Source: Candidatus Multivoradales bacterium (lineage in GTDB: Bacteria > Acidobacteriota > Thermoanaerobaculia > Multivoradales > Multivoraceae). From it: DNA of 64,000 nucleotides. The stretch lies in the NCBI GenBank assembly GCA_965223325.1, contig CBDCWI010000001.1, positions 320,001 to 384,000 on the forward strand, written 5' to 3'. A program made the translations under genes and the position numbers. The notes beneath the pieces were generated by a model. The model had not been told where the DNA came from and ran no database searches. It saw only the letters and a list, made by a program, of their open reading frames with translations. This document shows positions 1-64,000 of the stretch, piece after piece; within the stretch, counting starts at the first letter, position 1, and each line of letters starts with the position of its first letter.

Positions 1-200
1 CGGCCAAAGAGAAGCCACAGGAAGCGGAAGTCATCGCGACCGGCCCCGGCAAACTGCAGGAGAACGGTGAGCGCGCCGCGCTCGACGTCTCGAGCGGTGA
101 CCGCATTCTCATCGGAAAGTACTCGGGCACCGACATCAAGATCGATGACGAGGACTACATCATCCTGCGCGAGGACGAGATCCTCGCCGTCCTGGGCTGA
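1..200 (+). CDS. groES: Co-chaperonin GroES (5' truncated by window edge)
   Basis: Frame from nt 3 reads [17 protein letters not shown]...[34 protein letters not shown]; lies directly upstream of groEL. Confidence 0.97.
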
Positions 201-263
201 TTCGCCTCAGGCGAATCGTCGACCCAAAGCACTGACTTCCTAAACCAGACCATCAGGAGATAA

Positions 264-1931
<1,668 letters not shown>

Positions 1932-1990
1932 TGGGCGACCCTTCGGGTTGCTCGCAGCTTCGGTAGCCGAAAGCTGCTTGTTGTGCCTCG

Positions 1991-2021
1991 AGAAAGGGCG
2001 GTCCTTCGGGCCGCCCTTTCT
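1991..2021 (+). terminator. Intrinsic terminator after groEL (probably bidirectional), preceded by two smaller hairpins at 1933-1977
   Basis: agaaagggcggtc-cttcgg-gccgccctttct stem-loop. Confidence 0.75.
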
Positions 2022-2093
2022 GCTTCGAGGCCTCTACCTGACGACTGGCGGCGATCGGTGAGCCCTCTGGTTCGGAAACCCACAGGGCTGCAC

Positions 2094-2260
2094 ATGAGGA
2101 TCGTCCGTTGGAACCGGGTGATGACCCTCGCTCTTGTGGCCAGCCCCGCGCTGGTTGCCAGCAGTGTTGTGCTCCCCGGCATGTTGGGCGCACAGGCCCA
2201 GCCTGGAGCGCGGCAGCCTCAGGCGCAGATTGCGGGAGGCCGCCCAACATCGTGATCATC
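2094..2260 (+). pseudogene. Probable 5' remnant of a secreted sulfatase-like gene
   Basis: Signal-peptide-like MRIVRWNRVMTLALVASPALVASS..AQAQ, then a frameshift into RPPNIVII (typical first strand of sulfatases, PNIVIILADD), after which similarity stops. Confidence 0.45.
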
Positions 2261-2375
2261 CCGATCTATATCGAAAAGACCCTGCGTGCGGGGTCTTGAC
2301 GCTCCCAACGACGAGTACATCTACGGGTACGACTAGAGACGCGCCAGCTGGTCCGGGATCGGGAGCACGGCCTTG

Positions 2376-4529
2376 CTAGAACCGAGTTCCGACGGAGACG
2401 CCCACCGTCCTGGGGCGGATCAGCCCCATTGCGAACGCCCCGTTGGGAAGCGACCCCCCCGTGTCAATCGATGTGAACCCCGTCTCGTCGGTCAGGTTCT
2501 TGCCGTAGAGCTCGAGGTGGTGCCGGCCGATGTAGAGGCCCGTGCGCACGCTCAACGTCGTATGGCTATCGAGCTCTCGCAGGTTGCCGCTCGGGTCTCG
2601 GTTGTCGAAGGAAGCTGTACGTTCGCCGACGTAGCCGAGGCCGCCACCGACGTAGGCCGTCGCATCACCGAAGGCGGTCCATTCGAATTGGGTGTTGAAT
2701 CCCAAGCCCCACTCTGGGACGTAAGGCAGTGGGTCGCCGTTGAGGCCACCGACGATGGGATCCGTGGCTCTGGTCAGACTGGCGTCCGTGTAGGCACCGT
2801 TGAGAGACATCGTCCAACCGGTGGCCGGGCGAACGCTGGTCGTGAACTCGAAGCCCTTGCTCTCAGCCGTGCCGCCGTTGCCGTTGATGCCGAAGCCGTT
2901 GACGACCAGGAACAGCTGAATGTCTTCCCAATCGAGAAGGAACGCGCTGAGGTCGAGCGAGTACTTTCCGCTCGCACCGCTCTTGCGATATCCGACTTCG
3001 TAGCTCGTGAGCTCATCTGAGTCGTAGGTCGCTGGAGTGTCGGCTGGCGCGCCCGGGGGAAGCACATTCGGGCCGCCCGGGCGGAAGCCGGTCGCGATAC
3101 GCGCGTAGAGCGATGAATTGTCCTTCAATTCGAAGCGCGGCGAGATGGAGTAGGTGAACGGGGTCTCCGAGGACGTCGCATCGTCGAAGCGAGTGAGTCC
3201 GCCAGCCAGGGGGCCATCGCTCAGCTGCGAGGCAACTTGTTCGTTGTCGCTCGCCCGTGCCCCGAATGACAACTCGAAGTGGGGGCTGACATGCCACGTG
3301 GCGTTGGCGAAGAGCGCCAGCTCTTCGTAGGTCGAGACGAGCGAGGCGAATGCCAGTGCCGGAATTCCCGAAGCCGGGTTCTCGGTCCCGGCGTCGACTG
3401 CGAGGATGTTCTGTTGGATGCCCGAGTCTTCGTCTGTGTAGTACAAGCCGATGAGCCACTCGAAGGCGTCGCCATCACTGGATGTGAGGCGAAACTCCTG
3501 TGTGATCTTTTCGGTGTCGGTCACCTGGGGCAGGATCGTGCTCAGGGGACGCGTCGCCGGGTCTCCGAACAAGAACGTGACCAGCGACGATAGCGGTGGC
3601 CCGCCCGTGAGGTCGGTCGCCAGTGCCAGATCGACCTGGAAGTCCTGGACGAAACTGCTGTAGCTGGAGATGGACTCGAAGCTGGCGGCGCCGAACTCCC
3701 AATCGACTGAGGCGCTGTACACCTCGTACTCGATGTCGGTGACCTCGGGGTGGTAGCGGCTCTGCACCGGGCGGCCGGGGAGTGGCTCGAGGGTGATCGG
3801 GTCGGCCTCGATGAGGGACGAGCCGTCGCTGTTGATGTTCTGGACCTGAGCTTTGAGATACACGGCGACGCGGTCTGAGGGCTGGATGAGGGCCCCCAGG
3901 CGCCCGCCGAAGGTATCGGTGGCGTTGAGCCCGCTGTCGACCCGGCTGCCGTCGACGATGTTGTTCAGTGGGTCGGTCAGGCTCGGGATGGGATTCGCCC
4001 CGGTTGAGTCGATGTAGCCGTCATCGGAGCGATAGAACCCGGTGAGGCGAAAGGCGAAGTTGTCGTTGATCGGCACATTCACGAGCCCGGTCAAGGAGTA
4101 GCCGAGGTCTCCGTTCTCCGTGTCCTCAACAGAGCCCAGTAGACGTCCTTCGGGGGCACCGGTAGAGGCGCGGTTCTGGACGTACTTGAGCACGCCGCCC
4201 AGGGAGCTCGCACCGTATAGCGTGCCTTGTGGGCCGCGTAGAACCTCGATCCGCTCAACATCGAAAGTGTCGAAGTCGCCGGAAAGGATCGAGCCGTTGG
4301 CCAAGCCGCTGCTCGAGCCGAAGGGAACGTCATCGACGTAGACGCCGACCGTTGAAGCTACGCCTCCGGTGTTGATGCCACGCAAGGTGATTCGAGTGAC
4401 GCCAGCGGTGGAGGAGGTGGTGCTGAAGCCAGGCACCATCTCGACGAGGTCGGAGAAGTTCTCGACGCGTTGCTCTTCGAGCGCGTCCCCTGAGAGCACC
4501 GTGATCGAGATCGGAATCTCGGCGATCGC
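2376..4529 (-). pseudogene. TonB-dependent receptor lacking signal peptide and TonB box (5' deleted)
   Basis: Plug motifs IPISITVLSG, VGVYVDDVP, DVERIEVLRGPQGTLYGASSLGG; C-terminal RPRTVGVSVGTRF; sequence upstream of 4529 belongs to the serine hydrolase in another frame. Confidence 0.8.
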
Positions 4530-5769
4530 AGAAGGCGTAGGTCCCGGCGTACTTGCTGGCTCTCTCCTCGAATCCTTCTGGTGGGATCGGCGGTTCCTCG
4601 TCGCGCGGGAAAAACTCGTCATAGAGAGCCGCGACCAGGGACGATCGCACCGTGCCACCGCTCGGGCCACCAAACGAGACGAAGAAAACCAGGCGGTTCT
4701 CCTGGTCGATCCCGAGATCGGAGTGGAACCACTGCGTATCGCCGCCATGCCCCACTACTCGATGCCCGTTGAAGTCGCTCTCGTAGAAGCCGAGCGCCAT
4801 GCCCATCAAGCGATCGTCGTGCGTGAACTGGCGAGTCAGCATCTGGTCGACCGTCGCCTGCTCGAGTATCCGGGTTCCTTCGAGCTCGCCTCCGTTGAGG
4901 ATGGCCTGGGCGAAGCGAACCATGTCCGTTGCGGTTGCCGACTGCGCTCCTGCGGGAGCGAAATTGGCGACTATCTCGAACGGCTTCTCGACAAATCCGC
5001 CGAGCTCGGGAGAATAGCCGACTGCCATTCGAGCATCGAGGTGCTCGGGCAACGGCTCGACGAAGCTCGAGCTAAGCATCTGTAGAGGGTCGAAGATCTT
5101 CTGCTGGATGTAGTCGGCGAAGGGCAGGCCTGAGACGTTCTCGACGATCAGTCCAGCCAGCGCCGTGGCGTAGTTCGAGTAGGCGGTCTGAACTCCCGGT
5201 GGGTTGACCCTCGCCGGCTGGTAGCGCTCCATCGCCTCGGCAAGGGGAATCGCTTTGGCAGGGTCCTCGATGATCAAGTAGCCGAGACCCCCGTCTTCGA
5301 AACCAGGTGTATGGGTCATGATGTGCCGCAGCGTGATGGGATCGCTGAAGGTCTCTCGAATTGAGAAGGACTCGAGGTAGGTGTTGACGTCTACATCGAG
5401 ATCGAGCCTGCCCTGCTCGACCAGCTGCATCACCGCGACCCAGGTAAAGAGCTTCGAGACGGAGCCAGGTCGGAAGAGGGTGCGGTAGGCGTCGACCGGT
5501 GTTCGCTCCGATATGTCCTCGTAGCCGTAGCCCTTCGCCAACAGCAGCTCGCCGTTGCGCATGATGGCTACGGTGCCTGACGGACTGCTGTTGTTCTTCA
5601 TCAACGGCTGTACGACACCGTCGACGAAGGCTTCGACCGCAGCCGCGTCATCTAGGCCCCCGCGTGTTTCCGCGGGAACAGCGTTATCCACACTTGCGGT
5701 CGTCGCCCTCGCCAACGTCGCGACAGCCAGCATGCACACACCGAGGACAAACCGACGAGTTCGGTTCAT
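4330..5769 (-). CDS. Serine hydrolase (beta-lactamase class C/PBP-like), 3' end replaced by out-of-frame TonB receptor sequence after ~4529
   Basis: Signal peptide; SxxK (GSVSKLFT), YSN and HGG motifs; after KYAGTYAF the tail is an Arg/His-rich shadow translation. Confidence 0.85.
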   Translation of the reverse strand: MNRTRRFVLGVCMLAVATLARATTASVDNAVPAETRGGLDDAAAVEAFVDGVVQPLMKNNSSPSGTVAIMRNGELLLAKGYGYEDISERTPVDAYRTLFRPGSVSKLFTWVAVMQLVEQGRLDLDVDVNTYLESFSIRETFSDPITLRHIMTHTPGFEDGGLGYLIIEDPAKAIPLAEAMERYQPARVNPPGVQTAYSNYATALAGLIVENVSGLPFADYIQQKIFDPLQMLSSSFVEPLPEHLDARMAVGYSPELGGFVEKPFEIVANFAPAGAQSATATDMVRFAQAILNGGELEGTRILEQATVDQMLTRQFTHDDRLMGMALGFYESDFNGHRVVGHGGDTQWFHSDLGIDQENRLVFFVSFGGPSGGTVRSSLVAALYDEFFPRDEEPPIPPEGFEERASKYAGTYAFCDRRDSDLDHGALRGRARRATRRELLRPRRDGAWLQHHLLHRWRHSNHLAWHQHRRRSFNGRRLRR

Positions 5770-5911
5770 GCCGCAAGCCCCCCTTGGTTCTGTTCTTCGC
5801 TAGCGTACAGGAACGCACGGGTCTGCGCGAGTCAGGAGACGGCGGTGAGCGCGCGATAGCGCACTCGATTCGTTTTGTATCGACCGCCGCAGTCGTGGGT
5901 GTCCCCGAGGC

Positions 5912-6047
5912 CGCGGCCACCGGTCAGATGGAGAACCTGGTGAAGGCGGGCGTCATCGACCCGGCCAAGGTCACCAAGACCGCCATAGAGAAAGCCGGCT
6001 CGATCGCTTTGCCTGTGCTGACAACCGAGGCAACTCGGAGATCGAGG
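5912..6047 (+). repeat. Displaced, decaying copy of the groEL 3' end (attR-like)
   Basis: 74/75 bp identity to 1715-1789, then degenerate similarity (TAIEKAGSIALPVLTTEA vs [18 protein letters not shown]) with a small deletion up to ~6047. Confidence 0.93.
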
Positions 6048-6073
6048 GCGACCCTCCTGGGTCGCCCCTTTTC
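6045..6073 (+). terminator. Stem-loop/terminator after the groEL remnant, next to the convergent kinase stop
   Basis: gggcgaccc-tcct-gggtcgccc followed by cttttc; shares gggcgaccct with the hairpin right after the groEL stop. Confidence 0.65.
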
Positions 6074-6088
6074 GTTGCCGGCTGCGGT

Positions 6089-7516
6089 CTACAAGTCGAC
6101 TCTGAAGCTCAGCCCCCCCTTGGTCGAACCAAGCTCGATCGTTCCGCGGTGAAGCTCCACGATCGCCTTGACGAGGCTGAGCCCGAGACCGTGCCCAGGG
6201 GAATTGCGATGACTCTCGAGGCGGTAGAAGCGATCGAAGATCTTCTCGCGCTCGGCTTCCGGGATTCCAGGACCGCTGTCCTCGACGAGCAATCGTACGC
6301 CTTCTTCTCGAGATTGCAGGGCAATGAGCACGCGCCCCCCTCGTGGGGTGTACTTGATCGCGTTCTCGACGATGTTCGCGACCGCCTGAAAGAGTAGGTG
6401 CTTGTCACCCTGGACCGCGAGATCCGGCGCGACTCTCTTGGAAGTAGCAACGCCTTTCTCGGCAGCGAGCGGCTCGTAGAGCTCCGCCACGTCTTCGACG
6501 ATCAAAGAAAGGGACACCTCCTGGAACGCCCGCTCGACACTGCCGGACTCGATGCCTGAGATCCTGAGCAACGCATCGAAGATGCGCAGCATGGCGTTCG
6601 AATCCTCGAGGATCAGCTCCACTGCCTGCTCCACCTCCTGCCCGCTGTCTGCCCTGTCGCGCAGTGCCTCCAGGCGAGTCTGCATCCGTGTCAACGGTGT
6701 TCGCAGGTCATGGGCGATGTCATTCGTAACCTGCCGGCTCGATTCGAGCAACTCCGCGATCCGGTCGAGCATCGCGTTCAGGTTCAGAGCGAGACGGTCG
6801 AACTCGTCACCTGACCCATCGGTAGGGATCCGCAGTGTGAGGTCTCCTTCGCGAATGTCTCTGCTGAGCGCGTTGAGACCCTCGAGTTTGCTACCTACGA
6901 TCCGGGTCAGAACGATCGCCCCGAGCAGACCCAGTATCGACATGAGCGCTGCCGACGCGACGAGCGTTCCACGCACGAACTCTCGAATCTCCTCCATCTC
7001 GGGTGCCATCAAGACGATCATCAAGCTCCACCCCTGGGATAGCTCTTCGATCAGGAACACTGCGTCGTCGACTTCGCCCGGTCCAGGCGAGCGCCCCCCG
7101 GGCCTCTGCCGGCGGTCGAACTGCCGCGGAAAGTCGATGACAATCCTCCCCCGCGCCGCGACCGCGCTTTGCGGAAACTCCGCACGGAGCATGCTCTCGG
7201 GTAAGCGACTCGGCGCACCAGCAATCGGCTCGTGGTTCTCGTCGAAGAGCACGTAGATATCTCGCGAGCGCGGGTCCAGCCGCGCGCGCTCGTTGATCTC
7301 CTCGATCAGCGCCTCGGACCCGAGCTCCTGGTAGAAGCTCGTCACATCGAGCATCAAAGCCTCAACGAAGGAGCGAGCCTGGTCTTCGAGGTAGTCCTCG
7401 ACAATCACGCGGACCAAGAGCCCGATCGCCAGTGTGGAGACGACGAAGATCGCCATGAAGGTCAGAGCGATCCGGAACGAAGTGCTGCGAAGAGCCCTAC
7501 GGAGAGCGGAGTACAT
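6089..7516 (-). CDS. Sensor histidine kinase (2 TM, HAMP, HisKA, HATPase)
   Basis: IAHDLRTPL H-box, NIVENAIKY, DSGPGI, GHGLGL; overlaps the regulator stop; start uncertain. Confidence 0.93.
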   Translation of the reverse strand: MYSALRRALRSTSFRIALTFMAIFVVSTLAIGLLVRVIVEDYLEDQARSFVEALMLDVTSFYQELGSEALIEEINERARLDPRSRDIYVLFDENHEPIAGAPSRLPESMLRAEFPQSAVAARGRIVIDFPRQFDRRQRPGGRSPGPGEVDDAVFLIEELSQGWSLMIVLMAPEMEEIREFVRGTLVASAALMSILGLLGAIVLTRIVGSKLEGLNALSRDIREGDLTLRIPTDGSGDEFDRLALNLNAMLDRIAELLESSRQVTNDIAHDLRTPLTRMQTRLEALRDRADSGQEVEQAVELILEDSNAMLRIFDALLRISGIESGSVERAFQEVSLSLIVEDVAELYEPLAAEKGVATSKRVAPDLAVQGDKHLLFQAVANIVENAIKYTPRGGRVLIALQSREEGVRLLVEDSGPGIPEAEREKIFDRFYRLESHRNSPGHGLGLSLVKAIVELHRGTIELGSTKGGLSFRVDL

Positions 7517-8174
7517 ACCCGGCACCGCGCACTGTATGGATGAGCGGCGCATCGAAGCCGCGATCAATCTTCTTTCTCAGCTGGCTGATGTGTTGATCGA
7601 TCACATTGGTCGTCGGGTCGAAGTGGTAACCCCAGACGCGCTCGAGCAACATAGTGCGCGTGACGACCTGGCCCGGGTGACGCATCAGGTACTCGAGAAG
7701 CTGGTACTCCCGTGGCTTGAGCGGAATCCTCTTCTCGCCGCGCTCGGCCTCGCGACTGAGGAGATCGAGACGCAGGTCGCCGACCTTCAGCTCGACCGCC
7801 TCGCCGGTCGCCGGAGCGGCTCTCCTGGCAAGCACATGAACTCGCGCTGACAGTTCAGAGAATGCGAAGGGCTTGACGAGATAGTCATCCGCGCCACTGG
7901 ATAGGCCCGTGACGCGCTCTGCGACGTCTGCCAGCGCGCTGAGGATGAGAACGGGCGTGTGGTCATTGGAGGCTCGCAGAGCCCGCACCACACTGAGGCC
8001 GTCGACACCGGGCAGCATGCGGTCGACGATGAGGACGTCCCACGACTTCGACATCGCGAGGTAGAGACCCGCATCGCCGTCTGAGGCGACCTCGACTGAG
8101 TGGCTTTCCTGACGGAGGCCGCGGGCGACGAAGTCGGCCACGACCTCGTCGTCTTCGATGACCAGAATGTTCAT
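7497..8174 (-). CDS. OmpR-family response regulator (CusR/CopR-like)
   Basis: ILVIEDD, IVDRMLPGVDG, GADDYLVKPF, LIHTVRGAGY. Confidence 0.95.
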   Translation of the reverse strand: MNILVIEDDEVVADFVARGLRQESHSVEVASDGDAGLYLAMSKSWDVLIVDRMLPGVDGLSVVRALRASNDHTPVLILSALADVAERVTGLSSGADDYLVKPFAFSELSARVHVLARRAAPATGEAVELKVGDLRLDLLSREAERGEKRIPLKPREYQLLEYLMRHPGQVVTRTMLLERVWGYHFDPTTNVIDQHISQLRKKIDRGFDAPLIHTVRGAGYVLRSP

Positions 8175-8298
8175 GACGAGGCTTGGTCCGGTCGAACGAG
8201 AGGAGAATCGAGTCCTGGAAGGACCTGCTTGACAAGAAGCGTACTCGACAGCTCACCGAGGGCGCCGCATCCTCGGTCGCCCGGGACCGAGGCCAGCA

Positions 8299-10386
8299 TC
8301 AGAACACCCAGGACAGTTTGGCAAAGAGAGTATCGCCCTGGTCCGACGCTTCGCCCCTTTCGGAAGTTCCGGTCTGATAGGCCACCTGAAGGGAACCGAA
8401 GGGCGGCATGAAGCGCCACACCCATAGCCCCTGGACGTTGACCTTGTCGATCACTTCGTTGGTCTGCACGAAGAGCTTGAAGAAGTTGTCGGGGTTCAGG
8501 AAGTAGCTGGACTCGAGGACGTGAATCCAGGTGGTCTCGCTCTCCGGATCGGGGTCGAGCTCGAGCCTGGTCACCTCGTAGGCGAGGCCGAATCGATCGT
8601 TGAAGCTCCACTCGAGCTCGAGGCCGTACAAGCTGAGGTCACTGTCGAAGTTCTCGCCCTTGCCAAAGGAGCCGAAGAGCGCACGACCTTTGCGACTATC
8701 CCAACCAACCTTTGCCTCGACCCGCTCGTTACGGAACTCCTTCTCGAACAGCTCGAAACCGTCCGTGTACTCGAGCTCCAGCTCCCACTGGTTGCGGAGA
8801 ACCATCTCCACTTCCGCCTGCGCCTCCCAGCCTCGCAGTACGTCCTTCTGGCTGGTGTAGCGCTCGTAGTCGGCGGTGGCTTCGATCTTCTCAATCGCGC
8901 CACTCTCGACCCAGAAGGTGCGCCTCCACCGCATGTCCCACTCGCGCCGATCATCGTCACGCAAGAAGCCAATCGCATTGATGTCCCTCCGGATCCCTTC
9001 GTCGAGGCTGGTGTAGCCGATGTGAAAGTGCGTCGTGTTGCTGTCATAGGCCGGGCGGACGAACCAGGCGAGGCCACCGTCACCCTTACCGTGGATCTCG
9101 GTCAGTTGAGCAGTCAGCCCCAGAGTGTCGGTGAAGAACAAGGTGGTGTCGAGACCGACAGATCCCTGCTCTTCGCCCTCGAGCCTCCGGCTGGCGGCGA
9201 GTAGCCCCAGGCTCGAACCTCGCGGCAGACTCTGCTGAACCCGCACAACCCCATAGTCGGCGCGGTCCACCCCGGTTCCGGGGTCATCCGAGGCCCGGTC
9301 TTCCGAAGTAACGAGTGCCGAATAGCTGGTTTTGCCGACTGTGCCGATGGCTTTGGCACCCCAGGTGATGTCACCGATGCGACGGCTGTTGAACTGGCGG
9401 ATTCGTTGATCGTAGGTCTCGCTTCCCTCGAGGAAGAACGTTCGTTTCTCCGGCACGCGAAGCTCGAACCGGGAGAGGTTGATCACCTCGACATCCGCCT
9501 CGATGAGGGCGAAGTCTGGGTTGATCGTGAGCTCCAGGCCGAGGGAGCTCGAGGGCTTGTACCTGAGATCTCCGCCCACCTCGACGTCACCGTTGCCATC
9601 CTCGTCGAGCACCGAAAGAGCGTACGGAATCAGCTGCCACTTCTTGCCCGCGGACTGCTCGAGCTCGAGGCCCTCGAGGACGCCGAAGTTCGAGACTCGA
9701 AAACGGTTCTCGGCAGGCGCCGGCCACACGGCGGTCTCGAGCCGAGCTGGGACCGTGCGCAAGAAGCTGACCCCCCAACGCTGGTCCTGCCCGGGCTGGA
9801 ACCTCAGCGCCTCGAAGGGGATCTCGACCTCGACGATGTAGCGGTCGCCCAGGCGCTGGGCGGCGCTTCTCCAGGCCACGTCCCAGGTGAGATCGACATT
9901 GCGACCGTTCTCGGCAATGCGCCCGTCCAACTGCGTCGCGAGAGCATTGACTTGAAACAGGTAGGCAGAGCGCCTGTCGAGAAAGGTGTCGAGCATGACG
10001 GCCACTGAGTCGTCGCTGCCGAGTTCGCCGTCGCGAGTCGTTACCGCGGCGGCAAAGGGGTACGCGTCTGCGGTGTAGGCGACAAACGCCACGTAGAGTG
10101 CCGACTCTGTCTGCGCGAGATGGATCGTCGTACGCAGAGGGGAGGGCTGGCCTTTCTCGGGGTCGAACTGGACCAAAGGCTGGTCCAGAACTGGGTCGGG
10201 CCACTCGCCTTCGGCGATCACACCGTCGATGCCAGGCGCACCGCCAACAGACGCGATCGCAAGCCCTGGCCGCTCCTGGGCGCCAGCTGTGGGCGCGAGA
10301 AGAACCAAAAGGAGGACGGCGACGACTGCCTGCTGAGCTCTGGCTGGGCGTCGGCTGTTGGAGAAGAAGGCAGAAAGCAGAGACAT
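8299..10386 (-). CDS. CBM9-like plus DUF5916 outer-membrane protein
   Basis: Signal peptide; IDGVIAEGEW, LDTFLDRRSAYLFQVN, EIPFEALRF, LTINPDFALIEAD, EKRTFFLEG; C-terminal Phe (KLSWVF). Confidence 0.8.
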   Translation of the reverse strand: MSLLSAFFSNSRRPARAQQAVVAVLLLVLLAPTAGAQERPGLAIASVGGAPGIDGVIAEGEWPDPVLDQPLVQFDPEKGQPSPLRTTIHLAQTESALYVAFVAYTADAYPFAAAVTTRDGELGSDDSVAVMLDTFLDRRSAYLFQVNALATQLDGRIAENGRNVDLTWDVAWRSAAQRLGDRYIVEVEIPFEALRFQPGQDQRWGVSFLRTVPARLETAVWPAPAENRFRVSNFGVLEGLELEQSAGKKWQLIPYALSVLDEDGNGDVEVGGDLRYKPSSSLGLELTINPDFALIEADVEVINLSRFELRVPEKRTFFLEGSETYDQRIRQFNSRRIGDITWGAKAIGTVGKTSYSALVTSEDRASDDPGTGVDRADYGVVRVQQSLPRGSSLGLLAASRRLEGEEQGSVGLDTTLFFTDTLGLTAQLTEIHGKGDGGLAWFVRPAYDSNTTHFHIGYTSLDEGIRRDINAIGFLRDDDRREWDMRWRRTFWVESGAIEKIEATADYERYTSQKDVLRGWEAQAEVEMVLRNQWELELEYTDGFELFEKEFRNERVEAKVGWDSRKGRALFGSFGKGENFDSDLSLYGLELEWSFNDRFGLAYEVTRLELDPDPESETTWIHVLESSYFLNPDNFFKLFVQTNEVIDKVNVQGLWVWRFMPPFGSLQVAYQTGTSERGEASDQGDTLFAKLSWVF

Positions 10387-10387
10387 G

Positions 10388-11977
10388 TCAAGTCACCGTG
10401 AACTGCCCCATCATGCCTAGATCTTCATGCTCGAGGATGTGGCAGTGGTACATGTACGGGTACTGGTCGGTGGCCCGGTGGTCGAAGCGGACCATGAACT
10501 CGGTGCTGTTGTTGACCCAGACGGTGTCTTTCCAGCCGGCGTTTTCCTCCGCCACTGGTTTCCCATCCTCTGACAGCACCAGAAACGAACAGCCGTGAAC
10601 ATGGAACGGGTGGTGGCCATCGTCGTTCTCCACCCGCCAGAGTTCCCACTCGCCCAACCGCACGCGCTCGTTGATGACGCTCATGTCCATTGTCTGTCCG
10701 TTGATCCCCATGGACATGCTTGGCATGATCGAAGCGCGCCGCACACGACCGCGCCCGTCGCGTTCGCCCATTCCCATGTCTAGCGCAAATCGTCGCTCGC
10801 GCCGCGCTTCGTGAGGAGACGGCCGAACGATCTTGTTCATGCGGGTGGGCAGATCACCGCGAAAGGCCGGTCGCTGGGGATCGACCTGGAGCTCCAGGAT
10901 CTCAAAAGTATCGTTCATGCCGCCGGCCCAGAATCCCCGGCCACGCTCTTCGTTCCGGCGGTTGCGCTCTCCGCCTCGCCGGTCGCGACCACCGTCTCGG
11001 CGATCGCGGTCCCGGTCGCGCGTCTCACGCCGGTCGACGGACTCTGTCGGACCGCTCACCAACATGGCCGAGCGGCCACTCGAGAAGTCGACGACGATCT
11101 CGCTCCGCTCGCCCGGCACCATGATCAGTTCGGTCAAAGGCACGGGGGCTTCGAGAAACCCGCCATCGGTGGCGATCTTGTGAAACGTACGATCGTCATC
11201 GAAACGGAGCCGGTAGAAGCGAGCGTTGGATCCATTGAGAATCCGGAGCCTTACCAGACCGGCCGGAACCCGAAGAAGCGGATCAGAGATTCCGTTGACC
11301 GTCGTCACCTCGCCCAGGAACCCGTCTTCCTCGTCAGCATCTTCCAGGGAGTAGACAAGACCGCCCCGCCGATCGAGAGTGCGATCCTGAATGACGACCG
11401 GTATGTCGTCGACTCCATAGGTGGCAGGCAACGGCAGGTCATCGCTGTTCTCATCGTCGATGATGAGAAGCCCGGCCAGACCGCTGTAGACCTGCTTGCC
11501 GGTCCTGCCATGCGTATGCGGGTGATACCAGGCGGTAGAAGCCTCTTGCCGGATGGGCAGAACTGGTGACCAGGTTTCGCCGGGTGCGATCTCCTGCTGT
11601 GGACCACCGTCCACTTCCCCGGGTACATGGAGGCCGTGGCCGTGGACCGCAATGGACTCAGACAGGCTGTTTCGGTAGACGAATGGCACGTCCTGTCCGG
11701 TACGCATACGCACCGTCGGCCCCAGACAAGGCCCGTTGAACCCCCAGGTCGTTGACTTGATTCCCGGGAGCATCTCCCATTGCCCAGCCTGCATCGTGAG
11801 CTCGACTGGGCGACCGCCCCGAAACCAAAGGAGCTCAGGAATCGGCAACTCCCTCTTGCGACGGCCATTGGCCGACGTAGAACAGCCTCTCGGTAGCGCG
11901 GGGACTGCCAGCCCCACCCCCGTCAACATCCAGGCGCCGAGACCGAGTCCGCGTTTTAGAAAGGCTCGTCTCTCCAT
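10388..11977 (-). CDS. Tat-exported multicopper oxidase (CueO/SufI family)
   Basis: MERRAFLK Tat motif; HGHG, WYHPH, HPFHVH and HCHILEHEDLGMM copper motifs. Confidence 0.93.
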   Translation of the reverse strand: MERRAFLKRGLGLGAWMLTGVGLAVPALPRGCSTSANGRRKRELPIPELLWFRGGRPVELTMQAGQWEMLPGIKSTTWGFNGPCLGPTVRMRTGQDVPFVYRNSLSESIAVHGHGLHVPGEVDGGPQQEIAPGETWSPVLPIRQEASTAWYHPHTHGRTGKQVYSGLAGLLIIDDENSDDLPLPATYGVDDIPVVIQDRTLDRRGGLVYSLEDADEEDGFLGEVTTVNGISDPLLRVPAGLVRLRILNGSNARFYRLRFDDDRTFHKIATDGGFLEAPVPLTELIMVPGERSEIVVDFSSGRSAMLVSGPTESVDRRETRDRDRDRRDGGRDRRGGERNRRNEERGRGFWAGGMNDTFEILELQVDPQRPAFRGDLPTRMNKIVRPSPHEARRERRFALDMGMGERDGRGRVRRASIMPSMSMGINGQTMDMSVINERVRLGEWELWRVENDDGHHPFHVHGCSFLVLSEDGKPVAEENAGWKDTVWVNNSTEFMVRFDHRATDQYPYMYHCHILEHEDLGMMGQFTVT

Positions 11978-12105
11978 CACATCTCCCTTGGATCGGTCGT
12001 CTCGCTGGCCTACCTGGGACAACGCTCTTTCTGTTCGGCGCTGCTCCCATTCGTGCTGAACCAGCTTCCCGACCGAGAGTAGCCGGCTGATCTGAAGCGC
12101 AAGTG

Positions 12106-12131
12106 GCCTGAACATGAATTTCTCTTCAGGC
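12106..12131. promoter_or_regulatory. Inverted repeat upstream of the oxidase operon, candidate regulator box
   Basis: gcctgaa-N12-ttcaggc, ~130 bp upstream of the oxidase start. Confidence 0.3.
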
Positions 12132-12450
12132 AGTCCATCGGAGGGCCCTGAGCGTGGTCCGAGTGCACGGCGTCCGGCCATCGGAGCGCCAGCCAGGAGG
12201 CCGTGAGCCGGTGCCATGACTCACTGCTCTCGTGCCCGAAGAGTTGCCGCTCCGCGGTGGCAGGGGCCACGTCCGTTGGCGCAAACGTTACGGGCACTGG
12301 TGCCCACGGCCCGTCAAGACCCCAACAAGAAAGCGCCTCTTAGCGTCGTGGACTGCTCTGGCATCGCCATTGCTCTCGCTCCCTTCATGCGACCTCGTGC
12401 GAGGCCGCCGCTGCCAGCGCCGCAATCACCCAAAGGGAGTGAAAACACCG

Positions 12451-13299
12451 ATGAGAGCCACGACACGACTTCTCCTTTTTCTCGGCGCGGTGAGCGCGCT
12501 GGTCGCCAGCGCCGGGCAGGAGGCTGGCGCCAGCACCTTTGTGGACATGAAGTTCAGCGACATCGTCCAGCGCGCCGAGATGGTCGCCCTGGGAACCGTC
12601 ACCTCGCTGCGCACTGTCAGCCGGGGCGAGGCGACCGAAGACGAGACCAGCCAAAGCGACGAGAACCAGCCGCCCCGAGACGACGGCAGCGCAGCCGACG
12701 GCCCTTCCGCCGACGCACCGGAGGCCGACACCGCAAGAAGCCCCCGGGTACTCGCCGAGACCGCCACCCCCCAGGCACTCGCTACCGAAGGCGGCCGCAT
12801 GTTGTTCACCGAGGTCACCTTCGAGGTCGAACGTTCGGTTCTCGGCGAGGCGCCACGCACCTTGACATTCCTTATCGCTGGCGGCAGCGACGGCGAGACC
12901 GAAGTCATCGTGCACGGCCTGCCGACCTTCGAGCTCGGCGCTCGCTACCTGTTGTTCATCGACCCCAGCTTCCGCGATACCGCCAACCCGATCGTCGGTG
13001 CTAACCAGGGCTTCTTCCGCGTCGCGGAAGGACCGGCGGGAAAAGAGCGGCTCATTACCTACAACGGCGACGTCGTGGTCTCCATCGACGACCAACAAAT
13101 CACGGTTCAGTACGACCCCGAGTTCAATCGCCGCGTGCTTCCACAGCTCGCCGACGGACCTACCCCTGACGACGCAAGGAGCACCCGCACCAACGCCATC
13201 AGTCCCGCTCTCGCGCGCTACTGGATGGCCGAGGACACACCCCTCTCGGTGGACGCCTTCATTGCGGCCACCCTTAGCGCCGAGGAGGCAGCACAATGA
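12451..13299 (+). CDS. Secreted hypothetical protein (prodomain/TIMP-like fold suspected)
   Basis: GGGAG RBS, signal peptide, DIVQRAEMVALGTV and GGSDG..VHGLPTFELGARYLLF pattern; ATGA overlap with the next gene. Confidence 0.75.
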   Translation: MRATTRLLLFLGAVSALVASAGQEAGASTFVDMKFSDIVQRAEMVALGTVTSLRTVSRGEATEDETSQSDENQPPRDDGSAADGPSADAPEADTARSPRVLAETATPQALATEGGRMLFTEVTFEVERSVLGEAPRTLTFLIAGGSDGETEVIVHGLPTFELGARYLLFIDPSFRDTANPIVGANQGFFRVAEGPAGKERLITYNGDVVVSIDDQQITVQYDPEFNRRVLPQLADGPTPDDARSTRTNAISPALARYWMAEDTPLSVDAFIAATLSAEEAAQ

Positions 13300-15119
13300 A
13301 CCGTTTGAGATCCACTGACCATCTCCGCTATCGCCTGTTGGCTCTCGTCGCTCTAGCAACCATCGCCACCAGTGTCCAGGCGCAGGTGATCAACAACTAC
13401 TGGCCCGACGGCGACAACATCGTCATGGACGACGTGCTCTTGCCGGCCGCCAGCTGGAGTGCCCCTGCTCAGGGCGAGATGGCCGAGTGGAACTACGTCG
13501 ACACATCGAACAACTCCCATCCCTTCCGCATCTCGAACAGCCCGCAGTTCAGCTTCGGTGCCGATGACGGTGACAACACCATCGGCTTCCTCGGCGAAGC
13601 CGGCTTGAACAGCGAGTACGGCCTGTCGTTTAGCAACGCCCTCGCCTGGGCGGTGTGCTGGAAGAGCTTCTGGTCGGGCCGCTACAACGAGTGCGACGTG
13701 ATCCTCGACTCGGGCAGGAGCTGGAGTCTGTCACCACACGACAGCACCTACTTTCGCTCCACCGTCCTTCACGAGCTCGGTCACGTGCGCGGCCTCGGCC
13801 ACTACAACGCCTGGCAGTCGATTGAAAACAGCGGCCAGAGCAAGCACCTGCGTGGCGAGACCACCTACATGGTCGACCGCAACGGAGTGCGCGCCAACGC
13901 CACCAACGTCTCGGAACGCGATTTCGCGATCTACAACAAGTGGCACAACGGCTCGGTTCCGCGCTGGATGAAGATGTCACCCACAACGATTCGCGAAGGT
14001 CAGCAGCTCAGTATCGACAACATCTCGGTCGAGAACAAGGGCACCCTGGCGTTCGGCTCGACCCTGACCTTCGGCGTCTATCTGTCGACCAACACCATCA
14101 TTTCCACCGCTGACCAACGCATCAGCAGCGGTTCGTGGGGCTCCTACAGCACCAACACCGCGTCGACGTTCGACTGGACGGCCACCATTCCGACGCAGTC
14201 GGACTGCTCGACTCGCTATGTCGGCGGCATTGTCGACTACAACGGTGCGTGGACGGAACGCTACGAGGGCAACAACGCGGTGATCTTCACCAACGGTGAT
14301 CCCTACGTCGGAAGCGGCAACAACTTCCAGCCCGACGCGCTGACGATTCTGCTCGCCGAGGACTCCTACGAGCCCAACGACTCGCGCGCCGCAGCGCCGA
14401 CGATCTCGCTGCCGTTCTCCGAAAACGGCCTCACGATCGACCAGGACGCCGAGAACGACTACTTCCGAATGGTCGTGAGCCAGGCCGGCACCATCGACGT
14501 TCATGTCGACTTCGCGCATTCACTCGGCAACGTCAACCTGGCGCTCTATAGCAGTGGCGGATCGCTGCTCGCCTCATCGCTCTCGACAACCAACGACGAG
14601 AGCCTCTCCTACCATGCACAGCCGGGCACCTACTACGTGCGGGTCTGGGGTACGGGAACTGGCAGCTGCAACCACTACGACATCGACGTGACGTTTGACA
14701 AGGACCTCGCTGACCTGACGGTCACCACCCTCAGCGCACCGCGCTTCGGGTTGATCGGCGGCGATATCACTTTCGCCAACGGGGTCAAGAACATCGGCCC
14801 GGCCGCGGCGGGCGCTCATCGCGTCGGCTTCTACCTGTCGCAGAACACCATCTGCTCGGGCGCCGATGTGCACCTCGGGAGCCGCAACATCGGGTCGATC
14901 ACTTCGGGAGCAACCCACGCGGTCTCGACGACCCTGCAGATTCCGCCTGGAACCGTCGAGGGGGCCTGGTACCTATGCGCCTGGGCCGACGACCTGGGTG
15001 CCGTCGAGGAGGACTCGAACAGCAACAACAAGAAGTTGAGCGCCATCGTGTTGACCTCGTTGTTCTTCGATCCGTTCGAAACCGGGGACATGACGCGCTG
15101 GAGCAGCTCGGTTCCCTAG
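13296..15119 (+). CDS. Secreted zinc metallopeptidase (metzincin-like) with CARDB and PPC-like domains
   Basis: HELGHVRGLGH (HExxHxxGxxH); DSYEPND...PGTYYVRV PPC-like; two CARDB-like repeats; tail FFDPFETGDMTRW. Confidence 0.85.
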   Translation: MNRLRSTDHLRYRLLALVALATIATSVQAQVINNYWPDGDNIVMDDVLLPAASWSAPAQGEMAEWNYVDTSNNSHPFRISNSPQFSFGADDGDNTIGFLGEAGLNSEYGLSFSNALAWAVCWKSFWSGRYNECDVILDSGRSWSLSPHDSTYFRSTVLHELGHVRGLGHYNAWQSIENSGQSKHLRGETTYMVDRNGVRANATNVSERDFAIYNKWHNGSVPRWMKMSPTTIREGQQLSIDNISVENKGTLAFGSTLTFGVYLSTNTIISTADQRISSGSWGSYSTNTASTFDWTATIPTQSDCSTRYVGGIVDYNGAWTERYEGNNAVIFTNGDPYVGSGNNFQPDALTILLAEDSYEPNDSRAAAPTISLPFSENGLTIDQDAENDYFRMVVSQAGTIDVHVDFAHSLGNVNLALYSSGGSLLASSLSTTNDESLSYHAQPGTYYVRVWGTGTGSCNHYDIDVTFDKDLADLTVTTLSAPRFGLIGGDITFANGVKNIGPAAAGAHRVGFYLSQNTICSGADVHLGSRNIGSITSGATHAVSTTLQIPPGTVEGAWYLCAWADDLGAVEEDSNSNNKKLSAIVLTSLFFDPFETGDMTRWSSSVP

Positions 15120-15325
15120 TCGAACAGAACAATCTCTCCTGGGCCCTTTGGAGACTCCAGGGTCACGGGGAGACGGGCCGGCGGGTGTCTGCATCAGCGT
15201 TGTCTTACATCGAGCTGCAGTCACCGCGAGAAACAGCCTGCGAACCGATGCCCCAGCGGGGCACCACCGCACTGTTCTCTCACGGGAAGCACTTGTCGGC
15301 CCACCTCTCTTCAGGACGACTCTCT

Positions 15326-16036
15326 TCAGGAGGACTCCCTTGGAGCCTGTGGTCGCACCGAACTCGGTGTCACTCTCGACCACGGGCTCCAGTCGTAACT
15401 GTCGACCGGGTCGTGGCCGGCGAGGCTGCGGTCGAGAGATGGCAGGTCATCAAAGCCCCAGAACAGCTTCCCGTCGACGATCATGGTTGGCACTCCAAAT
15501 ACATCGCGCGCGACGGCCTGGTCGGTGAGTTCCCGGATGCGCGCCTTCGCCTCGGGAGTGTCCGCACGGTGGACGAAGTCATCACCAGGCAAACCGCCTT
15601 CGTTCAGCACGTCGCGCACGACTTCTCGATCGGTGATGTCTCGAGACTGTGCCCAGGCTGCGCGCAGAAGAGCCGTCACAGCGTTGTGGCGATCGTCGTC
15701 TGCCATTTCGAGGCCGCACACCCGCAGCGCGAGGAGCGGATTGAACGGGTGCGACACCGGAGGTGCCAACGGGATCCCCAGGTCGAGTGCCTTGCGCACC
15801 ACGTCACGACCCATCCAGCGCCGCTTGGCCGGAATCTCGGCCGGACCGAGCTGCCCCCACGCCTCGAGCAGGCCAGCGAACAGAACCGGAACCGGCCGTA
15901 GCGAGCGCTCGTGGCGCGCCGCCACGTCGCCGACCGCCTCCCAGGCCAGGTAGGCGTTGTGCGAAATCGGATCGAAGAAGAACTCGATCGGCTCCTTGCG
16001 TGAGCCGTCGACAGCATGCGGAGCAGACGGGGCCAT
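15326..16036 (-). CDS. 2-hydroxychromene-2-carboxylate isomerase / GST-kappa (DsbA-like)
   Basis: IEFFFDPISHNAYL, PAEIPAKRRW, HPFNPL, VFGVPTMIVDGKLFWGFD. Confidence 0.88.
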   Translation of the reverse strand: MAPSAPHAVDGSRKEPIEFFFDPISHNAYLAWEAVGDVAARHERSLRPVPVLFAGLLEAWGQLGPAEIPAKRRWMGRDVVRKALDLGIPLAPPVSHPFNPLLALRVCGLEMADDDRHNAVTALLRAAWAQSRDITDREVVRDVLNEGGLPGDDFVHRADTPEAKARIRELTDQAVARDVFGVPTMIVDGKLFWGFDDLPSLDRSLAGHDPVDSYDWSPWSRVTPSSVRPQAPRESS

Positions 16037-16037
16037 G

Positions 16038-16376
16038 TCAGGCGAAGTTCGCTTCGAGGTAGCGGTTGATGTCGTCTGACTCGTAGAGCCAGCGCACGCG
16101 GTCCTTGCCTGGAGTATCGGGCTCTTCGATGCGTAGACAGGGCACCTGCTTCTTGCCGCCGCCGGCAACCAGCTCGTCAAACGCGGTGCGGCTGCGCTTG
16201 ATGTTCTTCATCTCGAGGTCGAGACCGAGGCGCCTCGCGGTGCGCCGCACCTTGACGCAGTAAGGGCAGGTCGCAAAGTGATAGAGAGTCAATCGGTCAA
16301 GGAGGGCGTCGACCCGGGCCTGCGCCTCGGGGCTGCGCGCTGGCTTAGAAGGTGAAAAGAGATCAAGCAGTCCCAT
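16038..16376 (-). CDS. Glutaredoxin / GST N-terminal domain protein
   Basis: LYHFATCPYCVKVR, GGGKKQVPCL, WLYESDDI. Confidence 0.9.
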   Translation of the reverse strand: MGLLDLFSPSKPARSPEAQARVDALLDRLTLYHFATCPYCVKVRRTARRLGLDLEMKNIKRSRTAFDELVAGGGKKQVPCLRIEEPDTPGKDRVRWLYESDDINRYLEANFA

Positions 16377-16512
16377 CGTTTCAATCGTTCCTGGCAGTTG
16401 AGAGGGAGGTTGGCAGTCGAGCAGCGGCTCTTGGCAACCACCAACCACCACCATTGCCTTCTACGCGTGTGAGTGCATCTCTGGCCTTCTACGCGCGATG
16501 GTGGTCGTTTCT

Positions 16513-16917
16513 TCAGTGCGGCGCCTCGCGACCGGCTCGCGAGCAGCCCGGACTCTCAAGAGCCCGCTCGAGGAAACCTCGCAGAGCGACCGCCTGGTTG
16601 TGTTGTTCATCGCGGGCCGAGTAGACCAGAGTGACCGGCCCGCGCTGACTGAGCGCTAGCAGCACCGTCACGACCTCTGGATTAGCCTTCAGTTCATCGT
16701 GGTAGCGCTCACAGAACTCGGCCCAGCGCTCCGGCTGGTGCCCGAACCACCTACGAAGATCATGGCTCGGGCCGGCTTCTTTCAGCCACAAAGCGACGGC
16801 AGCACGCTCGCGGGTCATTCCGCGCGGCCAGATGCGGTCGACCAACACCCGCTTGCCGTCTTCCGAAGTAGGTTCTTCGTACACCCGCTTGGTCGCTATG
16901 CAGTGCGGGAGATTCAT
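16513..16917 (-). CDS. DUF488/YeaO family protein
   Basis: KRVYE..DGKRVLVDRIWPRG, PSHDLRRWFGH, TLVYSARDEQHNQA. Confidence 0.92.
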   Translation of the reverse strand: MNLPHCIATKRVYEEPTSEDGKRVLVDRIWPRGMTRERAAVALWLKEAGPSHDLRRWFGHQPERWAEFCERYHDELKANPEVVTVLLALSQRGPVTLVYSARDEQHNQAVALRGFLERALESPGCSRAGREAPH

Positions 16918-18779
16918 GCCGCTTCGGTGAACTGGCGCTCGACCAGCCGCCGGTAGAGGCCGTCGCGGGCCATGAGCTCATCGTGCGGGCCGCTCTCGAC
17001 AACCTGTCCCCCATCGAGCACGACCACCCGATCGGCCCCGCGCACGGTCGACAGCCGATGGGCGATCACCAGGGTCGTGCGCCCCTTCATCAAACGGTCG
17101 AGCGCCTCTTGCACCAGGTGCTCACTCTCGGCGTCGAGAGCCGAGGTCGCCTCGTCGAGAATCAAGATGCGCGGGTCCTCGAGTACGGCCCGCGCAATCG
17201 CAATACGTTGCTTCTGGCCACCGGAGAGCCGCACGCCCCGCTCACCCACCATGGTCTCGAAGCCCTCGGTAAACGAGTCGATGAAGACCGTCGCATTGGC
17301 CGCTTCGGCTGCCGCTCGCACGTCGGCATCGCTGGCCTCCGGCCGGGCGTAGCGAATGTTCTCGGAAATGCTGGCGGCAAAGAGGACCGGTTCCTGCATC
17401 ACCGCGGCGATGTGACGACGGAGTGACCGCGGTTCGATCTCTGTGAGGCCAGTGCCATCAAGAGTGATCGAGCCCGCCTGCGGGTCGTAGAAGCGCGGAA
17501 TCAGGGCAGCCACCGTCGACTTGCCCGCCCCCGACGGCCCCACCAGGGCGACGACCTCGCCGGCAGCGACCTCGAGGTCGAAACCTCGGAGAACCGCTGC
17601 GTCGGGTCGCGAGGGATAGCTGAAGTCGACGCCTCGAAAACGAATCGCGCCCTGCACTTCGCCGAGTGCTTCCTCGACCGTCAGGCCGCCACCGCGCTCG
17701 AGTTCGCCGCGACTGTCGAGAAGCTCGAAAATGCGTTCCGATGCACCCGAAGCGCGCATGAAGTCGCCATACAGACTCGCCAGTGACCCCAGCGAAATCG
17801 CAACGAAGAAGGTATAGAGCAAGAACGCGGTGAGCTCACCAAGCGTCATGCCGCCCGTGGTCACAAGTCGCCCGCCGTACCAGACCACCAACGCCACCGC
17901 GCCGTAGCCGATGAAGCCCGCCAGGCCACCGAAGCCACCGATCGCCAGGGCGCGCTTGGCTGCCAAACGGTAGGAGTGATCGACCGCACTGCCGTAGCGC
18001 GCCACCTCGCCGGACTCCTGCGAAAACGAGCGTACGGTGCGAATCCCGGCAATCGACTCTTCGGCGATTTCGGTCGAGGCCGCAAGTGCGTCCTGCACCT
18101 TGACCGAGATCCTGCGGATCATGCGCCCGTAGAAGGCACCAATCAGAATGCCCACCGGGACAATCAACATCGCAATGCCGGTCAGGCGCGGACTCATCAC
18201 GGTGAGCAGAATGACCCCGCCGATTGCCGCCAACGCGTGGCGCAGCGCCATCGAAACGTTGACCGTCACCGTGTTCTGCAAGACCGTCGTATCGGCCGAC
18301 AATCGGTTGGTGAGCTCACCGGTTCGGCGCAGGTCGAAGAACGCAGTGTCTTGGTCGAGAATCGCCTGGAAGAGCTCCGTGCGCAGGTTGGCCACGATGC
18401 GTTCACCGGCAACGGTGAAGAGCCAGGAGCGCAGCATCGTAAACACCGACTGCACCGCGAACACCACGATCAGAATCACGGCCAGGGTGTCGAAAGAAAA
18501 CGGTGTCTCGCCCCCGACCAGATCGTCAACCAGAAACCGTACCGCCTGCGGATAGAGCAAGCCCATCCCCGTCGAGACGAGAAGCGCCACGGTGGCCAGG
18601 GAGAGCCGCGCAAGCTCCGGCCGCGCCAGACCGATCAGCCGCCTCAGGTCGAGCCGGGTACGCGACCCCTTGCCGCCACCTCCCCCGCTGCCTGAAGCGT
18701 CGTCGGCGAGAGAGCGGGGGCTCTTCTCTCGGTCTTCGCCGTCTGCTGTCGCGCTGTCTGAGATCGAGCTGTCTGCCAT
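16914..18779 (-). CDS. ABC exporter, fused TMD-NBD (MsbA/ABCB-like)
   Basis: Six TM segments; GPSGAGKST, LSGGQKQR, ILDEATSALD. Confidence 0.95.
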   Translation of the reverse strand: MADSSISDSATADGEDREKSPRSLADDASGSGGGGGKGSRTRLDLRRLIGLARPELARLSLATVALLVSTGMGLLYPQAVRFLVDDLVGGETPFSFDTLAVILIVVFAVQSVFTMLRSWLFTVAGERIVANLRTELFQAILDQDTAFFDLRRTGELTNRLSADTTVLQNTVTVNVSMALRHALAAIGGVILLTVMSPRLTGIAMLIVPVGILIGAFYGRMIRRISVKVQDALAASTEIAEESIAGIRTVRSFSQESGEVARYGSAVDHSYRLAAKRALAIGGFGGLAGFIGYGAVALVVWYGGRLVTTGGMTLGELTAFLLYTFFVAISLGSLASLYGDFMRASGASERIFELLDSRGELERGGGLTVEEALGEVQGAIRFRGVDFSYPSRPDAAVLRGFDLEVAAGEVVALVGPSGAGKSTVAALIPRFYDPQAGSITLDGTGLTEIEPRSLRRHIAAVMQEPVLFAASISENIRYARPEASDADVRAAAEAANATVFIDSFTEGFETMVGERGVRLSGGQKQRIAIARAVLEDPRILILDEATSALDAESEHLVQEALDRLMKGRTTLVIAHRLSTVRGADRVVVLDGGQVVESGPHDELMARDGLYRRLVERQFTEAA

Positions 18780-18924
18780 AGGAATGCATCTTACGGAAGA
18801 GGGCTGCCGGACGTTTCGACGACCCGCGGGTTCGTAAAGGGGTGGCCAGACCCGCAGGCAGTGACTATCCTGCAGCAGAACCCCGTTCCTCCAATTCGAA
18901 CCTCCCTCCTGAGGAGACTCCCCG

Positions 18925-19290
18925 ATGTCCGTTGAGTTCTACAAGATCCTCCACCTGCTTGCTGCCTTCATGGTGCTGATCTCACTCGGCGGCCTGGCAA
19001 CCCATGCCGCCAACGGCGGCGGCAGAGACTCCAACAAGGTGCGCGCCCCCCTCTCGGTCCTCCACGGTCTGGGCCTGGTGATCTCATTGGTTGCCGGCTT
19101 CGGCCTGATCGCCAAGGTAGGAACCGGCTTCCCCATCTGGGTGATCATGAAACTGGTGATCTGGCTCATCCTCGGCATCGCTCTCATGATTCCCAACCGC
19201 GCACCACAGTACGCACGCCTTCTCCTGTGGCTGCTGCCGGTCCTCGGCGGCATCGCAGCCTGGTTGGCAATCGCCAAGCCGTTCCTCTAG
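18925..19290 (+). CDS. Small 4-TM membrane protein (SirB2-like)
   Basis: YKILHL, HGLGL, WVIMKL, IAKPF; GAGGAG RBS. Confidence 0.75.
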   Translation: MSVEFYKILHLLAAFMVLISLGGLATHAANGGGRDSNKVRAPLSVLHGLGLVISLVAGFGLIAKVGTGFPIWVIMKLVIWLILGIALMIPNRAPQYARLLLWLLPVLGGIAAWLAIAKPFL

Positions 19291-19413
19291 AGAGTCCCCT
19301 CCACACCCGGGCGTTTCCCGGGCGTTTCCCGGGCAATCGACTGGGGTGGTTCTGGGATTTCGCGGGTTCGCGGGTCGGAATTCGTTGGCCGCTCTCTCTG
19401 TTCGGCAGGGACG

Positions 19414-20970
19414 ATGAGGGTTAGACGTCTTGCAGCCGCTCTTCTTCGAGCCTCTCTGTTCCTGTCAGCGAGTGTCGCGATCCTGGTCGCCACTGGCCCC
19501 ACAGGGGCCGCGGAGAGTGAGCGCGGCGATGCCATTCGCATCCTGCCGATCCTCGACACGGGTGGCACACACCTCGAGGTGCGCACCCTGGTTCTCGACG
19601 CGGAGACCGCCACAGTGCACTTCACCCTCGACCGTGAGAAGGTCGGCCGAGCTGTTCGCCCGCCCTTCTCCGCCAAGGTCACTCCCGCGGTTCCCGCCCG
19701 CGCACAGCTGTTGCGCGTCGAGGCCCGCAACGGGTCAGGAGAAGTGCTCGGCTGGGATGAAACGACCCTTCGACCACCGCCACGACCCTTTCGAGCGGAG
19801 GTCACGGGAATCGATGCAACCGAGGGCGGCGATCGGGTCACCGCCCGGGTAACCGTGCCACGTAACGCAGAGCTCTCTGAAGTGGCGTTTCGACTGCGCG
19901 ATGAACCCATCGAGGTCATCTCCAGCGAGCAACTCAGCGTGGGGCCGGAAGGCGTAGCGACCGCGGGGACCTTGATCCCACCGGGCGAGCGTGCGGCTGA
20001 CGACTGGGTCCAGGTCGAGGCCACTCTCGCCGACGGTCGCAAGGTCGAAGACGTGGAGCTCTTGTCGGCGACACAGTTCGAGGACCGCCTGGACGTCCAT
20101 CTCGTGCAACTCCAGGCGCTGGTGCTCGACAGGCGCGATCTACCTGTTCTCGGCCTCGAGAAGACGGACTTCGCGCTGCGCGGCAAGAACATGCCACCGA
20201 TCGACAGCGTGCGACCCGCCGAAGCGGTGCGGCTGGTTCTCGGTCTCTCGGTCGACTCCTCGGGCAGCATGCAACGCATCTGGCCGGCCACCCGGGAGGC
20301 CGCGACGAAGTTCCTCGGCAAGACGCTGCGCGCTGGTGATCGTGGTTTCCTGGTCGACTTCGACTCGGGCCTCCGCCTGGTGCAAGAAACCACCGACGAC
20401 CGCGTGGCGCTCGAGAGCGCGCTCGAACAGCTCGAGCCCGAGGGTGGCACCGCTCTCTACGACTCGATTCTCTTCTCACTCCTCCAGTTCGAGAATCAAC
20501 CCGGCCGGCGCGGCCTGGTGGTGATCACTGATGGCGTCGACGGCGCGAGTCGGGCGGCGCCGCAGCAAACCGTCGAACTGGCGCAACAGATGGGCGTGCC
20601 CATCTATGTCCTCGTGCTCCGCCAGGGTGGTGCCGCCGGGGCCGGTCCACCAGGAGGTAGCCGACCGGGGGGACCACAGCGCGGCACGCCCGGTAGCGGC
20701 CCTGGGCCGGGCGGCTATGCCGCCGAGTTTCAGGCAGCGATCCAGGAACTCCACCTGTTCACCGAGCCAACCGGCGGCCGGCTGTTTCGAGTCGGCTCAC
20801 CGGCCCAGGTAGAAGACGCCCTCGAACAGATTCGCCTCGAACTGCGCGCCCAATACCTCCTGACCTACTACGCCACCGAACGACCAGAACCGGGTCGCGT
20901 TCCAAAGGTTCAGGTACCGGACCGCAAGGTCAAAGTGCGCACCACCTATGCGGCTGATCAAACGCAGTAG
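19414..20970 (+). CDS. Secreted VWA (von Willebrand A) domain protein
   Basis: MIDAS DSSGSM, GGTALYDS, VVITDGVD, TGGRLF, ELRAQYLLTY. Confidence 0.88.
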   Translation: MRVRRLAAALLRASLFLSASVAILVATGPTGAAESERGDAIRILPILDTGGTHLEVRTLVLDAETATVHFTLDREKVGRAVRPPFSAKVTPAVPARAQLLRVEARNGSGEVLGWDETTLRPPPRPFRAEVTGIDATEGGDRVTARVTVPRNAELSEVAFRLRDEPIEVISSEQLSVGPEGVATAGTLIPPGERAADDWVQVEATLADGRKVEDVELLSATQFEDRLDVHLVQLQALVLDRRDLPVLGLEKTDFALRGKNMPPIDSVRPAEAVRLVLGLSVDSSGSMQRIWPATREAATKFLGKTLRAGDRGFLVDFDSGLRLVQETTDDRVALESALEQLEPEGGTALYDSILFSLLQFENQPGRRGLVVITDGVDGASRAAPQQTVELAQQMGVPIYVLVLRQGGAAGAGPPGGSRPGGPQRGTPGSGPGPGGYAAEFQAAIQELHLFTEPTGGRLFRVGSPAQVEDALEQIRLELRAQYLLTYYATERPEPGRVPKVQVPDRKVKVRTTYAADQTQ

Positions 20971-20989
20971 GCAACGGCCTACCCAGCTA

Positions 20990-22270
20990 CTAGAACGACC
21001 AGCGACCGGCAGCCCACAACGTGAGCGGGACGGAACCGTACTCGCTGCCAGGCACCGGTGAACCGCCTCCGGTGAACCGCAGATCATCATCGCCGGCCCC
21101 GACGTTGGCTCCGAAGAGCACGCTGGTGTTGTCGCTCGTCGACCACTCGCCCGAAAGCTGTAGCAGAACCGAGTCGTCGCGCAGGTTCCCCAACAACGAC
21201 GACGACAGGCGAACCAACGGATGCGCCTGCCAGCCGAGTCCGGAGGCGGCATAGAGCGCTCCCGGCGATGTCACTTCACCGCGCCGGAACCGATCGCTGG
21301 TGGCCACGGCGACGTAGCCCGCCGGGTCACTCACTCCAAAGCCGTTCCAGTGCACTTCGCTGGTCCACGACCAGTACGCGCTGAGCTGGCGGTCGTGGCC
21401 GATCGTCGCGCGCACGAAGGAGCGATGGTCTGGGTCGGTCAGGTCGCTCTCGTCCGGGTCGGTATAGGCGACCTCGGTGCGCAACAGCGAGCCCGCCACA
21501 TCGGCGGTCAGGAAGAGCCCAACGACCAGATCGTCCTGGAAGCTCCCCAGCATGCCACCCCAGTCGAAACGCCCGCTGTGGAAACGTGCCAAGGCCGCCA
21601 GCGACCCCGCCTCGGGAAGTTCCTCGCCGTGCGCCGCGGCGATGACCTCGATCTCCGAGAAGTCGCCCGTCGCGATCGTCGCGCGCAGCGCATCGACCCC
21701 GGGTTTGTAGTCTCGGTCGATGCGCTGGGGTGCGAACGGTGCGAACAGATCGAGCACCGGCCAGAAGTAGTTGACCCCCCAGGTCACCGCTTGCCGACCG
21801 AGGGTCAGGCGGTAGCGCGGCCGCTCCAGGCGAACGTTGAACCGATCGACGGACAGCACGCCGAGGGCATCGGACTCCTCGAGGACAGTATGGTCGAGAT
21901 CGATGGCGTGGCGGGTGCCGCCGGTCACCGTGGAACGGCCGCCATCGAACCCACGCCGGGCACTGATGCCCTCGGCGAAGGTGGCATCGAAGAGACCGTG
22001 CGCTTCGAACGACCAGCCGCGACCCAGAGAGTCGATCGCATCACGTTCGTAGCGCAAGCGAAAGAGCACAAGCTCCAGGTCTTCGCCAGAACCCGGTTGA
22101 TTCTCGGTGCTCTGAAAGACGTAGGCCCGCAGGTCGCCGCCCACCAGCGTTGAGACCTCCGTCGGTTCCTCGGCGCCCACCGAGGTGGCACAGAGGCCCA
22201 ACAGGAGCGCGACGACAGGCGCCGCCCAGGGAACTCTACGAGCGGCGGGTGTCAGACTCGATACGACCAT
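20990..22270 (-). CDS. Putative outer-membrane beta-barrel protein
   Basis: Signal peptide; LGRQAVTWG, KPGVDALR; C-terminal WSF; last gene of the TetR operon. Confidence 0.75.
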   Translation of the reverse strand: MVVSSLTPAARRVPWAAPVVALLLGLCATSVGAEEPTEVSTLVGGDLRAYVFQSTENQPGSGEDLELVLFRLRYERDAIDSLGRGWSFEAHGLFDATFAEGISARRGFDGGRSTVTGGTRHAIDLDHTVLEESDALGVLSVDRFNVRLERPRYRLTLGRQAVTWGVNYFWPVLDLFAPFAPQRIDRDYKPGVDALRATIATGDFSEIEVIAAAHGEELPEAGSLAALARFHSGRFDWGGMLGSFQDDLVVGLFLTADVAGSLLRTEVAYTDPDESDLTDPDHRSFVRATIGHDRQLSAYWSWTSEVHWNGFGVSDPAGYVAVATSDRFRRGEVTSPGALYAASGLGWQAHPLVRLSSSLLGNLRDDSVLLQLSGEWSTSDNTSVLFGANVGAGDDDLRFTGGGSPVPGSEYGSVPLTLWAAGRWSF

Positions 22271-22970
22271 CGACCATCTTCAGAATGCGACCCGCGCGCT
22301 CCATGACCCGGGGATCATGGGTCGAGAACAAGAAGGTCACGCCGTGCTCCCGGTTGAGGGTCTGCATCAGGTCGAGAAGGGCAATCGCAGTCTCCGAGTC
22401 GACGTTCGCGGTCGGCTCGTCGGCCAGGACCAGAGCCGGCTCCGCGGCGATCGCCCGTGCGATCGCCACCCGCTGCTGCTGGCCACCCGAGAGCTCGTTG
22501 GGTTTGCGGTCCTCGAGCCCTTCGAGCCCCACCTTTGCCAGAAGGCCTAGAACTCGCGCGCGGCGCTCCTCTTTCGACTGGCCCTGCACCCACATCACCA
22601 TCTCGGCGTTCTCATAGGCGGTGAGAACCGGCATCAGGTTGTAGGCCTGGAAGACGAAGCCAATGCGGTCGCGCCGGAGCCAGCTGAGCTCGCGCCGCGA
22701 AAGCCCGGTCAGGTCCTGGCCTTCGAAGACGATCCGTCCCGAGGTTGGCCGGTCGAGCGCACCGATGAGATTGAGTGTGGTTGTCTTGCCCGAGCCCGAA
22801 GGCCCGCAGAGAGCGCTGAACTCTCCCGGCTGAATGTCGAGCGTTACCCCGCGCACGGCGGGTACCAGGACCTTGCCGCGACGGTAGGTGCGCACGACGT
22901 CGTGGAGCTCGATGATCGGCACATCGTGTGCCGCTGGTTGAGTCGCTTCCTGGGTCGCAGGTTTGTTCAT
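22236..22970 (-). CDS. ABC transporter ATP-binding protein (LolD/MacB-like)
   Basis: GPSGSGKTT, LSGGQQQRVAIARA, LADEPTANVD. Confidence 0.95.
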   Translation of the reverse strand: MNKPATQEATQPAAHDVPIIELHDVVRTYRRGKVLVPAVRGVTLDIQPGEFSALCGPSGSGKTTTLNLIGALDRPTSGRIVFEGQDLTGLSRRELSWLRRDRIGFVFQAYNLMPVLTAYENAEMVMWVQGQSKEERRARVLGLLAKVGLEGLEDRKPNELSGGQQQRVAIARAIAAEPALVLADEPTANVDSETAIALLDLMQTLNREHGVTFLFSTHDPRVMERAGRILKMVDGRIESDTRRS

Positions 22971-23019
22971 GAGACGTCTCTCGGGTTCTTTTGCAGTCAA
23001 GCTTCAGATCGGGTCCAGT

Positions 23020-24276
23020 TCACACGATGCGAAGGGTTTCCGCCGGGTCGACGCGTCCCGCGCGCCAGGCCGGATAGAGCCCGCTGGCGAGAACCGCCAG
23101 AAGCGCTGCGAGAACGATCAGGGCCAGGCTCTGCGGATAGATCCCGACCTTGAGGGCGGTCGGCATGGCAATACCCGAGATGTCGACACCGTCTTCCATA
23201 CCGACCATCGCCGAGATGTCGATGCCATGTATTGAAAGGTAGCGGTACGGCAGGAACGTCACCATGGCACTCGCCGCCAGGCCCACCATCGCCAGCCAGG
23301 CGCTTTCGAGCATCACCAGTTGGAAGAGCTTGCCCGGTGCCCAGCCGATCGCCCGCATGATCCCGAACTCGCGCAACCGCTCCATGACGCTCACGAACAG
23401 CGTGTTGAAGATGCCCGCCGCCACCAAAACGGCGATCAGAATCGAGCTCGCGATGCCGCCACCGACCTTCGCCGCCACGAAGCTCGCCAGGCCGGGCTGC
23501 ATCTCTTTCCAGGTCGAAGCAGAGGCCGCCATTGGCAGGTCGCGGCCCAACCGCTCGGCCACCGCAGCGCTTCGCCGATGGTCGCCCAGAAACACCGCCA
23601 ACTGGCTCGCTTCGTCGGCGTCGTAGCCGAGTACCTCGCGCACCGCATCGATCGGCAAGAGGCAGAAGCCGGCGTCGACTCCCGGCGAACCGGTCGCCAC
23701 AATGCCCGAAAGGCGCGCCAGCCCGCTGGTGATCTCGCCGCTCTTGTCCGACAGGGTATAGACCACCCGATCGCCGAGCTCGACGTCAAGGCGTTCTGCC
23801 AGGTCGCGGCCCAACAAAATGCCGCCATCGCTGGCACTCTCGAAAGCTTCCCCCTCGGCAAGCGCGTCGAGAATCGCCAGGGTCCCGGCATCCTCGAGGC
23901 TCGGGTCGTAGGCAATGAACCCGGCCCCCTGGCTCTCGGCGGCGGTCGCCAACATGGTCTCGCCAGAGATGCGCGGTGTGGCGTTCTCGACCTCGGCGTC
24001 GGCGAGGACCTGCCGACGAAGCGCAGTCACCTGCTCGACGGTCAACGCGAGACTCGGAGCATCGAGCGCCTCGCTGTGGCGCACCGTTACGTGACCGGCA
24101 CCCATGCGCGCCGCGAGGTCGATCATGTCGGCCCAGTTACGGTCTTGCATCGCAGCGGTGAGAACCGCCAGAAACACGCCGAAGACAATCGACACCAAGG
24201 TGATCGCGGTCCGACGGCGGTTGCGCCACAGGTTGCGCCACGCGAGAACGATCATGCTGCTTCCGTTCCTAGCCAT
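23020..24276 (-). CDS. FtsX/LolE-like ABC permease
   Basis: AWRNLWRNRRRT, SVMERLREFGIMRAIG, YPAWRAGRVDP. Confidence 0.92.
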   Translation of the reverse strand: MARNGSSMIVLAWRNLWRNRRRTAITLVSIVFGVFLAVLTAAMQDRNWADMIDLAARMGAGHVTVRHSEALDAPSLALTVEQVTALRRQVLADAEVENATPRISGETMLATAAESQGAGFIAYDPSLEDAGTLAILDALAEGEAFESASDGGILLGRDLAERLDVELGDRVVYTLSDKSGEITSGLARLSGIVATGSPGVDAGFCLLPIDAVREVLGYDADEASQLAVFLGDHRRSAAVAERLGRDLPMAASASTWKEMQPGLASFVAAKVGGGIASSILIAVLVAAGIFNTLFVSVMERLREFGIMRAIGWAPGKLFQLVMLESAWLAMVGLAASAMVTFLPYRYLSIHGIDISAMVGMEDGVDISGIAMPTALKVGIYPQSLALIVLAALLAVLASGLYPAWRAGRVDPAETLRIV

Positions 24277-24306
24277 GGGAACTCCTTTCCGGTTCGGGCC
24301 AACCCG

Positions 24307-25554
24307 TTACTGATAGCGCATTGCCTCTACGGGTGAAATGCGCGCCGCCTTGAGGCCGGGGTAGAGAATCGCAACAAACACCAGGAAGAGCAGCGCCAGA
24401 ACTGGCGCGACGAACGTCACGGCGTTCGTCACCGGGAACCACAGCGCCTCCAGTCTCACCCCTTCGAACGAGAAGTCCATCAACCCGCTGACATCTAGCC
24501 CTTTGCGCGCGTAGTGGAGGCAGAGAGGGACCGCCAGGGCGAGGCCAAGGCCAATCGCCACGAAGGTCTGCAGGAGGCCTTCTAGAAAGATCATGCGCAG
24601 GAGCTGACTCGGAGACACCCCGATCGCCTTCATGACCCCGAGCTCACGAATGCGTTCGAAGACCGCCATCAGCATGGCGTTCAAGATCAAGATCGCAATC
24701 GCGAAGTAGATGACGGCATAGGCAATCGCCATCGCCTGAGTGGTGGTGTCGAGATAGGTGGCCAGGGTGGGAGCAAGGCGTCGCCAGTTGCGCACCTCGA
24801 GGCCGTCTTCGGTTGCAGAAAAAGCCCGCGACGCTCCCGCGATGCGCGAGATCAGAGCGGTTGCCTCTTCGAGATCGGAGCCAGGAGGCCTACGCACCAC
24901 GAGGCGATGCGCGCCCTCTTCGAGCCAGAAGAAGTCGCGAAACGCTGGGGCCGGCAAGAAGACACCGGCACGGTCGATGCCGTCGCTGACCAGTTCGAGG
25001 ATTCCTCGCACCGTGTACAACTCATTGGCGGTACTGCCATCGGTCGCCTGACCGAGGAGGATGAGCTCGTCACCGACGGTGAGCTCGAGCTTCCTGGCGA
25101 GGCGCGAACCGATGACCGCTCCCATCGGATCGTCGGGAGAGAGCCAGGCGCCCGCTTCGGTGCGCTCACCGATCGTCGAGACCGACGCGTCGCGGACGAG
25201 ATCGATGCCGGTGACCATCGCCCCAGCCGAGGTCGTTTGCGAGGCCGCCAGAGCGCCACCCAGAAGCCGCGGGGACACCCGGTAACCGGCGCTCTCGAGC
25301 TCTCTGGTCAGGCCATCGGGTTCGGCGATGACGGTGTAGAGCGACGGACGCTCACGGTAGTCGCTGGCATGAATCTGAACGTCACCCATCTCGACCTCGA
25401 GAATGGTGTTCTCGAGGTCGCGCAGCATACCCTGCATGAAGCCGGTCCACAGCACCATGACGAACAGCGCCAGAGTCATCGCCGCGATGGTCACCAGCGA
25501 GCGCCGCGTGTTGCGCCACACATTGCGCCACGCCATCTGCATCAGGCGAATCAT
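24307..25554 (-). CDS. FtsX/LolE-like ABC permease
   Basis: AWRNVWRNTRRS, ERIRELGVMKAIG, YPGLKAARISP. Confidence 0.92.
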   Translation of the reverse strand: MIRLMQMAWRNVWRNTRRSLVTIAAMTLALFVMVLWTGFMQGMLRDLENTILEVEMGDVQIHASDYRERPSLYTVIAEPDGLTRELESAGYRVSPRLLGGALAASQTTSAGAMVTGIDLVRDASVSTIGERTEAGAWLSPDDPMGAVIGSRLARKLELTVGDELILLGQATDGSTANELYTVRGILELVSDGIDRAGVFLPAPAFRDFFWLEEGAHRLVVRRPPGSDLEEATALISRIAGASRAFSATEDGLEVRNWRRLAPTLATYLDTTTQAMAIAYAVIYFAIAILILNAMLMAVFERIRELGVMKAIGVSPSQLLRMIFLEGLLQTFVAIGLGLALAVPLCLHYARKGLDVSGLMDFSFEGVRLEALWFPVTNAVTFVAPVLALLFLVFVAILYPGLKAARISPVEAMRYQ

Positions 25555-26327
25555 CGTTTGAGCGCTTGCAAGGTGAAGGTCCGCGGCGGCAGATCGACAT
25601 CGAACTCGAGCTCCTCGTAGACGATCTCGGTGTACTCCCCGGAGCCGTCGGCGGGCTCGACCCGGGTTTGCCGGGGCAGCCGACGGCCGCCGAAGTCCCG
25701 GATGTCGCTGTAGGTCATGGTGCGCCTCAACGCACCGTCTTCGCCAAAGAACCGCGTCGCTCGAATGAGCTCATCGCTGGCGGCAATCTCGAGCTCGACC
25801 TTGCCCCACACCACCGGCGCGTCCTCGTGCGGCACGCACGCGATGCGGTAGTTGCCGTCGTTCACTTGCGGTTGGAGGTCGTAGGTGCAGTCGTAGTCAT
25901 CCGCAAAACGCACCGCGCGCACCAGGTCGTCGTTGGTGATGTGACTGCCCATCCAACCGGCCGACATCATCGACGCAGGCACCCGAATGGTGCGGTCAAC
26001 CTTCGGCAGGTAGTTCCAGATGTCCTGGCCGACCTTGAGTGTCGCCGTGCCGCGTTCACGGGCCGGCGAAGTGATCTCGACCAGGGTTTTTTCCTGGCCC
26101 TGGGATGCCACCTTCATTGCGATCTCGCGCGTCCACCGCTTCGTCTTGACGGTCATGCGCATCGAGCCGCGGCTCGAGTCGCCGCGCGTCAGGTCGTCGA
26201 CACCATTGAGAAGGCGGTCGAGATCCGGCGGCTGTGCTGTGGCCGATGCGGCCAGCAGAGACCAGAGCACCAGCAGGCTCACGCCGCCGAGAAAGACCAG
26301 AATGGGGTGAGGGCTGTTCTTCTTCAT
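25551..26327 (-). CDS. LolA-like 'outer membrane lipoprotein-sorting' protein
   Basis: Signal peptide; SPARERGTATLK, IWNYLPKVDRTIR, WMGSHITNDDL. Confidence 0.85.
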   Translation of the reverse strand: MKKNSPHPILVFLGGVSLLVLWSLLAASATAQPPDLDRLLNGVDDLTRGDSSRGSMRMTVKTKRWTREIAMKVASQGQEKTLVEITSPARERGTATLKVGQDIWNYLPKVDRTIRVPASMMSAGWMGSHITNDDLVRAVRFADDYDCTYDLQPQVNDGNYRIACVPHEDAPVVWGKVELEIAASDELIRATRFFGEDGALRRTMTYSDIRDFGGRRLPRQTRVEPADGSGEYTEIVYEELEFDVDLPPRTFTLQALKR

Positions 26328-27025
26328 ACCGTGATCTCCGCGAGCGCCGGCCGTCGTTCCACGCACTCCGCGAGGAGCCCGTCGATCAGAACCGTGCTCC
26401 AGAGTTGGGCGAACCGGGGGACCGAGAGTCCGCCACGGGTTTCTTCCTTGACGAAGAATCCCGCAGCCTCCATAACCGCAATCAGAAGGGCCGCCCGCTC
26501 TTCGAGTTCACTCTCTTCGAATCGCCCCGGCGCCGCCTCCTGGAGGAGGACCGTCAGGAACTGAAGACGCGCCCGGCGACTCTGCTCGACGAGGTCTGGA
26601 TCGAGCTCGTCGATCACCATCGAAACCTCGCGATCGCCAGACAAGAGGCGCGATGTGATGGGCATCTCGGAGGCCATCTCGACAACGCAGGCGACATAGA
26701 CGCGCAAGCGCTCGACAGGATCGAGCTGTGGCGAAAAAGCCGGGCGTATGCGGCCGAGGTAGCGCCCCTTTTCTTCAACGACCGCCTGCATCAAGAGGTC
26801 TGCCTTGGAGGTGAAATGCAGGTAGACCGTGCCCTTGGCGACCTGGGCTCGCTCGGCAATCTCATCGACACTGGTCTTACGGTAGCCCCGCTGGACGAAG
26901 AGCTCGGTGGCAGAAGCGAGAATGCGGACCGCTTTGGGGGAGCGACCCTCTTCGCCTGGCTTGGCAATCAGCGAGGCTGCAGCGACGTCGAACGCCTCTC
27001 GTAGATCGTCGAAAGAAACCGGCAT
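26324..27025 (-). CDS. TetR/AcrR family regulator
   Basis: ILASATELFVQRGYRKTSVDEIAERAQVAKGTVYLHFTSK HTH. Confidence 0.95.
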   Translation of the reverse strand: MPVSFDDLREAFDVAAASLIAKPGEEGRSPKAVRILASATELFVQRGYRKTSVDEIAERAQVAKGTVYLHFTSKADLLMQAVVEEKGRYLGRIRPAFSPQLDPVERLRVYVACVVEMASEMPITSRLLSGDREVSMVIDELDPDLVEQSRRARLQFLTVLLQEAAPGRFEESELEERAALLIAVMEAAGFFVKEETRGGLSVPRFAQLWSTVLIDGLLAECVERRPALAEITV

Positions 27026-27060
27026 ATGACCATTTTGACCGTTTCAGTCATTTTGTCAAG
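27026..27060 (-). promoter_or_regulatory. Sigma70 promoter of the tetR operon with operator palindrome; probably leaderless
   Basis: Minus strand TTGACA-N16-CAAAAT-N6-ATG; TGAC-N7-GTCA palindrome at 27036-27050 between the boxes. Confidence 0.7.
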
Positions 27061-27162
27061 AGGCAACAAGAAGAAGCCAGAATCTCCCCCGTCGGACCCG
27101 ACCAGCCCATAGCATCGGGACCCAGGTTTCTTTCTACCCCCTCACCTCTCCCCGGGCTGTCG

Positions 27163-28314
27163 ATGTTCCTCCCCCTTCTCCTTCTAGTGCCCATGGCTTT
27201 TCTCGCGCTGGTCGCGTTTCTCCTCCTGCGCCGCTTCCTCGTCGGGCCGGACCTCTCCCAGTACGACCTACCAGCAACCGCACCAGCGACCAGCCGCACC
27301 GAACCGAGCCCCGAAGTCGAAGAGGTCGAAAACCTGCTCAGGCGACTCGGCGAAGAGATGGGGCCGCTCACCTCGCGCGGGCGCTTGAAGAGGGTACGCA
27401 AGCTCTTTGACGACGGCTTCGGCTTCACCAAGCCACCAGCCGAACTGGGGGTCGAGGTACGCGAGGTCTCGCTTCCCGGGAACCAACCCGAGGCCATCCG
27501 GGGCGAGTGGGTCATCGCGCCTGACTACGACCCGAAGCGGCGTCTCCTCTACCTGCACGGCGGAGCCTTCTTCATCGGCAGCCCGCGCAGCCATCGCGCG
27601 GTGACCTCGGCACTCGCCCGGCGCACCGGAACCGCGGTGTTCGCAGTCGACTACCGGCTGCTTCCCGAGGCGACCCGCAAGGCAGGCATCCGCGACTGCC
27701 AAGCGGCCTATCGTTGGTTCCTCGATAACGGGCCCGATGGTCCGGGACCGGCCGAAGAACTGTTCATCTCGGGCGACTCAGCGGGCGGCAACCTGGCGCT
27801 CATGCTGATCGCCTGGGCACGCAATCAGAACCTTCGAGCCGTGAACGCGGCGGCAGTGATCGCTCCCGCCACCGACGGTAGTCTCACCTCGCCGACCATT
27901 CGCGAGAACCTCGAGACCGACCTTCTCCTCGGCCGCCTGTTTCGACTGCTGCGCCTCTTCCCGCGCACTTTCGTGCTGTGGAACATCATGCTGCTCACCC
28001 GCATGCATCCCCGCAACCCGCTCCTTGCACCGCTCGAAGGAACTCTCTCGAACCTGCCGCCAACTCTCGTGCACGCGAGTGAATCCGAGATCTTGCTCGG
28101 CGACGCCCGCCGGTGGGTCAACAAGGCGCGCCAGGAGGGAACCGAGGCCACGCTCCAGACCTGGCCGGGCCTCCCCCACGTCTGGCACGTCTTCAACCCC
28201 CAGCTCCCTGAGGCCGACGAAGCGCTAGCGGAGATCGCCGCCTTCTTTGCCCGACACGGAAACCGCGAACAAGACGACCGCGACACCCCGACCCTCGCCA
28301 GCGCTTCGGCCTAG
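27163..28314 (+). CDS. Alpha/beta hydrolase (HSL/GDXG esterase) with N-terminal anchor
   Basis: YLHGGAF, GDSAGG, HVW. Confidence 0.92.
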   Translation: MFLPLLLLVPMAFLALVAFLLLRRFLVGPDLSQYDLPATAPATSRTEPSPEVEEVENLLRRLGEEMGPLTSRGRLKRVRKLFDDGFGFTKPPAELGVEVREVSLPGNQPEAIRGEWVIAPDYDPKRRLLYLHGGAFFIGSPRSHRAVTSALARRTGTAVFAVDYRLLPEATRKAGIRDCQAAYRWFLDNGPDGPGPAEELFISGDSAGGNLALMLIAWARNQNLRAVNAAAVIAPATDGSLTSPTIRENLETDLLLGRLFRLLRLFPRTFVLWNIMLLTRMHPRNPLLAPLEGTLSNLPPTLVHASESEILLGDARRWVNKARQEGTEATLQTWPGLPHVWHVFNPQLPEADEALAEIAAFFARHGNREQDDRDTPTLASASA

Positions 28315-28379
28315 GAGCCCAGTGGAGAGCGATCCCGTATAGTGGCGCGAACCCCCTTTGGTGCCATCAGGAGACTCTC

Positions 28380-30566
28380 ATGAGGACGTTCCCTCGACCG
28401 CTTCATCTGCTGTGTTCGCTCTTCGCAGTCGCCACCCTCATCCTCACAGCGTACGCCTGCATTCCAGTCGACGGGCAGGAGACCAAGCGCGCCGGCGCCG
28501 CCTACGAGATCGATCAGGACGCCCTGGTGGCTGCCGCCGCGCGGCCTGGTGACTGGCTCTCCTATGGCCGCACCTACAAGGAACAACGCTTCTCGCCGCT
28601 CGATGAGATCAACGACCAGAACGTCGGTGATCTCGGCATCGCCTGGGTCTACGAAACCAACACCACCCGCGGCCTCGAAGCGACGCCGCTGGTCGTCGAC
28701 GGCGTGCTCTACACGACGGGATCCTGGAGCCGCGTCTACGCGCTCGACGTCGTGTCGGGCGAGCCGCTCTGGACCTACGACCCTGAGGTCGAAAAGAAGT
28801 GGGCGATGACCGCCTGCTGCGACGTGGTCAACCGCGGCGCGGCGCTCTACAACGGCAAGGTCATCTTCGGTGCTCTCGACGGTCGGTTGATTGCGCTCGA
28901 CGCCGAAACCGGCAAGCCCGAGTGGGAGACCAAGACCACCGACCAGTCCGAGCCCTACACCATCACCGGCGCACCGAGGGTCGTCAAAGGGAAGGTTCTG
29001 ATTGGTAACGGCGGCGCCGAGTACGGCGTGCGCGGCTATATCTCGGCTTACGACGCCGATAGCGGCGAGCTCGCCTGGCGCTTCTACACCGTGCCCGGCA
29101 ACCCCGCCGACGGCTTCGAGAACGAAGCCCTCGAGATGGCGGCCGAAACGTGGAAAGGCACCTGGTGGGAAAACGGCGGCGGCGGAACGGTCTGGGACTC
29201 GTTCGTCTACGATCCGGAGCTCGACCTGCTCTACGTTGGCGTGGGCAACGGTTCGCCCTGGAACCAGAACCTGCGCAGCCCGGGCGGTGGCGACAACCTG
29301 TTCTTGTCTTCGATCGTCGCGCTCAGGCCCGACACCGGCGAGTACGTCTGGCACTACCAGACGACCCCCGGGGACACCTGGGACTACACCGCCACGCAGC
29401 CGATCATTCTCGCCGAGCTGCCCATCGACGGCATCGTCCGCAAGGTCCTCATGCAGGCCCCCAAGAACGGTTTCTTCTATGTGCTCGATCGCGAAACCGG
29501 TGAGCTCATCTCGGCCGAGAAGTTCGTCCAGGTGACCTGGGCGAGCCACGTCGACAAAGACACGGGGCGCCCCGTCGAGCTTCCGGGAGCACGCTTCGTC
29601 GACGAGACCACTGCGGTCTTCCCGGGACCACTCGGCGGCCACAACTGGCATCCCATGGCCTTCAACCCGCAAACCCAGCTGGTCTACATCCCGGCCATGG
29701 AGATGTCGGCTTTCTACGTGCCTGATGAGGAGTACGAGGTCAGGGAAGGTCAGTGGAACCTCGGCATCCGCGTCGCGGAGCCGGAAGACATTCCGCAGGC
29801 GATTCTCGACACGATTCCCGGCGCAACGGCCGAAATGGTGACCGAGGACATCCCGACGGAGATGCTCTCGGGGCACCTCCTGGCCTGGGACCCGGTCAAC
29901 CAGAAAGAAGTCTGGCGTGCGCAGTACGACATGCCGTGGAGTGGCGGCGTGCTCACGACGGCGGGCAATCTGGTCTTCCAGGGCACGCCGCACGGTCTGC
30001 TCAAAGCGTTCCGCGCCGACACCGGCGAGCAACTCTGGGAGAGCTACACCGGGAGCGGCGTTGTCGCCGCACCGATCACCTTCTCAGTCGGCGGCAAGCA
30101 GTACATCGCGGTGATGTCGGGATGGGGCGGTGCCTTTGGCGTCGTCGGTTCGAAATCGGCCCGCAAGGCGGTCAAGAACCAGGGTCGCATTCTGGTCTAT
30201 TCGCTCGGCGGCGACGGCATCGAGCCGGAACGGACCGCAGAACCCAAGGTCGAGCTCACCAAAATCGAGCACGACTCCACCGAGGCCGACATCACAGCCG
30301 GCAGGCGCCTGTTCAATACCTACTGCCTGGTGTGCCACGGCTACGGTGCCACCGGTGGTGGCATGTACGCCGATGTGCGTGCCTCGGCACCGCGCATCTT
30401 CGCCAACTACGAAGACATCGTGCTCGAAGGCCGGCGCGTCGAGCGCGGCATGCCGGCATTCAAGGGCGAGATCACTCCTGAGGAACTCGACGAAATCAAG
30501 TCGTACGTCCTCTATCGGCGCGATGCCTGGATGGCCGAACTGGCAGCAGAAGCGGCCGACGACTGA
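28380..30566 (+). CDS. Type II quinohemoprotein alcohol dehydrogenase (PQQ + heme c)
   Basis: ACCDVVNRG, GNGGAEYGVRG, WDYTATQ, C-terminal CLVCH. Confidence 0.93.
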   Translation: MRTFPRPLHLLCSLFAVATLILTAYACIPVDGQETKRAGAAYEIDQDALVAAAARPGDWLSYGRTYKEQRFSPLDEINDQNVGDLGIAWVYETNTTRGLEATPLVVDGVLYTTGSWSRVYALDVVSGEPLWTYDPEVEKKWAMTACCDVVNRGAALYNGKVIFGALDGRLIALDAETGKPEWETKTTDQSEPYTITGAPRVVKGKVLIGNGGAEYGVRGYISAYDADSGELAWRFYTVPGNPADGFENEALEMAAETWKGTWWENGGGGTVWDSFVYDPELDLLYVGVGNGSPWNQNLRSPGGGDNLFLSSIVALRPDTGEYVWHYQTTPGDTWDYTATQPIILAELPIDGIVRKVLMQAPKNGFFYVLDRETGELISAEKFVQVTWASHVDKDTGRPVELPGARFVDETTAVFPGPLGGHNWHPMAFNPQTQLVYIPAMEMSAFYVPDEEYEVREGQWNLGIRVAEPEDIPQAILDTIPGATAEMVTEDIPTEMLSGHLLAWDPVNQKEVWRAQYDMPWSGGVLTTAGNLVFQGTPHGLLKAFRADTGEQLWESYTGSGVVAAPITFSVGGKQYIAVMSGWGGAFGVVGSKSARKAVKNQGRILVYSLGGDGIEPERTAEPKVELTKIEHDSTEADITAGRRLFNTYCLVCHGYGATGGGMYADVRASAPRIFANYEDIVLEGRRVERGMPAFKGEITPEELDEIKSYVLYRRDAWMAELAAEAADD

Positions 30567-30574
30567 GGCTAGTG

Positions 30575-31006
30575 ATGCCGGACACAGGCGATGGTCTGCC
30601 CCGGGCCCCTTCCGGCTACCGGCTCTACGAGTTCGAAGACCCCTTCGAAGACCATGTCGGCCCGCTGTGGTTGCGACGCGAAGACAAGAAGATCTCGTTT
30701 GCATTCCGCGCCGAGGCCAGGCACACGAACACCGGCGGCACCGTGCACGGCGGCATGCTGATGACCTTCGCTGACTTCGCGCTCTGTGCAACCGCCTGCG
30801 GTGAGCTGGTCGAGAGTGAGCGCTGTGTCACAGTGTCGTTCCACTGTGAGTTCATCGCCGCCGCCTCTCTGGGCGACCTGGTCGAGGCACAGGCTGAGAT
30901 CACCCGCCGGGCACGCACGCTGACCTTCGCCCGTGGTCTCGTCTTCGTCGGCGACACGACGGTTCTCAACTTCTCGGGTGTGACCCGCCGTTTCCAGCGC
31001 ACCTGA
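30575..31006 (+). CDS. PaaI family thioesterase
   Basis: HTNTGGTVHGGMLMTFAD hotdog motif. Confidence 0.9.
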   Translation: MPDTGDGLPRAPSGYRLYEFEDPFEDHVGPLWLRREDKKISFAFRAEARHTNTGGTVHGGMLMTFADFALCATACGELVESERCVTVSFHCEFIAAASLGDLVEAQAEITRRARTLTFARGLVFVGDTTVLNFSGVTRRFQRT

Positions 31007-31077
31007 ACGCCCTCCTCTCCCGGGCTCATCGCGCAAGCCACATCGCAAGCCACCATCCCGACTAGGAAATCGCAGCC

Positions 31078-32547
<1,470 letters not shown>

Positions 32548-32562
32548 CCCTTCGAGCTTCGA

Positions 32563-33999
32563 TCACTCGCCGGCGCGGGCCGCCCTCGCTGCCTGGAAAG
32601 AGTCCAGGAAAGCATCGTGAAGGGCCTCCGCCGAGCCGCTCTCGAGCTTGAAGTAGAACTCGTTGGGCCGCGGCCCACGGCGCAGGTAGGAGTACCGCCG
32701 CGGGCTACGCTCCCGCCGCCCCACCAGGTACATCCACACATCGTCGATGGCGCGCAAGAAGCGCACCCGTGCGCCTTCCGGCGGCGTGGGATGAAAGGGC
32801 CGTAGATCGTGCATGGCTTCGAGCGCCAGGACCTTGCGGCGCCGCGTCTCCTCATCGAGAGCGAGCGAGAACACACCGCCATGAACCAACTCGGGTGAGC
32901 TGGCAAACCAGGGCGGCGCCGAAGCGACCGCGGTGGCGGGGCCAAGCGGATAAGGCTCTGCCGCGACTGGATGGTTGGTATAGAGCAGAAGAGTTCCAGA
33001 CCAGCCACTCTCGATCACCGCCTCGAGCAGCGCAACGGTCGTGAACTGGTGGTCGGCGTGCGCATCGAGCTGCGGATGCGGCGCCGCGATGACCTCAGGA
33101 GCCGCACGTTCGAGCTCGGCGCGCAACTCGCGCACCAGGCCCGGCCAGCTCGATTCAAACGACCGTGCTTGTACTTCCTGATCGACGTTCCAACCTCGAT
33201 AGTGATCGGGGCGCGGTAGATCGGCGTACGGCGGCGGGACCTTCTCGGGGCGCTCGAGCCAGAGCTGGCGCACGGTGGCGTCGTAGAAGCCGAGGTTGCG
33301 GGCGCGCTCCGCCGGCACCCCACCCACCCGGGGCACCGTGACGCTGTCCCAGGTGCGCACTTCGCCCTTGACGCGGAACTGTTCTCTGTCGTCTTGCCAA
33401 AGCGCCCTGAAGTTGCGGCCGCCGGCATCTCCCGCAGTCACCGTAACGACGGTTGCATCGGTGGTGGCGTAGAAACCGAACGCAGCAATCTCGGCGTCAT
33501 CGGGATGGGGCGCGATGACCAGGGTCGGCGTGCTCCGCTCGAGAGGGACATCGTCAAACAGCAGCAACCGAGAACTGCCCGAGCTCCAGCCAACGCCCCG
33601 GCCTTCGAGCTCGATGCGCTTGGGCGCTTCACCAGGAGCATCGAACAACGCGGTGAGGTTCAAGTAGCGGCGGCCACTCGACCCGCTGGCCAGGTGTTGG
33701 CGGCCGTTCTCCTGGCCAGCCCGCCACAAGATCGCCGGATCGAGATCGGGCACAAGGCCGCGTGGACGAACGTCGAGCTCGAGCAGCGCGGTGCCGGCAA
33801 AGTTGCCCAGGGCGGCCGGCACGTCGACACCCGCGCCGTCGATCGCGACCTCGACCGACGAGAAGCCGCGCGCCTCTCTGAGGCCGATGTCATGCGAGTT
33901 CGCAGGATCGTGGCGGAGGAAAGCGCGCGGCGCCAGCGCCCGCTCACAGAGCATGGCAACGGTCGCAACGACCGCAACCACGATGAAGACCTGACCCAT
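32563..33999 (-). CDS. PIG-L family de-N-acetylase (DnpA-like architecture)
   Basis: VIAPHPDDAEIAAFG, PHPQLDAHADH; N-terminal TM. Confidence 0.85.
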   Translation of the reverse strand: MGQVFIVVAVVATVAMLCERALAPRAFLRHDPANSHDIGLREARGFSSVEVAIDGAGVDVPAALGNFAGTALLELDVRPRGLVPDLDPAILWRAGQENGRQHLASGSSGRRYLNLTALFDAPGEAPKRIELEGRGVGWSSGSSRLLLFDDVPLERSTPTLVIAPHPDDAEIAAFGFYATTDATVVTVTAGDAGGRNFRALWQDDREQFRVKGEVRTWDSVTVPRVGGVPAERARNLGFYDATVRQLWLERPEKVPPPYADLPRPDHYRGWNVDQEVQARSFESSWPGLVRELRAELERAAPEVIAAPHPQLDAHADHQFTTVALLEAVIESGWSGTLLLYTNHPVAAEPYPLGPATAVASAPPWFASSPELVHGGVFSLALDEETRRRKVLALEAMHDLRPFHPTPPEGARVRFLRAIDDVWMYLVGRRERSPRRYSYLRRGPRPNEFYFKLESGSAEALHDAFLDSFQAARAARAGE

Positions 34000-34092
34000 T
34001 GTTGGGCACTCTTTCGAAGGGTCATAGCGAGCGGTTCCCATCCTCGGCCGTCCGTTCCTCTCGAGTTGTTCGGGCGTTCGGTCGCTCTCACT

Positions 34093-34908
34093 CTAAACCG
34101 TTGCGATGTCGCGCCTCCTGAACCACCAGAACGACAGGCCGAAGAACACGATACCCACCAGCGACAAGACAACAAGGTGGGCGGTTTCGGCACGGCCTGC
34201 CTCAAGAATCGGCTGCGGCTGATACCAGTGAAAGACCGAAAGCGGGTCGAGCGGCTCGGCTCGCGACCACAACCCGGCGATCAGGTGGACGAAGAACGAG
34301 ACCACCAGGAAGCCCAGCGAGCGCGCCACCGCGACGCCCTGCTCCCTGGCCGTCGCCGAGAAGAACGTCACCACACCGCCTACCGCGAAGAAGAGAAGCC
34401 ACAGGTTGAGGAGCACCCAGCGATAGGGAGCGACCGGATCAGGGGGATCGAGTTCGGCGATGCCGAGGCCGACATGCATGCACGTCCAGACGACCAGCGT
34501 CATGGTGGTGAGCACAACGAGCACGTAGAGAACCAGCGCGGCGACCAACTGCCAGCGTGCCACCGGGCAGGCGAGCAGCACATCGATCGTGCCGCGGTCG
34601 ATCTCCCCGGCCAGGGTGCGCGCCGCCACCGCCACCAGGAGAACCGAGAACATCGTCATCACCAGCGGGTGCACGAACAAGGTCACCAGCCACTGATCGA
34701 GCGGCGTCAAGCCAGCCAGGAGGCCCCCGAACATGCTCGAGATCAGCTCCGGCGACAGCCTGGTCATGACCTCGACGTTCATCTCGCCGAAAGTCACGAA
34801 CAGGTAGGAACCCAGCCCAACGAAGAGCGCCGCCAGAGCGTGGCAGAACATGAGCGTGGCCCGCTGTTCGAGCAGGATCTTGCGAAACAGGAGAGCCAGA
34901 ACACGCAC
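34093..34908 (-). CDS. ABC-2 type permease
   Basis: LAGEIDRGTIDVLLACPVARW, FRRRDI; six TM. Confidence 0.9.
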   Translation of the reverse strand: MRVLALLFRKILLEQRATLMFCHALAALFVGLGSYLFVTFGEMNVEVMTRLSPELISSMFGGLLAGLTPLDQWLVTLFVHPLVMTMFSVLLVAVAARTLAGEIDRGTIDVLLACPVARWQLVAALVLYVLVVLTTMTLVVWTCMHVGLGIAELDPPDPVAPYRWVLLNLWLLFFAVGGVVTFFSATAREQGVAVARSLGFLVVSFFVHLIAGLWSRAEPLDPLSVFHWYQPQPILEAGRAETAHLVVLSLVGIVFFGLSFWWFRRRDIATV

Positions 34909-35885
34909 TAGCTCTCGCCTTCTGCGGGCTCGCGATAGTGGTCGAAGAACACTTCTTCGAGGGTCAATGGATCCATGCGCACGTCGAGAGGTGGGCAGTC
35001 ACGAAGCGCAGCCAACATCGGGCCCGCTTCACCGCGAATGCCGAGCGACACCTCATTCGAACCCGAACAGGCGCGGTCCGGTGACACGCGAGGCTCGAAG
35101 CCAGCGGCCACCAGGGCACGCACGCCGGCTTCGGGATCGCCGAAACGCAGCACGACCCGGCGCGATTCGAGACGATCCAGCTCGTCGACTGCGCGCACGT
35201 CGAGAATGCGCCCGTGGCGGATCATGGCAACGCGATCGCACACCTTCTCGACTTCGCTCAGTACATGAGACGAGAAGAAGATCGCCCGCCCTCGCCCCCT
35301 GAATTCGCGCAGGAGCTCGTAGAACGCTTCCTGGACTAGCGGGTCGAGTGCCGAAGAAGGCTCGTCGAGAATCAGAAGGTCCGGATCGTGCATCAAGGCC
35401 AGGGTGATGCCGAGCTTCTGCCGGTTGCCCTTTGAGTAGGTCTTGACCCGCCGTTCGAGATCGAGACCGAGATGCTCGGCGATCCGCGCTGCTCCGGCTC
35501 GGCTCTCGCACGCAGGGCGGCCACCGCCGGCGGCTCGCAGTCGCGCCATCTCGACCACGATCTCGCGGCCAGCCCTCGCTTCCCAGAGGCGCACATCGCC
35601 AGGAAGAAAACCAACCCGACGACGGACGGCAACCGACTCGTGCCAGGCATCCAACCCCAGAACTCGCGCTCGGCCCGCCTCCGGGCGGAGGAGCCCGAGC
35701 AGCAGGCGAATGGTGGTCGTCTTACCGGCTCCGTTCGGGCCGAGGAAACCAAAGACCTCGCCTCGAGCGACCTCGAGATCGACACCATCGACCGCCCGCA
35801 CGACCTGGCTCTCGCCGGCGGGCGCACGACGACGGCGAAAGGTGCGGGTCAGCCCCTCGAGGGCCAGCGCAGGATCATCGGCCAT
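34908..35885 (-). CDS. ABC transporter ATP-binding protein
   Basis: GPNGAGKTT, YSKGNRQK, ILDEPSSALD. Confidence 0.95.
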   Translation of the reverse strand: MADDPALALEGLTRTFRRRRAPAGESQVVRAVDGVDLEVARGEVFGFLGPNGAGKTTTIRLLLGLLRPEAGRARVLGLDAWHESVAVRRRVGFLPGDVRLWEARAGREIVVEMARLRAAGGGRPACESRAGAARIAEHLGLDLERRVKTYSKGNRQKLGITLALMHDPDLLILDEPSSALDPLVQEAFYELLREFRGRGRAIFFSSHVLSEVEKVCDRVAMIRHGRILDVRAVDELDRLESRRVVLRFGDPEAGVRALVAAGFEPRVSPDRACSGSNEVSLGIRGEAGPMLAALRDCPPLDVRMDPLTLEEVFFDHYREPAEGES

Positions 35886-35935
35886 GACCTCTGCAGGCTA
35901 GCTCGAAACGCAGTCCCAGCGCTCGGTGTGAACGC

Positions 35936-36445
35936 CTAGCGGGCCGCCGCGTTGCGCAGCTCTTTGACGAAGTCTTCCGCCTCGAGCAGGCGTGCACCAC
36001 CGTCCGCAGTGCGCTCCATGCGGGTTACGCGCGAAATCGTCTTGGTACGTGAACTGTGCATGAACAGCGAGGGGTAACCCTGCACGCCATACATGTCTTT
36101 GAGCTGTACTTCGGCACGGCCGTTCTCGGCGTTGATACGCACCGCGATGATGTCGTCCATGTAGTCGTCGACCAGTTCCTCGGTCATCATCACGCGATCG
36201 AACTGCTGGCAGTAGCCGCACCAGGTGGCGTAGAAGTAGACGAACATCGGCTTGCCGGTTTTCTTCTGCTCCTCCATCGCTTGACCCATGCCCTCGGCAT
36301 TCTCGTACCAACCCGTCCAGTCGGGCTTGCCGTCACCGGCGGCCGTCGCCTGACTGGCAGACACGAGGACCGCACCGAGCATGAGAAGAGCGCCAAGCAG
36401 TGAAAGGCTGCGGTGGCGGGCGTTGGGTTCTGGATTCTGAGGCAT
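35936..36445 (-). CDS. Exported thioredoxin-family protein
   Basis: Signal peptide; YFYATWCGYC, YGVQGYP. Confidence 0.88.
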   Translation of the reverse strand: MPQNPEPNARHRSLSLLGALLMLGAVLVSASQATAAGDGKPDWTGWYENAEGMGQAMEEQKKTGKPMFVYFYATWCGYCQQFDRVMMTEELVDDYMDDIIAVRINAENGRAEVQLKDMYGVQGYPSLFMHSSRTKTISRVTRMERTADGGARLLEAEDFVKELRNAAAR

Positions 36446-36634
36446 GAGAGCGGTGTTCCTTGTGAGGCAGAGACCTTCGGGCAACGGCAGCGTGTGGTTG
36501 CTGGTTCTAGGCCGGTTCGGAGTCGGAGACGGAGGTGAAGAAACTGGGGCTGGTGTTGACCCGCCTCAGGACAAACGTCGGCCGGCGGCCATCTGTTCCC
36601 AGATCAGGCCAACAATCCATGAATTCTAGCAAAA

Positions 36635-38350
36635 CTAGCGAACTTGTCCGTTGTTCTTCGGACGCCCGGCCTTCGATCGCGAGTGGATCTGAGCGCCCGT
36701 CGGCCCGGGAAGCAGGCGGCGCCCATCGGCCAGGCGCCCCTCGGCGGCTTCGATCATCTCTTGCAGACCGAGCCGCCTGGTGGCCGAAACGGCCACCCCA
36801 TCGAGTTGGTGGGCAAGCGCCTGGGCTTCGTTCCAGCCGATGAGATCGGCCTTGTTCAGAACCAGGAGCCGCGGCACATCGCCGAGTCCGAGCCGCTCGA
36901 GCAGTTCGCGCACAGTGTCACGGCGAGCATCCAACCGGTCATCCGAGGCATCGACGACATGCAGCAGGAGATCGGCGTCGGCGAGTTCCTCGAGTGTCGC
37001 CTGGAAGGCCTGCAGAAGATCTTCGGGCAGCTCGGCGATGAACCCGACCGTGTCGGTGATGACCACTTCGCCCTCCCGCGGAAAGCGCAGTCGGCGACTG
37101 GTCGGGTCGAGAGTCATGAAGAGCTTGTCCGCTGCTTCGATGTCGCTGTTGGTCATCGCGTTCAAGAGGGTGCTTTTGCCGGCGTTGGTGTATCCAACGA
37201 TCGACAACACCGGGATCGAGCTCTCCCGGCGACGTCGGCGCCGCAGGTCACGCTGCTTGGAGAGCTTGCCGATCTCCTTCTCGAGCCTTCGGATGCGATC
37301 GTTGATGCGGCGGCGCCCGATCTCGAGCACCGTCTCACCAGGCCCACGACCACCAATGCCGCCCGCCAGTCGTGAAAGGCCGGCGTCTTTCTCGGTCAGC
37401 CGGGGCAGCGAGTAGCGCAGCTGCGCCAGCTCGACCTGCAACTTGCCATCACGGCTGCGAGCGCGCTGTGCGAAGACATCGAGAATCAACTGGGTGCGGT
37501 CGATCGTCTTGAGACCCGTCGCGTCTTCGAAGGCGCGCGCCTGAGCGGGCCTCAAATCGACATCAAAAATCGCCACGGTTGCAGAACGCCGCATGCCTTC
37601 GAGCACGATCTCGGTCAACTTGCCCTTCCCCACCACCGTCTTGGGGTGGAGACGCGAGCGCTTCTGACGCATGGTGCCAGCCACCTCGACATCCGCCGAG
37701 CGCACGAGTTCGAGGGTCTCCGCGAAGTGTTCGTCGTCAGGCTGCACGCCCAACACCAGGGCGCGTTCGCGCTCAACGCCATCTGCCCTTCCGCGAGCCA
37801 GCCTCGCGAGCTCAGCCTCGAGAGCCTGAATGGTGGCGTCGAAATCGAAGTCGAGACGGAAGAGGTCTGGCGCTTCGATGCGATCGAACGGTGGCGCATC
37901 GGCATCGACCTGCCCGTCGCCCAGGTCGACATGCGGCGCGAGATGTGCCAGCTCAACCCGACCAGGCTCGCCCTCCTCAGCCACCTCGATCATTGCCACC
38001 AGGTCAAGGCGCAGAAGCGCCAGGTCGTTTAAATCGTCAGCTGTCAGCGGCTCACCGCGCAGGTGGGTGTGCACCAGCCGCAGGCCACGAAAACGCCCAG
38101 TACCCCCGCGCAGGCGGCCAATGTCAGGAATCTCGAGAGTCGACGCGTCGCCAACGATCACGTCGCGAATGCTGCCCTCGCGAGCAATCAGAACGCCAAC
38201 CTGGCGCCCGATTTCATGCGAGATCGAAACCAGGTGGCGGGCCAACTCAGGCGAGACCAATTCGCCCGGTGCGACTTTGCGTCGGTAGGTGCGTTCGAGC
38301 GCCCGGCGCTCTGAAGCCTTGAGGCCCTGGGTGTTTCCGTGGATGTTCAT
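36635..38350 (-). CDS. hflX: GTPase HflX (long N-terminal form)
   Basis: [37 protein letters not shown]. Confidence 0.95.
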
Positions 38351-38455
38351 TCGCGACCGGCGATGGTACCAGTGCAGGCCATCCCTGTGTCGCCCGCACA
38401 GTATTATCCTCCTCACCTCTTCTGCCAAAGAAGGCTCGTTCGAGAAAACACGCCG

Positions 38456-39658
38456 ATGACCACTCCTCACCCTGAGCCCTGCCGCGGCCTACTCACCAAA
38501 GGTCTCGAAGAGGAGGTCTACACCGGCACCGCCGACGGCGAGGTGGTCGGCCTGTCGCACGAGATCTCGAAAGCTCTGGTCGGTTTCACCACCGAGCCCG
38601 ACTCCCGCAACGTCGAGTTCACCACCGCGCCGTACCGCGACTACGACCTGCTGCTCGACCGGCTGATGACCAAGCGCTGCCAACTGCGCCGCTGGCTAGA
38701 AGCCCGTGACTACACCCTGGTTCCCGGCAGCACCCTGTCGCTCGCCAAGCCTGGCGACTTCCAGATCTCGGACGAGAACAAGCTCTACTACCGACAGATT
38801 CGCGACACCTACGGCACCGACGTCGTCACCGCCAGCACCCACATCAACGTCGGCCTACCGGACACGGTCGAAGAAGCACACTACGAAACGATGATGCGCG
38901 CCTGGCGCCTGGCCCGAGTGGACGCACCCATATTCCTCGCCCTCACCGCCGCCTCGCCATTCCTGGGCGGCGAGGCCACCGGCTTCCACTCCACCCGCTG
39001 GCACGTTTTTCCACCAACGCCAGAGCACGTCCCCTTCTTCGCCGAGCACCAGCCTTACGTCACCTGGTTCGACGCTCAGCTCGAAGCCGGTACCATGTTC
39101 AACTCGCGCCACCTCTGGGTCGCCGCACGCCCCAACGGCCCGCAGCCCCCACGCGATCTCAACCGCCTGGAACTGCGCATCTGCGAACGCATCTCCGAAC
39201 CACTCCGTATCCAGGCCCTCGTCGCCCTCTTGGAAGCCCGCGTCTGGCAACTAGCCGCCGACCCCGAACTAGACCCCCTCTCCCCCGCCTACTCGAACGG
39301 CAAAACCACCGAAGAGCGCTCGAACGAACTCGTCGAACTCTGCCGACACAACGAAGCCGCCACCGCACGCGACAGCCTGGAAGCAACAGTGTTGGACTGG
39401 CGCACCGGCAAAGACATCAAGATGCGCGACTGGATCGACCGTCACCGCGACGAAGTCTCCCCACACGCCACCGCCCATTGCTTCGCAGACCGACTAGAGC
39501 CTCTCGACGAAATCCTCGAACACGGCAACCACGCCCAACGCTGGCTCGAGTGGCACGCCAACGGAATGTCGGTAAGCAGCATCATGCGCAAAGCCGCCGA
39601 AGAGCAACTAGCCGCCGACTGGAAGTACGACCCCGCCTGCTCCCAGATCGCCCCGTAG
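38456..39658 (+). CDS. gshA: Glutamate--cysteine ligase, cyanobacterial type
   Basis: LLTKGLEEEVYTG..GEVVGLS, EPDSRNVEFTT, VVTASTHIN, SPFLGG, RHLWVAARPNGP, LNRLELRIC; near gshB and gor. Confidence 0.88.
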   Translation: MTTPHPEPCRGLLTKGLEEEVYTGTADGEVVGLSHEISKALVGFTTEPDSRNVEFTTAPYRDYDLLLDRLMTKRCQLRRWLEARDYTLVPGSTLSLAKPGDFQISDENKLYYRQIRDTYGTDVVTASTHINVGLPDTVEEAHYETMMRAWRLARVDAPIFLALTAASPFLGGEATGFHSTRWHVFPPTPEHVPFFAEHQPYVTWFDAQLEAGTMFNSRHLWVAARPNGPQPPRDLNRLELRICERISEPLRIQALVALLEARVWQLAADPELDPLSPAYSNGKTTEERSNELVELCRHNEAATARDSLEATVLDWRTGKDIKMRDWIDRHRDEVSPHATAHCFADRLEPLDEILEHGNHAQRWLEWHANGMSVSSIMRKAAEEQLAADWKYDPACSQIAP

Positions 39659-39727
39659 GCACGACCTCACCCGGCGACGCAACGTGCGAAGCACGAGCGT
39701 GAGCCAGCAACCTGAAGAACACCACCA

Positions 39728-39876
39728 GCGATCGGGGCCAACACGCCGCGGCTCAACGGTTCACGTCATCCGAGAAGCGCGATGTGCGAAGCACGAGCGC
39801 GGCCCCGCCCCCAACAAACGACCGTCAACCCGGAAGGTCCCAAGGGTCGGAACGGGGGGTGTGCGCCAGGGAGCGG
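39728..39876. repeat. Palindromic repeat unit, copy 1 (second hairpin closes at ~39903)
   Basis: ~149 bp nearly identical to 39930-40077; period ~201 bp. Confidence 0.95.
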
Positions 39877-39929
39877 CGCAAAAGGCGCACAGCCCCCGAT
39901 CCCACGTCCCCAACCAAAGAGCGCCGCTT

Positions 39930-40190
39930 GCGATCGGGGCAACACGCCGCGGCTCAACCATTCACGTCATCCGAGAAGCGCGATGTGCGAAGCACGAGCG
40001 CGGCCCCGCCCCCAACAAACGACCGTCAACCCGGAAGGTCCCAAGGGTCGGAACGGGGGGTGTGCGCCAGGGAGCGGTCAGCCGCCAACCAACAGCGCCA
40101 AGCAAACGCGGTGGTCAATGACCAAACCCGAGCACCAAACAGCCACATCCATGAAGCGGCGCGGAAGGCGCACAGCCCCCGTTTCGACCC
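39930..40190. repeat. Palindromic repeat unit, copy 2, with 82 extra bp in the hairpin loop
   Basis: Arm gggtcggaacggggggtgtgcgcc (40045-40068) pairs with ggcgcacagcccccgtttcgaccc (40167-40190). Confidence 0.9.
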
Positions 40191-40257
40191 GACGCCGTCC
40201 CCATCCCTACCGACCAATCAACCAATCAACCAACCAAGAAAACGCAGCCCAAGAAAG

Positions 40258-41031
40258 TCAACGCCCAGAAAACCGAGGCTCCCGCTTCTCCTGAAAAGCC
40301 GCAATAGCCTCAGCAGTATCAGAAGTAGAAAAGTTGACGGTCTGCGCCATCCCTTCGGATTCGAGCGCCTGATGAAGACTAGAAGTCAACCCATCGTTGA
40401 GCAGCCGCTTCGTCATCTTGAGAGCCAGCGGCGGCCCTGCTGCAAGCCGCTGGGCCCACTCATCAACGAAACCATCGAGCGCATCGGTAGGAACCACCCG
40501 GTTGACGATACCCAACCGCTCCGCCTCGACCGCGTCGATAATCTCACCGAACAGAGCCAGCTCCTTCGCCTTGTGAATACCCACGAGGCGCGGCAACAAC
40601 CACGACCCACCAAAGTCGATCGACAGCCCTCGACGCGCGAAAATCTCCGAAAAACGCGCACGCTCCGAAGCAACGATCAAATCGCAGCCAAGCGCCATGT
40701 TGAGGCCGGCGCCTACCGCCACACCATCGACCTTGGCGATCGTGGGAATCGCCACCTGGTGGAGCGCCATCGCGACCTGCGTAATATCGTGCATGCGATC
40801 GAGCTGGTGCTTGGAGACCTTGCGACCTTCGGGGCTGAGATCGGCGCCGGCGCAGAACTCACCACCCGCGCCGGTGATCACGGCAACGCGATCGCTCGGG
40901 TCGTTGCCGAGAGTGCTCCACACGTCCAGAAGCTCGTTCCACATCACACCATTGACGGCGTTCTTGCGCTCTGGACGGTTCATCGTGATGGTGACGACAC
41001 CATCGTTCCGGTCGACGATCAGGGTTTCCAC
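40258..41031 (-). CDS. Enoyl-CoA hydratase/isomerase
   Basis: MNRPERKNA, FCAGADL, IAKVDGVAVGAGLNMALGCDL, AFQEKREPRF; GTG start with GAGG RBS. Confidence 0.95.
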   Translation of the reverse strand: METLIVDRNDGVVTITMNRPERKNAVNGVMWNELLDVWSTLGNDPSDRVAVITGAGGEFCAGADLSPEGRKVSKHQLDRMHDITQVAMALHQVAIPTIAKVDGVAVGAGLNMALGCDLIVASERARFSEIFARRGLSIDFGGSWLLPRLVGIHKAKELALFGEIIDAVEAERLGIVNRVVPTDALDGFVDEWAQRLAAGPPLALKMTKRLLNDGLTSSLHQALESEGMAQTVNFSTSDTAEAIAAFQEKREPRFSGR

Positions 41032-41091
41032 TAGCCTCGCTCCTCTGGTGGGTGAGTTGGGCCGCCAAGCTAACAGATGGATCCCGAGCGC

Positions 41092-41637
41092 CTACGGGGC
41101 CTGCTCGACCGACCGGGCACGCTCCACAGCACGAACCAGCTCGCGGAGCTCGGGCTCCGGTTCGCCGATGGCCCGGAGCGCATGGTAGAGCTCGACGACG
41201 TAGGCGACGTTGTTGCCGCTCGGACCATGGGCGCTTTGGATCTGTGTCGCCATCTCTTCATAAGAAGTCGGGCCGAGCCAGTTCCTATTCTCCGGCGTGG
41301 CAACCCAGGTGATCGCCTCGACCTCCTGCGGGGCGCCCGCGCCCAGGAGATGCAACCTCACGTCCAGACGGCGGTAGCCTCCCTTCTCACGATGATCGAG
41401 CGCCGCCAGGGTCCGCGCGGCGTTCAGACCGAGCCGGTACGCCACACCGAGGTTCGACGCCCCCGGATCTTCGATCAACGTCACAACCCTCCCCGGAGCA
41501 CCCGGTACCCCGCGATGGTCGGTCGATCCCTGCCAGAAGCGTCGCGCCCAGCCGTCCAGCCTTGCCGGGTGTCGTTCTTCGAAGTCGAAGTCCGGTCGCC
41601 AGACCAGGGAACCGTAGCCGTAGACCCACACGTTCAT
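41092..41637 (-). CDS. chaC: Glutathione-specific gamma-glutamylcyclotransferase (ChaC)
   Basis: WVYGYGSLVW, FWQGSTDHRG..PGRVVTL, LDHREKGGY, GPSGNN. Confidence 0.92.
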   Translation of the reverse strand: MNVWVYGYGSLVWRPDFDFEERHPARLDGWARRFWQGSTDHRGVPGAPGRVVTLIEDPGASNLGVAYRLGLNAARTLAALDHREKGGYRRLDVRLHLLGAGAPQEVEAITWVATPENRNWLGPTSYEEMATQIQSAHGPSGNNVAYVVELYHALRAIGEPEPELRELVRAVERARSVEQAP

Positions 41638-41702
41638 TTCCAAATCCTAGGAGTGAACCGAAGAAACATCCAGGCGTCCACGCCCGCTATCATCCCCTCG
41701 CC

Positions 41703-42662
41703 ATGCGACATCTCTTCATCATCGACCCGCTCGAGCGCTTGCTGCCAGACGCCGACACCACGATCGTCTTCATGCGGGAAGCGCAGAAGCGCGGCTACGA
41801 AGTCGCCACCTGTGAGGTCACCGACATAGGCCTCGACCGTGGAGTTCCCTACGCCGCCTGCCAGCGCGTTTCCCTGAGAGCCCCCGGCAACGAGCCCTGG
41901 TTTGAAAGAGACGGTGAAAGAACGCGAGCCGTACTTTCTGAATTCGACGCGGTCTGGATGCGCAAAGATCCGCCGTTCGACATGGACTTTTTCTACGTCA
42001 CGCACCTCCTGTCGATGATCGACGGCAAGACTGTCGTCGTCAACGATCCAGCAGCACTGCGTGACGCCAACGAGAAGTTGTTCGCGCTGCGCTTCGCTGA
42101 GTATTGCCCCGACACATTGGTCTCGCGTGACATGGCGGAGATCACTGCCTTTCGCGACAGCCTGGGCGGCGAGTGTGTCGTCAAGCCACTCGACGGCGCC
42201 GGCGGCGAGGGCGTTTTCCACCTCGCCCCTGGTGACCGTAACGTTGGGGCGATTCTCGAAAGCTCGACCGCCCATGGCACGCGCTACCTGATGGCGCAGC
42301 GCTACGTCCCCGAGATCCGCACTGGTGACAAACGCATCATCCTGGTCGAAGGCGAGCCTCTGGGCGCCGTTCTGCGAGTGCCCACCGACGAGGACGCACG
42401 CGCCAACTTTCACGCTGGCGGCGCCGCAGCCAAGACCGAGATCACGGCGCGCGAGCGGGAGATTTCCGCCGCCATGGCACCAATGCTGCGCTCGATGGGA
42501 ATCGTGTTCGCTGGCATCGATGTGATCGGCGACTGGTTGACCGAAGTCAACGTCACCAGCCCGACTGGCATCCGTGAGATTGCCCGTCTCGATGGCGTGC
42601 ACCTCGAAGAGGCCGTCATGGATGCTGTCGAGACCCGGGTCCGCGAGAGGCAACGATCGTAG
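41703..42662 (+). CDS. gshB: Glutathione synthetase
   Basis: WMRKDPPFDM, NEKL, KPLDGAGGEGVF, GDKRI, GIDVIG..LTEVNVTSPTG. Confidence 0.96.
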   Translation: MRHLFIIDPLERLLPDADTTIVFMREAQKRGYEVATCEVTDIGLDRGVPYAACQRVSLRAPGNEPWFERDGERTRAVLSEFDAVWMRKDPPFDMDFFYVTHLLSMIDGKTVVVNDPAALRDANEKLFALRFAEYCPDTLVSRDMAEITAFRDSLGGECVVKPLDGAGGEGVFHLAPGDRNVGAILESSTAHGTRYLMAQRYVPEIRTGDKRIILVEGEPLGAVLRVPTDEDARANFHAGGAAAKTEITAREREISAAMAPMLRSMGIVFAGIDVIGDWLTEVNVTSPTGIREIARLDGVHLEEAVMDAVETRVRERQRS

Positions 42663-42708
42663 GCCGGCGGCTCATCCTGGCTCCCCCTGGCCTGCAGCAG
42701 GCAGCGCG

Positions 42709-43446
42709 ATGAATCGTCGTCGCCTCCAGTGGCTCGGTGTCGCGCTCGCGATCGTGGTGGCTATGGTCGCCTTCACTCGCTTTGGCGGGCCCGAGGCGGT
42801 AAGGGTGCTGCTCGATCGGGTGGCGACCATGGGGCCGGCTGGGCCGGTGCTGTTTGCGCTCTTGCATGCTCTTTCGGTTGTCGTTCTCTTGCCGGGAGCG
42901 GTATTTCCGCTGGCGGCGGGCTTTCTGTTCGGAGTCGGGACCGGATCGGTCGTGGCACTGGCGGGCAAGCTGATCGGCGGTAGCGTTTCGTTCTGGTTGG
43001 CGCGCACGCTCATGCGCCACCGGGCCGAAGAGATGCTGGCCAATCCGGAAACGCGCTTGGCAAGAAGTCTTCGCCGGGTCGACCACCATCTCGCCGACGG
43101 GGGTTGGTTTGCGGTCTTTCTGATTCGCCTGGTGCCGGTGATTCCATACAAGGCGTCCAACTACATCTTCGGCGCCTCGCGGTTCAGCTATCGTCACTTC
43201 CTGCTCGGTACCGCTCTCGGCGCCGCACCGTGGGCGGTGTTCGATGCCTGGGTGGGTTCGCTAGGGCGAAGCGTCGCCGACCTCGACCCGGCGCTCTTGC
43301 CGTCGACACCGGGCCAGTGGATCGCCTGGGGCATCGCAGCGATCGTGATGGCCGCCGCTGCCGTCTTGCTGTTCAGGCGGCTGCGCCAGGTTCTATCCAC
43401 GCCGGTCGGCGACGCCTGGGCCGCCAGGAGAGGCGAGGACGGGTAG
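42709..43446 (+). CDS. TVP38/TMEM64 (DedA/SNARE-associated) membrane protein
   Basis: LPG..LAAGFLFG, LIRLVPVIPY..SNYIFG. Confidence 0.9.
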   Translation: MNRRRLQWLGVALAIVVAMVAFTRFGGPEAVRVLLDRVATMGPAGPVLFALLHALSVVVLLPGAVFPLAAGFLFGVGTGSVVALAGKLIGGSVSFWLARTLMRHRAEEMLANPETRLARSLRRVDHHLADGGWFAVFLIRLVPVIPYKASNYIFGASRFSYRHFLLGTALGAAPWAVFDAWVGSLGRSVADLDPALLPSTPGQWIAWGIAAIVMAAAAVLLFRRLRQVLSTPVGDAWAARRGEDG

Positions 43447-43542
43447 GAGAATCGGCGAGACCGGATCCCGGGGGTGCGCTGGAGGTGGCGTAGGATCACT
43501 CTCCCTCCCTCCCTTCTCTCGACCTTCGTTCAGGAGACCTCG

Positions 43543-44940
43543 GTGGCCAACTCCGCCTCACCCACGTCGCGCTACGACTACGACCTGATCTGCATTGGTG
43601 CCGGTTCGGGAGGTGTGCGCGCATCGCGCTTCGCCGCCTCCTACGGCGCGCGCGTTGCCGTCATCGAAGACGGTCCGCTCGGTGGTACGTGCGTCAACGT
43701 GGGATGCGTTCCCAAGAAGCTCTTCTACTACGCCTCGCGGTTGCATCACGACGCAGGTCTTCTACCCGATTTCGGGTGGGAGGCTTCGCAACCTGCCTTC
43801 GACTGGTCACGGCTGATCCAGAACAAGAACCAGGAAATCGCCCGCCTCAACGGGATCTATCGACGCATTCTCGCGGGCGCAGGGGTCGAGATCATTCTCG
43901 GCCGCGGACATATCGAAGGCCCGAACACCGTCAGCGTCGGCGAAACGACGCTCAGCGCACGCTACATCCTGGTGGCCGTCGGCGGGCGGCCCTGGATGCC
44001 AGACTTTCCAGGAAGCGAGCAGGCGATCGTCTCCGACGCGGCGTTCTATCTCGAAGAGATGCCGGAACGTGCCCTGGTCGTTGGCGGCGGCTACATTGGG
44101 GTCGAGTTTGCCGGGATCTGGAACGGGCTCGGAGCCCAGGTCACTCAGGTCTACCGCGGTGAAATGTTTCTTCGTGGCTTCGATGGCGACGTGAGATCGG
44201 CCCTCGCTCTAGAGATGCAGAACAAGGGCATCGACCTGCGCTTTCACACCGAGGTCACGGCAATCGTCCGCCAGGCCGACGGCTCGCTCCGCGCAACGCT
44301 CAGTTCAAAGGATCGCGACGACGAAGAACTCGACGTCGATCTCGTGCTCTACGCCACCGGTCGCGTCCCGCGCACCGACGACCTGGGGCTCGAAAACACC
44401 GCCGTCCGGGTGGGTGCGCGCGGCTTCATTGAAGTCGACGACCAGCTTTGTACCGCGGAGCCCAGCATCTACGCCATCGGCGACTGCATCGAGCGGCCAT
44501 TCGATCTCACTCCAGTTGCCCTCCACGAAGGCATGGCTGTTGCCGCGACCCTCTTTGATGATCGCCCGACCAGTCCCGAGTACGACAGCATCGCCACCGC
44601 CGTCTTCAGCCAACCACCGATCGGTACCGTGGGTCTGACAGAAGAAGAGGCACGCGAGCGCTTCGGTGCCGACAACATCGAGATCTATCGCAGTCGCTAC
44701 CGCGCCTTGAAGCTGACCTTGGGCGACGATCCCGAGCGCTCGCTGATGAAACTCGTCGTCGACCGCGGGAGTCGTCGCGTTCTAGGAGTGCACGTTCTCG
44801 ACTCCGACGCCGCTGAGATCGTGCAGGGCTTCGCCGTCGCCGTAAAGATGGGGGCCACCAAAGAACAACTCGACGCCACGATCGGCATTCATCCAACATC
44901 GGCGGAAGAGCTCGTGACCCTACGCGACCCGGTCAGCTGA
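43543..44940 (+). CDS. gor: Glutathione-disulfide reductase
   Basis: GAGSGG, GGTCVNVGCVPKK, GGGYIGVE, IGIHPTSAEE; AGGAG plus GTG. Confidence 0.95.
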   Translation: MANSASPTSRYDYDLICIGAGSGGVRASRFAASYGARVAVIEDGPLGGTCVNVGCVPKKLFYYASRLHHDAGLLPDFGWEASQPAFDWSRLIQNKNQEIARLNGIYRRILAGAGVEIILGRGHIEGPNTVSVGETTLSARYILVAVGGRPWMPDFPGSEQAIVSDAAFYLEEMPERALVVGGGYIGVEFAGIWNGLGAQVTQVYRGEMFLRGFDGDVRSALALEMQNKGIDLRFHTEVTAIVRQADGSLRATLSSKDRDDEELDVDLVLYATGRVPRTDDLGLENTAVRVGARGFIEVDDQLCTAEPSIYAIGDCIERPFDLTPVALHEGMAVAATLFDDRPTSPEYDSIATAVFSQPPIGTVGLTEEEARERFGADNIEIYRSRYRALKLTLGDDPERSLMKLVVDRGSRRVLGVHVLDSDAAEIVQGFAVAVKMGATKEQLDATIGIHPTSAEELVTLRDPVS

Positions 44941-45083
44941 GAGTGAGCGCGCTGGGGCCCGCTACACTGTGCGAGCGATTGACTTCGGCCGACCTCCTAC
45001 CGCACTTCTCTCCACGAAATACCGGTCTCTATGAATCACCGGCCGGCGGGTCGCTTGCACAGTGATTCTTTGCGGGAGTTGCC

Positions 45084-47036
45084 ATGAACCGTTCTCCGCT
45101 GATCGTCCTCGGACTTCTTTTCCTCGCCGTCGCTCTATCGGGTGTTTCGGCCGATGACTCGCCGGATCCCTCGAGCTGGACCAGCTATGGCGGCGACACC
45201 TGGAGTACGAAGTACTCTCCGCTCGACCAGATCGATGCGACCAACGTCAAGAAGCTCGAGATCGCCTGGCGTTGGGGCTCGCCAGAAAACGACCTTGTCG
45301 CCAAGGACCCCAAGTACCGCCCAGGGCTTTACGAAGCCACGCCCTTGTTCATCGACGGCGTTCTTTACACGGCGACGTCCCACAGCGGCATCGCGGCGAT
45401 CGACCCAGGGACCGGCAAAACGCTCTGGCATTTCGACTCCCTGAGCCAGGAAGGCGGCAGGCCTCCCAACCTCGGCTTCATCCATCGCGGGGTCTCTTAC
45501 TGGAGTGACGGTGAGGCGACGCGAATCTTCATTGGTACGGGCGACTCGCGATTGATCGCCGTCGATCACGTAACCGGTGAACCGATCGGCGAGTTCGGCA
45601 ACCAGGGAAGCGTGGACTTGAGCAAAGGCTTGCGGCGCCCAATCCCAAGGCGCTACTACGGCTTGAACTCCCCGCCGCTGGTTTGCGGCGATGTCGTGGT
45701 GACCGGTGCGACAATCGCCGACCTCGCCATCAGTCGCAACGCGCCCCCGGGCGATGTGCGGGGCTTCGATGTGCGCACGGGCGAACACCTGTGGACTTTC
45801 CACTCCATTCCGCAGGCCGGCGAGTTCGGCAACGAAACCTGGAAGAACGAGTCGTGGAAGGGCACCGGCAACACCAACGTCTGGAGCCTCATGAGCTGCG
45901 ACGAGGAGCTCGGCTACGTGTACCTCCCGTTCGGAACGCCAACCAGCGACTACTACGGAGGAGAACGTCACGGCGACAACCTCTTCGCCGAGAGCCTGGT
46001 CGCTCTGGACGTTGAAACCGGAGAACGCATCTGGCATTTCCAGGCCGTGCATCACGGAATCTGGGACTACGACTTTCCATGCGCGCCCAACCTCGTCGAC
46101 ATCACGGTCGACGGCGAGAGGATCAAGGCAGTCGCACAGGCGAGCAAGCAGGGGTTCATCTACGTCTTCGATCGCGTCACCGGCGAGCCGGTTTGGCCCA
46201 TCGAAGAGCGCAAAGTCCCTGCGTCTTCGGTTCCGGGCGAGAAGCTGTCGCCAACCCAGCCCTTCCCGACCCGCCCGGCACCTTTCGAACGCCAAGGAGT
46301 GAGGCCCGAAGACCTGATCGACTTCACGCCCGAGTTGGCTGCCGAGGCGCGCAAGATCCTCGCCGAGTTCGACTACGGTGAGCTCTTCGTTCCTCTCGGC
46401 ACAGGGCGACCGACGATGTACCTGCCTGGATGGCTCGGTGGTGCCAACTGGACGGGAGCCGCCGTCGATCCCGAGACCGGTGTTCTCTATGTGCCGTCGA
46501 TCACCAGCCCGATCGCCTTCACATTGACCGAAACCGACTCGAACCGCTCCGCGTTCCGCTATACCGCCACTCCTACTCCGGTTATCGGACCTGACGGCCT
46601 GCCGCTGTTCAAACCGCCTTACGGGCGGATCACCGCGATCGACCTCAACAGCGGCGAGCACCTTTGGATGTCACCGCTTGGCGACGGTCCGCGTGATCAT
46701 CCACGACTGGCCCATCTCGACCTTGGACCGCTGGGCGCTCCACAGCGGGGTGCGCCGCTCGTCACGAAGACTCTCCTGTTCGTGACCCAGGAAGGGACCA
46801 TCGGTGAGATCCGCTTCAGCGAAGACCTGCACGCGGCAGAAGCCGAGACCTTCACATCCGACCCAGGGCTGCGGGTGTTCGACAAGCAGAACGGAAACCT
46901 GTTGACCGAGATCGAACTACCGGCCAACGCGATCGCAGCGCCCATGACCTACCTCCACGAAGGCAAGCAGTACATCGCGGTGTCGATCGGCGGTGGCAGT
47001 CAGCACTCCGAGCTGGTTGCCCTGGCGCTACCTTGA
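45084..47036 (+). CDS. PQQ-dependent dehydrogenase (glucose/quinate DH-like, no N-terminal membrane domain)
   Basis: KYSPLDQI, EATPL, WHFQAVHHGIWDYD, KPPYGRITAID, PMTY..GKQYI. Confidence 0.9.
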   Translation: MNRSPLIVLGLLFLAVALSGVSADDSPDPSSWTSYGGDTWSTKYSPLDQIDATNVKKLEIAWRWGSPENDLVAKDPKYRPGLYEATPLFIDGVLYTATSHSGIAAIDPGTGKTLWHFDSLSQEGGRPPNLGFIHRGVSYWSDGEATRIFIGTGDSRLIAVDHVTGEPIGEFGNQGSVDLSKGLRRPIPRRYYGLNSPPLVCGDVVVTGATIADLAISRNAPPGDVRGFDVRTGEHLWTFHSIPQAGEFGNETWKNESWKGTGNTNVWSLMSCDEELGYVYLPFGTPTSDYYGGERHGDNLFAESLVALDVETGERIWHFQAVHHGIWDYDFPCAPNLVDITVDGERIKAVAQASKQGFIYVFDRVTGEPVWPIEERKVPASSVPGEKLSPTQPFPTRPAPFERQGVRPEDLIDFTPELAAEARKILAEFDYGELFVPLGTGRPTMYLPGWLGGANWTGAAVDPETGVLYVPSITSPIAFTLTETDSNRSAFRYTATPTPVIGPDGLPLFKPPYGRITAIDLNSGEHLWMSPLGDGPRDHPRLAHLDLGPLGAPQRGAPLVTKTLLFVTQEGTIGEIRFSEDLHAAEAETFTSDPGLRVFDKQNGNLLTEIELPANAIAAPMTYLHEGKQYIAVSIGGGSQHSELVALALP

Positions 47037-47052
47037 AGTGCAGTGGGGGGAG

Positions 47053-47412
47053 CTAGCTGCTCTTCTTGCCTTTGAAAGTGCCTTCGCCGACCTGGCCGTA
47101 GTCGCAGGTGCCCTCCATCTCGTCACCTGAGATCGTGCCCTTGTAGGTCACCGTTCCGGCTTGTGACTCGAAGGAGAACGCGATGGAGTTGCCGTCGACC
47201 GTGCCGGAAACCTCAGCGTCGCCGAGCTGGCCCTGGTAGGTCCCGGTTACCTTGCCGCCATCTTCTTCGGCGAGCTTGAAGGTCGCGTCACCACCCTGGC
47301 CGCCCAGGTCGACCGATAGCACCCAGGTGCCATCGACGTGGTGTGAGGCGATTGCAGCGCCGGCTGCGAACAGTAGGAGAACCGAGAACAGGAGAACGAT
47401 TGCTTTCTTCAT
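47053..47412 (-). CDS. Small secreted beta-rich hypothetical protein
   Basis: GAGGAG RBS; signal peptide MKKAIVLL; VDGTW..GKVTGTY pattern. Confidence 0.8.
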   Translation of the reverse strand: MKKAIVLLFSVLLLFAAGAAIASHHVDGTWVLSVDLGGQGGDATFKLAEEDGGKVTGTYQGQLGDAEVSGTVDGNSIAFSFESQAGTVTYKGTISGDEMEGTCDYGQVGEGTFKGKKSS

Positions 47413-47654
47413 GGCTTGACTCCTCGAGAGACGACCGGGCGAGATAAGAGCCCAGCAGGGGGTGTTCATGGGAACGCCTAACGAGACTAGCGCAGACCGA
47501 ATCGCGCCCCCGCACCGAACCCTAAACTCCGCAGTCGGGGGGAGTCTCCCAGTGGGCCGACTGGCTGTCTGCGGTGCGAGGGTTGAAACTTGTGGGACTC
47601 TGGGGAGTCTCTACTTCAGTCCCGCTTCCCCCCGGCTGTCCTCAGGGAGTCCCC

Positions 47655-50114
47655 GTGCTGATTCAACGATTCCTGCGTAGTTTCTTTGCCCACCCGGGCT
47701 TTACCGGCGTCGCGATTACTACTCTCGCTCTCGGTCTGGCGGCGGTGCTCACGATCTACTCGCTGGTCGACGGGGTGCTTCTGCGGGCCCTGCCGTATCC
47801 CGAGAGTGATCGGCTGGTCTCGGTCGACCACACGGCACCGGCGCTCAACCTGCCAACGATGGGTTCTTCGCGCGGGCTCTATCTCCACTATCTCGCGACG
47901 ACCACCAGCTTCGACGAGATCGGTCTCTTCGACGGCTACCGCGTGACCCTCACCGGCGAGGGTGAACCGGTGCGCGCCCAGGCCTCGAGCGTTACTCCTT
48001 CGTTCTTCCGCGTCCTGGGGACAACGCCTCGCCTGGGAAGGACCTTCTCGGAGGCGGAGGGGCGCCCCGGATCCAATGCCAACGTCGCCGTGATCGCGCA
48101 TGGGCTCTTCGAGCAGCGTTTCGGTGGCGACCCGACGGTCACTTCGGGCGGCACCATGCAGATCGACGGAGTCACCCATCAGATCATCGGCGTCATGCCT
48201 CAGGGATTCGCCTTTCCGTTCGCCAATACCGACCTCTGGCGAGTACGGCAACTGGACGCTGCCTCTGCTCCGCTGGGCTCGTTCAACGACCAGCTCTTCG
48301 CCCGTCTTCGCGACGGTGTCTCGATCGAACAGGCGCGCGCCGACCTCGAGCAGTCGAGTCACGGCCTCGAGCAGAGCTTTCCTGAAGACAGTGCCGCGCC
48401 GATCCTAGACCGTTCCGGTTTCACCGCCACAATCGAAACGCTCCTCGACCGCACCGTCGGTGACACCAGAGACCTTCTCTGGGTACTCCTGGCAACCGTC
48501 GCCGTGATCCTTCTCATTGCCTGCGCCAATGTCGCCAACCTCTACCTGGTGCGGGTTGAAGAACGCGGGCATGAGCTGGCAGTCCGTGCTGCGCTGGGAG
48601 CCGGCGGCCGACGACTGATCGGTCAACTGATGGCCGAGAGCCTTGCGCTGGCTGGGGTCGCCGGCGTGCTCGCGCTCACCCTGGCGACCCTCGCTCTTCG
48701 TCTCATAAAGTCCTACGGCCCCACCGATCTTCCGCGCATTCACGAAGTCGCGATCGATGCCCGCGTCATGGCGTTCGCAGTTGCCGTTTCACTGTTCGCA
48801 GGCGCCCTCTTTGGCTTGCTCCCCGCTTTGCGCGCCGCCAGGGGACACGGCGCGCGCGCCGCGGTTCTGGCTCTGCGCGAAGGTGGCCGTGGCACCGCCG
48901 GCCGCGAACGCCACCGACTGCGCACTGCTCTGGTCACTGCCCAGGTGGCTCTCGGGCTCCTTCTATTGGTGGGCAGTGGCTTGATGTTTCGGAGTCTGCA
49001 GCAGCTGGCGAATGTCGACCCGGGCTTCGTCGCCGACGACACGCTGACCTTTCAGCTCACCCTGCCCGAATCGAAGTACCCGGAGGGCGAAGAGCGCGTT
49101 CGCTTCGCCGAGACCGTCATCGAGCGCGTCCAGGCCTTGCCGGGAATCGACGCGGTTGCCGTCGGCAGCACGACGCCGATGTCAGGCGTGGGCAACGGCT
49201 CCGGTTATTCAGTGCGCGATCAACCGACAACCGACGACTCCATCCCACCGGTCTTCATGCAGGCACACACCGGCCCCGGCTACCTCGAAACCATCGGCGT
49301 CCGGACGCTCGCCGGCCGCCTCCCCGCCCCCGACGACTACCAGAACCGCCGTGGCAATGTCGTCGTCACCAAGAACCTCGCCGATCGCTTCTGGCCAGAC
49401 ACCAGCGCGCTCGGCAAAGAAATCGCCCCCGGCACACGCGGTGCCGAAGATCGTTGGCTGAAGATCGTAGGCATCGTCGACAATGTCCACCAGTTCGGAA
49501 ACTCTGTGGAGGCGCCGCTACTCGTTTTTCTGCCGCTGCTCGACATTGTCGGCGAGAACCCTCAGGACCTCGGCGGCAACCTGTCGTTCGTCGTCGACTC
49601 ACAACTCGCCAGCGACACGGTTCTGGCGCAGATTCGCAACGAGATCTGGTCGATCGACCCGGAAGTGCCCCTCACTTCGGTACAGACTCTCGAGGACATC
49701 TTGCACGCCGACCGGGCCGAGCGCGCCTTCTCCGTCACCGTCCTTGGCATCGCCTCGGGTCTCGCCTTGCTGCTCGCCGCGCTCGGCCTCTACGGCGTGG
49801 TGTCCTACGTCGTAACGCGCCGCACCCGCGAGCTCGGTGTGCGCATGGCTCTGGGAGCGCAGCAGAGCGACATCGCAACGTTGGTGGTGCGCTCCGGGGT
49901 GACGGTGGCGGTGGCGGGCATCGTCATCGGAACCGTCGTCGCAGTCGGCCTGACCCGCTTCCTCGAATCACTGCTCTTCGAAGTCAACGCCCGCGACCCG
50001 GTGGTCTTCGGCAGCGTCGCGCTCGTTCTGCTGGCGGTCACTTGTATCGCGGTCCTCCTCCCGGCACTGCGCGCTTCGCGCGTCGACCCGATGATCGCCC
50101 TGCGTCACGAATAG
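47655..50114 (+). CDS. ADOP-family duplicated MacB/FtsX permease
   Basis: PGFT..TLALG, LLIACANVANL, QVAL..LLVGSGL, GLYGVVSYVVTRRTRELGVRMALGA, RVDPMIALRHE. Confidence 0.92.
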   Translation: MLIQRFLRSFFAHPGFTGVAITTLALGLAAVLTIYSLVDGVLLRALPYPESDRLVSVDHTAPALNLPTMGSSRGLYLHYLATTTSFDEIGLFDGYRVTLTGEGEPVRAQASSVTPSFFRVLGTTPRLGRTFSEAEGRPGSNANVAVIAHGLFEQRFGGDPTVTSGGTMQIDGVTHQIIGVMPQGFAFPFANTDLWRVRQLDAASAPLGSFNDQLFARLRDGVSIEQARADLEQSSHGLEQSFPEDSAAPILDRSGFTATIETLLDRTVGDTRDLLWVLLATVAVILLIACANVANLYLVRVEERGHELAVRAALGAGGRRLIGQLMAESLALAGVAGVLALTLATLALRLIKSYGPTDLPRIHEVAIDARVMAFAVAVSLFAGALFGLLPALRAARGHGARAAVLALREGGRGTAGRERHRLRTALVTAQVALGLLLLVGSGLMFRSLQQLANVDPGFVADDTLTFQLTLPESKYPEGEERVRFAETVIERVQALPGIDAVAVGSTTPMSGVGNGSGYSVRDQPTTDDSIPPVFMQAHTGPGYLETIGVRTLAGRLPAPDDYQNRRGNVVVTKNLADRFWPDTSALGKEIAPGTRGAEDRWLKIVGIVDNVHQFGNSVEAPLLVFLPLLDIVGENPQDLGGNLSFVVDSQLASDTVLAQIRNEIWSIDPEVPLTSVQTLEDILHADRAERAFSVTVLGIASGLALLLAALGLYGVVSYVVTRRTRELGVRMALGAQQSDIATLVVRSGVTVAVAGIVIGTVVAVGLTRFLESLLFEVNARDPVVFGSVALVLLAVTCIAVLLPALRASRVDPMIALRHE

Positions 50115-50144
50115 CGACACCACCAGCTTGCTAGCATCGCTCGC

Positions 50145-50726
50145 ATGCCGTTCATCCAGATCACCCCACCCGACGAAGCCACCGGCCTGCTCGCCCGCCT
50201 CTACAAGGCAGCCATCGACCGCGCCGGGCGCGTGTTCAACGTGCTGCAGCTCCAGAGTCCAAGGCCCCATGTTCTGCAGGCATCAACGCGGCTCTATACC
50301 GAGGTCATGCACTCCCCGAGGAGTCCCCTGAGTCGGGCACAACGCGAAATGATCGCGGTCGTCGTCTCACGCGCCAACGACTGCCACTACTGAACGCGTG
50401 CCCACGGCGACGACCTCCGGGCTGAGGTCGAGGACACCCAAGCGGCGAGCGCCCTGACCGCCGCGGTAATGACCGACTACCGCCAGGCGCGACTCAGCGC
50501 TCCCGACCGCGCGATGCTCGACTTCGCGGTCGAGCTGACGCGGCAACCTGCCGCCATCACCGAAGCGGCGATCGCCGAGCTGCGGGAGGCCGGCTGGAGC
50601 GACACGGCGATTCACGACATCGTCCAGGTCACCGCGCTCTTCAACTACTACAACCGCCTCGCCGACGGCCTGGGAATCGACCCGGAGCCCGATTGGGACG
50701 AAAGCCCCGCGGCCCTGAAGAGCTAG
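50145..50726 (+). CDS. AhpD/carboxymuconolactone-decarboxylase-family peroxidase-related selenoprotein (Sec at TGA 50391-50393)
   Basis: ORFs 50145-50393 and 50469-50726 are in frame; readthrough gives LSRAQREMIAVVVSRANDCHY-U-TRAH..DYRQARLS..FNYYNRLADGLG, with U at the second Cys of the family CxYC motif. Confidence 0.88.
50411..50430 (+). promoter_or_regulatory. Bacterial SECIS-like hairpin
   Basis: cgacctc-cgggct-gaggtcg; loop starts 24 nt after the TGA and has G at position 2. Confidence 0.7.
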
Positions 50727-50875
50727 AATCAGGGAGCGACGAGCCGGTCCTCTCCCTCCCCCGGTTCGACCAGGACCCCTATATCCCTTCCACCTCACGA
50801 CGGGACGGGGAAGCGACGGGCTTCGTATGCACTCACGAGGCGAATCCACGCCTCGCGCTCGGAGCTCAGTCCCCC

Positions 50876-52498
50876 TTGCCAACCTCACCGTCCCAACCAA
50901 CCCAGGCCCGGCCAACCCAGCCCCGCCCGGCACGCCCTCGACCCGGAAGGCCCGGTGCCCATCGCCGCAACTTGATCATCGCCGCGGTGGTTTCCTTCTG
51001 GATGTTGACCACTGGCCTCCTGGTCTTTCGTGAGCGTAGCCAGTCGACCCGCTTCCTGCCCACTTCGCGCGCCGTTCTGCTCGAGTCGACCGAGAGTTGG
51101 CTCGGCCTGTTCGCCGATGACCAGCCGGTCGGCTACGTGCACATGCAACAGATACCGGAAGTGCGCCACGGCGTAGACGGCCGCACGCTGATTCTCAACG
51201 TCGACCTACAGCTCGACCTCTTCGGCCGCGACGCTGCCCTGCAGCTGAACGGCGACGCCTGGAACGCCCTCCTACCCGCCGAAGTGAGGGCGCGGTCAAA
51301 CCGCGGCGCGCCAGAAGATCGCATCCCGACCGCCGAGCTGGGCTTCTCGGTACGTTCTGGACCCTACGACTTTTCCTTCGACGGCGAAGTCGACGACGGG
51401 CTGCTCACAGCCGAGATCCGCAACGCCGGCGAGGTGCTGCCGCTCGAAGTGCCGATCAGCGACGATGTGCTGGTCTCGGCCGGCCTCGGTGGCGCGACAT
51501 CGCTGCCGGTCCTCAACGTCGGTGAACAGGTCACCATTCAGAGCTTCGATCCGGTGACGTTGCGCGCTTCTGACACCGAGGTCCGGTGCGTCGCGCGCGA
51601 AGTCATCGAGGTCGACGGCGTGACCCATCGCAGCCGGGTCCTGGAAGTCGAGTCGCTGGGCTTGACGACCAAGGCGTGGATCGACGACTCCGGCCAGGTG
51701 CTCAAAGCCAGAACGCCGATTGGCCTCGAACTGCGCCGCATCTCAGCCGATCAGCTCGCACAGACCCGCTTCGGTGGCGATGCCGGTGCCCTGCTCGGGC
51801 TGAGCGCCATCCACCCCACCGGTGTGACCCCCAACCGAGGCGTCACGCACATGCAGTTCCGGGTTACCGCCGGTCCTTCTGACCTGCCGATTTCGCCCCT
51901 CCAGTTCGAGACCGGCGGCCTGTGGACACGCACGACCAACTCCGAGCCTTCCTCCCCCGAGCGCGGGGCTCCCCACCCAGCCCAGCCAGCTGGCCAGGAA
52001 ACTCCCGAGCTCTGGCTGGCCGCCGACGCCTTTGTCCAGTCCGACCATCCGCGCATGCAGGAGCAATCGCGCGCGATCGTTGACGGCCTCAGTGACCCGA
52101 AGGCCCGTGCCCTGGCGATTCACGACTGGGTCTTCGAAGAGATCGCCAAGGAACCCGCCCTGGGAATCCCCTCGGCCCTCGAGATTCTCGAACACCGGCG
52201 CGGTGACTGCAACGAACACACGGTGCTCTACGCCGCCCTCGCACGAGCTGCCGGCCTGCCAACGCGCATCGCCATCGGCGTCGTGTGGAGCGAAGACCTC
52301 GGCGGCTTCTACTACCACGCCTGGCCCGAAGTCTGGTTCGAAGACCGGGGCGGCTGGTCATGGATCGACCCCACACTCGGTCAGCCGTCGGCTGACGCGA
52401 CCCACATCAAACTCCTGGACGGCGGCATCGAAACCTGGCCGCGACTTCTGCCCTGGCTAGGGCAGCTGGAACTCGACATCGAGGACGTCGCCCCATGA
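50876..52498 (+). CDS. Transglutaminase-like protein with N-terminal TM (start uncertain)
   Basis: GDCNEH, ARAAGLPTR, YYHAWPEV, IDPT (Cys-His-Asp triad). Confidence 0.88.
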   Translation: MPTSPSQPTQARPTQPRPARPRPGRPGAHRRNLIIAAVVSFWMLTTGLLVFRERSQSTRFLPTSRAVLLESTESWLGLFADDQPVGYVHMQQIPEVRHGVDGRTLILNVDLQLDLFGRDAALQLNGDAWNALLPAEVRARSNRGAPEDRIPTAELGFSVRSGPYDFSFDGEVDDGLLTAEIRNAGEVLPLEVPISDDVLVSAGLGGATSLPVLNVGEQVTIQSFDPVTLRASDTEVRCVAREVIEVDGVTHRSRVLEVESLGLTTKAWIDDSGQVLKARTPIGLELRRISADQLAQTRFGGDAGALLGLSAIHPTGVTPNRGVTHMQFRVTAGPSDLPISPLQFETGGLWTRTTNSEPSSPERGAPHPAQPAGQETPELWLAADAFVQSDHPRMQEQSRAIVDGLSDPKARALAIHDWVFEEIAKEPALGIPSALEILEHRRGDCNEHTVLYAALARAAGLPTRIAIGVVWSEDLGGFYYHAWPEVWFEDRGGWSWIDPTLGQPSADATHIKLLDGGIETWPRLLPWLGQLELDIEDVAP

Positions 52499-53268
52499 CC
52501 ACCAAACTCCCCCACGCCACCACCCCGATGATTCGCACCCGCGGTCTTCACAAACGCTACGGCGACAAAGACGCCGTCTGCGACCTCGACCTCGACATTC
52601 CAGCGGGTGAGTTCTTCTGCTTCCTGGGCCCCAACGGCGCCGGTAAGACCACCACGATCAAGATGCTCAACGGTCTGGTGCGGCCCACCGACGGTCGCGC
52701 TGCCATCGGCGGGCACGACATTGCCGACGAGCCCGTACGCGCCAAGGAGCTGCTCGGATACATCCCCGACACGCCGTTCCTCTACGACAAGCTCACGGGG
52801 CGCGAGATCATGCGCTTCATCGCCGGTCTCTACCGCCTACCGAAGCGTGACTTCGAAGTCCGCTGCGATGAGCTTCTCGACACCTTCGAGATTCTTCACA
52901 AGGCCGACCAGCTGGTCGAGAGCTACAGCCACGGCATGCGCCAGAAACTCTCCTTCGCCTCTTGCTTCCTGCACGACCCCAGAGTCGTCATCGTCGACGA
53001 ACCGTGGGTCGGGCTCGACCCCAAGAACATCCGTAAGGTCAAACAGTTTCTGCGCGAGCGCACGCGCACCCACGGCCTCACAGTCTTCATGTCGACCCAT
53101 ACCCTGTCGATTGCCGAAGAGCTCGCCGACCGTATCGGGATCATCAACCACGGCCGCCTCCTGCGCATCGGCACGGTCGCTGAAGTCAAGGCCTTAGCCA
53201 ACAACCCCGGCACCCTCGAAGACGTCTTTCTCGAGCTCACCCAGGGCGACGACGAGGCCGCCGCTTGA
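52495..53268 (+). CDS. ABC transporter ATP-binding protein
   Basis: GPNGAGKTT, YSHGMRQK, VDEPWVGLDP; ATGA overlap. Confidence 0.95.
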   Translation: MTTKLPHATTPMIRTRGLHKRYGDKDAVCDLDLDIPAGEFFCFLGPNGAGKTTTIKMLNGLVRPTDGRAAIGGHDIADEPVRAKELLGYIPDTPFLYDKLTGREIMRFIAGLYRLPKRDFEVRCDELLDTFEILHKADQLVESYSHGMRQKLSFASCFLHDPRVVIVDEPWVGLDPKNIRKVKQFLRERTRTHGLTVFMSTHTLSIAEELADRIGIINHGRLLRIGTVAEVKALANNPGTLEDVFLELTQGDDEAAA

Positions 53269-55043
53269 ACGCCCCGGCACCCGCCGAGGTGCAATCTGAA
53301 GGGCATCACTCCCAGGGGAACGGTGAGCAGTTCTTCCTGCAACTACCGTCGATCTTCCAGGCACGCGGACGAATCGCCCGCCATCTGATTGCCTCGGTGC
53401 GCCGCGAGTCGAAGCTCAAGGTCGGCTTCGTGAGCCTCTCGGCCGTCGTCCTCTGGGGCGGCGCCTTCTTGATCTCGTTTGGGATCCTCAGCCTCCTCTC
53501 CCGTCAGGGCAGCCTCGTCCTCGGCACCGAGGCGGGAATCGACCTCACCGATCTGATCTTCGAACGCATGCTTTCGGTGCTCGCGATGACCGTCTTCTCC
53601 CTGCTGGTGGTATCGAACATCCTGGTCTCGTTCGCGACGCTCTATCGGTCGCGCGAGACCCCCTGGCTGCTGCAGGCACCCTTGTCGACGGGCAAGTTCT
53701 TCTTCGCCCGGTTTCAGGAGTGCGTCAGCTTCTCGTCCTGGGCGCTGGCCTTTCTGGGTTCACCGATTCTCTTGGCGTATGGCGTGGTTCGCGAGGCTGC
53801 GCCGACGTTCTATCTCGCTGCCGTCTTGCTGTTCGTTCCCTTCGTGGCCATTCCTGCCGCTATTGGATCGCTCTTTACGATGACCCTGGTGCGCCTGCTC
53901 GCCGGCATGCGCAAACGAAGCCTGTTCGTCGTGGCGGTCGTCGCTTTCGTCACCGCGCTGGCGGTCCTGCGTGGGCTGATGCGGCAATCCGACACCGGTA
54001 CGGCCCTGCAAGGCGCCGACACGGTGCAGGCGGTGCTCGCTCTCATGGGGCGCACGCAGGCTCCTTGGCTCCCCAGTCACTGGCTTGCAGAAGGACTCCT
54101 CGGTGCCGCAGCCGGTGAGTTCTCGGTCTTCTTGTTCAACGCCATGCTGCTGGTGTCCAACGCCCTGATGGCCATCCTGGTCGCGACTCTGGTCGCCGAG
54201 CGGATCTTCTTCTACGGTTGGACCAACCTGGTTTCCGCCGACGAGGGCCGCGACGCGGTGAGAAAGCGCGGTCCGCTGAGCTTGATCGAACCTCTGCTCA
54301 GACCGATTCCCGAGCCCTGGCGGTCTCTGACGGTCAAGGACCTGCGCCTCTTCTGGCGCGACCCCGCACAGTGGTCCCAGTTCCTGATCTTCTTCGGCCT
54401 GTTGGCGATCTATCTGGCCAACATTCGCGCCGAGGGCGCCTGGCGCGAAGAACCCTTCCGCAGCTGGATCGCCCTCCTCAATATCGCCGTCACCATGCTG
54501 GTGCTGGCGACCCTGACCACCCGATTCGTCTTCCCGCTCATCAGTCTTGAGGGACGCCGCTTCTGGATCCTCGGTCTGGCACCGCTCACGAGGCGCACCC
54601 TCCTGTGGCAGAAGTTCTGGCTCAGTGCGGTCTCTACCGCGATGTTTACCGTGCCCGTCGCCATGCTCTCGGCACATCGTCTCGACCTCGATCGTTTCGC
54701 GCTCCTCTTGACCCTGGTGAGCGTGGCGGCCACCACCATCGCACTGTCTGGACTCGCGGTTGGGCTGGGCGGGCTCTATCCCAACTTCGAGGAAGACAAC
54801 CCGTCGCGCATTACCTCAGGAATGGGCGGCACCTTGAACTTCATTCTCAGTATGGTCTTCGTCACCTGCGTCACGATTGTCCAGGGAGTGCTGCTGCAGT
54901 GGCGACGCAGCGGCGACCTTTCCGCCATCTCGAGTGCTCAAGCGACCGCAACCGGCATTGCAGTCATTACCCTCCTGACGCTCGCCACATGGTGGATTCC
55001 CATGCTGCTCGGCGCCCGAAACCTGGCGCGCATCGAGGTCTAG
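53265..55043 (+). CDS. Putative ABC exporter permease
   Basis: Multi-TM; KDLRLFWRDPAQWSQ, RFVFPLISLEG; TTGA overlap. Confidence 0.88.
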   Translation: MNAPAPAEVQSEGHHSQGNGEQFFLQLPSIFQARGRIARHLIASVRRESKLKVGFVSLSAVVLWGGAFLISFGILSLLSRQGSLVLGTEAGIDLTDLIFERMLSVLAMTVFSLLVVSNILVSFATLYRSRETPWLLQAPLSTGKFFFARFQECVSFSSWALAFLGSPILLAYGVVREAAPTFYLAAVLLFVPFVAIPAAIGSLFTMTLVRLLAGMRKRSLFVVAVVAFVTALAVLRGLMRQSDTGTALQGADTVQAVLALMGRTQAPWLPSHWLAEGLLGAAAGEFSVFLFNAMLLVSNALMAILVATLVAERIFFYGWTNLVSADEGRDAVRKRGPLSLIEPLLRPIPEPWRSLTVKDLRLFWRDPAQWSQFLIFFGLLAIYLANIRAEGAWREEPFRSWIALLNIAVTMLVLATLTTRFVFPLISLEGRRFWILGLAPLTRRTLLWQKFWLSAVSTAMFTVPVAMLSAHRLDLDRFALLLTLVSVAATTIALSGLAVGLGGLYPNFEEDNPSRITSGMGGTLNFILSMVFVTCVTIVQGVLLQWRRSGDLSAISSAQATATGIAVITLLTLATWWIPMLLGARNLARIEV

Positions 55044-55171
55044 CGGGGCGGCTCGAGAACGCCGAATCCACCGCACATACGGCACTTCAGCGACTGGCGG
55101 CAAGAAATCAGGACGCGCAACGGGCAATCCGCTATGCTGCGCGCAGACTTTCTACTCTTGATGCTTGTCCT

Positions 55172-56770
55172 ATGACTACCGCCGCAATCTCTGCCGGTGC
55201 ACGAGTGCTCCTCGTTCATCAAAGCAGAACATCGCCCGACCGCCAGAGCGAGCTCTCTCGGCTCGAAGAACTGATCCGAGATGCCGATACCTCGCTGGCG
55301 ATAGACCGCGCCGCCACGCTCGACGCGGCGCTTACGCGACTCAAGGATCACCGCCCCGACCTCGTGCTGCTGCATGCCGGTCCACCGGGCTCCGCGGGCT
55401 TCGACTCGCTGACCCGCCTGCAAGACGAAGACCCGGCCCTACCGATTCTGGTGCTCTCACCCCACCCGGACACCTCGCGCGCCGAGGAGAGTGTGCGACG
55501 GGGTGCGCAGGACTACCTGGTTACCGACGAGATCAACAGCGGGGCACTCGCCCGCGCCGTCCGCAACTCGATCGAACGTGGCCGGGCGGCCGAGGAGCGC
55601 TTTCGGAGTTCGGTGGCCGACCAGAACCGTCGCCGGCTCGAAGATCTCGGCCGACTCGCCGGTGGAATCGCGCACGATTTCAACAACATGCTGGCCGTCA
55701 TGCTGGGCTTCGCCGAAATGGCGAGTGCAGACCTCGAAGAAGACGATCCGCGTGCCGACGCAATCCTCGAGATTCAGCGCACCGGGGAGAAGGCCCAGTC
55801 GCTGGTTCGCCGACTGCTCGCCTATAGCCGTCGCCAGGACCTGGAGTCCCGCCTCGTCGACGCCGACCAGGTGGTCACCGACACGTTGACCCCGCGGCTC
55901 GAACGCGAGAACCGCGGCATGGAGCTCGTCATTCAACGTGCCTCCGCTCCGCTACCGATCCGCGCTCATCCCGTTCAACTCGAAGACATCATCAACAACC
56001 TGGTCGACAACGCCGAAGAGGCGCTCCAGGTCAGCGGCCGAGTCGTCGTGCAGATGGATCCAGTCGAGATCGACGAAACCAACGACCGTCACCTCATTCC
56101 GCACGGGGAGTACGCACGCATCGCCGTCATCGACGACGGCATCGGCATCGAGTCGTCCCAGCTGCAACATATCTTCGAGCCCTTCTACACCCGCAAGAAG
56201 TCGGGCGGCCTGGGGCTCGGCCTGGCAACCGTCTACCAGACCGCCAAAGAGGCCGGCGGCTTCACCTTCGTCAGCAGCCGGGTTGGTGAGGGGTCGACCT
56301 TCGAAGTGTTGCTTCCCCTGGCCAGCGGTCCTGCCGCCGAAGCCTGGCGTCGCGAAGACACCGCCGAACTCCCACGCGGAAACGAGACGGTCCTACTGGT
56401 CGGTAGCAACGAGGAGAGACGCAAGCAGCTGCAGGAAATGCTCGAACTCCTCGGATACGGCATCGTCGTTGCCAACGACGTCGACAGCGCCGTGTCGGTC
56501 TACCGCCACGAGCACCGCGTGATCGACATGGTGGTCTCAGACGCCGACCTCGAGGACGGTTCTGGCACCGACCTCGTCGATGCCCTGCACGAGCACGACC
56601 GTCGACTGCGGATCGCTCTCATCGGTGAGTCGGAAAAGGCGATCACCGACATGCCCCTGGTCTGTGCGGTGGAACGGCCGGTCACGCTCTCCGGGCTCGC
56701 AAACCGGGTTCGAGGCCTGATCGACCTGCGGCGCCGCGGCCGCCCGCCGAAGCCTCGCGGCCTGCTGTAG
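55172..56770 (+). CDS. Cytoplasmic hybrid kinase REC-HisKA-HATPase-REC (CckA-like core)
   Basis: LAGGIAHDFNN, NLVDNA, DDGIGI, FEPFYT, GLGLGL; both receivers degenerate. Confidence 0.9.
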   Translation: MTTAAISAGARVLLVHQSRTSPDRQSELSRLEELIRDADTSLAIDRAATLDAALTRLKDHRPDLVLLHAGPPGSAGFDSLTRLQDEDPALPILVLSPHPDTSRAEESVRRGAQDYLVTDEINSGALARAVRNSIERGRAAEERFRSSVADQNRRRLEDLGRLAGGIAHDFNNMLAVMLGFAEMASADLEEDDPRADAILEIQRTGEKAQSLVRRLLAYSRRQDLESRLVDADQVVTDTLTPRLERENRGMELVIQRASAPLPIRAHPVQLEDIINNLVDNAEEALQVSGRVVVQMDPVEIDETNDRHLIPHGEYARIAVIDDGIGIESSQLQHIFEPFYTRKKSGGLGLGLATVYQTAKEAGGFTFVSSRVGEGSTFEVLLPLASGPAAEAWRREDTAELPRGNETVLLVGSNEERRKQLQEMLELLGYGIVVANDVDSAVSVYRHEHRVIDMVVSDADLEDGSGTDLVDALHEHDRRLRIALIGESEKAITDMPLVCAVERPVTLSGLANRVRGLIDLRRRGRPPKPRGLL

Positions 56771-57217
56771 GCGTAGCAGGCCCCGTGGTTTTTCGGCTTT
56801 TGTAAAGCGCATCTTCTTGGGGAGAGTGGTGGGCGTGAGTCGCGACCTTCTGGTCCCGAGAGGTCGTGTACCACGGGCCCTGCTACCGTCACTTTTGCAG
56901 CGAAAGCGGTCCGCTGGGCGGGCCGTCGTCGTCAGTGGTCGCCCTGCCGATGCGTCCGCGGACTTCGAGTGACCGTCGCGCGCCGCGGATTCCTGGCTTC
57001 GTCGGAACGATTGGTTCGTGTTCAGGATTGCCGCGCTGCCTTCGCTGCGCACCTGACGAAGCGACTTCCGTCGGGGCAAGGTCATCGGGGCAAGATCGAT
57101 CAGACCTCGCGTGTAGGTGCGTCCGCGGACTCGGAGCGACTGTGGTGCCCCGAGGGTTCTGCCCCTTGCCGCGTCCCCGGTGTACGCTCTGTGGCCGAAC
57201 CACCCATGGAGTCTGCG

Positions 57218-58546
57218 ATGCGTTCGTTCGACCGCCACCTCTCTGCTCTTCTCACCTCGATGCTCCTGTGCCTGGGAACCTGGGTCATGAGCCCCTCCCA
57301 GCTCCTGGCCAGTGAGCGCACGCTCATCCAGACCGGTGAGACCATCGATGGGCTTGCTGCTCTACCGCTCGGTCCTCGCTGCCTGGTGATCGAAAACGGT
57401 CGCATTGCGGCAATCGAGAAGGCTCGTTGCCGGCCTGACGAGACGGACACATTCATCGACCTCGGCGATCAGACCGTGCTGCCTGGTTTCATGGATATGC
57501 ACGTGCACTTGCTCGGTGAAAGCAGCCCGTCTAGCTACCTGCGGCGCTATCAGGACGATCCGGCCGATGCGGTGCTCGATGGTGTGGTCTATGCCCGGCG
57601 CACACTCGAAGCCGGCTTTACGACTGTGCGCGATCTGGGCGGGGAGACCAGCGCGATCACCGCTCTGCGCGATGCCATCAACCGCGGAAAGGTGATCGGG
57701 CCGACGATCTACGCCGCCACTGCGAGTCTTGCCTCGACCGGCGGTCACGGCGACCCGTCGAACGGCCTCAACCGCGCTCTGTCCTGGCATCCGACTCCGG
57801 CCGACGGCGTCGTCAACAGCACCGCTGACGCACGGCAGGCAGTTCGTCAGCGCTACAAGGAGGGGGCCGATCTCATCAAGATCACGGCCACCGGTGGAGT
57901 CCTCAGCCTGGCCAAGAGCGGCCAGAACCCACAGTTCACCGAAGACGAGGTTCGCGCCATCGTCGAAGCCGCCCAGGACTACGGCTTTCATGTCGCGGCT
58001 CACGCTCACGGCACCGAGGGCATCAAGCGGGCAGTGCGCGCCGGCGTGCGCTCGATCGAGCACGGCACGTACCTCGATCAGGAGGCAATGGAGTTGATGA
58101 AGGAGCGCGGCACCTTCTACGTCCCCACCATCTCAGCGGGGCGATTCGTTGCCGAGAAGGCGAAGATCGACGGCTACTACCCGGAGATCATTCGCCCCAA
58201 GGCCGCCCAGATCGGGCCGGTGATCCAGGAGACCTTCTCGGCTGCATGGGACGCCGGCGTACGCATCGCCTTCGGCACCGACTGTGGTGTTTGCGTGCAC
58301 GGTGACAACGCCCATGAGTTCGTCTACATGGTCGAAGCCGGCATGCCACCGATGAAGGCCATCCTGTCAGCGACCTCCGAAACTGCTGAGCTGCTCGAGA
58401 TCGCCGACGATGTCGGGACCCTGAGCGTCGGCAAGCGCGCCGATATCGTTGCCGTTGAGGACGACCCTCTAACAGACATCAAGGCACTGCTCGAAGTCGG
58501 CTTTGTGATGAAGGGCGGGGTCGTCTACAAGAACACCTTTGGCTGA
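57218..58546 (+). CDS. Secreted amidohydrolase (Xaa-Pro dipeptidase-like)
   Basis: [40 protein letters not shown]. Confidence 0.92.
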
Positions 58547-58570
58547 CCTCGGCAGGCATAACGCAGGCGC

Positions 58571-59533
58571 TCAGCCATGGAACGCGCAGTCGTCGCACTG
58601 CGACTCGCCGTCTTCGATCTGCAGGGTCACGTGGTCGAGCTCGAAACTCTCGCGTAGGAGCTGGACGAGGACTGGCAGGAGCGACTGACCGCGACCCTCT
58701 TCAGCCACCACGTGCGCCATCAATGCTTCGCGCCCCGAGCCAATCGTCCAAGCGTGAAGATCATGAATCGACAACACACCATCGACCGCCGCCAGTCGAT
58801 GCTCGATGTCGACCAGATCGAGGCGTGATGGCGCTGACTCGAGCAGCACCTCGACGGTATCGCGCAAGAGCGCCAACGACGAGAACAGAACTAGGCTGCC
58901 GATGATCGCCGACGCCAACGGGTCCGCCCAGTAGAGCTTCCAGCCGTAGATCAGAGCTGCCGATGCAATCGCTCCAACGCTCCCGAGAGTGTCGGCCAGC
59001 ATGTGCAGCCAGGCCCCTCGCACGTTGAGACTGTGTTGTTGGCCACCATGGAGAACTACGACCCCAATCAGGTTGACGACCAAGCCACCGATCGCAACCA
59101 ACAGCATCGGCCCGCCCAGAACCTCAGGGGGATTCTGGAAACGTTCCCAGGCCTCTTTGAAGATGAAAATCGCAATGACGATCAGGGTGACCGCGTTGAT
59201 CAACGCTCCCAGCACTTCGGCGCGATGAAGACCGAACGTCCGCAACGGAGTCGGCGGCTGGCGACCAATCCAGATCGCAATGAGTGCAATCGACAGTGCC
59301 GCGACGTCCGAGAACATGTGACTCGCATCTGCCAACAGCGCGAGCGAACCGGTGACCAAACCGCCAATGACCTCGGCGAAGGCGTAGGCGAGCACCAGAA
59401 CGAGAACGAAGGCTAGCTTGCGGGCGTTGCCAAGGCTTGTGTGTTCACCGAGACGAGCGTGGGAATGACCGTGATGATGGCCGTGATGGCCGTGATGGTG
59501 GTGACCGTGGTCCGGTGCTTGGGAAACGTGCAT
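58571..59533 (-). CDS. Cation diffusion facilitator (CzcD/ZitB-like)
   Basis: His-rich N-terminus; SLALLADASHMFSD, GAWLHMLADTLGS, HDLHAW, HVTLQIE. Confidence 0.95.
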   Translation of the reverse strand: MHVSQAPDHGHHHHGHHGHHHGHSHARLGEHTSLGNARKLAFVLVLVLAYAFAEVIGGLVTGSLALLADASHMFSDVAALSIALIAIWIGRQPPTPLRTFGLHRAEVLGALINAVTLIVIAIFIFKEAWERFQNPPEVLGGPMLLVAIGGLVVNLIGVVVLHGGQQHSLNVRGAWLHMLADTLGSVGAIASAALIYGWKLYWADPLASAIIGSLVLFSSLALLRDTVEVLLESAPSRLDLVDIEHRLAAVDGVLSIHDLHAWTIGSGREALMAHVVAEEGRGQSLLPVLVQLLRESFELDHVTLQIEDGESQCDDCAFHG

Positions 59534-59651
59534 TCTCAGCCAATCATCTGCTGCCGCCCCGGGGGCCGGGAGGGGGCGAAAGGGCGCAAAAGGTCTCCGA
59601 TGGTATCGCGGTAAGGTGCTCTGCATCCCGTTCCCCTCAAGGAGACTCGAC

Positions 59652-61433
59652 ATGCTGCGACCCGTCGCACTCGGAACCCGACCCCGGTTCGCCCTCATGG
59701 GTTCGTTCCTGATCCTCGGCCTCGCTCTGGCAACGGCCGGCTGCCAGCCTTCCACGGCTGGCCCAGCCGCGGACCACGCCGGCTTCGATGTTCGCATCGC
59801 GCCCGAGCTCACAACCGAGCCACTCACCGGCCGGCTCATCCTGATGTTCGCCGCGCCCGACTCGGAGTCCGAACCGCGCAACCAGGTCGGCCCGAGACTG
59901 GGGGCGATTCCTGTCTTCGGAGTCGACGTTCGCAATCACGATTCCGCCGAGCCCATCCACGTGAGCGGTGACACCTTCGGCTTCCCAATCGAGAGCCTCG
60001 CCGAACTTCCCGATGGCGAGTACCGAGTGCAGGCGCTCTTCCATCACTACGAGACGTTCAACCTCGCCAACGGCAAGACCGTCGAGCTCCCGATGGATCG
60101 CGGCGAAGGCCAGCAGTGGCGCACCGCCCCGGGCAACTTCTTTAACGATCCCGTCACCATGACCATAGACGCTTCGGTCGGGGCAGCGCCCGAGATCGAG
60201 CTCGATCGGGTCAACCCACCCATCGACCCGCCGGCCGACACCGCCTTCATCAAGCACGTCAAGATGAAGAGCGACCTGTTGTCTGAGTTCTGGGGCCGCG
60301 ACATGTATCTCGGCGCCAACGTACTTTTGCCGTGGGGCTTCCTAGACCACCCCGAAGCGCGCTATCCCTTAGCCATCTTCCATGGTCACTTCCCCTACAC
60401 CTTCGGTGGCTTCCGCACCGAGCCGCCCGACCCGGACCTCGAACCGGACTGGAGCGATCGCTTTCACGTCGCGGGCTACAACATCATCCAGCAGCAAGAG
60501 GCGTACGACTTCTACCGCTACTGGACCGCACCCGACACCCCACGCATGTTGATCATCGAGGTGCAACACGCCAACCCGTACTACGACGATTCCTATGCGG
60601 TGAATTCGGCCAACCTCGGCCCCTACGGCGACGCCATCACCTATGAGCTGGTTCCCTTCATCGAAGAGAAGTTCCGTGGTCTCGGCGAAGGCTGGGCGCG
60701 CTTTACCTGGGGCGGCTCGACTGGCGGTTGGGAGGCGCTCGCGGTACAGGTCAAGTACCCCGACGAGTACAACGGCTGCTTCGCCGCCTGCCCGGACCCG
60801 ATCGACTTCCGCGCCTATATGACCGTCGACATCTACGAAGATGAGAACGCCTACTTCTACGACTCGAAGTTCAAGCGCCAGGAGCGACCAGGGTGGCGCA
60901 ACACCTGGGGCGACGTCGAGGCCAGCGTGCGCGACTTCAACATGGTCGAACTGGCCCTGGGGTCCAACGGTCGGAGCGGCGATCAAATGGACGTGTGGCA
61001 AGCGGTCTACTCGCCCATGGGCGACGACGGTTACCCCAAGCCAATCTGGAACAAGATGACCGGCGAGATCGACAAAGAGGTCGCCCTGTACTGGCGCGAG
61101 AACTATGACCTGCGCTACATCATGGAGCGCGACTGGGCGACCCTGGGCCCAAAGCTCGAGGGCAAGATCCACATCTATTGCGGCGACATGGACAACTACT
61201 ACCTGAACAACGCCGTCGTTCTCACCGAAGAGTTCCTCGAGTCCACGACTGATCCCTACTACGACGGCGAAGTCGACTACGGCGACCGTGCCGAGCATTG
61301 CTGGAACGGCGACCAGGAGAATCCGAACCACATCTCGAGGCTGCGCTACAACAGCATGTACATGCCCAAGGTCATGCAGCGGATCAAGGAATCCGCGCCG
61401 CCGGGAGCAGACACGACGAGCTGGCGCTACTGA
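59652..61433 (+). CDS. Lipoprotein alpha/beta-hydrolase (putative esterase)
   Basis: Lipobox LATAGC; GGSTGG nucleophile elbow; GDMDNYYL, EHCW. Confidence 0.82.
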   Translation: MLRPVALGTRPRFALMGSFLILGLALATAGCQPSTAGPAADHAGFDVRIAPELTTEPLTGRLILMFAAPDSESEPRNQVGPRLGAIPVFGVDVRNHDSAEPIHVSGDTFGFPIESLAELPDGEYRVQALFHHYETFNLANGKTVELPMDRGEGQQWRTAPGNFFNDPVTMTIDASVGAAPEIELDRVNPPIDPPADTAFIKHVKMKSDLLSEFWGRDMYLGANVLLPWGFLDHPEARYPLAIFHGHFPYTFGGFRTEPPDPDLEPDWSDRFHVAGYNIIQQQEAYDFYRYWTAPDTPRMLIIEVQHANPYYDDSYAVNSANLGPYGDAITYELVPFIEEKFRGLGEGWARFTWGGSTGGWEALAVQVKYPDEYNGCFAACPDPIDFRAYMTVDIYEDENAYFYDSKFKRQERPGWRNTWGDVEASVRDFNMVELALGSNGRSGDQMDVWQAVYSPMGDDGYPKPIWNKMTGEIDKEVALYWRENYDLRYIMERDWATLGPKLEGKIHIYCGDMDNYYLNNAVVLTEEFLESTTDPYYDGEVDYGDRAEHCWNGDQENPNHISRLRYNSMYMPKVMQRIKESAPPGADTTSWRY

Positions 61434-61468
61434 CGAGCGCCTCTCACGGGCCCGGGTAACCGTGAGCC

Positions 61469-62995
61469 CTAGTTGGCGCGTGCGGCCAGCTCCTGCAGCG
61501 TGCTCAACAGCTCGACGCGCTGGTAGGGCTTCTTCAAACACTTCGCCTCGTCGGTCAACAGTCCCGCGCGACGGATTTCGCGCGCCGAGTAGCCTGAGAT
61601 GAAGAGCGTGCGAATTTTCGGTGCCACGCTGGAAACGGCCTCGGCGAGTTCAGCGCCATTCATGCGCGGCATGATGACGTCGGTGACCAGGAGATCGATC
61701 TCTTCCCAGCGCTCCTTGACGATCTCGAGGGCTTCAACGCCACTGCAAGCATCGATCACCGTGTAGCCGGCCTCTTCGAGAATCCTCTGCGTCAGGAGGC
61801 GAACGCTCTCGTCGTCCTCGACCAACATGACGGTGCGGTTCTCGAGCTCGATCTTGGGCAGATGGGTTGCGTCGATCGTGGGTTCGTGAGGCTCACCGTC
61901 GACCGGGAGATGGACCTCGAAGGTCGTGCCCTTGCCCTTCTCGCTGAAGACCCATACAAAGCCACCACTCTGCTTGACGATTCCGTAGACCGTGGCGAGG
62001 CCGAGTCCGGTGCCCTCCTCGGGGCCTTTGGTCGTGAAGAACGGGTCGAAAATGTGGCTCAGGGTCTCGCGTGTCATGCCAACGCCGTCGTCGGCAACCC
62101 GAACCACGATGTAGTCCCCCTCGTGAACCACCTGGCCCTGGTGCCAGCCGGCCTCGAAGTGGCGCATGGAAGTCGAGATGGTCAGCGTTCCGCCACCCGG
62201 CATCGCATCGCGCGCGTTGATGGCGAGGTTCAACACCACCTGTTGGAGCTGGGAGTCGTCGGCGATCAGCGTCTCGAGATCCTCATGAAGGTCGAGCTCG
62301 ACTTCGATCTGCTCACCGATCGTGCGCTCGAGGAAGTCGCGCGACTCGCGTACGACCTTGTTGACGTCGACCGGGCCGCGCGACATGACCTGTTGACGAC
62401 TGAATGCCAGCAACTGTTGGGTCAAAGCGGCGCCGCGTTCCGAAGCCTTGACGATCGTCGAAGCGAAGCTCTCGGCCGCATGAGTGAGGCTCACGTCGTC
62501 ACGAAGAAGGGTGGCATAGCCCTGAATGACCATCAGGAGGTTATTGAAGTCGTGTGCAACCCCTCCCGCGAGCCGGCCGACAGCCTCGAGCCGCTGCGCC
62601 TGGAGAATCTGGCGTTCGACGCTGCGGCGCTCCAACGCCTGGACGACAGCGCGCTCGAGTCGGACGCGACCGAACTGGCCTTTGACCAGATAGTCGTGCA
62701 CTCCGACGTGCGCTGCCGCTACGACTGTCTCCAGGTCGTCCTCCGCACTCAGCACCATCACGGGCGCCATCGGGTGGCGGCGCCGAAACTCCTGCAGGGT
62801 GTCGACTCCCTGGCGCTTCTCGAGGTTGAGCTCGAGTAGAGAAAGGTCGGCGTGATGATCGGCAAGCCATTCACTGGCTGCGTCGAGATCAGGCGCCTGA
62901 TACAAGTCGATCGCCAGTCGCTCACACTCGAGCAACATCTCGACAACTGCCGCGACATCGTCTGGGTTGTTGTCGACGAGCAGCAAGGTCCGCAC
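61469..62995 (-). CDS. Cytoplasmic hybrid kinase REC-HisKA-HATPase-REC (CckA-like core)
   Basis: [41 protein letters not shown]; GTG start with GGAGG RBS. Confidence 0.92.
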
Positions 62996-63242
62996 GCCTT
63001 CCTCCGCTGACCTGGGTGTCAGGGTGGCCGAGTTCGAATGGCGAATCAGAAGCTGAACGGGCGAAGAAGAGTCGTGAATCATGCCTTCACGGAGGGAGTT
63101 TCCGAGGTTTCGCCCCGGAAGCACCTCATGGAATCCAGAGGGAGGCACCGGCCTTACGGCTCGATCTCAAGAGTATATCCTTTTTTCTATGAAACCTAGT
63201 TTTTCGATGTAATCTTTCTCAGCTTCTGGTCACATTCACGAT

Positions 63243-63271
63243 TGACCTACCGGACGGTCGGTCGTACGATG
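63243..63271 (+). promoter_or_regulatory. Sigma70 promoter with overlapping TetR-type operator
   Basis: TTGACC-N17-TACGAT; imperfect palindrome gacctaccggacggtcggtc across the spacer. Confidence 0.65.
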
Positions 63272-63548
63272 GCAGAGACCCACACAGTCCCTTTGAGGAA
63301 GCGCTGCGAGCCCCTTTAGAGCACGTCTGGGCACCGAGGCGGCACTTCGGCCGCCGATGGTCGGTGCCAGCCCCCTCTAAAGGTGCGATGATCAGGAGTC
63401 CTCCTGCCCGTTGAACTGTCGGCCCCTACGAGGCGTCCTCGGCTCGAGCCTGCCATCAGGGACTCACCTGCGCCTCCAGAGGCCGGCGGCCAGAAACGTC
63501 TTACCCACCCCGCCTTCAGACCAAGAACCTCACCACGGAGACCCGTTC

Positions 63549-64000
63549 ATGAACTTCGACTTCTCTGACGCACAGAAAGCTCTCAAGCAGCAGACACGCG
63601 ACATGCTGCGCCAGGTTTGCCCTCTCGAAGTTCCACGCCGCGTCCTCGAAGGCGACGAGACGCACGACTCTTCGACCTGGAAGGCGCTGGTCGACATGGA
63701 GGCTCCCGGCATCGCGATCCCCGAGGAGTACGGAGGGATCGGGTTTGGCTACCTCGAGCTCTGCGTTGTCGCCGAAGAGCTCGGGCGTGCCCTGGCACCG
63801 ACGCCGTTCTCGTCCTCGGCCTATCTGGCGACCGAGGCGATTCTGCTCGCCGGCAGCGACGAACAGAAGAAGTCCTACTTGCCGCGCCTTGCAACCGGCG
63901 AAGTCATTGGCACGTTCGCGCTTGCCGAGGGGCCCGGCGCGCCGACCGAGAACAAGCTCACCACCACCCTCGACGGCGACAAGCTGACTGGTGCGAAGAC
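63549..64000 (+). CDS. Acyl-CoA dehydrogenase (3' truncated by window edge)
   Basis: GGAG RBS; MNFDFSDAQKALK, IPEEYGGIG, EELGRALAP, EQKKSYLPRLATGEVIGTFALAE. Confidence 0.93.
   Translation, partial: MNFDFSDAQKALKQQTRDMLRQVCPLEVPRRVLEGDETHDSSTWKALVDMEAPGIAIPEEYGGIGFGYLELCVVAEELGRALAPTPFSSSAYLATEAILLAGSDEQKKSYLPRLATGEVIGTFALAEGPGAPTENKLTTTLDGDKLTGAK

Follow-up and report, generated by a model that had tools for sequence, protein, structure and literature searches.

Strand-specific compositional halos in genes flanking a dispersed hairpin-rich repeat of a Candidatus Multivoradales bacterium

Most copies of a hairpin-rich repeat in the genome of Candidatus Multivoradales bacterium (assembly GCA_965223325.1) adjoin ordinary genes in which, over up to about 1.5 kb, silent sites are shifted towards A and C on one strand, and this observation is both real and general. 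The element is associated with a neighbouring substitution regime under which the element strand gains A and C at the expense of G and T. This bias peaks at the element, where its scaled strength S is ~1.1 per silent site, it decays over ~1 kb on the side of the hairpin units and over ~0.4 kb on the side of a microsatellite, and it is independent of the orientation of the neighbouring genes. The best reading, which we put forward tentatively and at somewhat less than even confidence, is that the element anchors a field in which DNA damage or repair differs between the strands.

The halo was first noticed in a window of 64,000 nt (positions 320,001 to 384,000 of contig CBDCWI010000001.1; coordinates below are those of the window unless prefixed by a contig handle), where the + strand is A/C-rich over ~38.5–40.7 kb and is a genome outlier at z 4.4–4.8. 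The A+C content of the + strand peaks at 0.635 per 1000 nt (z 4.4; as high in 12 of 21,431 intervals of contig C1) and at 0.6225 per 2000 nt (z 4.8; matched by 5 of 21,421 C1 intervals), which confirms the claim of an earlier note on this DNA that the + strand is rich in A and C near the repeat whatever the gene orientation. Over ~38.7–40.8 kb the AT skew of the + strand is +0.28 to +0.55 and its GC skew is −0.10 to −0.37, so that the minus strand is G-rich across 38.6–40.7 kb. As a whole the halo occupies 38460..40690, with A/C enrichment of the + strand at every codon position and most of all at silent sites, and it reaches ~1.2 kb to the left and ~0.43 kb to the right of the element with equal polarity on both sides. 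Contigs from four public runs of one study that cover 31000–50000 are interrupted solely within the tandem repeat and contain no differences in the halo; the skew is therefore not an assembly artefact.

The gene on the hairpin-unit (5′) side of the element is a gshA-like gene of glutamate-cysteine ligase family 2 (38456..39658, + strand; Pfam GCS2, E 2.4e-44), which lies entirely within the halo. A and C are enriched at its silent sites, above all between codon 151 (~38906) and the stop codon, and third-position A+C over codons 151–400 is 0.74–0.86 versus 0.46–0.55 in nine orthologues. In line with the earlier description of its 3′ part as having many A-ending and few T-ending codons, the third bases of codons 201–400 are C in 122 cases, A in 37, G in 34 and T in 7, with CTA and GCA used four times each and CAA three times. 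A codon-usage gene caller skipped gshA and called an antisense ORF (38855–39250) instead. Convergent with gshA is an enoyl-CoA hydratase gene (40258..41031, minus strand; Pfam ECH_1, E 2.2e-59), of whose final 24 sense codons 15 end in T, nine in G and none in C or A, a recount identical to the figures first given. Runs of at least 24 G/T-ending codons occur in 4 of 4,683 called genes, the hydratase included, and two of the other three (ThrRS and C2:1420516) also adjoin repeats of the same kind. A change point at 141 codons divides the hydratase gene into a 3′ part with third-position G+T of 0.78 (the last 423 nt) and a remainder at 0.48 (LRT 24.9): the last 141 codons (40261–40683) are G/T-ending, and the 5′ part is normal. 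Three hydratase orthologues have G+T of 0.26–0.56 over the corresponding part, and gshA and the hydratase are 1.47 Mb apart in a genome of the same genus.

Between the two genes lies a ‘type B’ copy of the composite repeat (39660..40199, + strand; repeat families D1–D4). Read on its A/C-rich strand, the element combines small hairpin units in tandem with a long hairpin and an A/C microsatellite. The window copy contains three 31-nt hairpin units with the core GTGC-GAA-GCAC (39678–39708, 39778–39808 and 39979–40009), two 142-nt direct copies of 98% identity (39735–39876 and 39936–40077) and two stem-forming segments (39866–39905 and 40149–40188), all on the + strand. The repeat had been described as palindromic. 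This is true of the small GTGC-GAA-GCAC hairpin and of the longer-range stems; the 142-nt copies and the 31-nt units make the repeat mainly direct, and the repeat tool returned no inverted pairs. At its 3′ end an A/C-rich, microsatellite-like tail (ccaatcaaccaatcaaccaacc...; 40200..40257, + strand) abuts the hydratase stop codon. With 25 A, 23 C, 6 G and 4 T among its 58 bases it is as poor in G and T as had been noted, and A/C-only tails also follow copies C1:313776, C1:1058803 and C1:1548974. The + strand of the window element folds at −234.3 kcal/mol (z −3.0). Across the genome the element measures ~400–1000 nt, of which a hairpin of ~290 nt covaries (52 of 113 pairs, nine copies); in each of the nine copies this long hairpin forms a better fold on the G/T-rich strand, with 72 G-U pairs versus 30.

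The 14-mer core has 33 exact matches genome-wide, in 17 clusters that are all intergenic between called genes, and an 11-mer has 37 matches against ~0.8 and 1.7 expected per strand. An exact 22-mer motif is matched 30 times in this genome and not at all in 56 other genomes of the family. Rfam gave no credible match in the window region at E ≤ 1, none in 12 other copies at E ≤ 0.1 apart from tRNAs adjoining one copy, and none in eight loci of other phyla; a scan for promoter and terminator consensus sequences was uninformative. A 20-nt motif is repeated in records of Flexilinea, Granulicella, Acutalibacteraceae, Amycolatopsis and Saprospiraceae. These records have no repeat-centred peak like the one described here, and we rejected the idea that the halo is a property of the 20-nt motif itself. 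In Amycolatopsis, elevated A+C extends from ~200 nt ahead of the motif to 1 kb beyond it, the matches being one orthologous locus across species. Seven Chloroflexota and three Acidobacteriota matches inside conserved genes look like chance.

We then collected 17 copies of the element by sequence similarity alone and measured third-site composition in their flanks. The codon-usage gene caller used at first was replaced because it is biased by the halo itself, and genes for the halo statistics were called with a caller blind to the choice between C and G and between A and T at third positions. On the hairpin-unit side, third-site A+C on the element strand is.699 within 500 nt versus.536 expected (z 14.4, 17 copies) and.626 at 500–1000 nt (z 9.3), and returns to the baseline farther out. 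On the microsatellite side it is.565 versus.500 within 400 nt (z 5.3). The field thus decays away from the repeat copies, as was proposed for the window. When the window copy is left out, the remaining 16 copies still give z 13.2 and 8.7 on the hairpin-unit side and 3.6 on the microsatellite side, while 1000 control sets of 16 random gaps have a mean z of 0.52 (sd 1.52) and a maximum of 4.9. Of the 14 copies measurable within 500 nt on the hairpin-unit side, 10 reach z ≥ 3.5 and none is clearly negative.

The expectation that every copy would have a halo, with polarity following repeat orientation, is borne out for polarity and for the 10 strong copies out of 14, and fails at individual loci: copy C1:56528 is without a halo, C2:3912231 reaches just z +1.0, and on one side of the fragment C2:1345791 the sign is reversed (z −4.1). 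These three loci argue against a damage or repair field. Taken together, the 14 full copies agree in sign between their two sides, at z +9.5 and +9.3 for one and +8.1 and +3.5 for the other, which led us to reject two-sided break resection. Three short fragments situated among other copies do change sign, with a polarity opposite to that of 5′–3′ resection. At 16 of 17 loci the element strand is the A/C-rich (lagging) strand of its replichore; the sole copy oriented against its replichore, C2:1352300, keeps a halo of its own polarity (z +3.9). Furthermore, a 454-codon BamB-like gene is bounded at either end by copies of opposite orientation, and its sense A+C climbs from.28 to.72; in homologues from four loci of three relatives (two of them tandem paralogues in one genome) it is flat at.48–.60. 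Polarity that follows the element, flips within one gene and is kept by C2:1352300 is incompatible with a replication-fork model, which we rejected. Since genes of both orientations are affected and there is no general gene-end gradient, the genes’ own transcription and codon adaptation were rejected as well.

Could the element be a bystander, inserted into already skewed DNA, or could the skewed stretches be horizontally acquired patches? The closest genome (same genus) has ~72% DNA identity, and the best relative among metagenome contigs has 54–63% protein identity over partial stretches; relatives so distant leave room for such an account. We consider it very improbable: the gradients are centred on and oriented by the copies at no fewer than 10 unrelated loci, the skew reverses inside a gene that has a copy at each end, and gene ends in general are not a source of such patches. 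Moreover, the gene parts concerned are orthologues by vertical descent; in the hydratase, for example, the skewed C-terminal half aligns with the same-genus orthologue at least as well as the N-terminal half does, as judged by eye. Six genes (gshA, ECH, ThrRS, BamB-like, CitMHS and RsgA) deviate solely near the element and in the predicted direction, and in relatives without the exact motif the orthologues are flat in 6 of 6 cases, the outcome anticipated if the repeat is tied to the bias. On these sequence comparisons, the bias is derived and local.

The two sides of the element differ in their spectra. At 4-fold sites on the larger, hairpin-unit side, the frequency of G is.154 instead of.354 and that of C is.585 instead of.417, GC content stays near constant, and the background C:A and G:T ratios are kept. 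In simple equilibrium models a single parameter favouring A/C over G/T fits this composition (goodness-of-fit G 2.2–4.2), and boosted G>A plus T>C fits it badly (G 13–33). The fitted S is 1.15 and 1.10 for genes of the two orientations (G 2.2 and 2.4), an equality not easily explained by selection acting on each gene’s own mRNA. Constant GC and preserved C:A and G:T ratios are what one-parameter fixation bias or selection predicts, and this counts against the damage or repair field.

The same composition is reproduced, in both gene orientations, by a different kind of selection, namely selection to keep RNA of the element-strand sense A/C-rich and free of pairing; G and U would then be purged from it over ~1.5 kb around the element. 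A sequence of A and C only cannot pair with itself, and the benefit may lie in Rho loading and translocation or in protected folding of the element’s hairpins. We regard this, the main rival to the damage or repair field, as possible but rather unlikely. Consistent with it, the A/C-only tail has a composition like that of a Rho-utilisation site, the genome carries rho, and the halo extends farther in genes that share the element’s orientation (S.71 and.29 between 300 and 1200 nt) than in opposite genes (.39 and.14). The microsatellite-side halo stops rather abruptly at 423–435 nt in two genes, as a transcript end might. Halos are weak at loci with a gap between the element and the upstream gene, one such gap holding a terminator-like hairpin. 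Uncalled (non-coding) sites on the 5′ side are unskewed (A+C of.46–.50), which would speak against a damage or repair field, but as they come almost entirely from loci with gaps of at least 277 nt whose genes also have a weak halo or none, this comparison of mutation with selection is confounded. Against transcript selection, U is depleted as strongly as G, a loss that Rho binding does not need, and the halo lies mostly in translated genes or antisense to essential ones such as ThrRS, where a benefit at the RNA level is not obvious. An S of ~1 per site hundreds of nucleotides away is also large for an insulation effect, and transcript selection does not account for the microsatellite side as well as a mutational G>A spectrum does.

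On that shorter side, 4-fold GC drops to.68 and G>A is boosted 3–4.6-fold, and the G>A mutational spectrum fits at G 0.0–3.7 versus 7.3–19.9 for the one-parameter A/C bias; this matches mutation pressure overriding codon preference. The earlier note had proposed C>T and A>G deamination of the minus strand. For the microsatellite side, with its G>A-dominated spectrum, the proposal can hold; for the larger side it is insufficient, given the net shift from G to C and the poor fit (G 13–33) of transitions there. Among 243 polarised halo sites, G>A accounts for 74 and G>C for 37, and transversions make up a large share of the change.

Under the damage or repair field that we favour, the cause would be a strand asymmetry at the level of DNA: the G/T-rich strand would be recurrently unpaired, or would be the strand whose lesions become fixed. 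Damage to the amino bases C and A on this strand would yield the substitutions, and damage to the other strand would be erased. Plain spontaneous deamination (C>T and A>G) could suffice on the microsatellite side; an additional C>G and A>T component would be needed on the hairpin-unit side, for instance through A or C being copied across abasic sites. One candidate for the exposure is a G/U-rich transcript through the element that forms an RNA:DNA hybrid on the A/C-rich strand, and another is repeated nick- or hybrid-primed resynthesis of one strand. At 15 of 19 loci the microsatellite side of the element meets the end of a gene carried on the G/T-rich strand, so that transcription in that sense would enter the element, and the minus strand of the window is G-rich over hundreds of nucleotides, as in R-loop-prone zones. 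Heavy transcription alone does not make halos, since the flanks of 51 tRNA genes are shifted by merely.02–.035 and those of the single rRNA operon not at all; we therefore rejected strong transcription as a sufficient cause. Gene 3′ ends in general have no such gradient, and 5′ ends shift by.03–.045 over the first 50 codons.

A dedicated enzyme acting at the repeat had also been suggested, either a trans-acting HUH protein (RAYT/TnpA-like) that nicks and unwinds the DNA or a targeted deaminase that edits the minus strand. The genome has 28 Y1_Tnp matches, the most among 26 genomes of the family (0–13 in the others), and the near-uniform orientation of the copies relative to replichore skew recalls the orientation bias known for IS200/IS605-type single-strand transposition. 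The hairpin core contains GCGAAGC, described in PMC13037366 as an extraordinarily stable DNA mini-hairpin. Yet the predicted arrangement, a HUH or deaminase gene flanked by the repeat, was not found: the nearest Y1_Tnp ORF is 18.1 kb (18,121 nt) from any of the 19 element loci, and none of the five CDA-fold ORFs (searched with two deaminase Pfam families) lies beside a copy of the core motif. Of the two CDA-fold ORFs that we inspected, one resembles a guanine deaminase, within a purine-catabolism cluster, and the other a dCMP deaminase. One guanine-deaminase-like ORF does lie beside a different G/T-rich tandem repeat, which we judged a coincidence (~5% by a rough estimate). Moreover, C>T on the G/T-rich strand has no 5′ or 3′ neighbour-base preference (n = 74; 21/56, 16/48, 19/61 and 18/76 by 5′ base), and transversions are prominent. 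An enzyme of this kind is accordingly very improbable in our view. The lack of a HUH gene or an obvious DNA deaminase adjoining any copy is also counted against the damage or repair field.

Several known systems share features with the halo. In vertebrate mitochondrial DNA, silent-site composition tracks the time that one strand stays single-stranded; there too G+T enrichment on one strand is graded, affects silent sites, is independent of gene orientation and is attributed to strand exposure. That pattern, however, reflects how an entire small genome is replicated and is dominated by C>T and A>G, whereas the halo is local (~1.5 kb), sits on dispersed repeats, follows their orientation and has a large G-to-C component. 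Transcription-related bias has the sign of the halo if the G/T-rich strand is the non-template strand, and is likewise of kilobase scale and decaying. The halo differs in ignoring the neighbouring genes’ own transcription and in its size: tRNA and rRNA flanks in this genome have at most a tenth of the effect, and halo third-site A+C of.74–.82 is far larger.

REP/RAYT systems and hairpin MITEs derived from IS200/IS605 resemble the element in their short conserved hairpins, their many intergenic copies, often in tandem and between convergent genes, their strong orientation bias with respect to replication and the presence of Y1/HUH genes in the genome. The element, in contrast, has no Y1 gene flanked by repeats, and it is ~400–1000 nt long with its covarying hairpin and microsatellite tail. 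REPs carry a conserved GTAG tetranucleotide at the 5′ foot of the hairpin, which on reading is absent from the conserved unit here. We know of no compositional halo around REPs, and our literature search found none reported. Rut sites resemble the element strand in being C-rich, G-poor and unstructured, a likeness that is closest in the tail (C 23, G 6 of 58), but they comprise ~80 nt of untranslated RNA, and the halo is ~1.5 kb, mostly coding and depleted of U as much as of G. RIP is a premeiotic fungal process in which C>T changes occur only in a dinucleotide context and leak from repeats into neighbouring genes. Like the halo, it produces a repeat-anchored mutational field that extends ~1 kb into single-copy neighbours; unlike RIP, the halo has no context preference, includes transversions and has a bacterial host. 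More generally, it lacks the dominance of transitions with a preferred neighbour base that marks deaminase hypermutation (APOBEC-like kataegis, deaminase toxins and RIP).

Bacterial substitution models assume that replication, with a weak contribution from transcription, sets strand bias. The bias tied to this dispersed repeat exceeds the replichore skew several-fold (third-site A+C of.70–.78 versus.54), enters essential genes such as ThrRS and makes a codon-usage gene finder miss gshA. Our search of the literature found neither a repeat-anchored halo in bacteria nor a paper on the motif. If the cause is mutational, the repeats mark a strand that is habitually unpaired or resynthesised and would be a new source of local heterogeneity in mutation rate and spectrum; if it is selective, a structured element can constrain the silent sites of its neighbours over a kilobase. 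With either cause, halos can mislead tests for horizontal transfer, codon adaptation and dN/dS. Going further, and more speculatively, the composite repeat may be the cis-acting site of an undescribed bacterial process. Candidates are a stable RNA:DNA hybrid and a nick in one strand from which the neighbourhood is resynthesised repeatedly, and either would subject one strand of the 1.5 kb around the element to damage and repair of a different kind; we think this possible but rather unlikely. Were it true, host genes beside the copies would evolve under strand-specific substitution rules of their own, and the system would be a prokaryotic counterpart of RIP leakage or of immunoglobulin switch regions.

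Over about 38.7-40.8 kb of the window the + strand shows an AT skew of +0.28 to +0.55 and a GC skew of -0.10 to -0.37, and its A+C content peaks at 0.635 per 1000 nt (z 4.4; 12 of the 21,431 windows of contig C1 are equally high) and at 0.6225 per 2000 nt (z 4.8; 5 of 21,421). The genome comprises 6.69 Mb on two contigs, C1 and C2, and the window corresponds to C1:320001-384000. At 39660-40260 (+) lies a composite repeat, hereafter the element: three 31-nt units with a GTGC-GAA-GCAC hairpin in two 142-nt direct copies, and after these a tail of A and C only. It is flanked by gshA (38456-39658, +), which encodes a GCS2-type glutamate-cysteine ligase, and by an enoyl-CoA hydratase gene (40258-41031, -); the spacer at 40200-40257 holds 25 A, 23 C, 6 G and 4 T. 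On recount, the final 24 codons of the hydratase end in T (15) or G (9), exactly as the earlier note had stated, and a comparable G/T-ending run is present in only 4 of 4,683 called genes. Codons 201-400 of gshA end in C (122), A (37), G (34) and T (7). We refer to this one-strand A/C shift at silent sites of flanking genes as the halo. Since its sequence is identical (0 differences) in contigs of four public runs, all from one study, an assembly or polishing artefact is ruled out. The halo distorts gshA codon usage, and because of this a codon-usage-based gene caller preferred an antisense ORF (38855-39250, -) over gshA, an error that automatic annotation may repeat. Separately, 2.4 kb from the element and beyond normally composed genes, a membrane-protein ORF (42672-43446, +) has a G/T-rich + strand at third positions, and its segment C1:362708-362972 is a genome-level outlier (z 4.9; AT skew down to -0.56).

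There are 37 occurrences of the 11-nt hairpin core in the genome, where about 1-2 per strand would be expected. Similarity searches defined 19 element loci, and 17 of them were analysed after a contig-end region present twice and a fragment of 68 nt had been set aside; an element with its flanks is common to C1:55-58 kb and C2:2-5 kb, inverted and with nearly identical composition profiles, and the pair represents either a large duplication or overlapping contig ends. Fuller copies comprise tandem hairpin units (period 46, 91, 100, 157 or 201 nt), then a hairpin of about 290 nt (fold z -10.6) with compensatory changes at 52 of 113 predicted pairs in the nine copies compared, and finally an A/C-rich microsatellite whose sequence varies between copies. 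The long hairpin is predicted to be more stable on the G/T-rich strand in all nine (G-U pairs 72 vs 30). The A/C-rich strand of the element coincides with the A/C-rich (lagging) strand of the replichore at 16 of 17 loci, and at 15 of 19 a gene on the opposite strand terminates directly at the microsatellite. Rfam holds no matching family. The exact 22-nt motif has 30 matches here and none in 56 other genomes of the family, the same genus included, while a 20-nt version is repeated in records of several other phyla. This hairpin motif is identical to the letter inside differing repeat elements: it forms the apical part of a MITE-like hairpin at 17 sites in a Flexilinea MAG, occupies 8 sites in Granulicella paludicola, is arrayed in five tandem units in a Saprospiraceae MAG, in many Amycolatopsis species follows a promoter-like TTGACA, and is also found in an Acutalibacteraceae MAG. 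Such identity across distant phyla suggests a putative shared trans-acting partner.

To follow the halo across loci we used gene calls blind to the C/G and A/T choice at third positions, with expected third-site A+C set per replichore and gene strand. Pooled over the 17 loci, third-site A+C on the element strand was.699 against an expected.536 within 500 nt of the hairpin-unit side (z 14.4) and.626 against.537 at 500-1000 nt (z 9.3), returning to baseline beyond 1 kb; within 400 nt past the microsatellite it was.565 against.500 (z 5.3). With the window locus left out, the three z values were 13.2, 8.7 and 3.6, compared to a mean of 0.52 (sd 1.52, maximum 4.9) for 1000 control sets of 16 random intergenic gaps. 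Individually, z was 3.5 or higher at 10 of 14 measurable copies within 500 nt of the hairpin-unit side (minimum -0.1), and 2.2 or higher at 6 of 16 on the microsatellite side. A full copy 6.2 kb left of the window start (C1:313146-313800), between a 536-aa ORF without a Pfam match and an RsgA GTPase gene, is flanked to the left and right by a halo (z +3.8 and +3.3). Two further elements, at C2:1419500-1420600 and C2:453200-453800, repeat this composite architecture (tandem units of 46 nt, then a long hairpin and a microsatellite) but are devoid of the GTGCGAAGCAC core; their convergent neighbours are strongly skewed as well (third-site A+C.71, G+T.71). The halo is thus a property of the element family. 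The 14 full copies show one and the same polarity on both sides, which excludes two-sided resection at a break. A sign change occurs across three short fragments, C2:1345791, C2:1352300 and C2:3886310, all situated among other copies: they show an A/C excess on the hairpin-unit side and a G/T excess on the other, with a pooled z of -4.3 to -2.8 out to 2.5 kb in a small sample confounded by the neighbouring copies (-4.1 on the microsatellite side of C2:1345791).

We then compared sense A+C at third positions of six Pfam-confirmed neighbour genes with that of orthologues, each from the same genus or one of five others. The values were.20-.32 vs.55-.60 for the hydratase (final 150 codons),.74-.86 vs.46-.55 for gshA (codons 151-400),.20-.24 vs.42-.55 for a CitMHS transporter (final 150 codons),.30-.40 vs.50-.53 for RsgA (final 150-170 codons) and.18-.46 vs.47-.64 for ThrRS (codons 1-350), a gene antisense to the element whose start adjoins the hairpin-unit end. 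A BamB-like gene, with oppositely oriented element copies at its two ends, rises from.28 to.72 from 5' to 3' (orthologues.48-.60). Polarity is therefore set by the element and not by fork direction or the gene's own transcription, and judged by these sequence comparisons the halo is derived, local and element-oriented. The pooled loci and the six genes together support the earlier note's proposal of a repeat-anchored local field whose polarity follows repeat orientation. Replication polarity is excluded as the cause, since the skew follows the element; so are the genes' own transcription and codon adaptation, as both gene orientations are affected and gene 3' ends genome-wide show no halo-like gradient (5' ends in general shift by only.03-.045). 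Strong transcription is not a sufficient cause either, because the shift in the flanks of 51 tRNA genes is no more than.02-.035 and no halo surrounds the single rRNA operon.

We polarised silent differences against the orthologue consensus, expressed them on the element strand, and set the halos beside the remainder of the same genes. The counts in halos and remainder, respectively, were 74/243 and 67/340 for G>A, 37/243 and 35/340 for G>C, 6/243 and 10/340 for G>T, 10/215 and 30/313 for C>G, and 13/215 and 25/313 for C>T. At 4-fold sites on the hairpin-unit side, composition was A.119, C.417, G.354, T.111 (GC.77) at 2-4 kb and A.197, C.585, G.154, T.064 (GC.74) at 0-250 nt; at 0-200 nt on the microsatellite side it was A.243, C.409, G.267, T.082 (GC.68). 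Codon positions 1 and 2 shift less in the same direction (.505 to.559). Under simple equilibrium models, one bias parameter (A/C over G/T) fits the composition on the hairpin-unit side, with S 1.15 in co-oriented genes (G 2.2) and 1.10 in opposed genes (G 2.4); further out the bias weakens, S being.71 (co-oriented) and.39 (opposed) at 300-700 nt, then.29 and.14, respectively, at 700-1200 nt. A model with boosted G>A plus T>C, which corresponds to the minus-strand C>T and A>G deamination that had been proposed, fits this side far worse (G 17.6 and 13.3); on the microsatellite side boosted G>A (3- to 4.6-fold) is the better fit.

The enzymes suggested for such deamination are likewise not supported. 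C>T on the G/T-rich strand shows no neighbour-base preference, which excludes a context-specific deaminase, and none of the five CDA-fold ORFs found lies beside core-motif copies; the two inspected look like nucleotide-metabolism enzymes. As for a RAYT/TnpA-like HUH enzyme, the genome has 28 Y1_Tnp ORFs, the closest of them 18.1 kb from any copy. The hairpin units are reminiscent of REP/RAYT and IS200/IS605 MITEs, but the gene-repeat association that defines those systems is absent. The total of 28 is the highest among 26 genomes of the family, and Y1_Tnp ORFs of 320-360 aa form dense clusters near contig ends (C1:2.12-2.14 Mb, C2:4.45-4.49 Mb). The genome also contains 14 open frames of 539 aa, identical to one another and carrying a reverse-transcriptase domain (RVT_1, E 3.3e-39; e.g. 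C1:64188-64880), which probably belong to a recently active group II intron. Its top raw-skew outliers are two intergenic tandem repeats of extreme one-strand G/T richness, C2:4069500-4070740 and C1:856700-857300, one of which comes after a guanine-deaminase-like ORF that is part of a purine-catabolism cluster.

A rival reading, selection on a transcript of the element strand to stay A/C-rich and free of pairing, could also explain why one parameter fits and why GC content is conserved; it agrees with the A/C tail and the presence of a rho gene. Such selection, however, would have to work inside translated genes and antisense to essential ones, deplete U as strongly as G, and reach a per-site S of about 1; we rate it only a little below our best reading, given below. 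On the hairpin-unit side no skew is seen at non-coding sites, which would favour selection, but as a test of selection against mutation these sites are confounded, because nearly all come from loci with gaps of at least 277 nt whose genes also lack clear halos.

Vertebrate mitochondrial genomes show strand-asymmetry gradients arising from single-strand exposure, which the halo resembles in sign and grading, and in fungi RIP leaks from repeats, a likeness in that the halo, too, is anchored on repeats. Non-template strands, too, carry an excess of G+T that is similar in sign and grading, with GC-skewed R-loop zones, as described in PMC10030826. The literature searched, mostly at abstract level, gave no account of such a halo in bacteria and none of the motif. 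Our best reading, which we put forward tentatively, is an element-anchored strand asymmetry at the DNA level, R-loop and nick-primed versions included. It accounts for the smooth decay over a kilobase, the indifference to gene orientation, and the overridden codon preference with GC loss on one side. On the hairpin-unit side, C>G and A>T changes would have to arise by an additional route, e.g. insertion of A or C opposite abasic sites. The sign of the bias is as expected of such an asymmetry, in which the G/T-rich strand would be the exposed or lesion-fixing strand near the element.

Follow-up and report, generated by a model that had tools for sequence, protein, structure and literature searches.

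The locus lies in a 64-kb stretch of DNA from a genome of the Thermoanaerobaculia (Acidobacteriota), referred to here as the window; the best hits of its GroEL point to the Acidobacteriota, probably the Thermoanaerobaculia. It consists of a single forward-strand reading frame of 193 codons that is closed by a TAG stop (at 50724) and contains one in-frame TGA only, at codon 83 (Table 1). Under translation table 11 the frame is listed as two ORFs of 82 amino acids (50145-50393, ending at the TGA) and 85 amino acids (50469-50726), which lie in a common frame and are separated by a gap of 75 nt, or 25 codons. An earlier note on this DNA had proposed that the two fragments are one frame broken by a single TGA, and the coordinates and translation bear this out. 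Reading the TGA as selenocysteine (Sec, U) yields a 193-residue product in which U83, encoded within the motif NDCHY-TGA-TRAH, is the sole recoded position (...SRANDCHYUTRAHGDDLRAEV...). The N-terminus, M-P/A-x-I, is common to this product and to full-length homologues.

TGA is otherwise an ordinary stop codon in the window, terminating 20 of the 40 Pfam-supported ORFs included in a stop codon tally, which rules out that TGA has been generally reassigned (code 4/25). A scan of the window for in-frame TGA codons with 40 or more open codons of high GC3 on either side returned 22 candidates, and a redox motif with homologue support was found at 50391 only. Judged by their coordinates against annotated genes, the remaining candidates look like antisense or out-of-frame shadows, and no other credible in-frame-TGA gene was found among the 22.

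The gene is flanked on the same strand by a permease gene and a transglutaminase-like gene. The permease ends 30 nt before the ATG of the selenoprotein gene, so co-transcription of the two is possible; the permease is a separate gene, and as a neighbour it is not conserved in the related loci (best 80 of 588). The transglutaminase ORF, as listed, begins before the selenoprotein gene has ended, but its tblastn match to a related Thermoanaerobaculia locus (L007) begins at ORF residue 93. This match puts the probable true start near 50970, which would leave no overlap between the two genes. The gene order ahpD-like, TGase, ABC, ABC_tran_2 is common to the window and L007. A scan for promoters and terminators between 49800 and 51200 found no sites of either kind.

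Table 1. Features at the selenoprotein locus, in window coordinates.
Feature	Position	Strand	Basis
AhpD-like selenoprotein CDS (peroxidase-related, TIGR01926/COG2128-type)	50145..50726	+	Reading frame, TIGR01926 match, homologue N-termini, AF2 model
Codon 83, an in-frame TGA predicted to encode selenocysteine; second position of the CxxC-type redox motif C80-H-Y-U83	50391..50393	+	Cys column; TGA kept in relatives
Active-site segment: E68 (50346-50348), C80 (50382-50384), Y82, U83, H87 (50403-50405)	50346..50405	+	Invariance; AhpD proton-relay spacing
Predicted bacterial SECIS hairpin: 7-bp stem 50411-50417/50424-50430, 6-nt apical loop CGGGCU 50418-50423	50411..50430	+	Folding, conservation, covariation
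Upstream neighbour: duplicated MacB/FtsX-type permease	47574..50114	+	Pfam MacB_PCD and FtsX, two copies each
Downstream neighbour: transglutaminase-like protein	50693..52498	+	Pfam Transglut_core

On its sequence, the product is a member of the CMD/AhpD family, in the AhpD-like branch, and is encoded by one gene. The family assignment made in the earlier note is upheld by matches to Pfam CMD PF02627 (1.4e-13, 51.1 bits against a cut-off of 23) and to the NCBIfam model TIGR01926 (peroxidase-related enzyme; 155.8 bits against a cut-off of 81.8), the latter aligning residues 5-183 with profile positions 4-178 of 178, that is, on both sides of the TGA. Full-length homologues are 41-54% identical at a query coverage of 83-100%. 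Among 121 aligned sequences, 120 of which are database proteins, none departs from E68, C80, Y82 or H87. At the U83 column the residue is Cys in 102, Trp in 15, Arg in 3 and Gly in 1, which places the TGA at the second Cys of the family motif, as had been claimed. Close protein relatives include Cys forms (P0002 and P0004, 51-54% identity), and Sec is therefore not obligatory for the fold. The subclade of the window gene has the signature Y-U-T/I-x-x-H-x-x-DLRxEV.

The product carries the signature Glu-x11-Cys-x-(Tyr/His)-Cys-x3-His, with Sec replacing the second Cys. In PMC3141380, the AhpD signature is given as a proton relay plus a CxxC motif, represented by Glu36/Cys48/Tyr50/Cys51/His55 in Pseudomonas aeruginosa PA0269 and by Glu118/Cys130/His132/Cys133/His137 in Mycobacterium tuberculosis AhpD (1gu9/1lw1), and the E-x11-C-x-Y-C-x3-H spacing of the window protein is that of both. 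That paper also describes the gamma-carboxymuconolactone decarboxylase branch of Pfam CMD as being without the CxxC and proton-relay residues; because the window protein has the CxxU and all of the relay residues, it is assigned to the AhpD-like branch and the decarboxylase branch is ruled out.

The AF2 model, a predicted structure, is one compact all-helical AhpD-like domain (pLDDT 94.6, pTM 0.90) in which a helix spanning residues 81-94 begins at the CxxU, and Foldseek aligns it with 3c1l, 2pfx and 6k40 at TM scores of 0.83-0.86. These three structures and 2oyo and 2prr (3c1l being Mlr4105 and 6k40 being DR1765) share fold and length with the window protein (30-38% identity, E-values from 2.1e-27 for 3c1l to 1.9e-20) as well as the E/C/Y/C/H spacing, but their second motif position is Cys and no recoding signal is needed. 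Canonical AhpD (TIGR00777) was rejected as a family for the product, with a score of 20.1 bits against a cut-off of 191.95 and a Foldseek TM of 0.55 at 13-14% identity; in M. tuberculosis AhpD the catalytic helices also lie elsewhere in the chain than in the window protein, according to PMC3141380. NF041238 (AhpD_rel_CFYUT, 'alkylhydroperoxidase-related (seleno)protein', known from the Sargasso Sea as 'hypothetical protein 1') is a related domain whose Sec motif, C-F-Y-U-T, is nearly identical to the C-H-Y-U-T of the window protein. Only positions 212-342 of its 357 are matched by the 193-residue product, and the score of 72.1 bits is below the cut-off of 175; the window protein is therefore not a member.

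With regard to the TGA itself, genomic relatives from many phyla were compared as DNA, using the best 80 of 588 confirmed loci from genome contigs. TGA is present at the aligned codon in all 80 of these best relatives, and because the query had C at codon 83, the ranking of relatives could not favour TGA. Several of the 80 read C-F-Y-TGA-T, and the syntenic ortholog in L007 (57% identity) also retains the TGA. The frame stays open for at least 97 codons past the TGA in all 81 sequences (the window and the best 80 of 588). Across these 81 sequences, identity to the window at the first, second and third codon positions is 0.65/0.69/0.43 upstream of the TGA and, with the hairpin excluded, 0.60/0.60/0.45 downstream, a profile that indicates coding sequence on both sides.

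The predicted SECIS hairpin overlaps the codons of D-L-R-A-E-V. It begins 17 nt past the UGA, its apical loop begins 24 nt past the UGA, and it folds at -10.2 kcal/mol by itself and at -11.3 kcal/mol within its surrounding sequence. The earlier note's 7-bp stem-loop at bacterial SECIS spacing is thus present, and its stem, its 6-nt loop CGGGCU, its 24-nt distance and its energy of -10.2 kcal/mol all lie within a published bacterial model (PMC13188914, section 5: stem 4-16 bp, loop 3-9 nt with G in the first two loop positions, UGA-to-loop distance 16-37 nt, MFE of at most -7.5 kcal/mol). These criteria are weak on their own, since 152 of the 1627 TGA trinucleotides (9.3%) in the 64% G+C window pass a simple implementation of the model. 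Fold energy is likewise not used as evidence, because the 76-nt hairpin stretch has no excess stability over shuffles (z = 0.45; 132/200 shuffles fold as well). A search of the window against Rfam at gathering thresholds gave no SECIS family match.

The argument for a functional hairpin comes from comparison of the window with the best 80 of 588 relatives. In this set, pairing holds in 88.9% of cells, compared with 27-45% in controls with a slid partner; both sides have changed in five of the seven pairs, and the covariation score is reached by 0/500 shuffles, although such controls overstate the significance because the sequences share ancestry. For example, pair 24/37 changes from C-G to U-A in 12 sequences, and pair 21/40 occurs as CG, GC and UA. 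The common form of the hairpin, with at least six of the seven pairs in the same register, is found in 71/81 sequences, and the loop starts with C-G-[G/T] in every one of these (71/71). An alternative hairpin is found in 9/81, and one of the two in-register hairpins is present in 79/81. The segment GA(C/U)CUCCG serves as the 5′ arm of the common form (71/81) and as the 3′ arm of the upstream form ACGGGGAGGAUCUCCGU (9/81).

Because the hairpin overlaps the conserved peptide DLRxEV, its conservation could in part be at the level of the protein; a purely protein-level explanation is countered by covariation between the synonymous third position of the Asp codon and the first base of the Val/Ile codon. 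The earlier note had held that relatives with TGC or TGT and no hairpin would speak against a selenoprotein, and in the DNA compared (the window and the best 80 of 588) the outcome was the opposite on both counts. A TGA kept in 80/80 relatives together with a covarying hairpin in register is far beyond chance.

Components of the Sec machinery were searched for in the window and beside the gene in its relatives. In the 64-kb window, ARAGORN found no tRNA, Rfam at gathering thresholds gave no tRNA-Sec match, Pfam gave no match to sel families among 45 ORFs of at least 180 aa chosen from 93, and tblastn with the SelA and SelB of one relative (L028) found no selA or selB; the machinery is predicted to lie elsewhere in the source genome. 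In 6/80 loci (best 80 of 588), tblastn places selB and selA about 0.1-1.6 kb downstream of the gene. Three of these six (L009, L013 and L028; 3/80) also have a tRNA-Sec about 0.1-1.4 kb from the gene. The tRNA-Sec of L028 matches Rfam RF01852 at 68.6 bits, and the selB and selA products of L028 and L013 match the NCBIfam models TIGR00475 (346/340 bits) and TIGR00474 (528/507 bits). In Actinomycetota of the Gaiellales/Thermoleophilia type the gene sits between tRNA-Sec and selB-selA, and may therefore be the main client of the Sec machinery.

The gene very probably encodes one 193-residue AhpD-like redox protein with Sec as the second, exposed residue of its CxxC-type motif. A ribosome arriving at UGA-83 would encounter the downstream hairpin, whose loop (CGG...) would recruit SelB.GTP.Sec-tRNA(Sec); Sec would then be inserted in place of termination, and translation would continue to the TAG. 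By analogy with AhpD, the product would be a selenol/thiol oxidoreductase in which U83 makes the nucleophilic attack, with either a peroxide or an oxidised partner of the peroxiredoxin type as its target, C80 then resolves the intermediate by forming a selenenyl-sulfide, and E68, Y82 and H87 together with a water form the proton relay. To our knowledge, biochemical activity has been reported for Cys homologues only. The mechanistic model for U83 would be Cys133 of M. tuberculosis AhpD, the exposed second Cys that attacks AhpC (PMC3141380, PMC6626918).

A selenoprotein could also have a role unconnected with peroxide, either in other reductive chemistry, as in the dehalogenating Bmp8, or as a redox relay only, and this explanation, though unlikely, carries real weight. 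The AF2 model has a Foldseek match to the debrominase Bmp8 (6ohj; TM 0.75, 17% identity), and the substrates of AhpD-like family members are described as unknown in PMC3141380 and PMC8945050. Neighbouring genes are also consistent with such a role. No peroxiredoxin or AhpC partner was found among the 45 window ORFs scanned, with no ahpC beside the gene, and an all-against-all blastp of 1837 ORFs lying within 3.5 kb of the TGA in the 80 loci and the window revealed no conserved operon partner: the two halves of the gene itself and its antisense frame form the only clusters that extend to more than 11 loci, and the rest occur in at most 6 loci. Genomic context therefore gives no functional clue beyond the Actinomycetota sel cluster and the gene order shared with L007. 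Against a non-peroxide role, all five AhpD proton-relay positions are kept, and the closest solved relative with functional data is DR1765 (6k40; 4.2e-27, TM 0.86), the deletion of which makes Deinococcus radiodurans more sensitive to H2O2 in a CxxC-dependent manner, according to the summary in PMC8945050.

It is very unlikely that the codon is decoded without selenium, whether by near-cognate insertion of Trp, Cys or Arg or in an intact-looking relic of a lineage that has lost its Sec machinery. The window's lack of Sec genes would be in keeping with this idea, and the W, R and G entries in the U83 column, if real, would mean that other residues are tolerated. The W entries, however, are more simply explained by gene models that read TGA as Trp, and are thus probably mis-translated selenoproteins; when database proteins were matched to the loci, none was found to be at least 90% identical to any locus product, and a misread TGA is therefore what we infer in these 15 cases. 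Moreover, relatives with informative flanks have tRNA-Sec, selB and selA beside the gene, and a conserved SelB-type hairpin with the loop C-G-[G/U] would be superfluous for plain read-through.

Hardly any credence can be given to a pseudogene or an error, that is, a nonsense mutation from TGC/TGT to TGA, or a sequencing or assembly mistake, such that only an 82-residue fragment or nothing at all is made. TGA is one base change away from a Cys codon, there are Cys forms among relatives of 51-54% identity, and no Sec machinery is seen in the 64-kb window; yet the TGA recurs in every one of the best 80 of 588 relatives across many phyla, including the syntenic L007 ortholog, the downstream half is open with a coding substitution pattern in 81/81, and the hairpin 3′ of the TGA shows compensatory changes. 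Two separate small genes of 82 and 85 aa, as suggested by the table-11 ORFs and the ATG that the second has of its own at 50469, can be set aside, since the 25 intervening codons are conserved coding sequence (as the earlier note had read them) that includes the invariant H87, L91 and R92, both pieces fall within one domain in the family profile and in five solved structures, and the ATG at 50469 falls within a helix of the predicted model.

The single 193-residue selenoprotein is a member of a family that has been catalogued since 2005, and its recognition is a correction of annotation, not a discovery. Twenty-seven AhpD-like sequences were reported from the Sargasso Sea (PMC1088965), and for AhpD-like 1, COG2128, the tally of the GOS survey was 299 selenoproteins and 902 Cys homologues (PMC2398784). 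A 2026 review lists the 'AhpD-like protein, TIGR01926, CxxU' (PMC13188914), and BSepDB has an AhpD-like family page (PMC13326102). By abundance, AhpD-like CxxU proteins rank near the top of the catalogued families of bacterial selenoproteins (PMC1088965, PMC2398784, PMC13188914). The earlier note was thus right that AhpD-like selenoproteins are known from environmental surveys, but its term 'hidden selenoprotein' overstates the novelty of the gene. The published AhpD-like 1 family (Zhang, Gladyshev) shares with the window gene the TIGR01926 model, the CxxU motif and a downstream SECIS with an apical-loop G. Nothing essential is different, except that the published members come from marine reads and the window copy from the Thermoanaerobaculia.

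A targeted literature search, with PMC1794560 as its only hit, pointed to no prior description of the use of two hairpins or of the placement of the gene between tRNA-Sec and selB-selA. Comparison of the sequences suggests that the SECIS can shift along the mRNA by arm-swapping while the Sec codon stays put, and that constraints on the RNA partly account for the conserved peptides DLRxEV and HGEDLR. A joint reading can be offered only tentatively: two mutually exclusive SECIS hairpins would share one segment, with the SECIS moving by arm-swapping around a fixed Sec codon and these peptides being partly RNA-dictated, and the same gene would be the main, perhaps sole, Sec client in Actinomycetota of the Gaiellales/Thermoleophilia type. 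In those aerobic soil lineages, upkeep of the Sec machinery may depend mainly, or even solely, on the AhpD-like gene.

Where table-11 calling yields two fragments, the locus should be annotated as a single selenoprotein of 193 residues; according to BSepDB, such genes are usually truncated, labelled as pseudogenes or missed (PMC13326102). The gene leaves knowledge of selenoproteins unchanged, as the family, the CxxU motif and the type of SECIS have all been catalogued already. For the organism, the gene marks a genome of the Thermoanaerobaculia as that of a likely selenocysteine user. It predicts that selA, selB, selD and selC are encoded elsewhere in the genome, and that part of the organism's peroxide or redox defence would need selenium.

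The AhpD-like gene of the window is divided under translation table 11 into two open reading frames (ORFs) with a gap of 75 nt between them. ORF coordinates and the read-through translation confirm the earlier note's proposal that these fragments are one frame interrupted by a single TGA at codon 83, and its descriptive statements (frame, TGA position, 7-bp hairpin and spacing) are all correct. Reading the TGA as selenocysteine (U83, in the context SRANDCHY-U-TRAHGDDLRAEV) yields a 193-residue product with one recoded codon. TGA is a normal stop in the source genome, terminating 20 of the 40 Pfam-supported ORFs of the window tallied for stop codons, and a scan of the window for in-frame TGA codons found no credible case besides codon 83. 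Past the TGA the frame stays open for at least 97 codons in all 81 sequences (the window gene and 80 related genomic loci read as DNA). Across these sequences, identity to the window at codon positions 1, 2 and 3 is 0.65, 0.69 and 0.43 upstream of the TGA and 0.60, 0.60 and 0.45 downstream, with the hairpin region excluded, and the region past the TGA shows a coding-type substitution pattern. An antisense ORF that overlaps the gene is open opposite it in most relatives, recurs at this place in 58 related loci and forms the largest cluster of the neighbourhood analysis; most probably it is no gene but a consequence of high G+C content and codon bias.

Positions of features in the window and in two related loci (L007 and L028)
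Feature	Sequence	Position	Strand	Remark
Upstream ORF (table 11)	window	50145-50393	+	82 aa, TGA at end
Downstream ORF (table 11)	window	50469-50726	+	85 aa, same frame
Hairpin 5′ arm, cgacctc	window	50411-50417	+	7-bp stem
Hairpin loop, cgggct	window		+	between arms
Hairpin 3′ arm, gaggtcg	window	50424-50430	+	7-bp stem
Antisense ORF	window	50367-50933	-	188 aa
Transglutaminase-like ORF	window	50693-52498		TTG start listed
Shared gene order	window	50145-55043
Shared gene order	L007	7449-12466
AhpD-like TGA gene and Sec cluster	L028	9807-13589		also in L013, L009, L014, L015, L052
GroEL	window	270-1928
DsbA-like protein	window	15329-16180	-
PQQ-dependent dehydrogenase	window	28380-30566	+
PhoPQ-activated-pathogenicity-related-family protein	window	31078-32547
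Thioredoxin-like protein	window	35939-36484	-
GCS2-type glutamate-cysteine ligase	window	38339-39655	+
Glutathione synthetase	window	41562-42659	+
Pyridine-nucleotide disulfide oxidoreductase	window	43474-44937	+
PQQ-dependent dehydrogenase	window	45084-47036	+

Assignment of the read-through product to the AhpD/CMD family, as first claimed from the sequence, is borne out by Pfam (CMD, PF02627, 1.4e-13) and by the NCBIfam model TIGR01926 'peroxidase-related enzyme' (155.8 bits against a cut-off of 81.8), whose match covers residues 5 to 183 and therefore crosses the TGA. The canonical AhpD model TIGR00777 scored 20.1 against a cut-off of 191.95 (NCBIfam), and the (seleno)protein model NF041238 'AhpD_rel_CFYUT' scored 72.1 against 175, matching the C-terminal part only. 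Solved structures related by sequence are 3c1l (2.1e-27), 6k40 (4.2e-27; the Deinococcus radiodurans AhpD-like protein DR1765), 2pfx, 2oyo and 2prr. An AlphaFold2 model built from 30 sequences predicts an AhpD-like fold, with one all-helical domain (pLDDT 94.6, pTM 0.90), a helix beginning at CxxU, and TM scores of 0.83-0.86 to solved relatives. None of the residues E68, C80, Y82 and H87 varies among 121 aligned sequences, and U83 occupies the position of the second Cys of the AhpD motif. The spacing E68/C80/Y82/U83/H87 matches the AhpD proton relay as described for PA0269 (Glu36/Cys48/Tyr50/Cys51/His55) and for Mycobacterium tuberculosis AhpD (Glu118/Cys130/His132/Cys133/His137) (PMC3141380). 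In the latter enzyme the second Cys is described as exposed and as attacking AhpC (PMC6626918).

A protein database search returned 744 relatives; the 120 best of these are full-length and 41-54% identical. With the query included (121 aligned sequences), the column of U83 holds C in 102, W in 15, R in 3 and G in 1, in agreement with the claim that the TGA falls on the second Cys of the family motif. The 19 sequences with W (P0003, P0005, P0009, P0010, P0012, P0013, P0016-P0018, P0021, P0023, P0025, P0036, P0076, P0111), R (P0006, P0020, P0027) or G (P0014) cluster among the closest of these best 120 matches. Those with W are probably gene models in which TGA was read as Trp and, if so, would be unrecognised selenoproteins in public protein sets; no database protein was at least 90% identical to the product of any of the loci. 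A genomic scan, with one genome per species and the 16 closest sequences in alignment as query, gave 588 confirmed relatives. The aligned codon is TGA in all 80 of the best 80 of these 588, and conservation of the TGA, which the earlier note had proposed as a check, is thereby observed. These loci cover Acidobacteriota, Planctomycetota, Actinomycetota, Chloroflexota, Gemmatimonadota, Latescibacterota, a Polyangiaceae and others, and their ranking cannot favour TGA because the query had Cys at that position.

The hairpin of the window begins 17 nt past the UGA and, as had been claimed, has bacterial SECIS spacing, with 24 nt from UGA to loop and an energy of -10.2 kcal/mol. By itself it is unremarkable: the fold of the 76-nt stretch is no more stable than those of its shuffles (z = 0.45), and 152 of the 1627 TGA trinucleotides of the window (64% G+C) pass our own simple implementation of a generic bacterial SECIS model. 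Counted from each TGA, 48 nt form a gap-free alignment across the 81 sequences. In its helix columns 21-27/34-40, 88.9% of cells are paired, and sliding the 3′ partner by 1-3 columns lowers this to 27-45%. Changes occur on both sides in five of the seven pairs, and the covariation score was reached by none of 500 shuffles, a control that overstates significance since the sequences share kinship. Pair 24/37 (C-G in 59 sequences, U-A in 12, U-G in 6) is the most telling. It joins column 24, where an Asp codon has its synonymous third position, to column 37, which opens a Val/Ile codon, so that a silent site covaries with one that changes the amino acid. Pair 21/40 occurs as CG, GC, UG and UA. 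At least six of the seven pairs form in 71 of the 81 sequences, and in all 71 the loop begins C-G-[G/T]. A hairpin after the UGA is thus conserved and covarying, with the caveat on its conservation that it overlaps a conserved peptide. These values fit the bacterial SECIS consensus as given in PMC13188914 (loop 3-9 nt, stem 4-16 bp, 16-37 nt from UGA to loop, MFE <= -7.5, and a G at loop position 1 or 2 with G or U as the usual next base).

Nine of the 81 sequences (L019, L029, L032, L033, L040, L041, L064, L070, L073) carry, within the first 31 nt past the TGA, an upstream SECIS-like hairpin instead of the common form. This alternative, ACGGGGAGGAUCUCCGU (columns 13-20/24-31), lies 17 nt past the UGA with the loop GGA, and the segment GAUCUCCG, which serves the common hairpin as its 5′ arm, here supplies the 3′ arm. 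Of the nine, only L064 retains the downstream peptide AEV, and it is able to form both hairpins; the other eight do not retain the peptide. Shifted variants occur in two of the 81 sequences.

Within the 64-kb window ARAGORN found no tRNA, Rfam gave no matches, tBLASTn with SelA and SelB gave none, and no sel family matched in a Pfam search of 45 ORFs selected from the 93 of at least 180 aa. In relatives, linkage to sel genes is observed. A tRNA-Sec lies ~0.1-1.4 kb upstream of the AhpD-like gene in three of the 80 loci (L009, L013 and L028; at 100 nt in L028, RF01852, 68.6 bits), and selB and selA follow directly downstream in six (these three, L014, L015 and L052), all Actinomycetota of Gaiellales/Thermoleophilia type, as found by tblastn in 6/6 and confirmed by NCBIfam for L028 and L013. 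In one lineage, then, the family has a physical link to the Sec apparatus, and in three loci the gene is embedded in a Sec-machinery cluster.

GroEL of the window has best matches of 81-87% identity, and the 11 matches naming an organism are all Acidobacteriota, six of them Thermoanaerobaculia. The order AhpD-like(TGA), transglutaminase-like, ABC ATPase and ABC_tran_2 is common to the window and L007, a Thermoanaerobaculia MAG contig whose AhpD-like product is 57% identical with the TGA kept and whose neighbour proteins are 45-73% identical; no other conserved neighbour was found across the 80 loci. An upstream permease gene ends 30 nt before the ATG, and no promoter-like or terminator-like sites were found around the gene. 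The transglutaminase-like ORF apparently overlaps the gene end by 34 nt; its homology to L007 starts at residue 93, near 50970, so that its listed start probably lies too far upstream and the overlap is likely an ORF-calling artefact. The window is also rich in thiol-redox genes (five listed). DsbA-like and thioredoxin-like proteins are selenoproteins in some organisms; a credible in-frame TGA was found in none of the five. Two genes for PQQ-dependent dehydrogenases, of which one carries a fused cytochrome c domain, and a PhoPQ-related gene are unrelated to the selenoprotein finding.

As the earlier note had stated, AhpD-like selenoproteins are known from environmental surveys: CxxU forms (27 sequences, COG2128) were reported among the new selenoproteins of the Sargasso Sea (PMC1088965), and AhpD-like 1 is given as the fourth most numerous GOS family (299 selenoproteins, 902 Cys homologues; PMC2398784). 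They are also reported in sequenced genomes (PMC1794560), entered in a 2026 review as 'AhpD-like protein, TIGR01926, CxxU' (PMC13188914) and given a family page in BSepDB (PMC13326102). Family and mechanism are already textbook for the selenoprotein field, and the window gene is a further member of a catalogued family. The two SECIS forms and the selC/ahpD-like/selB-selA arrangement are side observations, for which a narrow literature search returned only the 2006 paper PMC1794560, too little to call them unpublished.

The TGA in 80 of 80 loci (best 80 of 588), the covarying hairpin and the downstream coding signal support the selenoprotein interpretation, and the gene product is very probably a functional Sec-containing AhpD-like oxidoreductase. 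Selenocysteine would be inserted at codon 83 in the source organism in a SelB-dependent manner. By analogy with AhpD and DR1765, U83 may act as the attacking selenolate and C80 as the resolving thiol of a centre that would reduce peroxide or peroxiredoxin; loss of DR1765 makes D. radiodurans sensitive to H2O2, as summarized in PMC8945050. The practical value of the finding lies in a corrected annotation and in the prediction that the source genome uses selenium.
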